DNA of 62,386 bases, the filler included. It is 15 parts of 15 records of this genome, joined end to end, with 100 filler letters (N's around TTAATTAATTAA, not from the genome) between each part and the next. Parts side by side here need not be neighbours in the genome. Positions count along the whole stretch, not along the records: positions 46,842 to 54,221 come from SRR9188676_1421; 14 more parts are not named here. One strand, 5' to 3'. This document shows, in pieces, positions 1-62,386 of this stretch (position 1 is the stretch's first letter; each line of letters begins with the position of its first letter). A model generated the notes under the pieces. The model worked only from the letters and a program-made list of their open reading frames with translations. It did no database searches and was not told the origin of the DNA. The translations under genes were made by a program, and so were the position numbers.

Positions 1-297
1 GAAATGTTAGAGATGACATGAGAATGAAGAAAAGATATATAAAAAAAAGGAGAGCTGAGATGGTAGAACCTAAATAAAATAAGAAGAAAAATGAAGGTTC
101 ATGGGTGCGGATGGAAAATGGGAGACAATTGAGAAATAATCTTCCCCTCTAGATATTGTAATTTGTCATTTTGTTTTGATACCATTTTTTTCTGTAAGGA
201 CACTTCAACGAGACTCGAGAAGACGATATGTTGCATCTTTTCTATTTTCATCAGACAAAGACATTTTCGAGGGAGAAGAGTTAAAGAGATCACATAC

Positions 298-3200
298 CCG
301 ATATCATCAGTGGTTGTGATGTGGAAGGTTGCGATGCTGTTTTGGCGGAAACCAACACCACTGTGATCCAGTCCGAATTCTTGGCTTTGAGTGTTTTTTC
401 CATATAAAGTGATGAATGCATTGGCATTGGTCCCAGCATTGCTCACATCTCCCGTGAGGATTTCAACTGTGTACATTGATTCCACACGTACAGATTTTCT
501 GGAGGGGGGAAAATAAGAGAAGAAAAAATCAGAATAAGTATGCAAGGTGAAAATAACAAAGGGACGACAGCAGAGAGGCCTACTTGAAGCAGAGAGACTG
601 AGGATCACTGACGAATGTTCTCATTCTCTACGATCAAGGATTCGGATCCAAAGAAATCGCCAATGCCACTCAACAAAGTTAAAGTATATATCCAGAGATA
701 TCACGAGCTCATTCAAAATGAGATCATGAGAAAAACAAACGAGAGTTGAATGCATCGACCGACTGACTGAATGGGCGATGGGAGGTAGTGTGTTTTAGTC
801 AAAACACACAAGTTCATCAGTGATAGGCTTAGCCTATACGAGTCTAATAAAATATACGGAGTGAAACGAGTTGTACCTGCGGAAAGATCGCGATGGGGCA
901 CGTGGCCGAGCCTCAATATTCTCTCGAGAGACAGCTCTTTCAGGTTGCGCAGGTCGGCGCTTTTCCTCTTCTTCCATTTCCTTGGCGATCGCATCCATAC
1001 CCACTGCCTCAATGTCACTGTCATCATCGTGGGTTTGGGGAGTCGGGACAGTCGCCCGAGAGGTCTGGAAAACATCCCCAAGGATGTTCATCACATTCGC
1101 GGAGACTTTCTTTTCCTTTTCCTTTCCACCACCTTCGAAATAGGGAATGCGCTCCTTCACAGGAACGGGCTCTGGACTGATCACATTAGGATTCATCGAA
1201 GAAGAAGCTTTCTCCGGTGTGGCGCTTGGTGGAGGATCCATTGTTCTCTCTGATGAGTTCTTTCTGACCGTTTGGGGAAAGGTTGTTCGAGAATTTCTAC
1301 GAAACACAATAGAAACCTTTGAGGAGAAAGTGGCACTGGCATCCCCGATAAAACCCCTTCTTCGTCGTCTGCCCTCTTTTTGGTCCTCATTTTCTGCTGA
1401 TTCTATGTATATCTCTCGTCATATTGTATGAATATAAGTCAAGCTAGCTATTTGCTTTTGACTTACCAAAAAAAGCCTTTCGCTGGGGTTCCTTCAAACA
1501 ACATGATCCTGCACTACACTTCAATCTTCCTGAACCGAACTCATAATTCCACTAGAACGAGGATCACTTCAAATATCATTGAAGAATGTTTATGAAACCA
1601 AGGAATTGTTGGAGAGAGCTGGTGAAGCCGAAGCCTGTGACGCTGTGAAGTTCACTTGGAACTCAAGAAATAACCCCAAATAAATTGGGAAAGTAAGTTA
1701 TATATATTTATTGAATATGATTTGAAGTGAGGAATACATTCAGTCCGACGAGGGATCGATCGGATCCAATCTGATCGATGCGGAGCGGTTCAATTGCTCA
1801 GCTGCTGGTTTTTGCGAAATATCAGGTCCACTGGTTCAGTGGATATCTATTTCGTCAGATTGCTGATGATATTCCAGATAAATTATTGGACCTTCATGTG
1901 GTCTTATTCGAAGGAAGGTGGAAGCATGTTTTCCTTATCTTCAGCGATGAGAGGGATTCTAAGTTTCTTGGCTTTCGGGGCTTGTTGAGGAGACTGAAGT
2001 CCACCCTCAACCACAGTGCTGTGGTTGGGGATGATAGGTTGCTGATCAAAAGTTCGCTTCTTCTCTGAATGGTGAGAGTCATGGAAAGAGACCTGTTTCT
2101 CTGTCGTGTTTGTGGTACTGGAGGAGATATTCTGTTTCAGATCCACGAGGACAGTGCGGGTCTGAGAGGAAAAGAGGTTCAGGGACAGAGTCGTTGATTT
2201 GGTGGAGGTAACAGAGATAGATGACTTTGAGTCCTGCTGTTGTTGAATGTCCATGGTTTCTGAAGAGTTCAGAGCGGCTCGAAGTTTGTCGGTTTCGAAT
2301 TCGGCCTTCCGACGGGCAGCGGCTTCTGTGATATCAACAACAACAACAACAAAAAAAAAATGAGACGAGTATTAGAGATGGATCATGAAATTTTCGAAGC
2401 GAAGTCAGAAATATGATCAAATAAATTTTAGTCTGTGAAAATGTTGTTTTTCACCCTCGACGGAGTTAGAAGAAGACTATAAATTATAAAAAATGCAGTA
2501 TAAAAGGCAATATAAAAGAAGGTAACCTAAGGGAAGTATATTATGGTAGGCCATCATCTGTTAATATAATGCTATCCTCCAATTCAAGAATACATAAAAA
2601 CCGAGATAGAGGATCCATTATCATACCATTCAGTCGAAGCATCTCCTTTGTCTGCAACTGATTTGACAAATCAGCGATGCGGTTCCTTAGTCTGCCTGCC
2701 TCAGCACGCAGAGAGCTAATGAGGTCATCTTGGTTCGACAGTCTCTTCGTGGCATTATCGAGCTCGTGCTCCACAGAGGCCAATGCCTTCTTCAACTGGT
2801 ACTCGTGATCACGATCATCCTCCCGCATCTTGCGCTCTAATCGCGCAAGCTTATCATGCTGAACATACAAATAAAATGAAGAAATAAATGAGCTCACAAA
2901 TGATATCCATTCCTGAGGACAGGAGACACGACACTTCATCAGCAGTTTTCATTCCACACGATATTTTTGATTACTTCGATTGACGATAAAGAAAATACGC
3001 TCATACTGACGATAATTTAACTGACAAATACGACATTAGCTTCGGAAGGTCCTACTCTTTTCAGGAAATATACCCATATAGCGACCCAATATTCATTTTC
3101 ATTGGGGTCTATGTTTGTCTGGATCAGTGTGACCAATAGCAAAAGAGAAAAAGAAATCATACCAGCTCGTTGATCTTTCGATCCTTGACCTTGAGTGTTG

Positions 3201-4770
3201 ATTCCTGTGAACTCGTGGGATCCTGTTCGCAGCTCCTATAAAACAAAGCAAACAATTGGCCGGATTAGTACAAAATTAATGAAAATGAAAGAGCGGAATA
3301 GCGGCGAAAGAGAATGCAGAGTACATACATTGTGCGAGTGAGGCGTCGCTCCAGGCTGTGGATGTGTGACTCCTTGCGAGTCAGTTCAGTGGCCAATCGC
3401 GCATTCTCTTCACTCAAACGGGCACGGTCTCCCATCAGAATATGCCCCTCTCGGTCCTGATTGGCAACCTCAACGGTCTACACAGCGTCGGAAAAATCGG
3501 AGCAAGAGTTAGATTCAGAAATCAAGTAAGAGAGAGAGGAGACCTAAGTGTGTGTGAGAGAGATTATACCATTGGTGCCTGTTGATTAGACGTGTGAGAG
3601 GGAAGATGCTTACCGTCAATGAATATTCTGACGAGAATGTCTGGGTAGAAATCGACTTCTGCAAACAAAAAAAGAGAGAACAATAAGAAAAGCGACCTCA
3701 AAACGTATAACGATATTTTGAAGAAATGATGCGACGATTAGGATAAACAGAATTAATTTGGCAATAAAAATGATATACATAGGACAAATCGACGTGAAAA
3801 TTACAAGTGTCTCTTCCAGGTGTGCGATCAGTGGTAAAATGGCCTTTAAAGGTTACCAAATCGCTGATCATAACCCTGAATGACCATTTTAACACCGATG
3901 GGAACACCGATCCTGAAACACTTTTGCGGGGTTTGGAACGCCCAATAAAGGGGAAAAAACATTACCGAATCTTCAGGCTTCTTGGCAGGGGTGCTTTCGC
4001 TCAACACAGTCGCGATACGCTTCTTCAGAGCCTGTCCAAAAAATCATACAACAACGGATCAGAAAAAGTAAATGCAAACTGAGTTGAGCTCCAGAGACAG
4101 TAGATGACGGATGAAAAATGACTCTTGGTGACTGTTCTATCGGAAAGTTGATCTGTATTCACTAAAAGCAAGAATTTCCCGTGAAAGAGAAGGATGATGA
4201 TGAGAGTGAGACTGGGTTATGATGATTGCGATGATTTTCAATGATTGTACTGAGAGAGAGAATAAGACACAATAAGGACATCGGAACCAAGAGAAACTAT
4301 TTTCAGAACCTTGCTCATTCCATCAGTCCGACCATTATTACCAGGGAAGAAAAAAAAAAAATGACAGTCATACCCACGTGTGAACATACCTGAATTTCAT
4401 TCTTCAAGGCAGACACAGACTGGCTGCGCTCTTGCTCTAGGAGTTCCATATCCTCCTCCAGGCCCTCCTTCTCCTTCGCCATCCTGTCTCTCTGCTGCTT
4501 CAACTGCTCGTTTTCTGCCTCTAGCTCACTCAGCCGCTTCTCCACCGCCGATACATTCACATTCGCACTATCGCGAGTGATATCACTGCCTGTCGCAGGC
4601 TTCTTTGCGCTTGTGGTAGCACTGTCAGAAGCAGAATCGTGATGGTCCATAGAGCGCAGTGAGCGTGCAATGATGGCTTGCTTTTCGGCCTCCAAGCGTT
4701 CCACCTCGCTTTGAACCAAGTGAAGTTCGGATTGCAGGCGTGAGGCGTGCATCTCGGCTTGAGTCCTGGC
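298..4770 (-). CDS. Multi-exon coiled-coil protein with a PLAT/LH2 domain (partial at both ends)
   Basis: Exon about 298-498 encodes YTVEILTGDVSNAGTNANAFITLYGKNTQSQEFGLDHSGVGFRQNSIATFHITTTDDIG, the PLAT signature. Upstream GT-AG-bounded exons (e.g. about 4391-4770, 2627-2858) are heptad-rich. Joining them into one gene is inferred from shared strand and splice sites. Confidence 0.75.
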
Positions 4771-5090
4771 CTGCAAGTTAAGAGGAGAAAATAACAGTGT
4801 AGGTGTGAATCAGAATGATGTCTGTTGAAAAAGATGGCGAAAGTGAAGGGGTCGGGGAGGAATGAAGGGAAATATCGAGGTTCGAGAAGTATTGTTTTTT
4901 GAGAGGCGAGCCGACATAGGTGAGACTGAGAGGAGAAAATTCATACCTCTCATCCGACGTGGCACTTACATGGTTAATTGTGAAAAAGTAGTCCCCAATA
5001 ATATGACGTACACCTGATAATCTTCATGAAAGCTAGCTAAAATATTTTCTTTTCTTCTCAAAACCAAGTCAAAGTCGGTCTTATTCATGG

Positions 5091-5190
5091 NNNNNNNNNN
5101 NNNNNNNNNNNNNNNNNNNNNNNNNNNNNNNNNNTTAATTAATTAANNNNNNNNNNNNNNNNNNNNNNNNNNNNNNNNNNNNNNNNNNNN
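5091..5190. other. Artificial contig linker (N44-TTAATTAATTAA-N44), first of 14
   Basis: Identical 100-nt spacers with stops in all six frames at 5091-5190, 11214-11313, 14866-14965, 19021-19120, 24281-24380, 26568-26667, 31264-31363, 38065-38164, 40674-40773, 43577-43676, 46742-46841, 54222-54321, 57260-57359 and 59411-59510. Confidence 0.99.
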
Positions 5191-5258
5191 GGGACAGCAA
5201 AAACAACAAATGAAAGGTTGCTAAACACGGACATTAGCTTTGACTGAAGTGATAAGGC

Positions 5259-7948
5259 ATGAGTAAGTTCATTGAAAGATTCTGAAAAAAACACATTTTT
5301 AGCAACCCAGAGAAGAATGCACAAAGGGTGTGTGAAAGGCTCGACAGTCGGGTTCATTTCACATCATGTCCGAATACTGAGCACAATCTTACAAAAGCGG
5401 CTATGGGATTTCGCTTACACTGACTGTGCCTCGATCCTGAGCGTGCTATTTCGCCGATATGATGCGTCTTATGCCGATGTCGTCACACAGTTGCTTCGCT
5501 CTTTTCATGTTTTGGGTTATGACCGAGAAAACTCGGAGTATCTTGCTTCAGAATTCTTTTATGTACGTCACACGCAGCCTCCCAAACGATCCTCATAAGA
5601 CTAACGCGCTAGTACAAAAAGACGAACTTGACTTAAAGTTCAACATTCTTAACCCAGTACATTGCTCCAATATGTCTGATACACCTAATCCTATCATCTA
5701 GGAACATACAGTCCTATTTCGGGCTTCATCTGACATGGTGTCCTGTGGGTCGACCACTTCCATGAATTTCCAGAATGTTGTTGAGAATCCAGGGTAATAT
5801 ACTGATAATATACTCAATTATGAGCTGCTTATGAGATATACTTGGTCTGAATTTTCCTCTCTGATCTTTCTTTCTTTCTTTCTCCCTGCAGTTGATTTTT
5901 ACTGCGACGCCTCGGTCCCAACCGAGAATCCTCGCGAAATTCGCCATGTTCTTGCTGGACCGTTTCTCGCTTCGAAAAGCGCAGGAAACATTGAAAACGT
6001 ACATTGATGTCAAGCCATTCAATAATACACCGTCTATCCTTGGGCTCACGGGAATTCTCACCACTCTGCTTCTCGAAAGCCACATCGAACTCCATGAGGA
6101 AATGTCCCTTATCCAGGCCGCAGATTCATCTGGCTCTGAAAATGAACAAGAACGGCGGGTTCCGTCATCCAGCCAGCGAGGTACGCTGACCTTCACCATC
6201 TTTATCAATATTCTTCCCCCACAATCCATCTCTATATGTCATCTATTTCACATCATGGATGTTCGGAAGCGAAGGCAATCCCCATTTGATGCACTTCGAA
6301 TCACATTGAAAGATAGTGGAGGTCCCATCGGCGCTGAAATATCACTTTTCATGCTGTAGCTGTAGTGTACAAAATGGTCACGTCTCAAATGTGGAGATGC
6401 ACTATAAAAGCGATGTTTCGCAGGCGAACGAATAAGGGAAAATTAGCTGAGCTAATATAAATGAAAGTGTCGCTCATGGATGGGCTTAAAAGATCTCTTT
6501 CAAGGTCTGCGTCTACAACCATATTGCTTCCTGATAAGCTGTCACTCCAAACCATCCATTCAGTTCCCTCTCTCTTCCTCTCTCCTCTCTCACACACACT
6601 TTCTCCTGCTCATTCCATCCATCTCTGGTTTCTTTTTCGTTTCTTTTCTCTCCCCTTTCTTCCCTCTTCCGTTTGCTTTATCTCGCTCTGTCTACATGAA
6701 TGAATTTCTGTCTACCTATACTGTCACATTTTCTCTCCTCCTTTTCTTTTGCCTTCGTTGCCCGACCTCGATCCTTCTCGATCTGCAGGGTGGGCGGCCG
6801 GGGTGAAGCAGAGCTCCAACGTGCCAGACTACATCTACACGCGAGGCAAAGATGCAACACAGGCATACTACACCGCAAATCTATGTCTCGAAAGGGCCAC
6901 CGTTCTCGACCCCTCCAACCCTACTTTTGTGTCCTTCCGCGCGCACTTATTTTCACTAGCCCGAGAATGGAAATCATGCTTACAAGTGATGTCTGACTTT
7001 TGCGAGAGTTACCCAGAATGCCCCGCGGCGTGGTACCTATTATTGAAATGTGTGCATGTACATCAGGACAATATGAAGAAAGTGGAGGGATTGGACATTA
7101 CCATAGACCAGCAGTTCTTCATCGAGCGTGCGTTTGTGTTAATGCAGCTGGATCCAATGAACTGCTTCGGACTTCATCTACTGAACGTGCTTCAAAACTC
7201 GGAAAACTTCAGCCATGATAAGTGCGTTTCTCACAAACTCACACACACTCACACTTCATGCGCCTTACTTCTCTTGCAAATTATCATTTTATACTGATAC
7301 CCATACCCGCACATACAATGCGATTCAGTCAGATTCTTGTTGTTTGCGCTTTTATTGAATCATCTTTTTTTCATCTTTTTTTTTCACGAATGAACTTTCA
7401 TGTTACAGAGAGTCAATGGCATGGTTCCCAGGTAGAAGTGGGGATTCCGAAATAGAAAAGAACCCTGACTAATCGATCTTGTCCTCTATATTATTCTCTT
7501 CGGCAGATTCGCATCCGTTCTGATCGAGCATCTCACACATGCCCCGAACTCTGTGCGCGTTTGGGAAACCCTCGTGCACATCCTGAAATCATATTGGACT
7601 GCCATTGAGGACGAGAGTGACTTCACGCCACAGGACTGGTGGTTCCGCTATCTGTTTCTGGACTTGGAATCGTCATGTGACCAGTCGATGCCCTTCGACT
7701 CCACTGAGGATTTCATCCCCATTCCCACCCCGAATTCCGATTCTGACCCCGGGGCTGTATCCCCAGATGACGATATGGCTGAACATGAGGGAGATGATCT
7801 GGATGGACTGAAAGACAGACTCCAATGGGCAAAATATGAGGTTGCGACCCAGTTTTTACTTAGTTCTAGAATCGATGAGGATTCCAAGGAATTGTTAAGG
7901 ACGTTCATTGAGAATATCGAACGGCTCGTGACACAGTCCCTGCATTAG
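5259..7948 (+). CDS. TAF1A-like (RNA polymerase I SL1 subunit A-like) helical protein
   Basis: Spliced exons give HVRILSTILQKRLWDF, KPFNNTPSILGLTGIL, CLERATVLDPSNPTFVSF, FCESYPECPAAWYLL and NSVRVWETL...WWFRYLF. The motif order matches TAF1A from memory. Probable 4-nt first exon (ATGA) then a 40-nt intron 5263-5302; TAG stop at 7946-7948. Confidence 0.55.
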
Positions 7949-8823
7949 ATTTTCTTTCTTCTGCTTGATCAACCAGCCCATATTCGGTCATGATTCATTA
8001 TTGAAACTTCGATGACTTGTTTGTGTTTTCGTGTCCAGCGAAAACGATGATCAAGCTGAGAACGTTTGGTTGACTCCCTCCGGCAGCATCCGGCAGATGA
8101 AAATTCACTTTTTGTTTTTTCTCTCCTTATGATTCGAGTTCCAACTCTGCAACAACAAAGTAACAAACGCCACTTCGGTTTATGCTTTCATTTTTTTGTT
8201 CGTTTGTCTCTTTTCGCTCCTAAACGTTGTTATACGTACCATTGCTTTGGTTCTATTATTTCTCCCGCCTTACCCACACTGTAGCACTGAGCTGTGTAGC
8301 ACAGTCGTACAAGTGTCCAAACAACACATCAAACTGATCAAACAGGCGGTGTAGAGGTTACTCAGGTTACTAGAGTCGGTCTTGGTAATAAACGCTTCCA
8401 CTGGGAACCTGGGAATCAATATAAAATTTCGTCTATGTGGGTCCTGATTTGGTTGTTGTTCAAAGTTCAATGCGATGCAAGCAGAAGAAATTGCAAAGCG
8501 TTCACAAAAGGATTTATTGTGTACATGTTCAAGAAGTAGATCGTGAACAATAATAAAGATCGTAATAAAAAATACAAAATTATGTAAAATGAGAATATGA
8601 AAGTGTGAATTGTGAGAGCGATGAGATGAAGCTGCACGGCTCAACATCAATCGGAGTGTTCTCCCCAAACTAAAGAGGGTTTTGCGGTCTTAATGATAGA
8701 AATGTCATTTCGCAAGAAGCCATTGTTGAAGTTATTTCCAACATCGCATGAATTAAGATCATCATCTCTTGGAAGATGTCTCCAAGAGTCGCGAAACTTA
8801 ATAAGTCTAATATATAGGTATAT

Positions 8824-9310
8824 TTATGTGTGGAAGAAACCGCCAGATGGAGTGCGCTTTGTAGAAACGTGCTTGTGTAGAAGTCTCTCAATCAATTTCT
8901 TCTCCTTCTCCCGTACAGCCTTTTCTTCAAGTCTCTTTTTCCGCTCATCAGGAGGTAAGCGTGCAAGGGCAGCAGCCTCACGTTCTTCTTCGTCAGATCT
9001 AGAAGTCGAAAGAGAAAGGCATGGGTCAGTTGGAGCTCAGATAAAACACACTTCGATCGGGCCAAACATACGAGTACTCTGATTCAGGTGTCCCAGGACG
9101 ACGAGTTCGGATTGCAGATGCGGGGTTGATGACATTATTTAGTTGATCTTCATCCACAAAGCTGCCGTCATTGACACCTTTGACCAAGTCTGTTCGAGGG
9201 AGAGTGGCGATGAGCATTCCAAGCATAACAACGAGCATCCGAGAAGGCAAGCTACCTTTGTAAGTATCAGGATGGGTCTTTCGAAGGTCTTGCCATAAGC
9301 GCTGAGTCAT
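8824..9310 (-). CDS. Small two-exon hypothetical protein (hydrophobic segment then charged helix)
   Basis: MTQRLWQDLRK...PESEYS, GTATGT...TTCTAG intron, then SDEEEREAAALARLPPDERKKRLEEKAVREKEKLIERLLHKHVSTKRTPSGGFFHT-TAA. Splicing restores the frame. Confidence 0.7.
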
Positions 9311-9479
9311 TTTTGCTTGAAAGGTGGAGGATAATAGAATGAAAAGGGAAGCAAGTCAGATTTGGCGTTGGTCGCTATTTTTGGGCTGGAAATCTGGCTG
9401 TCACATCTACCAGTGAGAACCCACCCCCCAACTTTCTGCCTGTTGGTCACGTCAGAAAAGAGAGAAAAACCTTCACAGC

Positions 9480-10199
9480 ATGTCTGGGAACGACTCGAAA
9501 TACTTCCAAACCACCAAGAAAGGTGAATATTTTGCCTGATAGTCTAGTTGCTAAATACATGATGCGTCCATGTGGCGATTTGAAACCTCACAAACTCTCT
9601 TTCCATTCACGCGATCCGCGCTGATTTCGATAATTTATCATTCTAGGTGAGATTCCTGAGCTCAAGGAAGAGCTCAACAGCCCTAAGCCCGACAAGAAGA
9701 AGGAGGCTGTGAAGAAGGTCATTGCTGCCATGACTGTCGGCAAGGTTTGTGCGACCGAATTCAATGTAATCTCGTAGAGGTTCTAATTCCAATGAATTTG
9801 CAGGATGTTTCTTCTCTTTTCACTGATGTTGTAAACTGTATGCAAACCACAAACCTTGAGCTGAAAAAGCTTGTCTATCTCTACCTCATCAACTACGCCA
9901 AGAGCCAGCCTGATCTTGCCATTCTTGCCGTGAACACCTTCGTGAAAGACACTCAGGATCCTAACCCTCTGATCCGCGCTCTTGCTGTATGTTTCTGCTC
10001 TTATATTATTTATTTATTTGTCTTGTTTTTTCATTCGATTTGTTTCTCTTAAATTTTCTCGTTCGTTTTCATCCACTTTCCATCTTTTCACTCATGTTGA
10101 CTTATTTTTCTAGGTCCGTACCATGGGTTGTATCCGTGTGGATCGAATCACTGAATATCTTTGCGATCCTCTCCGATCTTGCCTTAAGGATGAAGATCC
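9480..10199 (+). CDS. AP1B1: AP-1/AP-2 complex beta subunit (beta-adaptin), first 4 exons, 3' partial
   Basis: [26 protein letters not shown]...[44 protein letters not shown]...[30 protein letters not shown]. All introns GT-AG. Confidence 0.97.
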
Positions 10200-11185
10200 G
10201 TATGTTTTTCCTGGATTTCTGTTTTTCATTTTCTTTGCTTGGGATGTTCGATCTCTATTTTTCTTCTGGACTTTCTTTTCCACAACTTCTGAAGTAATCA
10301 TCTCTTCTTTCCAAAACTATAACTGTGAGAAAAGCCGTCGTCTGACATGGCACATGGACGGTTTTTGTTGTTGTGACGGCGAATGATTTCTGTCAGAGAA
10401 ATTCTGTTGATAAGAAATAACCCCTGACATACGTCCAGGCCCAGTTTATAGAGTCCCCTCGTCTGTCTGTAATTTCTTTCTCTCACTGTTTCTCGTAATT
10501 CGTTATTTGCATCGGTGCGCGGAAGTCGAGGGGTCACCTGAGGATGGAATAGCAGGGCTGAGTGTCTGATTCCCCATCCATAGGTGTCTCCTAGTCTGCA
10601 GGACTTTCTTTTAACATCATATCCTACGTTTTCGGTTCATTGCAAAAGGGGAATTGTATTGCACATACAAAACCATTTCTAGTGTGATAATCTATTGAGA
10701 CTGTTCTCATTATTGAAGTTTCCGGGAATATGACTTTCTCGTTGTTATCTTGCATTTTTTTATGACAAATCTCCCCGACGACGACTCTCTGCTCGACCTT
10801 AAATGTTCGGATAGTTTTATTGTGCAGTGATTTTGATAATTTTGAGCTTATTTTATTTCTGGCAAATCTAAATGATCGGCTATTCGGCTTTATCGAGCCT
10901 TTCTATTTGCGTTCTTGCTCATTGTGGAAACAATGCATGATGCTGATGATTTTTTTTACTGGATGTTTGGGCTCTTGGAAGGATTTAAAAAATCCTGATT
11001 TACAAAAAGTGTCAGTGAAATTGGTCATTCATCTGCATATTCTTTGCGTTTCCCCTCCTCTACCACTTCACGCCCTACTTAACGCAATGCAGATGGTTTC
11101 GAAATCATCTGTCTCGAACGAGGTATCTTTTTTATTCTTTTAAAGCGCGGATTGGTCGAAACCTTTTTCTTTATTTTTCTTCGAT

Positions 11186-11213
11186 GACCTCCACGACGAC
11201 CATTCTCTAACTC
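11186..11213 (+). repeat. Dispersed intronic repeat, copy A
   Basis: GACCTCCACGACGACCATTCTCTAACTC runs into the contig end and matches the copies at 31236-31263 and (reverse complement) 46842-46892. Confidence 0.85.
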
Positions 11214-11356
11214 NNNNNNNNNNNNNNNNNNNNNNNNNNNNNNNNNNNNNNNNNNNNTTAATTAATTAANNNNNNNNNNNNNNNNNNNNNNNNNNNNNNN
11301 NNNNNNNNNNNNNTGATATGGTATGGTCTGGTATGGTATGGTAGAGCATGGCGTAC

Positions 11357-12229
11357 CTCATGGTGCACATGCACAGCGCCAAAGTATGCTGAGGCTAGAA
11401 CTGTGAGGATGTCTATGGCCAGCATGAGCAGCAGTGTGATGACGAGCAGGGCGACACGCGGGCGCGAGGCATGCATCACGTGGATCAGCCCCGTGCCGTG
11501 CCCTGCCTCCGTGTCGCCGTGTCCGCCGTCCCCGACACTGTCGAAAATCTCCTGGTTCCTGAGTGACGACCGTGGGACGGTAAAAAGAGGGGGGGTGGTG
11601 GGGTTCGGAGGGTTGGTGACAAGAAAGCGTAAGGGTCAAGTTTTTGTTGGAAGCGATGAGAGATGTTAAATTGATACGAAAAATCTGAAGCAAAGACTGA
11701 AAGAAAGGCCACATATCCTGAATGAATTGTAAGAGTATGGGTCTGAAAAAGAAGAACAAGAACAAAAAAAGTAGAAAAATGAGAAACCAGGCAAGCACGT
11801 ACCTGCCCACAAGCATATAGAGAGAGTCCATCGGGGTGGCCAGGAGCCTCATCATGTATTCCTCTCTTCGATTTCCAGCGCGTTTCCCTCCCTCACCCCG
11901 CATACTCCCCGCACCCCCCCTACCCGCTACGCGACTCCTCGGGGAGTCCAGGGGCATGTGAGATGGCGAGCGGAACGAAATGCGGTCCAGGAACCTCATC
12001 CACCTGTTCCTGCGGTCCTGTGCGTTCGTGGCATCCACCATATCCATGTCAGCATCGATGTCCTCAGGTAGGCCCAGACCCATCTCCTGGGGGTCCCTCG
12101 GGGATATCGAGGAATCACCCTTGGGCCCCCCCCCCCCCGGAACGCCTGCGGGTGTCTAACCTCTGGTCCGAGTTCGTCAGCGCCACCCCCCCCACCCCGG
12201 CCACCCCCTATCCCAGAGAAGATATTCAT
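11357..12229 (-). CDS. Hypothetical membrane protein with Gly-rich N-terminus (3' partial; probable homopolymer frameshift at 12126-12138)
   Basis: ...DSLYMLVGR| splices (about 240-nt GT-AG intron) to NQEIFDSVGD...RVALLVITLLLMLAIDILTVLASAYFGAVHVHHE, which contains a TM-like segment. Confidence 0.5.
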
Positions 12230-12862
12230 GGACGAGCCGTAGAGTTCTGATATGGGCTGCTGAACTGCATTCACACAAGACAAGGCAAGACAAGGCAAGG
12301 CAAAATGGGTTTGAGCATCTCCGCGACGGGTGGAACATGTTTCGACGTGACGAGGAAGCAATGAACACAGAATGTCGTGATTTTTTTTTGAGGAATTCCT
12401 CGCAGTGGAGTACTCGAAACGAAATAAAAGACGGAAGAAATATAAGTCTTCCTCAGCGTGGCATGCCTCCGTCCAGGTTTTTGAGAAATGGGGGGTAGTG
12501 GAGGGGGGGAGTAGCAAGCGCGGAAAAAACGTGCGAGGGAAACTTATTTTCCCCCTACTGTAAGGATACTTACGTTGCCGCGTATCTGACGGTGCAGGAA
12601 CAATTTCATTCATCCATACTTCCTCGGCAAGTCTCGTGGGTCTGACGTATTCCCTGGAGGGCCGGTCCTGGCTCGACCGCCCCGTGCCATAGTCCTGCGG
12701 CAGAATACCATGAACATGATTTTTAGGTTTTGGGTGTTCGAGGTTCAGGGTGTGAGGATGTTAAGGATCAAGATCAGAATGACTGATTGATGAAAGCCAA
12801 AAAAGATTCAGATAAATGATAAATGATGATCGGGTTATTATCGAAATCGGTTGGCTATTGAG

Positions 12863-13883
12863 CTATGGCTTTTTGTCCATAATTTCGGTTGACCTGAGGG
12901 ATTCATCTTTCATCCCCTTTCTTCATCTCCAGCAGCAGCTGGTGAACAAGGGTGGTCAACTTTGTCCTGACTAAGTCCCCAGATGAAAGCTGAAAGCTGA
13001 AAGATGACAAAGATAATGCCTGACTTTAGGTAGAAATCGAGAGCAGTTCTGCAAGGTAAGGTGTTACAAGAAAAACTATCAAAGAAAGTGGAAGTGGTTG
13101 TGATATCTTCACGGCCTTATATGGACGACGATTAATTGAATCGAAAATGAAAAGATAAAACATTGAATTCAAATTTGACGCGGCTGATGTTAGGATCCTG
13201 AGATGAGAGGAAAAAGAGGACGAGCAGGACAATAGAAAAGGTCTTCCGGTATTACTGGAAAGGAATACAAGAAAAGGAAGAGGATAATATCTCGGAAATG
13301 AATGGACGGACCTGATGGATTGGTTCGGGTGCCGAGGGGGAATTTTCTTTGTTTGTGACGAAGATCTTGACGTTAAAGATAGCCTCGACACAAGACACAT
13401 AATTCACCATTGCGGCTACTTTTGACACCCCTCTTTGGCTGTTCCATGCCTCATATCTATCATATCAAACAAAAAGTGACCTTGAATTCACAGGGAAAAG
13501 AATAGCATATGAACTGTGAGATTCTTGGAATCTCCATCGTCACCGTCGATGGATAAAAGATGAGATGAATGTGTCTTCATCACAGATATGTCCTGAAAAC
13601 ATACCGTTGCAATCGCTTTTTATTCTCAAAGTCTTCAGGCGATGGGTCAGCCGGTGCATCGCCGATTTTGGCTTGTTTATGCCATGAGTACAGTTCAAGT
13701 TTATTTCGACTTGAGAGGGCTTTCTGGTTATTCCGAACAAGGCGAACAGCTTCATCAAATGCTTCCGAGATTGATGACTGCGAGAAACATGAGATTCCAT
13801 CAGTTCTGACCTCGAAAGATGCAGTCATGACGTACAGTTGCTCGGACTGGAATAACCCTCTTTCCATCTTCAAATGGATTCAT
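12863..13883 (-). CDS. Acyl-CoA-binding (ACBP) domain protein
   Basis: SEAFDEAVRLVRNNQKALSSRNKLELYSWHKQAKIGDAPADPSPEDF...R|YEAWNSQRGVSKVAAMVNYVSCVEAI matches the ACBP consensus (LY..YKQA..GD; W.AW....G.S...AM..Y). The 3' exons are uncertain. Confidence 0.85.
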
Positions 13884-14151
13884 GGTATTTCACTGTTTCT
13901 GCTTCATCTCACGAAATTCAATTGAACATGACTCATGGCCTGTAACCGAAAACCCTTCTGAAAAAGACCGTTCGTATATAGATCTACCCCCCTCACACAT
14001 AAAAGTCTTGTGAATGAAAACTAGCTAGTACCCAAGGCTAAGAATAGATCTCTTGATTGATGAGTCAGATTTGATTTCAAAGATTGACAGTTTAGGAACC
14101 AAACATTCGGACAACCAGTTTTTTTTTTTTTTGCTGTCGAAATCGCCCGCA

Positions 14152-14821
14152 ATGAAGCGTTATATTCTCCTAGTACTCTGGTGTATGTTATATTTTACTT
14201 CTTCGTATGCCGTTGACGAAACTCTGGTATGAATTTCTGGCTTTCTGTGAAATGTACGCTCATGGTGTCCTCCCAGGCGAATGAATGTTACAAAATATTC
14301 GAAGAATATCGGAAATCTTTAGAATACGGTGACTCCTACTTGGCTTTGTTTGCTGCCTATCCTCCATGTGAGGTTCTTAAGGTCGACTATGGCCGCTATC
14401 TAGTTTTCGCAAACCGCAACAGAGAGGCACAGGCTGTTCTTGAGCCTCTACTTCAGGAAGTCCCTGTGAACTTCTGGTATAGACTTTTTCTCTCTGTTAT
14501 CTTCTTTCAATACTCAGACGATGAACTGATGTCAGGGTGCTGGAAGGGCTCGGTCGAGCTCATGGCGAAATGATGGAGCACGAAATTGCGTCACAGTACT
14601 TCCGTAGGGCTCTTCAGATCTCGAAGATTATTGATATTCCCCTCTGGCGAGCAACTGTGGACTATATTGCCCGAGAGTACCACATGGCAGGCCATCTTGA
14701 GGATGAAAAGGTGCTGTATCGCGAAGCCGTGGCTGATGGCGTCTGGGATAACTTCTTGCAGCGGCCTGGGTCAGAGTATTTCCGTGGAATCCCAACTATG
14801 CCATTCTTTAACTCTTCTGAC
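14152..14821 (+). CDS. Secreted TPR protein, probable aspartyl/asparaginyl beta-hydroxylase family (3' partial)
   Basis: Signal-peptide-like MKRYILLVLWCMLYFTSSYA; TPR segment LEGLGRAHGEMMEHEIASQYFRRALQI; GVWDNFLQRPGSEYFRGIPTMPFF resembles the linker before the ASPH catalytic domain. The catalytic domain itself is not in the contig. Confidence 0.6.
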
Positions 14822-15181
14822 GTAAGCTTTATTCTCTCTCACACACTCACTCACTCACACACACANNNNNNNNNNNNNNNNNNNNNNNNNNNNNNNNNNN
14901 NNNNNNNNNTTAATTAATTAANNNNNNNNNNNNNNNNNNNNNNNNNNNNNNNNNNNNNNNNNNNNGAGAGAGAGAGAGGGAGAGGGAGAGAGAATGCAAT
15001 GGGAAAGTGAGATGCGGAACCACGCATATCAGCATTTCCAGTCCGTGAGTGTGGCCCGTGGATGGCCCGTGGGAGATACGAACCGAGTTTGTGGGGATGG
15101 TGATACAGTGAGATGGGTGATGGTGTCACACAATGGCTAGCGCCTTGATCAGGGAGTCGACAACACGGAAAGAGAGGGTAC

Positions 15182-17748
15182 CTTGTGCTCTTCCTGTTTC
15201 TTGAAGTAAAATGACATCATCTGCTTTTGTGTGTTTTCATCGATGGTAGGCTCACGCACTGGTGCTCCGGCTCCCTTCTGTGCTCGTCAAATCACACATG
15301 TGGACGCACATAACACCACATCAGGGGGCACATCACATCACAGTATACCACATCACAAAGGTCACATCAGTCAACTGAGCAACAGATACGGTGGTCTTAA
15401 GGTGGCTGAAAAAAGAGAGCGCTTGTAAAGAAAAAGATGCGAAAAACTGCAGCGCTTTCTTGCTGGTGGGGAAATGATGCAGTCTTTCACGACGAGTTGA
15501 GTCCGAAACTTGATCGAATACAGGACATGGAGGCTGCGATCAGCCGAGCATGACAGGTCAAAATGAAAAAATGGAGGTCAACTATGTGTGTGTATTCTGA
15601 CCTTTGTCATCTTGATGATAACCTTTGTCTTCTCGTTCTTGCCGAGGTAGTCCCCGAGGGTCTTGTCGTAGGCCAGCGCCTTGTTCGCCCACCACATCTG
15701 CCCCTCATCAGCCATCACCTGCACTCATCACATAGCAATATATAAAGAAAAAACTCTTCATTACCAAAATCATTGGAAAGCAAAATAAATTGCTCAAATC
15801 CTGGCTCATTAACTGGCTCATCAATTGCTGAAATCCTTGGATATGTGGACATCCTTCTATGGTCTATAGTCAATTCGAACAATTTTTCATTTTTAACTTC
15901 TAGAGACCTCCTACTCCTCTGGGTTCCTATTCTCCGATTATTGCTGGATATCCTTGACTCAAATATTCCGTACATCTGGTTGCCAGAATCGGAGGTACAA
16001 GATGCGAGTCGCATGAGCTCTTGAAGCACTCGTCCTAATAATCAATGATAAGCTCCCACTTTTGAACAGTACGAAATCTAGATCAGAAGGTGAAATGATT
16101 TTCGGATAATATCCACAGAGTAGACCCTTGACATAGAAGGTATAAAGCGATCTGGTGTTCCAGTCTGACCGACCTCTTTTCCACGATACATAACAATCGA
16201 AATAATCTCCCAGGAAGAAGGTAAGAAGAGAAAAACAACTAGAATTAGACGACTGAAAAAAGCGGTTGTCGAAAGGACTAGGTCAAAATGCATAGGGAGA
16301 ATTTCCATAGGAGTGTTCGTCTATCTAGCAATCAGGCCTATGGGCTCATCAAGGGAGTAAATGCTGGTTGATCACCCTCGCCCGCCAGTGGTATATATTC
16401 CGGACCGAAGCTCATTATGTCAGAATGGCCGAGCGGTCTAGGCCAGATGATGATGATGATGTCAATTGAGATATACACCAGGACAATCAGGCAAGGATGC
16501 ATATACAGACAACACGCACGTACCCGCTGAACGAGCTGCTGGCGTCCGTTCAGGTCGTAATCTCGAGAGGCATGGGTTATATGTGAATCTGTGAATGACG
16601 AAGCCCCTAATGGGCATAATGTCCAATAGAGATATATAGAGAGATTAATGCATCTACTCTTTATATATATCCCACTGTACCAGAATTTCCCCCTATCGGT
16701 TCACGTGTCCGAGTGTTTCTACTTTTATGTACCTCGAGGGAGGCCTGGCCCTCAAGGGGCTCCTCATCGTCCAGACACATCTTGACGTCATCCCAGTCCG
16801 GCAGCCCCATGGGGTATGCAATCATCACTGCACCGCGGATCAGGTTCAGCTTCTCTTCCAGCATCGCTTTCGTGAGCTTCAAGCCACGCGTGGGCTGGTC
16901 CTGCATATCAATAACAAGTAGAAACATCTCAGAGCGTCAGGGATAATAGAGCACGAAGTACCAGATGCAGGATGTACAATTGTAAATAAAGAAGTTCATC
17001 AAAAAAACTGGGTCGAATATTACCTGCTGAGTCCTAATCTATCGAGTAGAAATGAAAAAGAGGATGCTTTTGTCTCCCAAGTATGCATATATTCCTAGTA
17101 TCAGGCCAGGCGAGGGTATAAAAAGAGGTAGTTGAAAATAGTAAGACCTTCAATTCTATCGATGGAGCTGCTCTATCCCAGTCAAATTGAAATGAAGCGA
17201 TGCTGAGAAGACAGCCGTGGACGATCGATCGACATCGATTCATTCATGATGGATCAATTAACTACCTTGGAGATCAGTTGAATAGCATCGTCAAGTTCGG
17301 CACGAATCTTGTCCTTGTATTGCTCATCCGGGGCTAGAAACAATAAACATTCTGTCAAATGAATTGCATTCGAAAAATGACAGTCTCGCACCTTCTCCAG
17401 TTCTTCTTCCTAAAGGATCTTCTTTGTAGTTGGGTCCTCTGTGTGGCACTTCTACGCCTTCCGCACGGAGGGCCTCGTCTTGGATATGATCGATGCCTTG
17501 ATTTTGGGGATTCTTCATCGGACCATGTTCGCACAGGTCTTTGCAATACTCAGTCAAGCGTTTAATTCTTAGGCGAAGATTGTGAATCTATACATCAAGG
17601 AGAGATCTCGATAAATTAAAGAAAATGGCAAGATGAATCTCGCACAAACCTCGACTAAAGTCTTGGTCAGTTCCCCCACGTTGGTACCACAGGTGGTTTC
17701 ATACAGGAATTGATTTTCTTCAGAACGCTTAACATGAAGGAGGACCAT
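15182..17748 (-). CDS. CFAP298: Cilia- and flagella-associated protein 298 (C21orf59/FBB18), 6 exons, 3' partial
   Basis: MVLLHVKRSEENQFLYETT|...DPLGRRTG|...IRGAVMIAYPMGLPDWD|...MWWANKALAYDKTLGDYLGKNEKTKVIIKMTK|KGAGAPVREPTIDENTQKQMMSFYFKKQEEHK. Confidence 0.96.
16419..16682 (+). pseudogene. Fragmented tRNA-Leu(CAG)-like sequence in three collinear pieces within a CFAP298 intron
   Basis: GTCAGAATGGCCGAGCGGTCTAGGC (16419-16443), GGCGTCCGTTCAGGTCGTAATCTCGAGAGGCATGGGTT (16541-16578) and ATCCCACT (16669-16676) match the eukaryotic tRNA-Leu(CAG) consensus in order. Stems are imperfect. Confidence 0.6.
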
Positions 17749-18059
17749 TTATGACGTGCGCAATCGGGAAAGTAGGACAATGAAAGAGTTCTAATGGATG
17801 CCGAGAACGAGAGGCTTATTTCGGAAAGTTGATTTTTTCTTTTTCTACCGAAACCGTTTGAAATGGAAAGATTCGAACTTTCGAATTGTGTCGCGCCTGC
17901 TTCATGCCTGCGTGATGCGAAAGTCGTGCATTTGTCGTGCTCACGTCATGCCGATGGTATGCATCAGGGAAGACGTGAACACGGGGGAGGGTTACCTGGG
18001 GTCAGGGATGGCAGTGTGAACTCTCACACTTGTCTGATTTGCGCATTTCTCTCGTAGAA

Positions 18060-18847
18060 ATGAATGCGCATGTGGTCCAAGTTCAGCATAGTGCAGAGCA
18101 TGTTCGAAATATATGTATTCTTGCTCATGTAGATCACGGTATCATGCTATTTTTGCTCCAACATCCCACATTCTTACCTCGAAATGGCCAGGGAAGACCT
18201 CGCTGTCGGACTCGCTGATTGCATCAAATGGAATCGTATCACAAAGGCTAGCTGGAAAGGTGATCAAAACACTCAAGTTTCTTGAACTCCATTGCATTAA
18301 AATAAGGTTCCTCAACTCCTTGCTTTCAGATCCGATACCTTGATAGTCGAGAGGATGAGCAGCAACGTGGTATTACAATGAAATCATCATCGATCTCGCT
18401 TTTATACAAGGTATTGCGTCTAAATACATATATCTCTCAACATGAAGGAACTTACATCGTATATATCTCCCTTTAGGGCTCTGAAGAACATCTGCATCTG
18501 ATCAATCTGATCGACTCTCCTGGCCACGTGGTATGTCTTTCACCTGTTTATTCTGACATCACATTCGATTAAATGGTGTTGTTTGCGAAGGATTTTTCCT
18601 CGGAGGTTTCTACAGCAGTCCGACTGAGCGATGGTGCGTTGGTAGTGGTGGATGTAGTGGAAGGCGTTTGCACACAGGTATGTCCCATCACACATTTCTT
18701 TTAAGCTATTACTTGAACTCTTATAGATTACAATCTATTTTCAGAGTTCTAAGATTCTCTTCCTCTTTGTTTTTGCTTTTGTAGACGCATACTGTCCTTC
18801 GCCAGGCATGGGAAGAGGGTATCAAACCTGCTTTGGTTCTCAACAAG
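18060..18847 (+). CDS. EFL1: Elongation factor-like GTPase 1 (Ria1), first 6 exons, 3' partial
   Basis: [59 protein letters not shown]|...[49 protein letters not shown]. Residues are EFL1-type rather than EF2-type. Confidence 0.95.
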
Positions 18848-19532
18848 GTAATTCTAGACTGCCCCCCCTCTCTCACACATACACGCACGCACACACACTA
18901 CACACACGATCGTTCGTATTTCCCATACAATCGAGAGAAATTCGGGGAATGATGTATATTTATTGGTCTAATGACAACCTTGGGGTCATTCACAAATACG
19001 TAAGCAGGGAGAGGGGGGGGNNNNNNNNNNNNNNNNNNNNNNNNNNNNNNNNNNNNNNNNNNNNTTAATTAATTAANNNNNNNNNNNNNNNNNNNNNNNN
19101 NNNNNNNNNNNNNNNNNNNNGTGTCCTAATACAAGCCATCTCTAACTCAATACTGAAAAAAAGAAATACGTTAAGCCCCTTTTGAATTGACGCTGCCATT
19201 TTCCATTTCAATATCTCCCCAAAATACAACAGGTTGTTGATCTAGGGCAAATAGATAATCGACACCACACTCGATTTGTAAGAGGTTTTCTTGTTTGGCG
19301 CTGAAAGTCGAGAAATATAGATGAGTTGATAGTTGGTCAGAGGGAAGGTCCGTCTCGACAGCATAAACGGAAACCGCGGTGAAAGTCATTGTAAAGAAAT
19401 TTAGAACAGAATTTCGGGACCGTGCTTGAGCAGAGTAGCCAGTCGGAAAGGACTAATGAATTCCCAGGTGATCTTCTAAAATTCTCTCAGCCATCACGTG
19501 TTTTGTTTGGATGAACAAATAATGCGACGTAC

Positions 19533-20583
19533 CAACATATTCATCATAGAACGACTGCAGGCTCTCCACTTCATGACCTGGCGATCGAAAGAGAAAACAA
19601 GCAACAATCACAGTCAGCTTGGCTTCTTGAATTCCTCCCTACCCCCCCCCAAATGACAGCACCTTTCTCAAGCATGACCATCGAAATGAAGACTCGAAGG
19701 TTATGAGTGACAGGAGATGTGGCACCAGTCGCGGCAGCAGCCTGTTTTGGGATCATTTTCAGTGCAACACGGCCGGCCCATCCTCGACTGCATTCAAATG
19801 CAGGGCCTCTGCTGCCTGGTCTCTTGGTATCTCTTTCAGTACTCCCCCCGGCTTTCTTGTCCTTGTCCTGTCTGCTAGAATCTGCTGCATTCGCCTCTGT
19901 GGTTGCATTATTATCATCTTCAGCAGTATCCTCTACAGTAGAGGTATCGACTTTTTCTTTCCCTTTCTTGGATTTGCTCGATTTGCTTGTGGATGTATTC
20001 AATTCTGATTCGGCATTATCGGGTGAGCTACGAGGCAGATATTCAGCAAGATCAATCGAGATTGTAGCAAGGTCTTCCTTTGGCTTCGTTGCCTATATGT
20101 AACTTATGTGAGAAATTCGGATCGGTGGGTTGGAAAGATATAGCGGAAACATGAAACCTACATCCTTCAAGGCGAGATCGAGAACTTTTGGCTTATATTC
20201 TCCAGTTCGTGAATCTTTCACAAATGCACATCGTTCCACCAGAGAAGCTTGAGCAAAATCAGCTTTCCCCTGAGAAGACATTGATGTTGCGTATATTGCA
20301 AAAAGTTTGTGATGCATACCTTATTTGAATTCACAAATACCCACGGCGTGATTGGTCCCTTTCCGGACTTTTTCACCCATTGGATTGCAACATTTGCTCT
20401 GGAGAATTCACAGCTGCTTAATAAGGAAAATAATCACAAAGAAAGGCGACCTTACCCTCCCTCGAGTCCATCGATCTCATATATACGAAGCCGAACAAGA
20501 AACTGAGAAATTTGTGAGATACTGGGCTAAAGTCAAATCCGTTTGAGGATACCAACCTCCTGAGATACTTCGGAGAAAAGCAT
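19533..20583 (-). CDS. NT-type C2 domain protein (EEIG1/EHBP1-like), 3' partial
   Basis: Spliced: MLFSEVSQE|FLVRLRIYEIDGLEGG|ANVAIQWVKKSGKG...|GKADF...KDSRTGEYKPKVLDLALKD|ATKPKEDLATISIDLAEY. The IDLAEY motif is typical of NT-C2. Confidence 0.75.
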
Positions 20584-20989
20584 TAACACGACCACGCATC
20601 CACCTCCTCAGCGCGATGTTTTTTTTTTTTGAAGCCAGACTAATTTCGATTGTTTTACCCCCCATATTAGCAACTTTTCTATCCAGAAATCTACACTGAT
20701 AAGATCTTAACTTCTGAATTCATCAATCAGTCCAACGATGACCGCGAAAGCTGATGCCGTGGCAGGCAGAGGTCGTTTCGTTTGCGTATTTATTCTCATT
20801 TTCCCAGACAATTTCAATATTTCTGAGATGACTTATTGTCCTTGCTTTATAATTGGACTAATATACTAAAACCATCATTTCCCCATCTTAATTGTGGATT
20901 TGGAGTGATTCCATCTCATCGCAACAATCGCAAGAGCATCGGTGGCAGTGTATCATCACTTCATTTCAGCTCATTCGAATAAATCGAAC

Positions 20990-23900
20990 AAATTTTAAGG
21001 GGTTGACCACATATGCCCTGCAGAACAGCACCTCAAGCCACAACATCGCATCCTCCCACCGCATCTTCACGCATCTGCATCCCGCCGGCGTCCGCATCAA
21101 ATCTCACAGAGAGAAGAATTTAATAATCGAGAAAGGGGGATACTAAATACGTATTGAAATGATTTTAGAAGGGAAGCTCAGGAGAATGTGTGGTACAGAA
21201 TGTAAACAAAGGAATGTTACTTGTTAAAAAAAAGTGCGAATGGAAAAAAGCACTTTCGATTCATGAATGTGCATGAATGTGTTCATGGGAAAAATTTAAC
21301 TGATAAATGTGAGACCTGAGAGTATTAGGGAGCTGAAGTATATGCTGATCTGTTCAATTAGACGGGGAGAGACAAGTAGGTAAAAATCTCGGTAGCTGTA
21401 TATTATGTATGTTACTATGTTGGAGGGTATGTAAATTCAAGTTGATACGGGCGGGGTAGAGAGATCTGATGATAGGATGCACTTTCTTTCTTCTTTTTTC
21501 TTCTTCTGATAATTAGTCTGAATATTTGACGACCTATCCATCTTGTTGGGATCATATGCTGAGATGATCCTCTCGGCGGAACAGCGACCCCAAATCAAGT
21601 TACAAGTTAGTTCGTACAGGGGAATGGGGCATACGAATTGATGGGTAGCGTGGATGGCTATATCGTCTGATTGAGTGTATGTTTGTGTTCATGTGTATGT
21701 ATGTATGTGTAGGTGTGCATGTGTGAGGTTGGTTTATACATTATTGAGAGAAAAACAGTCAAGTTCTCGTTCTGGAACATGAGGCCGGAAGAAAATGTCG
21801 TATGTATACATGTATGTCTGTCTGTTCGATGTGAGTGTGTGAGGCTGAGAAAGGAAGGAATCGCGATCTCGAACCACGATCCAGGCGATCATCTTGGTCG
21901 AACAAAAATATCTGAGGACTGCTTCACACGCATATATTCAGCGAGGGAGCGCTCGAGATCGCGGCCGGTCACATGACTCAGGCTCTGCTCATACAGCGCT
22001 ACGGGGTGCGCATCCTGAACAGCCATGGGGATGGCAAGGGTGTCACACATTGCATGTGTCTGCTGCTGGTACTCCCCGAGAAAGTCTGTGAGCGCCTCCT
22101 CCACCGCAACGCGGGTGCATTCTCTGTCACGAAAAAATCAGATGAAGAAAGAAGAAGAGCCACGTATGAACACCTCAATACGACAAATGAATAGGATCGA
22201 AGGAATCAGATCTTAGTGCATCTGAGGTATCTCACCACGCTGAATTTTTTCACAATTTAGAAGATAATGATGGATGCAATTCCGGTTCCAAGGTAAATCA
22301 AATGAGACGGACGAAAGTTATGATTGATGTTTTACTATTCTGAAACTCAGTCGGTTACGAAAGTGAGAAGACGTGCTTCTCAGACCCCCATCTGATATTC
22401 CCGTCGACTCTCCTTCCGGCACATTTCACCAAGACACATTTCTTCGTTCCCCTTTCTCTACAAATCATCATGCCTCATTCTTTCATTAATCCAGAGTTCC
22501 CCGTGAAAGTAGGACTCCAAGGCTTCAGGGTCTTCCTGCACTTTATATAAGTTTGTTGTTCACAGACCATGTACAAGAAGTGAGGGTCCACTGTATCGGA
22601 GCCTTCCTGCTGAGGCTGAAGCCCTCTGATAGAAGGTGTGACCACTTTGAATTCCTCGCCAAGTTTAGTGTGAGTCCAGTATCCGAACTATGGTTTGTGT
22701 GAAAGCTCGAGGTAAAATGAGATTTCGAGGTGAGGAGGGGTTGAAGGGAGTCTCATCGAGGTGGGTAATATGATGTGAATGTGATGGCAATCTGCTAGGG
22801 TATTGATTAGAAGAACGATGAGAGGAGAAGTGAAAGCTACAATGAAAAAAGAAGAGCTCAAGAAGAGGGAGAAAAGCCGGATGCGGAGTGTCAACTGGCT
22901 CATAGGAACGGAAGCAAGATGAAGAAAGGATAGAGAGAATACGATGATGAAGGTGGGATAGCAGGTTAGTAGTGAACTGGATAATTCAGCCGGTTGTTTA
23001 TGAGAATGATGGATTGAGCTTAGTTGTTTATGAAAATGATGGATTTGAAAATGTGATTTGATTTGCCGACCCAGTATCAGGCCAGTCTCAGACAAAAAAA
23101 GGATGCGAAGAGAAACGATTCAGTTGGAGTGACGTACTCCGGAAGAGCGATGCCCACACGTGCGAGGAACTTGCACAGCACCTGCAGCCCTCCTGACGAC
23201 CCGCTGCTCTCGTCCCTGGTCATCATAGCATCATCATCATCATCATCAGTATCAACATAAGCGTTTTCACCATATCAACTATCTTGAAATACGATTATTT
23301 TTAGGTAAAAACAAAAAATAAGGTAGCAAAGTGATAGATATCAGATAAAAACCATTTTTCTCCATTAATATTAACCAAAACAATTCATATTTACCAGTTG
23401 AAATTCCTAGGATGCTGGATACACTCGAGATCGAATTCATATCAGCCAAAAGGCATTCACGAATCTCTCCCTGAAGGCCGAGGATCAAATGCACACAGCT
23501 CATTTGACAGGAATTGAGAAGGAAAATGATTTTAAAAAACAAGTAAAGTGACTTTTTGAGCTCATGCGGGAAATTATTTGCGAAGGAAATTCACGTGACA
23601 CTTACGGGTGCTTGTGCAGCACGTCGAGGAGTCTTGAGAGGTATACGACAAACTTGACTCGAATCTAACAGTGAGATAGAAAAAAATTAAAAATAGAGAG
23701 AGTGATTGTGAGTGTGAGTGTGTGTGTGCGTGTGAGAGAGACTTGTAGAAATGAGGTGAGGAATGCCTAAAATTACATACCAGAGAAGTAAAATTAAAAA
23801 GATGAATTATTTATTTGCTGCTGCATATGGAGGATATCAACAAATAAAACGACGACCATAATATGCGTCCAATGAAGCTGATTGAAATCGACACCGAATG

Positions 23901-24225
23901 AGGAAAATAAAAAGATAGAGGAAGACGGATGATTGGCGTCATCGGTATCGAGCAGAACTCATCTGAATACATGGATTCGAACCTGGATTTCTTCAGGCAA
24001 CAAAGACCCAGGATTAAAATCAGAATATTTGCCAGTATCGCTCGCGCTCTCATCAGCATCATCATTCGTGTGATAGTCATCGTCATGTGTAAGTTCATCG
24101 TTGCTGTCTTGGTCATGATCTGCACACACGAGAGATAGAGTAAGAATGTTGACATCAGGATGTCAGCATACATACCAATCCGTATAGATGACGAGCTCAT
24201 GAGTTGGCCGGACGACATGGAATTG
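20990..24225 (-). CDS. Hypothetical multi-exon protein with acidic segment (5' partial; exon chain uncertain)
   Basis: GT-AG-bounded coding-like exons: DHDQDSNDEL...PEEIQ|GEIRECLLADMNSISSVSSILGIST; VLCKFLARVGIALPE; EEALTDFLGEYQQQTHAMCDTLAIP. No family recognised. Confidence 0.45.
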
Positions 24226-24643
24226 ACATTCTGCGAAGCTTATCCTCATTAAGTGTATGTATGTATGTATGTATGTATGTNNNNNNNNNNNNNNNNNNNN
24301 NNNNNNNNNNNNNNNNNNNNNNNNTTAATTAATTAANNNNNNNNNNNNNNNNNNNNNNNNNNNNNNNNNNNNNNNNNNNNGCTGATGTGACGAGATCCAG
24401 ATCCCATGGAGATCTAATGATAGATCTGATCCACAACCCAAAACAGTTTAGTTATTGTCGGGGGTGGACAGCCACAAAGGTTTTGATTTTTGTGAAGCTC
24501 TTTTTGCTTTGGCATTTCTTCCCGTTCTTCAACTTTCACTTCTCTTTCTTTTCGCTTTTGCTTTCTTTTGAAAAACAACGACATCTTCTTTTTATTCCTT
24601 CTTCTTCTTCTCATGCCTTTAATGACTGGCTAAAATTGTTCAT

Positions 24644-26272
24644 ATGGATGATTCATACTCCGGTGTTGACTTAGACTCGAATTCTTCCAATACATCCTAC
24701 TACTCTTCAGATATAAAACAGGACTCTGGCATCACCCAGCCGTGTCTTTCTTCACAGACTCTTAATCAACTCAAACTTGCTGGAGTGAAACGCGGTCCAC
24801 ATGTATACTTTCACATCGATAAAAAAGGACAAACGTAAGTCATTCATTTGGTTTCGCAAAAAGCGGATTCTAAGTCTATTGTATTAGATGTACTCCATAC
24901 TATCGTGTCAAGGTTTGTTCATTTTTGCTGTTTTCCTCGAGAACGAAGGGTCTCAGGGTTTTTCACAGTTTGTGTTAGAAAACGGAAGAAAAAGAGAAAG
25001 AGCATTCCGATGTGACAAGCGCGGCCGGGGTGACGTAGACGCTAAAGCGAGGGCCCTGGCATTTATTAATAGGTAATCTGACCACTGCACCAGAGTCAAC
25101 TCCAACCACATGACTGATTGACCTGAGGTTTACAATGCTGTTGCATATCGTCTTTGATGAATCTTTTTCTCTTTTTTTCCGCGTTTGATATCTGAATATA
25201 TTTAGCGTCCTTTTCGACTTGTCCAAAATCAGAACTCTTTTCTTCGCCCTCTCGTCACTCACACATGATCAACATGTCTCATCCACAGTCCGTTTTTTCA
25301 ACAATGGCTATTTGCTGAACCGGCCAGTCGAAAAAGCACAACATCTATCGCTAGAAAGAAAACGCTACCCACTGTGGTGAAACCTCTTGGCAAAGTGCGG
25401 AGTCCAAGTCATGACTCGCTCGAACTTATCCCCACCGCAATGCCTGTACAGGTATCTCATCCTTACTGTCGTCACACCCGTTTCTAACGATTCTGTTCTT
25501 ATAGTCGCAAATGTTGGCAGTGCCTTCAGCATACAATCCAGTTGGCCTTGGAATCGGGCAAACATTATCCCAACCACACCCTCATCTCTCTCAGACTCAG
25601 TCATACGCACACACAGCACTTTTACACGGACATTCAAATTCAATTCAACTTCATTCGCAGCTTAGCGCGAGTTCAAAACCACAGCCCATCACAGCACCAG
25701 TGACTGTGACCGGCACTCCAGGCGGGGATCGAACCCCACATACGCAGCCTGCACTCCCACAACGACCACAGCCATCAGTGCCATCACCTCGAGTACCGCA
25801 ATCTGATACAACCTACCCGTTCGTGAATCATTTTCCGATAAGCATGCACAGTATCTAATGGTCCTGCTCTTGTCTCCTCACAGGGAGTTCCATACACTGG
25901 ATTCGTTTTCAAATATTATATTACTATTTCCCTCAAGTTCAGAGGTATTTCTCTTTTCTCTCCCTCTCGATCGTGACTAATATCAGACACAAAGGGCCCT
26001 GTGCGAGTCAATCGTGCGGCAACAGACCAACCCGCATCTCCATCCGCTTCCCCAAATCTTGACCTACTAGCCGCATTGGTGTGTTCTCCATCAATAAATG
26101 CTGAAGGAGCGAAGGTAATGCCACTTGAATCAAATTCGATAAATTCTCATTACTGATCACACAGGTTGTACAAGGTTACGCGAATCCCGAACCGTCCCCC
26201 ATCACGCACCCTCTTGTTGAGGAAGGCAGAGATACCGAACCAGCCCGTTCTCCCCCGTCGCTTATCCTGTAG
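24644..26272 (+). CDS. Putative AP2-domain (ApiAP2-like) transcription factor
   Basis: Three exons splice to GVKRGPHVYFHIDKKGQT|CTPYYRVK|FVLENGRKRERAFRCDKRGRGDVDAKARALAFINS, followed by S/P/Q-rich exons and TAG at 26270-26272. Confidence 0.6.
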
Positions 26273-27025
26273 TTCCACCACTCGACGTTTCGCCTACATT
26301 ATCACTGAAATTGTTCGATAGAACACTGTATTGTATTATTAGTAAAACTCATAACTTCTATTGCAGTCCATGGTACTCCTGTTACTCCTGATTTTACATT
26401 TGATGATTTTACATTTGATGAATCAGCTTTTGTGAATAGAGTTGTTTTATTTTTGGGCAATAGAAGAATTGGAAACTGGAGGAGAAAAAAAAAAAATCCA
26501 CGGAACCCTTCTCCCGCTGGAAAAAATTCTTACTCCTGGGCTACATCACTCCTAAAAAGCTGTACGGNNNNNNNNNNNNNNNNNNNNNNNNNNNNNNNNN
26601 NNNNNNNNNNNTTAATTAATTAANNNNNNNNNNNNNNNNNNNNNNNNNNNNNNNNNNNNNNNNNNNNTTTTTTTTTTTTTTTTTTTTGCTTTGTTTTGTT
26701 CCATTTCGACTTCGTGTGAGTTTGTGTCTATGAAGAGCACACAGCTCTACACGACGATATTTCCTTTTGTCTGTATAAAAACAGCGATATTAAATATTAT
26801 GATCAGGATAACATCGATTTGTATGTGTGTCATTGTCATGTACCAGCCGTCACAGACTTCAGGACCCAACATGTACAAATAGAGTGTGATATAAAGGTAT
26901 GCGCACATGTACCTGAGCAACGAGGAGCAAGCAGTGGGATGGTTGAACGGGGAAAAATAAAAGTTGCAGAATGAAAATTATTTGGTCAACTGCGGTAAGG
27001 TAACTGTTGCAGTTCTTGTTCTTGA

Positions 27026-29192
27026 TCATTGAGCGAGTTCCGCAGGGTAGTCGAACGAAGCATCAGGGAAATAGTTCATGAGATCATCGGAAGAATTGGT
27101 CGCTTCCAGAGGAAAATGTAATAATAATTCATTTAGAGGAGTGAGATCATCATCAACCTGCAAATGCAAACGAGCCAAAAACAAATGCAAATAATTATAG
27201 AATCAGCTAGCGGAGGGAGAGACAAGGCAATACAATATATATGATATAATAAGATATCTGAGACAATATAATCAAAGGAGACTAGGGTTACTCAGCTTAC
27301 CTGCAGAGGTGTGTCATCTGAAACAGTTGACTGTGTGTCGGTGTCCAGAGCACCGTGGTTTGACTCAGCAGGGGTGTGCAACTTGTCAGGGGTATGTCCA
27401 TCCTCGAGGGTGTGCTCTTGCAAGTCCATCCGAAAATGAAACATCGTCTCATCTTCCAGAAAGTCTTGAACTGAGCGCCTGTCAAATGCGAACTCCGCCA
27501 AAGGAGGTGAAGAAGGAGCGCTGTGCAACACATCGTGTTGGAGCAGGACATTGGCATTGGCATTGGAAGGGAATAGGGAGAGGGGTGCAGTCGCAGCAGA
27601 ACTGAGGACAGACGCCCGCTTAGCAGGAGGGGAAAATGCATCAGTGGGAGCGCTGCGCTTCATGCCCTGGACCAGAAATCAAGAGGAGGATGTTAGGAGA
27701 AAGAAGCAGAAAGGGGGAGGGGGGTTGGATGAAGCAGGTTACCGTGCGAAAAAACGTCAATGGTCTATAGAAGATTTCGGAAATCTGAAGAAAGCGGCGG
27801 ATGTGTGTGATCTGTGTGACGGCTGGGGTGCTGAACTTACAAGAGTGGTTCTTGGCATGACGTGGGCCGGGAGAATAGGATCAAAAGGAAGCAGCTGACC
27901 AAGGGAAGGTACAGGATATGGCACAGCGTACGGCAGATGATAGGGTGCAAAGTGGGTCACAGGGCGTGCAGGCACCGGGGAAGGGGCCGCGTAGCTGTGA
28001 TCAAGGAAAGGCACAATCTGTGTAGGGTGAAACTGGGGAAGCACTTGGCCAGGCAGGGGGCCAGCGAGGAGCAGCCCTGGGAGCGGCCACATGCCTTGGG
28101 GCTGAATTGGATTATAGAGGATAGAGAGAAGGGGGAGGGAGAGAGCTGAGTCCTAGCGTAAAGTGAAGCCGAGTGAGCCTTTTCTTTCTTTCTTTCTTTC
28201 TTTGTGTGCTTGTTGTATGGTTGTACGACAACAAAAGAAGAAGCAAACAACGTGTTACCTGAGAAGGGGTGAGTTGAGCAAGCTGAGGGGGAATGTTTAG
28301 CCCAGGAAAGTTGGGAAGGGCAGGCAGGTCAGCAGCTGGAGCAAACGGGGGGGATATGGGTGAGGAAGGAGGGAGAGGGCCGAGCGCTTGGAGTGGAGGA
28401 AGAGCATCATTGAACACTGCGTGCATCCCAGCAGGGGGCGGTGTGCCTGGCGCGGACACAGGAGACGTCGGGATTTCGAGAAGATCCTCAAGTTGCTGAG
28501 CTGGAAGGTAAGCAGCCAGTGTCGTTTGTGGTACTCTCGTCGGAACAGAGGGTTTCTGTCGAAACAAGAGAAAGAGAAGCGGCGGTTTGTACATTAGAAA
28601 ATTAAAAATGGTTAAAAATTGTCTTTGCTCCTGCCAAAAATCCGAAACAAGAACAATGCGACCATCGAATGTTGACGTGTTGATAGAGATAAGAAATGAG
28701 ACAAGAACTTCTCAAAATAAAGGTTCTCAGAGCAAGTAGAGAGAAGACGGAGGCACAGTTTGTAAGGACGCCCAAGAAACTTACGGATGAGATCATGGTG
28801 AATAAATCGCTGCTGCCACAAACACGGCTACCATATCTTGCTTGTAGGAAATACATCTTATTTCCCTTCCCAGTTCCATCGAGCCTGAACTCTTGGGAAT
28901 CGAACCTGATGAACCGAGAACCATCTGGATCGCTTTGAAGGCCAAACGGGCTGTTTTTTGTTATCGTCTTAACATTGCTTGGTTGCGAGAGCAGATACAT
29001 GCAGAGGTGAATCTCCAGTTGGGGGTTGTCGAGATCGACGTTGGCAGGGAGATACACCATGACCTTCGATGCGTCTGCATCCTGTGTATTGTCCAAGTCC
29101 ACGAAACGAGAAGGTTTCCCCCACACCTTCATATAATTGGACCGAACACCATAAAACTGGAGAGAAGGAACAGCTTGAACAGCAGAAGTCAT
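27026..29192 (-). CDS. Putative transcription factor: beta-rich N-terminal domain, Pro-rich middle, acidic tail
   Basis: Globular exon ending DGSRFIRFDSQEFRLDGTGKGNKMYFLQARYGSRVCGSSDLFTMISS|KP, then Pro-rich exons, MKRSAPTDAFSPPAKR (NLS-like), and an acidic/aromatic C-terminus ending in TGA. Gene structure is solid; function is inferred. Confidence 0.5.
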
Positions 29193-29696
29193 TCCAAAGT
29201 GAGAGTTGCGTTGCAGAAACTTGGAAAAGTTTGCTTTTCGGATGTTCAAATGCAACATCTCATACCTTCATACCCTCCCATAAATTAGATCCCAAGCTTG
29301 GGGCTCTATCACTCAAGACTGCTTTTGATCATCAAGATTTCAAAACAAATTCGAGGGATCCACGTCGGTTTCCTGAGCAGTCTCCAGTTTTTTATTTCCT
29401 CCTGACATTATGAGTCACCAGCCAGATCCTTCTTCCTCACATTTTTCGAATATCAGCGTGTATCTGTTGAGTTTCAGCGACGGAACGCATCAGTTTTGGT
29501 GCCGACTGCCGACCTAGCCCTGAATTAGACAACTATCATCCCCTTTCTAGAAGCCTGTTCGAACAAGTGATCTGTAAACAAAAGATCTTTGGATATGACA
29601 ATCCTCCCAATCTAAAAATTGTTCAAAACAAAACCTTTCGCAGGCCGTGTCGGTTGTTCGATTCTCGATGAATGAAACCTGATTGGCGCATACAGT

Positions 29697-31213
29697 ATGG
29701 TCAATTATCGATCACACATTCGGCCTGCGCCTCAACCAGAGTTTCTCTGGGACCAGAAAAAGAAGCCACTAGATCTATCTGTCTGCTCTCTATCAGCACC
29801 TGGTTCGAGACAAAAGACTCTTGAGATTGGACGAGAAAGGCGAAAGACAATCTATCATGTTGACGACTATCCCTCTGGCGGGACTGTGTGCTTGTCATGT
29901 CTTGGCACGCAACCCCCGGCTCACTCCATTTCATTTGTATGTTTTCGGTTCCGTTCCCTGAATGAGCTTTGTATTTGCAAAGTTTGTTTTACTCTAAGAT
30001 GGAGTCCTATTCCATGGGCTCTTACTTGAATTGGTGATTTTGGTCGAATTGACATTCATCGTTGGATTGAACCTCTTTCGCAGATTTGAATATTCTGAAA
30101 CAGTTCGTGTATTTACGCTGACAAAAACTATTTCAGCTCATCTCTTCATTATTTTCCGGTCGCTGTCTCACTGGAAATGTGGATCCCTTCTCCCCATTCC
30201 CGTATGCAGCCGATCTGCCGATGTGGACCAATTGCACCCAAGTCCATTGGTGGTCCTGGTCCTCCCCCAGAGCTAGAGCCCAATGAGCCCCCCCCACCAC
30301 CCACCCACATTCCAGCTGAGCTCACACAGCCCATCCACACGCAAAACCTCTACCAAAAACCCGCTTTCCCCTCCAACAAATTCTCCTCCTTGACCTCCAA
30401 CAGACCGTCTACTTCACCACACCCATCCAAACGAACCAGCTCATTCATTCAAACAAACCACATTCCTCCTCGCCCCTCCACACAACATCACACCTCGATG
30501 CGAGCACAAACTCAGAATTTCGCTTCCTCTCCCTCTCCATCCCCCTCACTGTCCCCCTCCCCGTCCTCATCCCCTTTTCCTTCCCCGCCCATGCCCAACA
30601 TGTCCTCTAACTCATCCATGTCCATGTCTATGTCGATGAAACCTCGGCCGAAAACCAGTCTCGGAACATCATCAACATCATCGAATCAGGCGCAGCAGAT
30701 GACCAACATCAATTCGCTGCCCATATCCAAAAAGACCACTACGATATGGGGCATGGCCATACCTGCCCCCGACCTGGAATATGCTCGCAATACTACTTCC
30801 ACTATTATGGAGCACAATCTTCATACAACTGGTTCTCGAGATATGTTTTTATCTACACCTGTTGGACAGCACATCTCGACTGTGTCTGTTACACGTCACG
30901 CCGCTACGTCAGCAATCCATCCAAATACCACGACATCCAGTCACTATCAGTCCCAATATCAGACTTTTAATGGTCTCAGTACTACCAGTCTTGACCAGAA
31001 TGGCATTGCCACACAGGGGGGGGCGTTCGAGCGGGTAACCAGGGGGGTAGGGGGGGTAAGTGTGCCAGGGGAATCTGGGGACCTGTATGGGTATGGAATG
31101 GAGTTTGGTACGGGGTTTGGTACGGGGTATGAGCGGCCACGACCCAAGTCCGAGTGCACCATGAGACCCAAACCTGGTGCTCTGCGAAGAAAAGAAATGG
31201 GCCTGCGTCCTCG
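29697..31213 (+). CDS. Hypothetical Pro/Ser/Thr-rich low-complexity protein (3' partial)
   Basis: ATG at 29697, an open frame over 1 kb (30177-31213), and a GTACAT donor at 31214. Confidence 0.6.
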
Positions 31214-31235
31214 GTACATAATCCCATCATATATC

Positions 31236-31263
31236 TTCTATGACCCTCTCCACGACGACCATT
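31236..31263 (+). repeat. Dispersed intronic repeat, copy B
   Basis: TTCTATGACCCTCTCCACGACGACCATT at the contig end, about 22 nt after a splice donor. Confidence 0.85.
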
Positions 31264-31363
31264 NNNNNNNNNNNNNNNNNNNNNNNNNNNNNNNNNNNNN
31301 NNNNNNNTTAATTAATTAANNNNNNNNNNNNNNNNNNNNNNNNNNNNNNNNNNNNNNNNNNNN

Positions 31364-34300
31364 GGGAGAGTACCCGGAGAGCCAGCGGGGGCGCGAGTGC
31401 CGAGGGTGTGGTGCAGCATGGACACCATGATCTCGACAGCGAGGGCGGCTGCGATGGGGGCGAGGCCAGGCCGCGTCACCGTGCACTGCTGGTCGAGCGT
31501 ACGCCCACTCATAGAGTCCAGAGGCGCAACCACATCATTACAAAAGTAGCATCCGAGCCGCTCAGTGCATCCGCTTGCTGACTCATTCTCAGATCTAGAA
31601 AAGAAAAAAAGGAAAATAAACTCCACAAATCCGAGGAGACATGCCAGCATCATTGGAGTAAATCCGAAGCAGTAAACGAGTGGTTAGTGGGCTTACCCAT
31701 CGGCAGGAATACCGTTGCCGTGGCGCATGACCAGGAAGGAATCGAATGCAAGTGCGGAATTGATGGCGATCTTGTTCTTCGCGGCGCACATGAGAGTGGG
31801 CAGCCATCGCGACTCGCGTGTGTCGGTGCCGATGAACACCACGTCGTGCTCGTCTATCATGCGGTCGAGTGCAGCCACTGCCTCGCTCACGCTGTCGGCC
31901 TCGGCGTCTCCGACAGGATGGCCCGGCATGGGGATGGACAGCACAATTCCCTTGGCAATCACTCCAGGGAAAATCTCTTGGAGACTCTCGGCAGCGGCCT
32001 CGGCCTTGAACCTCCCTGCGACGTAAATGAATGGGCAACTTGAAATGGATTAAATGCTGTGAAATCATGTTGAGTGTGATGAGAAAAAGAACCATGATAG
32101 ATAACACGGACTTTGGGCGAGATTGGATAAATCAATCAACATAGCGATGAAATGGTAATCTGCTTTGATGGCAAAATTGAAGGAAAAGGCAGAAAATTTC
32201 GGTGTCGGGGAAAGCTAAGACATCAAATGTCAAAGACTGGTTATGTAATGAGGCACTGTTACCTTCTTGAGCATGTTTTGCAGTGAGCAGGGACTGGCGG
32301 ACGGGGTTGGAGTGGCTGACGCGGCCAGAGTCCACCATGGTGATGGTGCGCACACCCCAGCCCAACAGTGTGCGCGAAACGGAGCAGCCCAGCGTGCCCG
32401 CACCCAGCAGCAGGCACCGGCACTGCGAGATCTTGTCAGTGTCCAACGACGGTAGCACTCGCCACCGCATCAGCTTCAGGTTCAGATCAACCGCGGTTTC
32501 TACGTGTTTACGAGAAGGAATACAAAAAGAAGAATAGGTCGTTATTTTTGTCAGGACGAGAAACTGGACCCGCACGAGTCCATGAGGTCCATTCGGAGTG
32601 CTGTAAATATGACTTTAGAACACGAGTTGAAGATCAATTAGAGGCTTTTCTGGTTCTACAAAACACCCGCAAAAAGAGGGTCCTATATCTTTGCAATTTT
32701 CAGCAAGATGACAAAAAGGGTGCACGACCTAAGGGCACAGCCAAACTTCGCTGGACAGACGTGTTGTAGCTAAATCGAATACATCGTGGCCATTTTGCGG
32801 GTGATATAGAGAATGAAAATTGCCAACAGAATCACTGATTGTATTAGCAAGAATGCGGGTGTGATCAGGCTACAGATCACATCAAGGAAGTCATCAGATC
32901 ACATCTATCTTGCTGGTGAGTTAATGAGACCACAAAATAAGGAAAAGGGAACAGAGTATATATAATAATAAGAGGGAAAAAAACACAACAGCCTGACGTA
33001 TTAGTGATCGAGAAGTGATAATACCGTACCAGCCAGAAGCTTGTGGTCCATCATGGGAGCGAGATCCACCACGCGCGGAGCAAGCTTGCCTGCAGAGGTT
33101 CTCTCCCATCCAACAGCTTTAGGCTCGGTAAGCACTGAGGCCCCCGGCAGTTGGCACTGCATAATGCATGACTTGGAAATATCCGCAGCCTGCATAGCGG
33201 CGAGGATTCAAAATTGATAGAGAAACGGAGCAGTAGCAAATACAAATCTATATTCTAGGTCATAGATAAACCACCAAAAAAGCAATGGAAGAGGAGGAGG
33301 GGAGAATAATAAAAAAAAGAATTCTGGAGTTTTGAAGAAGTAAACATCGAAAGTTTGATGCTGGTTTTAGCCCAAACAGAGTACAGTGCGCTTGATGCAG
33401 ACAATCTTGACATACTTGTGGGCGATAACATATGATGTTGACAGTAGCAAGGCCACGGGTGCAGGCTAGTGCGAGGAGATTGCGCAGCGGCCAGCCGGGA
33501 TTCTTCGCGAGAGGACATGGATCGACGAAGGCCAGGTAGCATTCACAATCGCCTGAGCTAAATACCTGTGATACAAGACAGTTAGAAAATAAAATGTGGA
33601 TTAATGAACAAAGAATCCATCATTCTGGGGTCTCTCTTGAGCCTACCTCATCCCATTGCGACAATGGACAAGCTTTGACCTCCTGATGACAAACACGAAC
33701 AAGGAAAGCGGCATTATCGGCACCAGAAGTGTACCATTCCTCAGGGGTATATCTTGTTTGACCCCCAGTCAGTACTGTAAAACTGCGAGACAATGCAGTC
33801 TGCTGGCCATCGCTGAATGTCTTGGAAATGGGCTCTAATTCGCTTGCCTGAGAAATAAAAGCCAAGCTAAGAGGACATGATTCGCATAATTTTTTGAAGG
33901 AGTTCATACTTCAAGGCCAGGCAAAGACAACGCGGGGAATGCAAACCAGTAGGTGAACTTCCACGTTTTGAGATCGGCGTACACTAACAACCCGAAACGG
34001 TTGAGGAGCGAAGGGCTTCGAAGAGCTGCTCCGGATTGGATATCTTGTGAAACTTGTACACCCAAATTAGCCAGATATGTATTTTTATCAAAATCACGGA
34101 ATGCATCCATAGTGTTGAAGACCTTGACACTGCCTGGCGCTTTATAGTGATTCACTGGAATATTCCCCTCTATGATGGTGACAAATAACCATAAATAAGA
34201 TTAAAAGTAGTAGAGAATAGGACTTTGGTACCATTTTCCGTGCAAATCGATTGGCGATCGACTGAGAAGCATGATGGGGTTTGATGTGTAAGATCTGCAG

Positions 34301-34427
34301 CTGTATAGTGCCCTTCCAGGTATACATCGTTTTCGCTCAGTTTCAAATGATCAAGCTTGTGATTAGCAAGATGTTGCCAGAATGCAACCTCCACAAAGGA
34401 ATTAAATGGTTGAAATTGGAGAGACAT
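31364..34427 (-). CDS. ATG7: Ubiquitin-like modifier-activating enzyme ATG7 (3' partial)
   Basis: [47 protein letters not shown]...[43 protein letters not shown]; catalytic [11 protein letters not shown]. All introns GT-AG. Confidence 0.98.
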
Positions 34428-34572
34428 GAGAATGTGGCAGCAGCGCAGGGCGAAAATTGTTCTTTTCCCTGACGGTATAGCGGTTGAATGTGGATCCCCC
34501 TATTTTAGTTTACGGTTGTAATCCAGAAAACAAACTTTTCTTGGGGGGTGATGATGAATACGTGAGGTGGAC

Positions 34573-37500
34573 GATGAGCGCGTTCCTTCACTCTCTTCCG
34601 CCTGGTCAAACTGGTTCTGAACGACAATGCCCATCTCGAATCACTTCTCGTCCCTTAAGCTCACGCGAAACTACATGCTTTAACCCAATCTTTCATTCTG
34701 TTCGACAATATGGCACTCTTGCAGCCACCACCCTTACCTCTCGAACCAAGAGCTCTGTTATCACTGAATCTGTCCCTTCTCGCTTGTCATACCTTGCTAG
34801 AATTCAGAAACCTACACCTACAAACACATTTTCTTCGAAATGGTTCGATATCCAGTCCCTGCTCTCGAATCCTTCGCGACTGCTTAGCGGTGCATTTCTT
34901 GCTTTATCCTTCTTGTATTTTCTTCTTTTAAGGTATCTTCTGCTTCATTCATCTCATTTTGATCTTACCCTGATTTATTTTTCCCCTGATTCGTGCTCTT
35001 TTTGTTCGCACTAAAAGTCCATCTGGATTAGTACGACGATGGTGGAGGTAATGTTCAGTTTAACCCGATCGTTCATAACTAAATTATTTTTTAGGAAACC
35101 TGCAAGTGATACAGAGCCTCATTTTTCTCACCATCGACCCCAGGTTTTTTTTGCTTTATTAGCATTCATGGATCATGCATCTCTTACCTTCTCATCTACA
35201 GCAAGGCACCTCCAGCGGGTCTACATTTGATGATGAAAATCTTCAACTTGAAGGCTATTTATATACTGATCTTACTGCCAAGGTACATGCTCAATTATTT
35301 TGTTGAAATTGGACACATGATCTTATTGAATGATTAGATGCAAGCTCTCCGCGACAAGGGACAAGATTTTCGACCTCATGGGAGAGAAACAAATGTTGAT
35401 CGTGCACTTGAAGTATTAAATAACACTGGTTCGCCGAACAATGCGATCCTGGTGGGAGAGAGCGGGGCGGGGCGTGGGGTGATTGCGGAGGCCATTGCCG
35501 ACCGCATTGTGCGCGGCACCGTGCCCCCGAGACTAAAGAATGCCCGTGTCCTATCAATTGATGTCCATCGCCTGAATGCGGATGCGCATCGAGATGTAGA
35601 TTTATTATCTGAAATCAGCAAAGAGGAACGGAAACGAGTGAAAGGTATATGAGGACAAAATCGAAAGGATTATAGATGGTTGAAGGGAACCAAATTTTCC
35701 GCATTTTTTAATATTATTATTGCTCATTTCACTGATATGAACCCCTCTTCACATCGCTTTCATCTTCCAAAGGACAAAACACTCGTAAACCACTCACCCC
35801 TGTCATTTTTCTGTCCGGTAGAAGCCTCGAAAGCGAAGAAGGCAGCTTCTCCCGGAGCGTCAACAGGGGCGTCAACAGGGGCGTCAGTTCCTTCAACTCC
35901 GCCACGCCCGTCTCCTGTAATTCTGTTTTTCAACGATGTCCATTACATCATGGCGACTGGTTCAGCAAATTCTGTTTCCCCCGCCACACATACACTTCGG
36001 ATGGCCCTTGAAGATCGTGATTTTGCTGTGCTGGCAACCTCCACTCCGAAGGACTTCGAAAAAGCTTCTTCCAAGGTAGATTTCCCTTCTTCACCGTGGA
36101 GCAGGATTCACAAATGATTTCCCTTCTTCATCAGGATGAAGCGATGAAACGACTATTTCATACAATTTCCATCGATGGTCTGGATGCGACGTCCAGCAAG
36201 GCAGTACTCTCAGCCTCAGTGAACCAGTTCCGTCAGCAGCACCGTGTCGAAATCCAGGACTCCGCCGTGCAGAGTGCCATTCGCTTGGCCCAGGTATCTC
36301 AAGCTTGTTGTAGTCTCTCGAATCGATAAAAGTTTCCCTCCTCGTCTTTTCTTCCGAATGTGAATGTGGATTCAATTACATGTATCTCTTTCTTCTCTAG
36401 GATTTATTCCCAAGCCGACGTAACCCCGGGATGGCCCGAGAGCTGCTGGCCTTGGCGAGCAGCAAGGCGGAGGTAGGGGGGAGTGAAGCCGTGACCGAGG
36501 AAACAATTGCCAAGGTGGTGGCCGACCTCACTGGATCCTCAAGTGTGTGCTCCTCTGTTTTGGCCCCCCCTTTTTTTGGATCTCAATATTTTTCCCTTCT
36601 TTCTAGGTGATTTATTCCTTAGCGAACAGGATCGCGAGCGTTTGCGTGATCTGGAAACAATTCTTGGGTCCAGCGTTGTTGGACAGTCGCTTGCGGTCCG
36701 CGCGGTTGCCGATGCCATGCGCCGTGCCCGCACCGCTATCCATGATCCGAACCGCCCCCTCGGCGCATTCCTTTTCACTGGACCCACGGGTGTCGGGAAG
36801 GTAGATGTCATGAATTTTCTCAGCTTTCCCTCTCTTTGTCCACTATTGTATTGTATCGGACTCGATGATCTACGTTCTCTACTTACGTGCCTTCTCGGTT
36901 TTCTAGACTGAATTGGCTAAAGCGATCGCAGACGCCATGTTTGGGGGCCAGAAGCACATGCTCATGCTGAACATGAACGAGTTCGCAGCCAGCCATGAGG
37001 TATCCCGTCTGATCGGTGCGCCTCCGGGGTATGCGGGCCATGACGAGGGAGGCCAGTTGACCGAGGGCCTCAGGCTTCGCCCGAACTCATTGGTGCTCCT
37101 GGATGAAGTCGAAAAGGCCCATCCAAAGGTAACATATAGTGTCACTTTCCGAACGTTCTCCGCTCATTGTTCCGAACAGATCCTTCAAGCTTTCACACTA
37201 AGCTTCCTATCATGAGCATGTAACTCGACGGATTTCATCTTCAGATACATGTAACTCGACGGATTTCATCTGGGGATACATGATTCAGTGTCACAAAAAT
37301 TCAGAATGGCTCTCATCTGAGTTTCTCATCCGCCTAAGTCATTTGTATTTTCATTGTATTTATTTTCATCTCGTATGCTCCTCCGGAGCAGGTGTTCTCC
37401 GCAGATGGAATCGTATGAGAATGATCATTTGATGCGATGTTCAACGATCTAATCCTACTATTTTTCGTGTCCATGCAAACCCTATTTCAACCAGATTTTC

Positions 37501-37845
37501 GATGTTCTCCTGCATGTATTCGACGAGGGACGCCTCACCGATGGTAAAGGGAACATTGTTGATTGTAAACGAGCTCTGTTCGTGATGACTTCCAATCTTG
37601 GATCTGCGGAGCTTATGCAAGTGATCCGACGCAAGCGAGACGAGCCTGATGATGAGCAGATGAACGGTGAGAAGGGCGAGAAGGGAGAGAAGGGTGAGAA
37701 GGGTGAGAAGCTCAGTGTGCCTGAGAACACTCTCGTAGGAGTATCAGGCGAGCGAGTGGCATCGACTAGCGAGCAAAGCTTGGGCCACGCGGACGCCGCA
37801 GCAATCACTCGCGAGCAGCGTGATAAGGAAGACATGCAACTCAAG
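34573..37845 (+). CDS. Divergent Hsp100/Clp (ClpA/ClpB-family) ATPase with N-terminal presequence and TM segment, degenerate NBD1 (3' partial)
   Basis: NBD1 remnant: YTDLTAK...[13 protein letters not shown]...[14 protein letters not shown]...VILFFNDVH. Intact NBD2: [65 protein letters not shown]. Confidence 0.9.
37217..37282 (+). repeat. 31-bp tandem duplication in a Clp intron
   Basis: CATGTAACTCGACGGATTTCATCT(TCA/GGG)GATA, two copies starting at 37217 and 37248. Confidence 0.9.
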
Positions 37846-38225
37846 GTAGGATGAAGTAGAACTCGTTTTCATGCATTCTTCTGCTTAAAACAAACAAGTT
37901 CACATACGCATCGCCACAGAACGTAATCGAACGGTTACTCACATACACTCAATGAGTGATCAACACACCCGCTGATATCCAAGAAGAACATAGAACCACA
38001 CACAACGAAAGAGGCGGGAGACAAATCGAGCGAACGAGAGAGAGAGGGAGAGAGGGAGAGAGAGNNNNNNNNNNNNNNNNNNNNNNNNNNNNNNNNNNNN
38101 NNNNNNNNTTAATTAATTAANNNNNNNNNNNNNNNNNNNNNNNNNNNNNNNNNNNNNNNNNNNNTCCCATTTTCGACCCGCTGAAGCGAAAACATCTTTA
38201 TGTAGAACTAAAATCATGCACTTAC

Positions 38226-40186
38226 TAGATGCCTCCCCCAGCATCGAGAGCCAGTGCTGGCACTCGGATTCAGTGGACAGGCGGAACTGAAATGAGCGTG
38301 AGCCGCACTCGATGGTGAACCCCTTGCTTTTCTGGTCCTTGGGCTTGTCAGAGTGGAAGTCAACTTCGCACAGTGAAATGGCGTTCAATGGGATCAAGGA
38401 TTTCTCATTTCTATTGGGAGGGGGAAAAAACAAAAAAGACGGAGGAGAAAGAGAAAGGTCATTCATTGTCTTGGTCCGATACTCAGGGACCGGGCACACA
38501 CAAAGCCCGATGCCCCCGCGAATGAAGACCTCTCGGAATTGGTCCATGCTCACTTTTTCTCCATCAAATACATAAGTTTGGCTTTTCAGAAATTGGCATT
38601 CATAGAGGTTAGATGCGTCGCTTTTCTGCTGCTTTTCCAGCCAGGTTTCTCGGACAACAGAAAATGAGAATAATCTTTGTTTCAAATCAGGGGTCTATCA
38701 TTTTGTTGGGACAATCATAGAAATCTCATCTTCAGCTGAAAAATATTCTCTCCATTCCGAAGGAAAAGTTTTGTTCGTATACCCCCCCCTCGCCCCCCGC
38801 CCGCCCCAATCGAAATGATATACTTTCTAATGCCATGCCCGTATATAGAAAGAAAGGGGGAGGGGGACGGAGAGAGAGAGTGACAAAGAGGTAAAACGAA
38901 AGATGCAAATAGATCTTATGTCTCAAGGGCGAATATAATGAAGGTATAAGTCATCATCCTAATCTTCTGCAGCAAAAATAATAAGAATTGTATGTACCCT
39001 ATATGTATATGTGAAGCGAGATCTCCCTCAGAGGAAAAGAAAAAAAAGGTCGTCATCAAGGTTGCTTTTTTCTCTGCTAAACATGTACTCATCCCATGAT
39101 AATTTAAACCGCCACCTTCACCCGCCAACGAAAGCGAAGATGCGAAATAGATTGAATGGGAAACTCAAAATCGGAGATTGAAAAAAATTACTCAGAAGAT
39201 GTCCTCCTAAGAAACCCCAAACGAAAATAAAAGTATTTGAGCAATAAGTTCCCCAAATTGCATCTTACATGAAGCAAAAAATCCGATTTCGTATTATGGA
39301 AGTTGAAAGTGATATTTCGAACTTCCAAGCACATCTTATGTTGAAAGTTATACTCGTGAAAAGTGGCGGGAAGCATCAAAGCCGAGGAATTGTGAAGGGT
39401 GTGCACCATCCATTTCCTTAACCAGGAGGTAATAATAATAAAGAAAATTATCTTTCTCTACTTTGATATAAACAAATATAAAAATAAATGTGATTGCGAT
39501 TTCGATCTGAATATGACGTACCGGAAAACATAAACGCGAAGTTTCGTCAAGACCAAGAATCGTTTGGCCCATTGTCTCTTTCCACGCTTTTGTCCTTGTC
39601 CTCGGATAATGGGGGGATTTGGCTAAAGAAGATCAAACCACACGAAAATGAGCACATGCGTTGGCTCCAGATGCAAATGAAAGAAGAGTCAAATACTGAC
39701 ATAAATTGAAAGAATTTTTCTGACTTGTTCCACATCGTAGTCCGGACGGGAAATACAATCCAGGAGTTGATGAAGAGTCTGTCGATCAAGGTCCGTTTGA
39801 CAGATCAGCTTGGACCTGCAAATTTAAAGAACGATCGATAAAAAGTTAATCATGCTATTGTAGAACACTTTTAAAAGGATTTCCATACGGTAGGCAGCGC
39901 TCAACACTTAATAAAATTACTTTGGAATCATTCTGATTTGTCGAAGCTCGTTGGATCGATTGGAATGAGATTTCACTGACTTTGGTTTCCTGAGAAGAGT
40001 CCAGGTTAGAAAATACTGGAGAAAATATGACAAAATTATTAATAGTGTTAATACCTTGACATATACATTAATAACTTTGGTTTTGAAATCAAAATGGAAC
40101 AACCGTGGCTCATCTGAAGATTTTCCTTCTTCACGAACGCACACCCCGAAGTAGCAAACATCGTTTGCAAAAGCGGCGTCAGCCAT
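38226..40186 (-). CDS. Tandem PH-domain protein (3' partial)
   Basis: Second domain: PPIIRGQGQKRGKRQWAKRFLVLTKLRVYVFR|NEKSLIPLNAISL...FTIECGSRSFQFRLSTESECQHWLSMLGEA. The first domain is PH-like (PRLFHFDFKTKVINVY...DRQTLHQLL). Confidence 0.8.
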
Positions 40187-41090
40187 CGGGAATTTAAAAG
40201 GTCAAGACGATGATGAAATGCTCAGATGATCCCAGAATTTCCCTCCTGAATTATCAAAAGTCCAATGAGTTAGATCGTGTTTATGTTGCGAAAGTCAATT
40301 TTACCCCCCTTGCAATTGCACGTCAAAAACCCAACGTAGATCCGCTAGATCTAGTCGTATACCATTTATAGAGGGTTACTTCATTCATAGTTACTTCATA
40401 TAGCTTGACAAAAATGGGGAGTACGATACTTGTTGGAAGGCTGATGTTTCTTAGACTGACTTTTCAGTTTTCACCTCAGTTTCACCATGATTTTTAACGC
40501 TCTTTCCAATAATGTAATACTGTACTTCCTTATTGATATTTCTAGCCAAGGGGTTGCAAAAACCGAGGCGATCATGCATCTTCTATCGCTTTGTCAAGAT
40601 CATATCTGCTCTGATTTCGGTTTTGAATTTGATAAAGACCATATATGGCAATTTCTCAGGAATTGCCTGGTAGNNNNNNNNNNNNNNNNNNNNNNNNNNN
40701 NNNNNNNNNNNNNNNNNTTAATTAATTAANNNNNNNNNNNNNNNNNNNNNNNNNNNNNNNNNNNNNNNNNNNNCCCAGTCCGAGGATGGCTCATCCTTTT
40801 CACGCTGTATAATGAAGCGAAGTGTAAGAAAATTAAAGCCAGAACGCCAATCAGATATGCGGTTTGTCGCGAAGTCTTGGCTCTTTATGACTTTATCTTA
40901 CGATCGCTGTGCTGGCTCATTTCTTATATATTTTCCTCAACACTCAATTTTCGGATACAGTCTCTCTCTCAACCTTTTTGCAACCGTTTGGTTTTGGTCT
41001 CGATTTTTTGAATTATTTGTTTTTTTTGCGCGTGTGTGTTTTCGCTATATATGTCCATGCTCATATGGTGAGTGTGACATTCTAATATAG

Positions 41091-42300
41091 GTAGTAAATG
41101 GAGACAGCGAGACCATTCTTCCCCTGGCTAGGAGGAAGGTGGATGCCATCAAAACCGACTAGCCATTTGGACTGCTCACAGAGTATGATTCGCCTGCCCC
41201 CGACCTTTCCAATGTTATTAGAAAACTCCATGAGATATCGATCGATCACTCCATTAGTCTCGTTTGCTGCAACAGCTGCAACCTACAGAAAAGATCTGCA
41301 TGGACCTCAAGAGATGTCGATTTGCAAAACAGCCCTTATTTGGGTTCATGCTCGGGGCGGTGGGACTCTGCATGGTACTCCAGTGTCTAATCACACCCTG
41401 ATCCAGGTCTCATTCAAAAGATACGGAGCCCTGATGTTAGGTATATCCACTCTTATGCTTCTTTTATCATCTTACTTCATGCGTCTTTTCACTCTCTTTC
41501 TATGTTTCTATTCATTATTTATTGTACCGCAAAAGGGAAAACATGTGTAGAAAGGTAGAAAGTGACTTTCATGTATTTCCCATGTTGTCTCTTTCATGAA
41601 GAAATGTGTGTGTATGTGTTTTGACTATCCTCTTTCTTCCTCTCTAAACTCAATAGAGCAATTGAAAGCCAGGTTTCCCGATATTGAATATCCCAACACA
41701 ACTGTCTTGAGCGTTCCCCCTTTACATCCGTCGGACATGAGGTCTACATCCGGACGGTCGGATTGCTGCACTTCGACCCTCGGTTGAAAAGGCCATATGA
41801 TATGTGAGGCTCATAAGGAGAAACTGATTATTTTCAACTATAAGGTATTGAGAGCCTCATACTTTTCCTGACCTTCTTTGTTTATCTGCATTATTTATGC
41901 AGGTTTTCCCTCGAGAATTTCGCCAGTCAAATTCTTTCGGACTGTGTGCTTAAGTTGTGCTCTCTGTGTTTTTGTTCGGTGTGTGTGTACTCCAGACTTT
42001 GGCTCCGTGGTGAGACGAGTACGGATAGTGTCAACGCAAATAGCACTGAAAGCTTGAATCCAGAAAGATGAGGACTTGACTGAGATTGAGAGTGAGATGG
42101 AGAAGAATACAGAAACCGAGCTGAGTAGTGATAGTGATGATGAGAGTGTACTGAGCACCACACACCATAACCAGGCACCCTTCCAAATGCCCCGAAATCT
42201 TTCCTGACTCTCCAGATCCTCCGGACTGGGAGCTCGTGATGGATGCAATTATCTACGTTGACCATGACGAAGCACTTTTCAGTGATTCTTAGAACCTTCC
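41091..42300 (+). pseudogene. Decayed intron-containing coding sequence with an HNH-like motif
   Basis: The frame from 41091 reads through TAG (41160) and TAA (41388) and contains SIDHSISLVCCNSCNLQK. The next exon has TGA (41785) before a GTATTG donor, and the downstream acidic exon is frameshifted. Confidence 0.45.
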
Positions 42301-43676
42301 ACCAACCATAACCGAATAAGAGATTCAGGTCTGTTTCACCAGAAACCTCACGATTCCACGATTCACCAACGTTGCTTATGTGCAACTAGCACATGCCAGC
42401 AATTTAGACGATCAATCGCAAGATGGTCTGGGGACAGAAAAATATAATTCACAAAGCATCGCATTCATTCTCGCCTGTGGGTACTCATTACGATATTCAT
42501 GTTTCATCCAAGAGTCCATCGAGGGGTGGAATATTATTTCCCAACATAGGAGGAAATAGTCAACGATGTTGATGAGATGTCGATTATCTAGACATTCTTG
42601 CGAAGTCATGTTCCTTGAAGACTGTCACAGATAATCTCTTCCATGTCTCTTCTGTACTCTTTAGTTTCATTGTTTTTTGTTCAAAAAAAAAAAAAAAGTT
42701 TATAGTCCTCCGAAAATGAGTACAGAACATGAGTTTCGGAATAGGGAGAACTTATGAGAGTAGGGGGTTGCTGGAGGAGAGTTTCATTTCGGCAGATTCA
42801 GAGCTGAAGAACAGAGCCAAATCAGATTATTTACGTATGAAAAGAAGGACGGAGTTTCTGTGCTCCATCTGACATCACTAACAACCTAAACGGTGACATG
42901 CGATTAACAAACTTCCTTTCGATGTGGAATCTCAATCAACTGTACAGGTATATGCAGCTGACCGCCAGAAGTTTCGAAAGGTGCCTGAAGTAAGAATATT
43001 TTCTTCTTCATCTATAAAAAAAGAGACATTTCGAATATTTCTCTCTTTGGCCGGAAAGGAGGGGCGATGGCGAGGATCGAATGCACAATTAACGAAAAAA
43101 CGACCAATCCATCGGAAGGAAAGGAAAGAAGGAGAAAAAAACCCGAGCGATCGAAGGATTAGCCTACCCGCGCAGGGCACCGGCAGGGACGGCGGGCACA
43201 GCAGGAGATGGCGACGATCGCATGGACGATGGAATGACAAAAAGGAAAGGGGGAAGAGATGAAAACATGAGATAATTTGACCAATGAAGCTCTGATTAGG
43301 TTGACCAAAGAAAGACAGGAGAAATCTACCTTGTGGATTTCATTCTTCGCAGAGTGAGGAGATTGTTTTTCTTTTCAAACAAAAAGGCGGTGCCACTAGC
43401 AAGTGCTCAATGTTCAATAAAGAAGGCCCTCCTTTTTCTATTTTCCCCCCAAGGTAATGGATAAAAATTGCAATTTCACCCCCCCTGCGGGGAGGTATAT
43501 CGAATTCTATTGAGTTGCTTTACCTTTCCCTTGTTTTTCTTCTTCTTGGAGCCATCTTCGGGCTTTTCAAGGATTTNNNNNNNNNNNNNNNNNNNNNNNN
43601 NNNNNNNNNNNNNNNNNNNNTTAATTAATTAANNNNNNNNNNNNNNNNNNNNNNNNNNNNNNNNNNNNNNNNNNNN

Positions 43677-46516
43677 GGCATTCGCACCTGGTGCCCCGTT
43701 GGCTGGTTGGGAGACCAGGTATTACCCTGAATATCGTGAATAAACGCGAGAAAATGGCTCTAACTTCCCGCAAATCGAATCAGAATGGAAAACAAACCAA
43801 GAATGCTCAAGATTGAGAGGTTGCGGAATTTAGTGGGAGAGAGTCCTTCTTTCACGTTGATATTTCCTCTCTATCCACCGAACAAGTATGTGATAACACA
43901 AAAACTGAAACAGTTCCACACATCTTGTTACTTTGTTTCGTTTCAGACATCCTTGACTTCCTTTATTTCTTTTGATAGAAAGGTTTTTTTGTTCCATTTT
44001 ATCAGTGATGGACGATGCCTAATTCGTCGATTCCGGTGGACCACGCGCTTTCTCAGCACACTTGGCCTACAACGGCGAGTGCTGAGCCAGATCACATTCA
44101 GAGACTTCAACCTACAGCTCCAGTTCGACACTGCGGCTCACCCGGGTCCGCACGTTATCACAGGCCCCGGTGCCCACATGACCTCCATCCCCACCTCAGC
44201 TAACGACCCTCTCTTTTGTAGGTTATTTCCTCTCAGCTACATTTTGCAATGCTCCTATGGTGTAACTATCTCATTTTGTCAAATTTATGTGTTGATCCAG
44301 ATGTGCATCACGCATACATCGACTACGTGTGGTGGCTCTGGCAGACCCAAAACGGCGGGATCAACGAAGTTCAGACATCTAACATTTTCTCTCTCAACAC
44401 TCGCCTTCGGCCTTGGGGTCTCCAAGCCAGGACTGTTGTCTACGTCGATCCACTTCCTTACACGTACGCACTGTTTGTTGTGGCACTTTTGTTTCCAGAT
44501 GTGAGATGTTGATTCGAATTCACAATCAAGAGGAATCAATGTCTCATGGTACCGAATCCAATCTCACCCCACACTCGTAGAGAGCTCTTTCCCGAGCCAT
44601 TTACTCTTTGCACGATCAGAACTTTTGTTCTATGACATATTTAAGACTTAGGCTTATGTTCTGATTTTTTCGTTGCCAATTGTTATATTGATTTTCTATC
44701 CTCGAACTTTGGATCTCTCCATTTCAGCTTTTCAGCATCTCAGGAACAACCTTTTTTCCCGCCTTTTTTTTTATTTTTTTGACATGTACCCGGTCTGTGG
44801 CTGGCTGCGTGGGATGATCTGCCTTCTCTGAACTGGATTTTTTGTGCAGTTATTCAACTGGCCCTGTTCAGGTATATCTTCAAAATTTACAGTATTTTCA
44901 GGATCATTCACGATCCCCAGCATCGATTAATCACCGTACATTTGAGTTCGATGGTGAATATTATACATTTCTTCTTTCACAGAACTTGCTAGAGAAGGCT
45001 ACCAAGTTATCTTGTTGGGCAGACTCTATTGAGAACTCCTTCAGGAGCTCTTTTAGACGGAGACGATTCACCCAGCTGCTGCATCTAGGTGAAACCCCGG
45101 TGGACCTGAAAAACCCAGGTGAAGGGTGGACCGAACTCTATTCGAGGGGTTTGGAGAGGTTCGCACTGGGCCTGTACATGGGAGTATGATGCTATGAGAT
45201 CAAAGAAATTGAGTTCGAATTTCTGAAGTCATAGTTTGGTTTTGGCTGCTATACTTAGTCTGATTTTCGAAATTATCGAGTTTTCCGCTTCTTGTCGTCT
45301 GTAGTTTGTTGTATTTGTCATATTTCTTGTTCTCACTGACTCCTCCCAGTTTGCCTGCATTTCCCTCTGATCTCATGATCCGTTCGAGGGTGCAATGGTG
45401 ATGATATTCTTCTCTCTTATTCGAACAGTCGCTCCAGTCTGGTTTTTCCCCCTTGCTTTTGAACACATCCACTGTTCGAAGAGTGAAAGAAATAATGATG
45501 ATAATAACTCCGGATATTGTTCCGGGGATTGCTCTCCCATAACATTACAACAACGTCTCTATTTTTATTATTATTATCGATGAACGGGTCATGACGCTTC
45601 GCTCCTTCCCGAAATCTCTCAAAGCATTATTAGGAGATCTTGGGAGAATTCCGTATCTCTTGATTATCTCTGACGATCCACATTTGCGTTTTCGTTGATC
45701 TTTCTGCAATGTCACCGTTCGAATGCAGAACCTGGTTTCGGACTTCTTGGTCAGAGCGCAGTCTGATGTCCCTCTGCTCTCCACTCCTGTTAGCTCTATC
45801 GCCGCCCTGGTATGTACCTCTAAGACATCTGGGTAATAATAAATCCAAAATCCTCACTCTCAAGACCAATTTTTTTTAAGGAACACGGCCCGGATTTTGA
45901 TTTTAACAGACGGCTACAAATAGATTATGATCGGCTTTGCTTTGTGATGGTGGGTAAGTGTGTGGATGAGTGTGTGGGTGAGTATGTGTGGGCAAGTGTG
46001 GGTAAGTGTCCATCTGGTTCACCGTCAATCTGTGCAAGATTCCCCTTGCCTTCCGACCCTTATTGTAAAACCCGGTTAATAAGAGTCAGGAGAAGGATTC
46101 CATGGTCATGAGTTGATATTCGGGATCACTGAGTTGAGATACATATAAAGGACAAAAAGCAACTAGCGGAAGGCTGAGCTAGGATCGTGCAAAGTTTTTG
46201 GTTTGTTATGAGGAGGATGCCTTCTTGTGATGAAACCGCCAATTACTATTCGAAATGCGAATGCAGAACCTTGATTTCCCGTCAGGTCCGAATGTAGTGC
46301 ATTGAATGTGCCGTCTCAAACTTTCTCTCCCCTCTCTTTCCACCTTTCCAGGACACTGATGCTGTGGATATTCCTCGAGGAAACAATGGGGTTCGCATCC
46401 AGATGACAGTGCCCTGGGCTAACGATGAACTGCTGTATGAGTTTTTCCTCTCCATGACGAACAGTGTCGACAACGCTGCCGACATGTTCGAGGCAAATAT
46501 CGAGGAGCGCATGAAG
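43677..46516 (+). CDS. Tyrosinase (type-3 copper) family protein, CuB half plus C-terminal exons (partial at both ends)
   Basis: AHPGPHVITGPGAHMTSIPTSANDPLF|YVHHAYIDYVWWLWQ is the CuB signature; LPYT|Y gives the tyrosine motif. Further in-phase exons lie at about 45728-45808 and 46352-46516 (their assignment to this gene is inferred). Confidence 0.85.
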
Positions 46517-46841
46517 GTACGCACTAAATGAGAAAAAATTGGCAAGTAACAAATGGAAAACCAGAAGGGGAAAATAGCTATTTCCTCACGAATTGCAAAA
46601 TCAGCAAGTGTCGAGCAACCTACGAGTGCCGGCAAGACTAGGTTGAGAGAGACTCTGAATGTATAACCGCATGGATATGTAGTTTCATTCACTTTGAGCC
46701 TTCCAAATTCTCAGAAATGGGTCACCGCAAATCAAAACCGANNNNNNNNNNNNNNNNNNNNNNNNNNNNNNNNNNNNNNNNNNNNTTAATTAATTAANNN
46801 NNNNNNNNNNNNNNNNNNNNNNNNNNNNNNNNNNNNNNNNN

Positions 46842-46892
46842 AGAGAGTTAGGGAATGGTCGTCGTGGAGAGGGTCCTAGAATAGGATGAATA
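46842..46892 (-). repeat. Dispersed intronic repeat, copy C
   Basis: Reverse complement TATTCATCCTATTCTAGGACCCTCTCCACGACGACCATTCCCTAACTCTCT at the contig edge, in a DPE2 intron. Confidence 0.85.
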
Positions 46893-46936
46893 AATAGGGG
46901 GAAAAACCGGACCTATATCACATCAAAAACACCTAC

Positions 46937-48312
46937 CCTAAAATCGGAGTCAGTGACTTGCAGCATAGTGTTGGTGCCAGGCTTGACGCTTTGCACGTTA
47001 GCGCTCATGTCCCCCAGGGCTTGAGTCAGCTTGCGGTTTGCACCAAACTCGTATGCCACGCTCTGTCGCTCGTTGGGCTTGTCAGTGCTGTTGCAAATGA
47101 CATACTTGTACTCCAGAGTTGCCAGGGCCTCTTCGCCTGCAGGAATGGCCACTGCTACCTCCCACATGGGGAATTTGGCACCTAAAGAGGAGAGAATGGA
47201 ATGGAATGGAAAGTGAATGAATCTGATGAATTGACTGACATTCGTGACTGAAAATGGACTTAATCTGAGCGAGACCCGACTATCAGATGAAGAGATAGAT
47301 CGACATATGTGATGGGTATAAGAGTCAACAGAAAAAATACATGAACATCATTTCATTCAAACAATGACGAGCGAGAAAATATAATATACCTGACATTTGA
47401 ACAGCCTTTGGCAGACTCCAAGAGCCCAGAGCAGGGATGTTTCCAATGACACAAACAGTTTGGTGAGGCTCAACGCGAGGGATATTGGCTCGGAAATAAA
47501 CAACAAGATCTCCCTTGGCATACTTGGGCAACTGTGCAACGGGTTCTACAAAGACGAACAGTTGATGATATGAGATCGTGAAATTCAGAGGCAAATAAGA
47601 TTTGTTGAACAGCAATGAAAGACAACATCATGAATAGTTCGCAATCTCGGAAAGTGAATCTTGAAGATATTCGATTTCGGGAAAGGAAGGATAAGGGAAT
47701 CACCATGAGCTGCCTCGGGTCGCACGAAGATGACCTTCTGGAAAGCAGAGGTTTCAAAGACGCTTCGGTTCCCAGGGGTCTGCAATGAAATATATAGACG
47801 AGTCAGCGGCCAAAAAAACGAATCATTTTCAAATGAATCTCGAATCTCGAGGAAAAATACTGACCTGCCAGCAATCGACAACGTGGAGCACACCGAGCTC
47901 GGAAGATGAGAAGGGGTCCAAGGAAAAGGTCCGGTTGGACCCACTTTCATAAGTATCCCGACGATTGTTTTCAACAACCGCATACTTGTAGGTGAACGAT
48001 TCAGTCTTGGGCAGGTCAAGCACAAGCTCCCACCTTGTGAATGAACATTCCAGTATCAGAGCACCGCCACACTGCAAAAATGGATTCTTTACCAGTCACC
48101 AGGCAGGTACTTCATTGCAGGAGCATCATAGACATTCCAGGATCCGATCTGAGGCGAAGATCCGACCAGCTTGACTACCTCCCCAACGCGGGTGGTATAA
48201 TGGATTGTGAATCGAACTTTGCATGTGGCTGCCATTGCTAACACAAATAGAAAACCATCAGTAAGCCATCAAGATTGGTAAAACTGTGAAATGCGGCAAA
48301 CCGACCTGACAT
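46937..48312 (-). CDS. DPE2: 4-alpha-glucanotransferase, DPE2 type: two N-terminal CBM20 domains (GH77 domain beyond the contig end)
   Basis: CBM20-1 VRFTIHYTTRVGEVVKLVGSSPQIGSWN...YKYAV...ESGSNR; linker FETSAFQKVIF; CBM20-2 VCVIGNIPALGSW...FPMWEV...LEYKYVI...EFGANR...DSDFR. The double CBM20 plus SAF..VIF linker is characteristic of DPE2. Confidence 0.85.
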
Positions 48313-48826
48313 TTCCTTTCGTCCGTGAGTCGTCCAACTCGACGAAATTGCGGCGATCCACACGAAATTTGCTTTTTCACAGACAAAAGATTAGATCCCC
48401 GAAAGGGGCTATACTGAGAGATCTACATAAGAGTTCTATGAAATTTACGGGGGTAATTTTAGTCAAACGATAAACAAGATCCAACCACAAACGAATAAGT
48501 TTTGACATGACAAGCTTTCTTGCAATCAGGCATTAACCAGATGCCTCCTTTTATCCTCCTTTCAGCTGGTTCCATCTCGCATTTCCTGCGTCGTAAAACG
48601 ATTGAAATAAATCATATTTTCAAGATATTTCTGTACTGTCCATAGTTTAAGTTATTGTCGTGCGCCAACAGAAAATCTCTATCCAGTAATCCAGTTCTGA
48701 GTTCCTACAAAGTTCGTTCGTAGCCTGCGATACCCCCCTTTGGAAAAGATTTCTTTCCTATACCGTTGTGCCTTTGAAGGGGGGGTAAGACACATTTCCA
48801 TTCACATCATTCGCCTATCAAAAAGA

Positions 48827-49522
48827 ATGGAAGCCTTGCAGCCGTCTGATGATGAACTTGTCGATTATCGAAATGCTATATTTAAAATGTCACAGAAGAT
48901 CAACCCAGATCTATCCATTTCCCGGCATGCGGTTGAGGAAGTGAACAAGTTGGTGAACTCATTTCTGCATGTGATCGTCAAAGAATGTACTGGTGATAAC
49001 CCAAGAGGCTCACTCAACTGCGACGATATTGAAGATGCTGTCAAAAGAGTTACATCAGGGAAATTGCAAGAATTAGCACTTCATAATGCCTCAAAAATCC
49101 AAACAAGGTGACTTTTTGCTTTCCACATCCCTTGCTTCAAACTCATTTATTTTGGTCACAGAAAACTACCAACCTCTTTGAAGTTCAATGAAGAGACTGA
49201 AGATGCTCAGCTGACCCAGTCCGAGGAGTCAGACTCCCACAACTTGGCTGCTGATGATTTTGTGCCTGCCGAGGCCTTTGAAAGTCAAGGAGACCTCGTT
49301 CCTGCTTCTCAAACTGTTGGTTCTTATCCAAAAAACAAGAATACAAGCAGTACAGCACCATTCTACAGTGATATAGCCGATCTGAAGTATACAACATCCC
49401 AAACCAAAAAAAGCAAAGTTACAATCAAGAATGAGACAATTGCGGATATTTCTGTTGAAAGAAATATATACCTATTTGGCGTGATGATGATCTTTTTTGC
49501 AATCATCTATCTGTCATCGTAG
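48827..49522 (+). CDS. Histone H2B-fold protein with acidic linker and C-terminal transmembrane helix (213 aa, 2 exons)
   Basis: Exon 1 (48827-49107): DYRNAIFKMSQKINPDLSISRHAVEEVNKLVNSFLHVIVKEC...SLNCDDIEDAVKRVTSGKLQELALHNASK. A 54-nt GT-AG intron (49108-49161) follows. Exon 2 is in frame and ends RNIYLFGVMMIFFAIIYLSS-TAG. Confidence 0.8.
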
Positions 49523-50258
49523 CTTTTATACACAAGGTTCATCGAGTTCATCAATCGCATCAATCTTGCTTGAGAACTACTAGATGAATAAATTCTTTCC
49601 CCCCCCCAAAAAAACCATGTGAAGTAATTCCTCCCCTATTCGTCATAATGTCGAAAAAGAAGAGAAATCCCGAGCGTCACATCAGATGAATCCGAAAGAA
49701 GCCAAATGACATTCGATCTGTTCGTCCAGTTGTGCGAGAACGAGAGCATGAAGAGATGCTCAGAAAGGTGAGAATGAGCAAAATATGAATGTAGTTCGAC
49801 TTTGAATGCTCGAGAGCGACCTCAGCGAGGATTTAGAAGTTCGCGATCGATTGAGAAAATATTTCAAAAACGAACAAAGGAGAGAGGGTGGAAAACAAAA
49901 AAAGAATTAAAAGAGTAAGATAAAGAAGGACCAAATACTCCAATAATTCAATCGAAATAAAGAGTTCCCGTTTTATGGAAGGTCGCTTCATCGGGCATCA
50001 TCCCTGTCACCTCAAGCTTTGCAAACATTTATCGCCCGGGAAGCGAGAAAAATGAGTACGAATGATATCCGAAGAAATTTCAAATGTAGAGCAAAACAAT
50101 ATCTGAGAATATGTTTGTGTATTTCTCCCTGATTTCTCCGGAATGGATTCACTGAACGTCACAAGACCAAAGACTCGGCTCAATCGCGTCGTAATTTGGC
50201 AATGTTTGTCCGACAAGCAATGTTATAGGCAGATTTGTATTTTTGTATTGAAATATAT

Positions 50259-53200
50259 ATGGATGAGAGGTTACTTCTAGCAGTTCAACTCCATGAAGCC
50301 GGCGAACTCCAGGAGGTGATGATGAAACTTGAAACTCCTTTCCACAGCCTCTCTCATTTTATGACCTTTATCAGGCCAGGGCTATATATGAATCTCTTTT
50401 GAGTGAGGATTCCGACAATGCGCATGTCATTCACTTCCTTGGAGTCGTCGAACAGGCCGAAGGGCACTATGATCTTGCATTGGAGATGATTGGACATGCG
50501 ATTTGGCTAAATCCATCCAACTCTTCATACTTTAATAATCTCGGAGAGACATATCGGAAGATGGCTATCTCAGAGACCCAACAACGGCGGTCTGTATCCC
50601 CTCTATGTGTACTGCTTATATAGATCTCATGATCTCATTTTGCAGGTACCAGAATGGGATCAAGCATATCTACTCTGCACTCAACATCTACCGTTTTGCT
50701 CAAGCCATCGATCCGAAACTTCCTATGCCTATCTATAATATCCTTTCATCTTTGATTCCCTGCCTCAACGATTTTTTTCTTTCTTTTCTGAGGCTCATAT
50801 TCGCTTTTTACACCATTATTCTATAAAAATGACAATATGAAACCGAATTCTCTCCTTAACCTTGGTTTCCGTCTATTTGGCTCTGCTCTTGATGTGATCG
50901 AGCACATGAAGGACTCTGTCATTCACTGATGCGGAACCACTCACGTGCCATCCAGTCATATCTCCGCTGCATTACCCTGACGCCGTCCTACATCCTTGCT
51001 TATCGAGGTACGTCTGATTCTGTATTCAAGTCGCTCAGTGCTAGAATGCTATCGCGGATCCTCCGTTGAGTCAGTATTTTTTCGAGTCTATATTCGACCT
51101 CGATTGCATCGATGTTTGGGCTAGAGCTACATTGATTTCTTTAATATTCTGTCTGAAACTTCCGACGTGGACAACTTTTGGAAGTTATAATCATGTTACA
51201 CCCACTGAAGCATCCATTGGAGCAGATGGACTTGACAACAGCACAAGCTGTTTAATACAGCGAATCAAAATTGTCGGATTTCGCGTGCAACTCTGGGTAC
51301 CGTAAGAATATCCAGATGAACATCGCCAGATTCGTACGCTTCGACCACACAAACCCAGAGACATATTTCTTCCATCTGTGTATGCTAGCACTTGTGATCA
51401 TTTATGATACCCGATCCAGTTGTGTGCTACTCCTGAACAACTTCCAATTTTTCTGAAATATCATCTCTGCATTTATTTTGTCTGTATGTTCCACAAATCC
51501 CTGAGCTCCTTGAACTTCATTTTCCTTTGTTCTCACACGCTACTCCTTCGCTCTTCCACGGATGTATTCTATTTCCGATCCAGGGCTGTCCGCACTTTTT
51601 GACAATCTTTCTCTGCCGTATGGTAGCCTATGGGTGCAACGTGTGGCCCATGTCTTGTGCCGCGACTATCGCACTGAGGCTGAAGCTCACATCCAACTCT
51701 TGTGCTCTGCTCAACAAGGTGCGCCACCAGCTGACCTTCTCCGATTTGCTTTCGACATTTCATTATTATAATCGAAGTTTTGACCTTTTTTTTTTTTTCT
51801 TCTTTCTATTTGGACCCTCTTTTTCTGTCTTTATTCTCAATTATTGGAGGAATTCCTCCTTCCTCTCTCTTCGAACACGAATCCACACGCACACATCACA
51901 TTATTAAATGCTGCGACAAATAACTAGTGTTCGCATGATCGGACCAAAAAGGAATTTTTCGACACGTGTTCGTGCATTTCAATCTTTTGACCCTCTCATA
52001 CAAACGTTAACGCCCTCGAGCAGAAAAACATCTGTCCCTCGATTCCCCATTCTCCATCCATGCACGAAATGCCTGTTTCTATCATTGCAACAAACTCAAA
52101 AGTGAATAAGATAGAATAATTTCATTCAATCTAGCCCTTCGCACTAGACCTTCAGCTTCTCCCTTATATTTCAAGTTCTTGGGACAATAACAGACTGTCC
52201 TGAAAAATCATATACCTTGGAATATCGTTTATTGTGTTCTATTTATATTCATTTGTGGCTTTGCTATATAGATCCTGGCTGGCAGGTTCTTTCGGAGTTT
52301 AACTATGGATTCCACTTCTGAATTTAGACCATGTTCTCCTAGTTTGATGTCGTGGAATATAGCTTGTACCTGATTTTAGTACGGATCTTTTCACTTTTAC
52401 ACAAGGACGTTTAGATTTAAGAATAACTACGTTTACAAATCCATGTTTCCTTCAAGATCATATCCTACCCATTATGCGCCTATAATAATTTTGGTAACTT
52501 TTTCATTTCTTCTCTACCCCCTTTCTCACCAAAATTTGATACTTAAGGGTTTCCTCCCCACCTCCCCTCTGAACTGTACATCCAGGGATGGCGGTGCAAG
52601 AATGGGACAAGCGTGTGAAGTCGCAGGCTGATGCATTTTCAGAGTCCGGTACGATAACTTCTTCAGTGTCACTCCTTTGTGTATCTGTGTGGGTGTGTGT
52701 CTGTAGTCTGTAGTCTGTAAACTAAGTCTTTGCTTTTGCTGCCCCTATTTCGAAAGGTCGCAAACTTTCAACGAGGGGTCGTGACGTTCTGTAGATATCA
52801 TTTTGCAACTCTTCAAAGCTACAAGAAAAAAAAAGCATTGAGTCGCACCCCCCGCCTACGATCAAGCTACGAGTCAATACCGCACCAGAGCATTTTACCC
52901 ACCACGGTTCGCAAAGTTTATAGCAGCCATCGGGCCATTGGGCCTGGGAGTAACACTGTAACACGAGAGAGGTGTTGATCACGAAAGTTCAAGATAGTTC
53001 AAGATGAATCGATTGGGAGGGCTGAACCAAAAATCTGGTCTCGCGATCGACATATCAGAAAAACACGGGTCGGGTTCCAAGTACATCTTCAGCGATGCAA
53101 AAGTTTTGAACCTTGTAGCGACTTGATTCAAAAGAGCACAAATAGTAGCACGACAGTTTGACCCCTGCGCTTGATGGCTTCTTTGAGCCGTCTCGACAGG

Positions 53201-53601
53201 GACTCAATGAGGTGGATTTATCCCGAAAAAGTGTCATTTGGTGGGTATAATTTTTCTTGAGTTGATATATCATTTTTGTCCATTTAGATCTGAAGAAAGC
53301 CTCTATTTTCGATGGGGTTGAAATGTGGAGAGCTGAGCTGCCCATCACCAGAGGGTATCGAAAGAACATCATGATTCAGTTGCAGGTGTAGCTGATCATT
53401 ACAGCCCGAGCTGATCCTCTCTCTACACCTCGACCTTTCCTCCGTCCCCTCCCCCCCCCCTCTACTATTCTCTTTCTTCACCCTCTCCTCTACATATTTC
53501 TCTCTCACCCCCCCTCCCGTGCCCGTACAGATCGCGAGTATCTCCTGCCCCTATTCCGAGGCCTCGGTGCCGTACTGAAGTCAGAAGGCTACATTCGTGA
53601 G
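50259..53601 (+). CDS. TPR-repeat protein (3' partial; start may lie upstream)
   Basis: LAVQLHEAGELQE|ARAIYESLLSEDSDNAHVIHFLGVVEQAEGHYDLALEMIGHAIWLNPSNSSYFNNLGETYRK; IYN|EGLCHSLMRNHSRAIQSYLRCITLTPSYILAYR|GLSALF; LFRGLGAVLKSEGYIRE. Confidence 0.85.
50738..50905 (+). other. U12-type (minor spliceosome) AT-AC intron, 168 nt
   Basis: 5' end ATATCCTTT; branch-like TCCTTAAC (50853) and CTCTTGAT (50886); 3' end GAGCAC. Removal gives TAT A|AT GAA GGA (Y-N-E-G) and restores a full TPR repeat in frame. Confidence 0.85.
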
Positions 53602-54321
53602 GTAACGAACCGCTTGAAAAGAGCAATAGACTGGCGACCAACTCATCATCATTTCTTGCGTTTCTACCAACTCAAATTGATTTCTATCATTTCGGACCAG
53701 ATGAGTATGTTTCGAGAGACTCAGTAGTAAAGTTTACGGAAAGCGGTTGGCTTTCGTCCTATCGTGTCAACTTCTCCTGACGAATTATCCACTCGGACGG
53801 TCAGAATTCTCAGCACTCGACGCGAAAAATTGCAGCCTCCCTTCGAAAATGGCTCTTCCACAACAGAAGAAAGTGTTCAAGTTCAATGATGTTTGGCGAT
53901 TAGGTGAGATGATGAGGCGTATGATATGATATCAGGAGCATGTCATGCCTTGTGATCGTCAACTAGTAAGGGGCACCCACTGCCTCGTTGGCCATACTGG
54001 AATAATCAAGCGTGGTCACTGCGGCACATTAAACTACACGAAGCAACACCTTACCCAGCATGCTCAAATCGGGGTTACAATCATTATTCTCTCCATGGTC
54101 AGTGATATCACAGTGTATTTTTCATAAAGGCCAATCTCCCCATACCATCGCATCCTGCAGAGACCAATAAATGATGAACATGTTCCTGATATCCCAGCGG
54201 TTGCAAAATAAAATGAACGTTNNNNNNNNNNNNNNNNNNNNNNNNNNNNNNNNNNNNNNNNNNNNTTAATTAATTAANNNNNNNNNNNNNNNNNNNNNNN
54301 NNNNNNNNNNNNNNNNNNNNN

Positions 54322-55547
54322 ATATCCATATCCATATCCATACCCATAGCCTTCTCCATGTTACTCTCTGCAACGACAAGTCCGCTCAACCCCACAGTCA
54401 GTCCTATGATGTTATCATTAAGACGCCCTAAATTGCGAAGTACACGAAGCACTTTGCACCAGCTTTGGGCCAGTTTCAAAACAACAGACGCCGGAACGCA
54501 AGAGTCGGATGAAGCTGGTGATGGGGATGACAATGATGATATTCGTGGAGTGGTAATTGGAATCGGAAGGGCGAGAATTCGTGAAATAAGGGGATCAGCC
54601 AAGTCGGCCACATTTGGGACAATGAGACGATTCAGGATGAGAATCAGAATGTATGAATCTGAGAGGGTATTGGTCTCAGCACCAAGTCTTGCGCAAATCG
54701 CATTCATCGTATTACCAGCCCAGCCAGCCCACCATACCTCGGACTCACTCTGGATGATGGGAGGAGGGAAATGCAGCAGAAGAAGTAGAAAATGTAACGC
54801 GGCGTTCAACCCACCGACCGCACGCAACATAGCAATGAAGAGAGTAGAAATTCGGTTCACTATCCTCCCAGTATCGACCGGACTTTGCGTATATGGGATA
54901 TAGTCATGTGCCAAGAGGAGCTCCCGCGCGAGAATCTCCATAATAGCAGGGTGTGCGGAGCTTGATAAAGCGCTCATACTGATGTCGTTGTGGATGAATA
55001 TATACTCTGGTCTATGTTCGATGGGCAGATAGGAAAGCAACAGCGAAACAACTGCAGGATAGTTGGCATGGCATGCAGCGATGAGTGCTGTAGTTCCATA
55101 CGAAGTTTTGTGTAGAAGGCATGAGTGTCGAGCCTCAGGGGAGATATGGTTCAGAATCAGTGAAACAAGGTCTGTCTGCCCGTATTTTGACGCGAATATT
55201 AAAGGTGTATAGCCCTCAGCATCTCTGGGGAATAGGAATGCATCTCTTCTCTCTACAGGCATGGTGTGGATTAGAGCGGACACAACAGAGGCCATGCCGT
55301 GTTTGACTGCCGCGTGCAGAAGTGCGCGTCCAGATCGAGTTTGGAGATACACCTGCTTTGTGCATTGAGGGAGGTGGTCGAGCAAAAGGAGCGCAAATTC
55401 GCTGTTGAGATATTTGCATGCCTCCGAGAGGGCGGTGAGGTGTTGTCCGTCAGGAATAATGTACGAGATTCGGTCCTCCGCAGGAAGCGATTCAAGAAGC
55501 AATGTTGCGATTTTTACATTTTCATTCCTAATCTGTTTGTGTGGCAT
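54322..55547 (-). CDS. Ankyrin-repeat protein (large exon; ends undefined)
   Basis: Repeats LTALSEACKY, GRALLHAAVKHG, GYTPLIFASKYG and GTTALIAACHAN in an open frame of about 400 aa. Confidence 0.88.
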
Positions 55548-56183
55548 GCTGGACAGAGGGTGTGTCGAGTGTGAGGGGGGGCGGATATGCGATTACTCAG
55601 GAGAACCCTCAGGAGTAAAATGCTTGCGAGTATGAGTGATCGCGTCGGATGGAGGAATCGGGACCAAATAGCTCAGAAAACCTACAATAGTACCACCGAG
55701 AGAGGAAAGGAAAAGCAATGAATGGAAAGGCAGAGAGAGGAAATACCCCGCCGATGTTTTGATGAAAGAATAAAATTGGTCCATATATTCAACCGATAAC
55801 ATTATAAGACTCCGAATGTCCTTACCTCAGAGAAGAGAACGCGAAAATACTTGAGACTGTCCAAGATCTGCATCGAGTATGAGCCATGTCAAAGTTCCAA
55901 AAAAGCATGAAAGAAGCACATCAACATGTACATTATCTAATGTTCTCTGAATTAAGTTCCGGAATAAGCCTCAAAAGCTTGCGAGGAGCGTGGAATTGAT
56001 TTAAGCAAAGAAGCAGGGGGTTGGAATAAGCTTTCCGAACGGGAAAAGTCACTTCCACATGATTGCTAAAATAAATTCAGCGATTTGAAAGATACATAAA
56101 TACGTTTGGTCCCTTCTCAGCGAAAAATTCACATTATTCAGTCAGTGAATGAGATTTTTTATGCTGTACATTAGAGAAATGCA

Positions 56184-56784
56184 ATGGCACTCGTAAAAGT
56201 ATGATATATTTTCTCTCCCCAAAAAAACTCATTCTGGCATGTAGAGGAATCCCGTGACTGAGATTGCTCCGATTATACGACCTGGATATCGTCCTGGAGA
56301 GGATATTTCTGAAGAGGTACATACAACTTCTTAGAGCTCTTTATTCTCTAGGACATTGTTTTGACTGTGCTTCGATCTTTAGGCTGTGCTTCGACATGCC
56401 TTGTACCTTGGCATGGACCCGGTGCTTGATAAGGACCTTCTTTGGATCGCCGAAGACTCGTATAAGTCAGCATTACCTGGTACTTCTTCCATTTGATACA
56501 CTTTGAAAGGTTGTAGATCTGTATAATCAGAGGTTGGTGATCTCTCCACCTTCGCTTATCGCTCGTTTCCGTGATTCTTTCACGTTAACGTCAATGAAAT
56601 TTTCGCCTGATATTCTTACAGACATTGATATCTCTCCTCTCCCCTAATACTCCTCTGTCCTCCAGTGGGGTGGATCGTTCGGTACGACAAGCATGGTATC
56701 CTATACTGCCATCCTAAGATGGGAAAAATCCAGCGTCACCACCCTATGGATGCCCAATACCATGAGCTGTACTTGAAGCACAAG
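56184..56784 (+). CDS. CEP164-like N-terminal WW-domain protein (3' partial; absent from the ORF track)
   Basis: Spliced: ...PGEDISEE|AVLRHALYLGMDPVLDKDLLWIAEDSYKSALP|VGWIVRYDKHGILYCHPKMGKIQRHHPMDAQYHELYLKHK matches the CEP164 pattern G+DP.....L.WIA......LP..W...HP.D..Y..L. Confidence 0.8.
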
Positions 56785-57933
56785 GTATTGCATGGAGAGA
56801 ATCTGACCTCTAGATAATGGATAGCCTATCATATCCTGGATAGAGCCCACTGTACTCGTATTGTACTTCACAACTCCAAGAATTGATACATACGTTGCAT
56901 GTATCTCTCATATCTTGAGATAAGAATTGGATTGGGTAGGGCAATTACAGTCAGGTGGTCTAGGGTAGGGCTGATTTAGAGCTTCCGAGAGAATGCGATC
57001 AGTACCAAGGGAATCCCTGGGATTCGTATATTTTGACGGAAAGCACTACCCTACATCATCGATATCTCACAGTATCTTCTACAACTCATCCCTTATGCGT
57101 TGATCCACATAATATCATAAATGAGAGATATATTACGACCTCCATTGTTTTTAGATCTAGCTTTTTTATTTTCCGTCATCTTTATTTGATTCCGATGCCT
57201 ACTCATTGACATGCACAACAGTGATACATATCCGAGCACCCACTGGGAGCAATCTGGGCNNNNNNNNNNNNNNNNNNNNNNNNNNNNNNNNNNNNNNNNN
57301 NNNTTAATTAATTAANNNNNNNNNNNNNNNNNNNNNNNNNNNNNNNNNNNNNNNNNNNNAATCAAAACATCTTTGCGTAATGCGAAAAAATGAACCTAAC
57401 CAAATCATGTCCCATTGTTAATAATCATAACTTTTAATATTTGTGAAAGCAAGATGTTGCGCGTTTTTGTTCGGAATCTCAACATCCTCCAGGATAGCCC
57501 TTCCTACTGCCATATCATCTCGCAAGATCAAATTCCGCATGATACAAGGGAAGAATACAAAGAGATTCTTTTGGGGGGGAGAAAGCTTTATCTGAGAAAA
57601 GTGAAACATATTTAAGACGTTGCAGGGTTTCTTTGTATATGTCAGAACTCCAGCATAAAAGTCCATTGAAAGATCCTCGCTCAGAAATGTTCGGGGGGAA
57701 AAGGAGAAAAAAAGAATAACACATGGCATGCAGTGTGAAAGCAACATCGCAGGTCCGAATTCGCGAGGTGCAAAGTTTAGTTCTATAGTTTGATCTTCGA
57801 ACTCTCACTTGGGCATCGAATTCATGAATTCAAAGCACATCGAATTTCGTCCGAAGATCAGCTGAGACAAAGTCATACAAGTTCATTTCAATAGTAATAA
57901 TGGCAGCAGGTTATGAAGAGTAGTGTTCGCAGA

Positions 57934-59288
57934 CCTGCAGTGTATTGCATTCAGGCAGGTTGCTTGGGGCATGCAGTGAACCAGGGCCGTGTGCACTTTC
58001 TGATTGGAGAGCGGACGGTGCATGTGGTGTGCGGGACGACAGCGTTGCGGCCTCGCCCTTCCTTGACACAATCCCCTCGATTTCTGTAAATCATAGTCGG
58101 CGGATGTGATCGATGGTGATATTTTGTTGAGACAATATCAAATGACACCACTAGGGCAGCAAATAAGGCTGAACGTGACTTTCAGCTAGAGTTGCCAGAA
58201 ATTTCCTTGCTGCCCCAAATATAAGGCAGGCTTCACTGTACGACGGAACAGAGGCATGGTGCAAGAAGGAGGACGTACTGCCCCGGCGGGGTGTGACCAG
58301 GTGAGTGAGGGCAAGCACGATGATGTATTGGTGCTCCAGGTCGGCGGAACGTAGCATGTTCAGCAACACATCCAGCGCACCGCACTGCTCCGCTCGCCGC
58401 CGGCCGCCTCCTGTCGCACACAGCAACGTGAGTATCTCAGTCACAGACCACGGACACAGACACAGGTGCAGTTCCTGGCACAAATGGGGAGAAATGTGTT
58501 GGGAGGGGAGAAGGCTTCACAATCGACATTCAATTTTTCCATCTCGGGTGTTCTTCAACAGGTCCGAAGGTCGAGGAGTAAATCCAAGTTCTAGTGCCTG
58601 ATTCGTACTTGTTTTGAACAGCTGGGCTACTTGACTTGAGGGGATAAAAGGATAGCGACCCCGAGCCTGGTTTTCAGGAAGAATAAAAAAAATGCGAAAT
58701 GAGAGTGAGGTCGATTTTATTTTCCGGTGGCTCCAGGCAGCGTAAGCTGTACGGAGACTGAGAAATTTAACGATCCAATTCCTTCGACCATTCATGACTT
58801 GCAGCTTTTCTGGTTCTCCTTACCTGACTGAACAAAATGTGCGAGAGCAAGCAGGGCGAGGCGGGTGGAGGCAGGATCAAGTCCGAGCCGGATGCTCTCC
58901 ATTACAAAGTCCATAACAACAGAATCTTCAACAGCAATATCGCCAATAATACCTGAAAATCAAGTTACAAGAATAAACCGAAACAATCAGATTGATTTCC
59001 CCCGAATGCGAAGCAAGGTAGAACAAGAAACATGGTAGAGCACGCACAGTCCGGGGCCAGGGAGGCGATGGTGACCAGGGCCTTGATACGAGTTGAGGGG
59101 TCGAGCCGGGCCGCCGACACGGACGTCACGTCATACAGGAGCTTCAGCAGGCTCAGATGAGTGCCCACTGCACAATGAATCAGAGTAGGAGAATTATAAA
59201 ATTGCGCAACAAATCCTTGTCAATGAAATCTTACGGGGATTCACGGAGTGAAACAAACCAGCCGAAATTGTAAGCACATCGAGCTGCA
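57934..59288 (-). CDS. Armadillo/HEAT-like repeat protein (internal fragment)
   Basis: In-phase exons: STRIKALVTIASLAPD|C...STRLALLALAHFVQS|GGRRRAEQCGALDVLLNMLRSADLEHQYIIVLALTHL. Confidence 0.65.
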
Positions 59289-59731
59289 ACAAACAGAGAG
59301 AACGAAGATTAGGAATATGGACAAATATTTTTGGATAATGCGAGATAAGGATCAAACTACATCAAAATGAAATAAGAATCATTATTATTATCATCATCAT
59401 TTATTGTTTTNNNNNNNNNNNNNNNNNNNNNNNNNNNNNNNNNNNNNNNNNNNNTTAATTAATTAANNNNNNNNNNNNNNNNNNNNNNNNNNNNNNNNNN
59501 NNNNNNNNNNATCAATGAATCACCCCCGGGAGCGAGTATTTCTGGCGGACAGATAATTTACATTTGCGGGGAAATTAGACTCGAGTGATCTTGAAAAAAA
59601 ATTGTTGATAGCCGTCGAAACGGCAGGTATACTTTACTATATCCTAGTGAACAAAAACTATCAAGCACGAAGAAAAATATTCCGTAACGAGGACAGAAAT
59701 CGGACAGGAATATGTATATCTAAACACGTAC

Positions 59732-61063
59732 GTCATCAAACTCAGCCGATTCATAGGTAGCTTCAGTCTGGAGCATGCGATCTCGATCAGCTACAGAAAC
59801 AAAATCACCCATACAAAGAGAAAGTTAGGCTTGAAATAACGCTCACTGCGATCGGGATTAAGATTGTGGCTGATCCACGTTGATAGCGGAATCGAAAATC
59901 GAGCATAACTCGCGAACTCATACAGACTATGAAGTCGAGATCAGTTGGACCTTCTTTCGACACAAAATGATTCCACGATGTCGAGTCTCAAAAACAGAAG
60001 TCAATTGCGAAAGTAGATCAGATTCACACAACCAGAGAAAGAGGAATAGGTGAGCCCTTTGTTTTTGCGACAGACAAGGCTTTTTTTGGACTCATTTTCC
60101 CCCTTGACCGCTCAATGCTTGCATGGCGTCTCTCACAGAGTCTATACGGTATTGATCGTGAAACTCCTTGATGATATTGTACCTCGACTTTCGTCCACAT
60201 AGCTTCGAACAACAAGCTGCTTTGGTGATGCGATTAACGTCACCTCGGCTAATGTGGCATGCAGATTGGTAAGGGTTTCCGTCAGAATTCGGGGCCGAAC
60301 AACGAGGAAATTTGATAGTGTGCTCTTATCGTAGTTGGCCTGTAATGATTCGGACCCATCTTCGTACGGAAGTCGGAATGTCTTGGTGATGTCTAGCTGC
60401 GATTGAAAAACGCATTAATGCAGGTGAGATGAAGCGGTTGATCAGAATGCATCAGGGATGGGAGAGATAAAAGAGATGAGTGATTAGTCGATTTAGATTG
60501 CATCAGAGAAGGGTGGAGAAGGGGCGTGACCTAGAGATGAAGAAAATAACATCGTACTTTACATAGGTGCATGATAATGAGCTTCTCGTTGTCTGGATCA
60601 ATTTTCAGAACCAAGCTTTCGATCCCCTGCATGAGATTGCATTGGTAAATATGAAAGAGCCAAAAGGAGGGTGGATATACCTGAAGTCCCTTTAGCGCGG
60701 AGAGTAGCAGACGAATTGTAACCTAGAGTTGAGAATACAATCAGAACAGGGAGAGTAGGTGTGAGAGTATGGATGCAGGACCTTAATTTTCCCGGCACTG
60801 TGAGGATTACACCGATAGTGATCAAAGAAGTCTTGATGAAAAACATAAGAAGAGAACACAGATCGCGCATTGTTCATCGAAATTATTTGCAACTATACAG
60901 GAATCTCCCACGTTAGCATCGATCATACAATGAAAAATGATGAAATGGAGCAAACCTTGTTGGTTGCTGGAATCATAGTTAGATCTTCAGTGAAGCGAGC
61001 TAAACTAAGTATCATTTTCGAGAAAACTCGCAAGTGAATTGGAGAATTCAGCTTTGCCTCCAT
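59732..61063 (-). CDS. RAD9: 9-1-1 checkpoint clamp subunit RAD9 (3' partial)
   Basis: MEAKLNSPIHLRVFSKMILSLARFTEDL|LQIISMNNARSVFSSYVFHQDFFDHY|...KLIIMHLCK|LDITKTFRLPYEDGSESLQANYDK...RILTETLTNLHATLAEVTL...VRSY|...LQTEATYESAEFDD. Rad9 motifs appear in order. Confidence 0.9.
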
Positions 61064-61258
61064 TTCGCTCGAGATGTAACAGTCAAGAGAAAGTTATACA
61101 ATACGTGTAGCTTTGACGAAGAATCCTCATCAATCAAATAGATCCAATTATTACCCGGTTATTTCAGAAATCTCAAAAGCAAAAAATAAGAAATTTATGG
61201 GGTCGCAACCAAAAAATTCGATTTTGAAAACACAACGGAACAGTGACAATCTCTTTCG

Positions 61259-62087
61259 ATGGTTCCAGGATGGCTTCGAGAGCGTGAGACAAATACCAAA
61301 CGTCACGAAATTCCTCGCCGAAGACTTGGTGAATGGATTGAGTATAAGTCCATCTGTTCTCCGATATTTCGAGACGTTGAAATCCCTCCAAGGACCCTAT
61401 CTGTAAAGATCTGACCTTTCAACTGGAGAGGTTCCTGATTTACTGACGATGGCGTTGCATTTTTAGACCATTACCTTGTCTTTCAGTAAGAGCGGAGCTC
61501 GAATTGCTTCTACCCATAATGATCATACTGTCAAGGTACAAAAAAATCAAGTATTTCGAAAAACGATCTCATTCCTTGTTTTAGATTTCGGACTCTGTCA
61601 CTGGAAAAGTGTTAGTTACTCTTACAGGTCATCGTAGAACCCCATGGGCTGTGAAATTTCATCCTCGAGATGAAGCAATTGTGGCATCGGGTTGCCTGGC
61701 AGGTAATCGATGCACAACTTTTTCTCGTGACTTTTGTTTGATCTGGTTCATCCAGGTGAGATCCGATTATGGAATACGCGAAAAGGAGAGGTCATTGCCA
61801 GTGCTATGCTCGGACAAGCCATTTCTGGAGTGTCCTTCCATCCAACGAAAAATATTCTCGCGGTTTCATCAGGTAAATATTTCAAGGATGTTTTTGCTGA
61901 CTTTCAAGCTTTATTCAGGAGGGAAATGATAGATAAAGTATAATACAATATCCAATGGAAAAGATTTGACCTTCTCGATCTTTATGTCTCAACTTTCTCT
62001 TAATTCTTTTTTTCAGGCGCTGGCCTGTATCTCTGGAAATATGAGAGCGAGGCGGCACCGAAGTACATTATGCGCTTTCAGCATGCG
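61259..62087 (+). CDS. AMBRA1: AMBRA1/DCAF3-like WD40 protein (3' partial; start tentative)
   Basis: WLRERE...PPRTLS|TITLSFSKSGARIASTHNDHTVK|ISDSVTGKVLVTLTGHRRTPWAVKFHP...VASGCLAG|EIRLWN. GHRRTPW and ASTH are AMBRA1-family hallmarks. Confidence 0.88.
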
Positions 62088-62151
62088 GTATGATGCATTT
62101 CTTCTCTCTCTCATCTTGTTCTCTTCTCTTTTTAAACTGACTGTGTGAACT

Positions 62152-62183
62152 CTTATTCATTCCTATTCTAGAACCCACTCCAC
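62152..62183 (+). repeat. Dispersed intronic repeat, diverged copy D
   Basis: CTTATTCATTCCTATTCTAGAACCCACTCCAC closely matches the 5' part of copy C; it lies in an AMBRA1 intron. Confidence 0.65.
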
Positions 62184-62386
62184 CCTCTGCTCTCCTTTCA
62201 TTGTTCGGATAGTTGAATATTAGAGGATCAATATGAATTATTTTGGTAATTATGAGCTCATTCTTCTTTGGCTTCTTCTATTCCCTTCAAACTGAGCAGA
62301 TTCGTCTTCATAGCCAACGAAAAACGGAAATGCCACTTCAATTCAAAAATAATCCTATGCATAAAGGATTAACTCGAATTGTGGTA

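Follow-up and report, generated by a model that had tools for sequence, protein, structure and literature searches.

The window analysed here is a stretch of 62,386 nucleotides composed of 15 joined contigs, and the candidate gene described below occupies part of one 7.4-kb piece (positions 46,842 to 54,221, SRR9188676_1421). Its putative start codon at 48827 has an A at –3 and a G at +4. Read without splicing, the frame from this ATG is a 94-codon ORF closed by a TGA at 49109–49111. This is the only stop in 231 codons; it lies inside a candidate intron and overlaps its donor. Since the candidate intron has a length of 54 nt, a multiple of 3, its removal would join the two open segments in frame and yield a predicted product of 213 aa. 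The sequence features given in the preliminary description, among them the 54-nt interval and the 213-aa product, were all recovered where it had placed them. Positions of all features are collected in Table 1.

Table 1. Predicted features of the two-exon candidate gene, with positions counted along the window
Feature	Position	Strand	Basis or remark
Whole candidate gene	48827..49522	+	two exons, predicted spliced product 213 aa
Exon 1	48827..49107	+	93 codons + 2 bases of codon 94; tail-less H2B-type histone fold (translation, H2B matches)
Predicted helix alpha1 (residues 15-25)	48869..48901	+	AlphaFold2 with 6-row H2B alignment, aligned to H2B alpha1
Predicted long helix alpha2 (residues 33-55)	48923..48991	+	same model; C-terminal end 3 residues shorter than that of H2B
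Predicted helix alpha3 (residues 65-75)	49019..49051	+	same H2B-row model and alignments
Predicted helix alphaC (residues 78-92)	49058..49102	+	same model; extra helix typical of H2B-type folds
Candidate intron	49108..49161	+	54 nt, AAG/GTGACT...TCACAG/A, predicted
Exon 2	49162..49522	+	open to stop TAG 49520-49522, which is included in the exon
Acidic linker (residues 95-195)	49163..49465	+	101 aa, disordered side of charge-hydropathy line
Basic patch KKSKVTIK (residues 176-183)	49406..49429	+	12 residues ahead of hydrophobic stretch
Predicted tail-anchor transmembrane segment (residues 196-211)	49466..49513	+	Kyte-Doolittle hydropathy
AATAAA polyadenylation-like signal	49587..49592	+	65 nt past stop codon

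In favour of the predicted two-exon model are its open frame, its codon usage, the signals for splicing and an AATAAA further downstream. By chance, 93 codons would stay open in exon 1 with a probability of ~0.018, and 119 codons in exon 2 with a probability of ~0.006. Scored in frame, codon usage comes out positive in each of the two exons and negative in the candidate intron; for exon 2 the score amounts to +9.9 bits versus –50 and –45 bits in the other two frames. Per codon, both exons score 0.06–0.08, which is the low end of the range of conserved exons (0.08–0.31). The candidate intron is T-rich (43% T), and its in-frame acceptor comes after a T-rich tract. It is comparable to eight homology-supported introns on other pieces of the window, though shorter than all of them; these span 59–530 nt, and the short ones, of 59, 62, 62 and 81 nt, speak for the gene model. 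Past the end of exon 2, the AATAAA is the sole AATAAA/ATTAAA hexamer within 49401–49900. An exhaustive listing of GT-AG pairs bridging ORFs returned 2,620 candidates, a level of noise too high for use. ORF counts were uninformative on an alternative genetic code, as they go up whichever stop is made sense. Joined exons of beta-adaptin and ATG7 in the window are stop-free under the standard code at six of seven junctions, the remaining one having no solution, and there appears to be no reason to favour a sense TGA.

The product of exon 1 resembles histone H2B. A phmmer search of PDB matched 179 sequences at E ≤ 10; each of the best 60 of these 179 is named H2B. Single-copy H2B chains were matched with E-values of 1.1e-4 to 1.8e-3, and the alignments cover query residues 11–90, from alpha1 into alphaC (ending at residues 88–90). 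In a library of 1.84e9 proteins, six proteins were found at E ≤ 1e-3, five of which are H2Bs; the best single-copy match is an H2B variant (E 2.9e-5, 33% identity). Conversely, tblastn of the best single-copy H2B variant against the whole window gave 48839–49096 as the sole match (E 4e-12). Identity to H2Bs across the fold is 25–33% (27–33% for the relatives from the 1.84e9-protein library), and the alignment has a single 3-residue gap, after residue 56 at the C-terminal end of alpha2, with the core hydrophobic pattern kept. A Pfam scan of both exons revealed no histone family, PF00125 (core histone) included, even at E ≤ 10. The Pfam comparison of residues 1–94 that the preliminary description had proposed as a check thus found no histone-fold family at this threshold. 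ESM Atlas matched exon 1 just to generic histone-fold look-alikes, at 0.90 or below. On the PDB and library matches, the likeness of exon 1 to H2B is more than chance. One other family, DUF4559 (CXorf38-like, PF15112), was hit over residues 4–90 (E 0.0089); its 16 bits fall short of the cut-off of 27, and this match was not used. The excerpts available mention DUF4559 for CXorf38, a Dictyostelium protein and clam NLRs.

Structure prediction is in line with these matches. AlphaFold2 supplied with a shallow six-row H2B alignment returned a model with pLDDT 79.8 and four helices in the H2B order; because the alignment rows were themselves H2B, the support that this model lends to the fold is partly circular. 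With this model as query, Foldseek retrieved 36 matches from PDB (E ≤ 1e-3), and those at the top belong to nucleosome or H2A–H2B entries (TM 0.74–0.78, rmsd 2.3–2.6 Å). In a VIA search the nine top rows (Z 9.5–11.0) also came from nucleosome or H2A–H2B entries. NF-YB3 followed at Z 8.4, below these nine rows, in a ranking for which the query model had been built from the H2B alignment, and the heterodimer of Plasmodium ORP proteins scored Z 8.0. NF-YB is absent among the best 60 of 179 PDB sequence matches. Modelled from its single sequence, exon 1 reached a pLDDT of 58.9, and none of 216 Foldseek matches passed E ≤ 0.001; such a poor model is uninformative, as expected for what would be the lone half of an obligate dimer.

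The fold departs from H2B in several respects. Just 13 residues, acidic in character, precede alpha1, and the long basic H2B tail is absent. The fold has a pI of 7.0 and a net charge of 0, compared to pI 9.2–9.9 in five aligned H2B folds; its content of K and R (11 residues) equals that of four of the five, the fifth having 13. The whole 213-aa protein is acidic (pI 4.9). Two glutamates of the H2B alphaC, which we take to have a role in the acidic patch, are replaced by K and N. The 3-residue deletion falls at the C-terminal end of alpha2, which presumably packs against H4 in the nucleosome. Our data support the assignment of exon 1 as an H2B-type histone fold lacking the basic N-terminal tail. 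An H2B fold along exon 1 without this tail had been noticed earlier from the letters by eye, and the PDB phmmer search, the 1.84e9-protein library, the alignment and the structure searches now agree with it.

Exon 2 would add an acidic linker, a basic patch and a hydrophobic end. The linker (pI 4.55, net charge about –7) is rich in S, T, E, D, K and A. The hydrophobic stretch at residues 196–211 comprises 16 residues, IYLFGVMMIFFAIIYL, and is followed by SS and the stop codon. The mean Kyte-Doolittle value over residues 196–212, 2.35, is the peak of the protein, and 17-residue windows exceed 1.0 in the region 189–213 only, making this its sole hydrophobic stretch. Basic residues are found on the N-terminal side of the stretch and none after it. 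Such an end seldom arises by chance: equally hydrophobic C-terminal ends occur in just four of 439 ORFs of at least 60 aa in the window, this ORF included. The DNA coding for the tail contains 43% T, the same as the candidate intron, and non-coding DNA rich in T could, when translated in this frame, look like a hydrophobic tail. Exon 2 gave no match in Pfam or PDB and no usable match in ESM Atlas, and no LEM domain was found in the Pfam scan of both exons. The predicted spliced product thus has a supported tail-anchored layout, in which a histone fold would be followed by the linker, the patch and a terminal hydrophobic helix. The corresponding parts of the preliminary description hold: the linker of about 100 aa is acidic and probably disordered by the charge-hydropathy measure, KKSKVTIK and the terminal hydrophobic stretch are present, and the sole hydrophobic segment of the predicted protein, as judged by Kyte-Doolittle only, lies at its C-terminus, with no signal peptide at the other end.

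No orthologue or paralogue of the candidate was found in the 1.84e9-protein library, in metagenome, viral-contig and genome-contig scans, or in the window, and the exact 94-aa ORF is absent from a collection of 15 billion proteins. A metagenome locus with a 9-residue pattern in a 740-aa bacterial-type ORF, helicase-like by eye, was taken as a chance match. Full-text literature searches likewise found no description of an H2B or histone-fold protein with a transmembrane segment or tail anchor, consistent with the earlier statement that no H2B variant of this kind is known. In one paper histone and membrane-anchor terms do occur together, but in unrelated places (PMC3842039).

The analysis shows which fold exon 1 encodes and how the predicted product is laid out, as far as this can be read from the letters. 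Our preferred interpretation goes further, and we assign it a probability of about 0.4: the locus would be a two-exon nuclear gene for a protein that combines an H2B-derived fold, an acidic linker and a tail anchor, and that likely holds an H2A-type partner at a membrane. According to this interpretation, an ancestral H2B fold (alpha1-alpha2-alpha3-alphaC) would have lost its basic N-terminal tail and its net positive charge. The layout, together with what is generally known of tail anchors, suggests that the product may be inserted post-translationally into ER or nuclear-envelope membranes, which would leave the histone fold facing the cytosol or the nucleoplasm. Because histone folds act as obligate dimers and the present one appears to be H2B-derived, it would most likely pair with an H2A-type partner and keep that partner at the membrane; the resulting dimer could serve storage, buffering or docking. 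We count the intact 93-codon frame, which keeps the core hydrophobic pattern at ~30% identity, in favour of selection on the putative gene.

The neutral charge, the acidic segment ahead of alpha1 and the shortened alpha2 argue that a membrane-held dimer is likelier than a nucleosomal histone, and we favour the former as the role of the putative protein. The idea of a chromatin–membrane tether, put forward in the preliminary description, therefore survives in part. Its H2B fold and tail-anchored layout are borne out, whereas its nucleosomal form is at odds with the neutral pI of 7.0, the acidic pre-alpha1 segment and the alpha2 deletion, and conservation of the tail has no orthologue to rest on. 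The boldest reading of the preliminary description is a nucleosomal H2B variant whose C-terminal extension is anchored in the inner nuclear membrane, stapling chromatin to the envelope. An H2B-type fold complete with alphaC, a K+R count equal to that of four of five aligned H2B folds, and a ~100-residue linker that falls on the disordered side by charge and hydropathy and could span the distance would all suit such a variant. In addition, nucleosomes tolerate H2B fused at its C-terminus, and an extramembrane part of ~195 aa is small enough to diffuse to the inner membrane. We nevertheless hold this variant to be very unlikely, given that the basic tail is missing and the pre-alpha1 segment acidic, that the pI of the fold is 7.0 compared to 9.2–9.9, that three residues are deleted at the C-terminal end of alpha2 and that K and N replace the two glutamates of the H2B alphaC. 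An elaborated form, in which the fold would be built together with H2A into nucleosomes or particles resembling them, the linker and anchor would staple this chromatin to the inner nuclear membrane and retention of the stop-containing 54-nt candidate intron would supply a soluble 94-aa isoform as an off-switch, is the least probable of the readings considered. The neutral fold and the acidity of the whole protein (pI 4.9), unlike DNA-binding histones, could point away from chromatin altogether, to a fold that forms homodimers, or dimers with a histone-fold protein other than a histone, on a cytoplasmic membrane. Plasmodium ORP1/ORP2 offer a precedent, as far as the available portions of the sources go (PMC5172368, PMC13323700), and their heterodimer was retrieved by VIA at Z 8.0. 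Such a dimeriser is doubtful in our view: the sequence relatives, both in the library and among the best 60 of 179 PDB matches, are H2Bs with no NF-Y-type folds, K+R stands at 11 as in four of five aligned H2B folds, and there is no known candidate partner.

Two further explanations concern the gene model itself. If the 54-nt interval were unspliced or mostly retained, exon 1 alone would be translated into a soluble, tail-less H2B-like protein of 94 aa, and the rest would be untranslated 3′ sequence. We judge this unlikely, despite an unspliced ORF that is complete in itself, an interval shorter than all eight comparison introns (59–530 nt) and a tail-coding DNA as T-rich as the candidate intron. 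It would leave to coincidence the 119 additional codons open in the same frame (chance ~0.006), their codon score of +9.9 bits versus –45 and –50, and a stop that coincides with an AAG/GTGACT donor, to which corresponds a CAG acceptor, in frame and preceded by a T-rich tract; besides, the sole AATAAA is placed downstream of the stop of exon 2, not that of exon 1. The locus may also be a relic or a spurious orphan ORF, that is, an old H2B copy drifting without selection, in an assembly that is fragmented and possibly error-prone. The lack of an orthologue in the collections searched, the weak codon bias and the short contig (7.4 kb) of a fragmented assembly fit with this, and we consider it quite improbable because neutral drift to ~30% identity should have broken the frame. 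What is found is 93 + 119 open codons and an alignment with a single 3-residue gap and retained core hydrophobic positions, along with a start context, splice signals and an AATAAA where a gene would have them.

To our knowledge, known chromatin–membrane links rely on adaptors that bind histones, DNA or chromatin proteins, and free histones are stored, in the cases known, by way of anchors that are not histones, for example Jabba on lipid droplets. If the membrane-held dimer proposed above is real, one half of an H2A–H2B-type dimer would carry its own membrane anchor, a more direct solution than adaptors; it would either tie an H2A-type histone down at a membrane or fasten chromatin to the envelope, and would widen the known range of what H2B variants become. 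The orphan status of the candidate limits its present value. At 213 aa the predicted protein is small and modular, making the idea directly testable.

Comparison with known systems places the candidate among several of them. Emerin-type LEM-domain proteins begin with a small chromatin-related domain, continue with a long disordered linker and end in one transmembrane helix that leaves hardly any lumenal tail. The candidate has this predicted layout in common with them, a likeness to emerin that the preliminary description had also drawn; its head is formed by a histone fold in place of a LEM domain, and its location at the envelope is conjectural. Jabba of Drosophila is, as far as we know, not itself a histone fold. 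It provides a separate anchor that, in the parts of the sources available, holds H2A, H2B and H2Av on lipid droplets, a membrane-bounded organelle of the cytoplasm, and so buffers their supply (10.1101/2020.08.06.237164, PMC6089599, PMC3491588). By analogy, Jabba-like holding of H2A/H2B-type histones would be the most likely mode of action of the candidate, in which the anchor would be one half of a histone dimer and no sequence similarity to Jabba is expected.

Canonical and variant H2Bs, short-N-tail plant H2Bs and fast-evolving germline variants included, have the order alpha1-L1-alpha2-L2-alpha3-alphaC in common with the candidate. They possess a basic tail and a basic fold, whereas the candidate has no basic tail, is neutral and has an alpha2 shorter by three residues; conversely, they lack its predicted 120-residue C-terminal extension and hydrophobic end, and the Pfam histone model misses the candidate. 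According to the available text of PMC12536603, short-tailed H2B variants exist, and intron-containing H2B variants are described in the available part of PMC8857922. The same part reports SubH2B / H2B.L of mammalian sperm as non-chromatin and located in the perinuclear subacrosome, indicating that an H2B fold can be redeployed beside the nuclear envelope (PMC8857922). SubH2B / H2B.L is not described there as membrane-inserted (the words ‘transmembrane’ and ‘membrane’ occur 0 times each in that text), and the candidate has no sequence kinship to it closer than to H2B generally. The oocyst rupture proteins ORP1 and ORP2 of Plasmodium heterodimerise through histone-fold domains in the oocyst capsule, as far as the available text goes (PMC5172368), and so employ the fold away from chromatin, in a structure at the cell boundary, with heterodimerisation as its sole role. 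They are NF-YB/NF-YC-like (PMC13323700, available text), whereas the fold of the candidate is H2B-like, and a tail anchor is not among the features described in the available portions of the two papers.

No other histones were found elsewhere in the window. Rfam and tRNA scans of the window gave no match and hence no histone 3′ stem-loop. Among the other genes in the window, the beta-adaptin exon is 94–97% identical to streptophyte proteins, and the ATG7 exon is just 65–81% identical to its matches, which are of diverse origin (fungi, animals, an amoeba and a green alga).

The preliminary description had read the gene at 48827-49522 (+) as an H2B-fold protein with a C-terminal membrane anchor, a candidate chromatin-membrane tether, and its fold assignment was borne out by phmmer. 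Searching the PDB with exon 1 returned 179 distinct chains at E<=10, the best 60 of the 179 all being named H2B, with single-copy H2B chains at E 1.1e-4 to 1.8e-3; the alignments start at query residues 11-14 and stop at 88-90, spanning alpha1 and reaching into alphaC, and are broken by one gap of 3 residues where alpha2 ends C-terminally. Among 1.84 billion cluster representatives, 6 proteins matched at E<=1e-3, of which none reached E<=1e-10. H2Bs account for five of the six, including four with two H2B copies each, which inflates the scores of these four. The single-copy match is a 129-aa H2B variant (E 2.9e-5, 33% identity) known solely from a Logan assembly. A protein met in this search, P0005, by eye also has an H3-like part, the match being confined to its two H2B parts. 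The sixth protein, an unrelated repeat protein aligning to residues 51-86 only, was rejected. With the single-copy variant as query, tblastn gave a sole match in the window (48839-49096, E 4e-12), and no second histone-like sequence was detected there. On these statistics exon 1 is a predicted H2B-type fold. In Pfam, which the preliminary description had proposed as a check of the fold region, no histone family was reported even at E<=10; the only match, to DUF4559 (CXorf38 family), lies below threshold (16 bits vs a cut-off of 27, E 0.0089). It covers the whole histone-fold region (48836-49096, +; residues 4-90) and aligns to profile positions 163-247 of 305; DUF4559 itself might contain a histone-like fold.

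When the 93 residues were modeled alone with AlphaFold2, helices were rightly placed, but the model was poor (pLDDT 58.9) and no PDB match was found, as may be expected of one half of an obligate dimer. Supplying A1, a 6-row alignment with H2B matches, raised pLDDT to 79.8, with helices at 15-25, 33-55, 65-75 and 78-92. Foldseek found 36 PDB matches to this model at E<=1e-3, the top rows being chains of nucleosome or H2A-H2B entries (TM 0.74-0.78, rmsd 2.3-2.6 A, 81-85 columns), and the nine best rows of a VIA search (all vs representatives) were likewise nucleosome or H2A-H2B entries (Z 9.5-11.0), with NF-YB3 (8.4), the Plasmodium ORP1/2 histone-fold dimer (8.0), NC2, Dpb4 and the TAFs ranking below them. 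Since A1 is made of H2Bs, this agreement is a matter of consistency and not independent proof.

The fold departs from H2B in several respects. Only 13 residues, acidic ones, precede alpha1, in agreement with the lack of a basic N-terminal tail in the preliminary description. K+R numbers 11, as it does in all but one of the five aligned H2B folds (13 in that one), D+E is 11 vs 7-9, and the pI is 7.0 vs 9.2-9.9. Three residues are absent at the end of alpha2, a segment that we take to pack against H4 in the nucleosome, and K and N replace the two alphaC glutamates of H2B, which presumably belong to the nucleosome acidic patch.

Exon 1 starts at ATG 48827 (A at -3, G at +4), which opens a 94-codon ORF closed by TGA 49109-49111. 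A candidate donor, AAG/GTGACT at 49108, overlaps this stop, and 54 nt away a candidate acceptor, TCACAG/A (49161/49162), follows a T-rich tract; beyond it the frame is open for 119 codons up to TAG 49520-49522. Excision of 49108-49161 would give a product of 213 aa. The sole AATAAA within 49401-49900 is at 49587. All coordinates and motifs of the preliminary description proved correct on recheck. The chance of such open stretches is ~0.018 for exon 1 (93 codons) and ~0.006 for exon 2 (119 codons). A codon log-odds score was trained on 15 of the 16 ORF pieces in the window that have Pfam support (2,180 codons; the one left out has no open frame). It gave exon 1 +5.9 bits in frame vs -26.9 and -52.1 out of frame, exon 2 +9.9 vs -50.2 and -44.9, and the candidate intron -3.6 in frame. 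Both exons fall at the 97th-98th percentile among 5,000 random windows; per codon they score 0.06 and 0.08, near the lower limit of the self-scored training exons (0.08-0.31). The T content of the tail-coding DNA, 43%, is similar to that of the candidate intron and calls for caution with exon 2; the exon 1-exon 2 join is a predicted gene model.

The linker (residues 95-195) is acidic and probably disordered, as had been proposed: its pI is 4.55 and net charge ~-7, S, T, K, E, A and D abound in it, and by the charge-hydropathy boundary it counts as disordered and the histone fold as folded. No match to it was found in Pfam, PDB or Atlas. The basic patch and terminal hydrophobic stretch were likewise recovered, as KKSKVTIK (residues 176-183) and IYLFGVMMIFFAIIYL (residues 196-211), the latter followed by SS and the stop. 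The 17-residue Kyte-Doolittle mean exceeds 1.0 only at 189-213 and peaks at 2.35 at 196-212, a value reached by 0.24% of 63,476 six-frame 17-residue windows; 4 of the 439 ORFs of >=60 aa in the window, this one counted, have ends this hydrophobic. Basic residues (176-183, R194) stand N-terminal to the stretch and none after it. By hydropathy, the predicted layout is that of a tail-anchored protein.

This predicted architecture matches that of emerin-type tail-anchored proteins, and the new element would be the H2B-derived fold as its head. The preliminary description knew of no H2B variant with a transmembrane segment, and in the full-text articles searched (main texts, mostly from journals without subscription) no H2B or other protein of histone fold turned up that has a tail anchor or transmembrane segment; in a review of mammalian H2B variants (PMC8857922) the words 'membrane' and 'transmembrane' are both absent. 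Short-tailed (PMC12536603) and intron-containing (PMC8857922) H2B variants have been reported. One of these variants, H2B.L/SubH2B, reportedly has its role not in chromatin but in a perinuclear structure of sperm (PMC8857922). The arrangement predicted here is an unusual one and would be easy to test.

We consider it most likely, with a probability of roughly 40% for the whole chain, that the gene is real and spliced at 49108-49161 as predicted, that its product would be tail-anchored in the ER/nuclear-envelope system with the fold toward cytosol or nucleoplasm, and that the fold would pair with an H2A-type partner. Histone folds are obligate dimerisers, and pairing of this kind would follow from descent of the fold from H2B. 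Because charge and tail are lost and alpha2 is shortened, a dimer held at a membrane seems to us likelier than a nucleosomal histone; a true nucleosomal tether seems very unlikely. The membrane-held dimer might act in storage, buffering or docking, for which the reported sequestration of histones on lipid droplets by Jabba (10.1101/2020.08.06.237164, PMC6089599, PMC3491588) offers a model. Dimerisation in a role outside chromatin, by analogy with the Plasmodium ORP1/2 histone-fold dimer (PMC5172368), is rather unlikely.

The splice itself bears on a further alternative, retention of the intron. As 54 nt is divisible by three, the donor-overlapping TGA is the sole stop in 231 codons that include the interval; retention would leave a 94-aa H2B-like isoform that lacks the anchor and is soluble, possibly as a switch. 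Eight comparison introns from the beta-adaptin and ATG7 genes on other pieces measure 59, 62, 62, 81, 124, 127, 247 and 530 nt (six have homology support and were refined with spliced alignments, two were read by eye; for one more junction spliced alignment gave no solution). Their donors include AAG/GTGAAT, AAG/GTTTGT and GAG/GTAGGC, their acceptors ATCACAG; the candidate donor is no worse than these, but its intron is shorter than all eight. We regard the soluble product as an unlikely outcome. The stop of the in-frame candidate intron is a TGA followed by C. That the ORF is a relic or spurious appears very unlikely: with identity down at ~30%, the frame is still intact and the core pattern preserved, which speaks for selection on the fold.

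The exact 94-aa ORF is absent from ~15 billion collected proteins. A metagenome scan for relatives returned a sole locus (L001, 2638-4860), rejected as a 740-aa bacterial-type ORF on a marine metagenome contig sharing a 9-residue pattern by chance. For beta-adaptin, identity to streptophyte proteins is 94-97% over the best exon; residues 1-139 of ~900 aa are all that was found in the window. The ThiF-domain exon of ATG7 reaches 65-81% identity to the best proteins of a 5.8-billion-cluster collection, so the host has no close sequenced relative there, and ATG7 exon matches come from basidiomycetes, animals, an amoeba and a green alga. Missing orthologues may therefore owe as much to sparse sampling of the lineage as to a recent origin of the gene; for now the finding stands as one orphan gene model, located on a short contig.

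The window consists of 15 pieces, 2.0-7.4 kb each, set apart by fourteen copies of one 100-nt spacer (44 N, TTAATTAATTAA, 44 N). As the pieces are separate contigs joined together, the order in which genes from different pieces stand here is no evidence that they are neighbours. GC of 0.405-0.480 and 3-mer correlations of 0.81-0.99 are compatible with one organism, and the trinucleotide composition of piece 12 (46842-54221), which carries the H2B-like gene, correlates with the rest at 0.986, which again fits a single organism.

Features of the window
Feature	Coordinates	Strand	Piece	Remarks
H2B-like gene, exon 1	48827-49107	+	12	
H2B-like gene, exon 2	49162-49522	+	12	
Tandem CBM20 starch-binding domain gene	46916-48235	-	12	divergent from H2B-like gene; two domain matches, N-terminus and further in; start 591 nt upstream of H2B-like ATG
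TPR ORF	50333-50620	+	12	weak
Beta-adaptin N-terminal exons	9480-10206	+	2	introns 124, 59, 127 nt
ATG7 gene	31369-34427	-	8	at least 6 exon blocks; introns 62, 62, 81, ~247, ~530 nt
ClpB/Hsp104-type ATPase exons	35338-37851	+	8	AAA_16 and AAA_2 matches
Spacers 1-5	5091-5190, 11214-11313, 14866-14965, 19021-19120, 24281-24380			
Spacers 6-10	26568-26667, 31264-31363, 38065-38164, 40674-40773, 43577-43676			
Spacers 11-14	46742-46841, 54222-54321, 57260-57359, 59411-59510			

The ClpB/Hsp104-like gene is convergent with or adjacent to ATG7, and an ankyrin ORF is present on a piece other than 12; being on other pieces, these genes and beta-adaptin give no evidence of linkage to the H2B-like gene. 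On piece 7, a long, very S/P/T-rich, low-complexity open frame without a Pfam match (30099-31263, +) runs into the spacer, and this region has the highest GC of the window (0.51).
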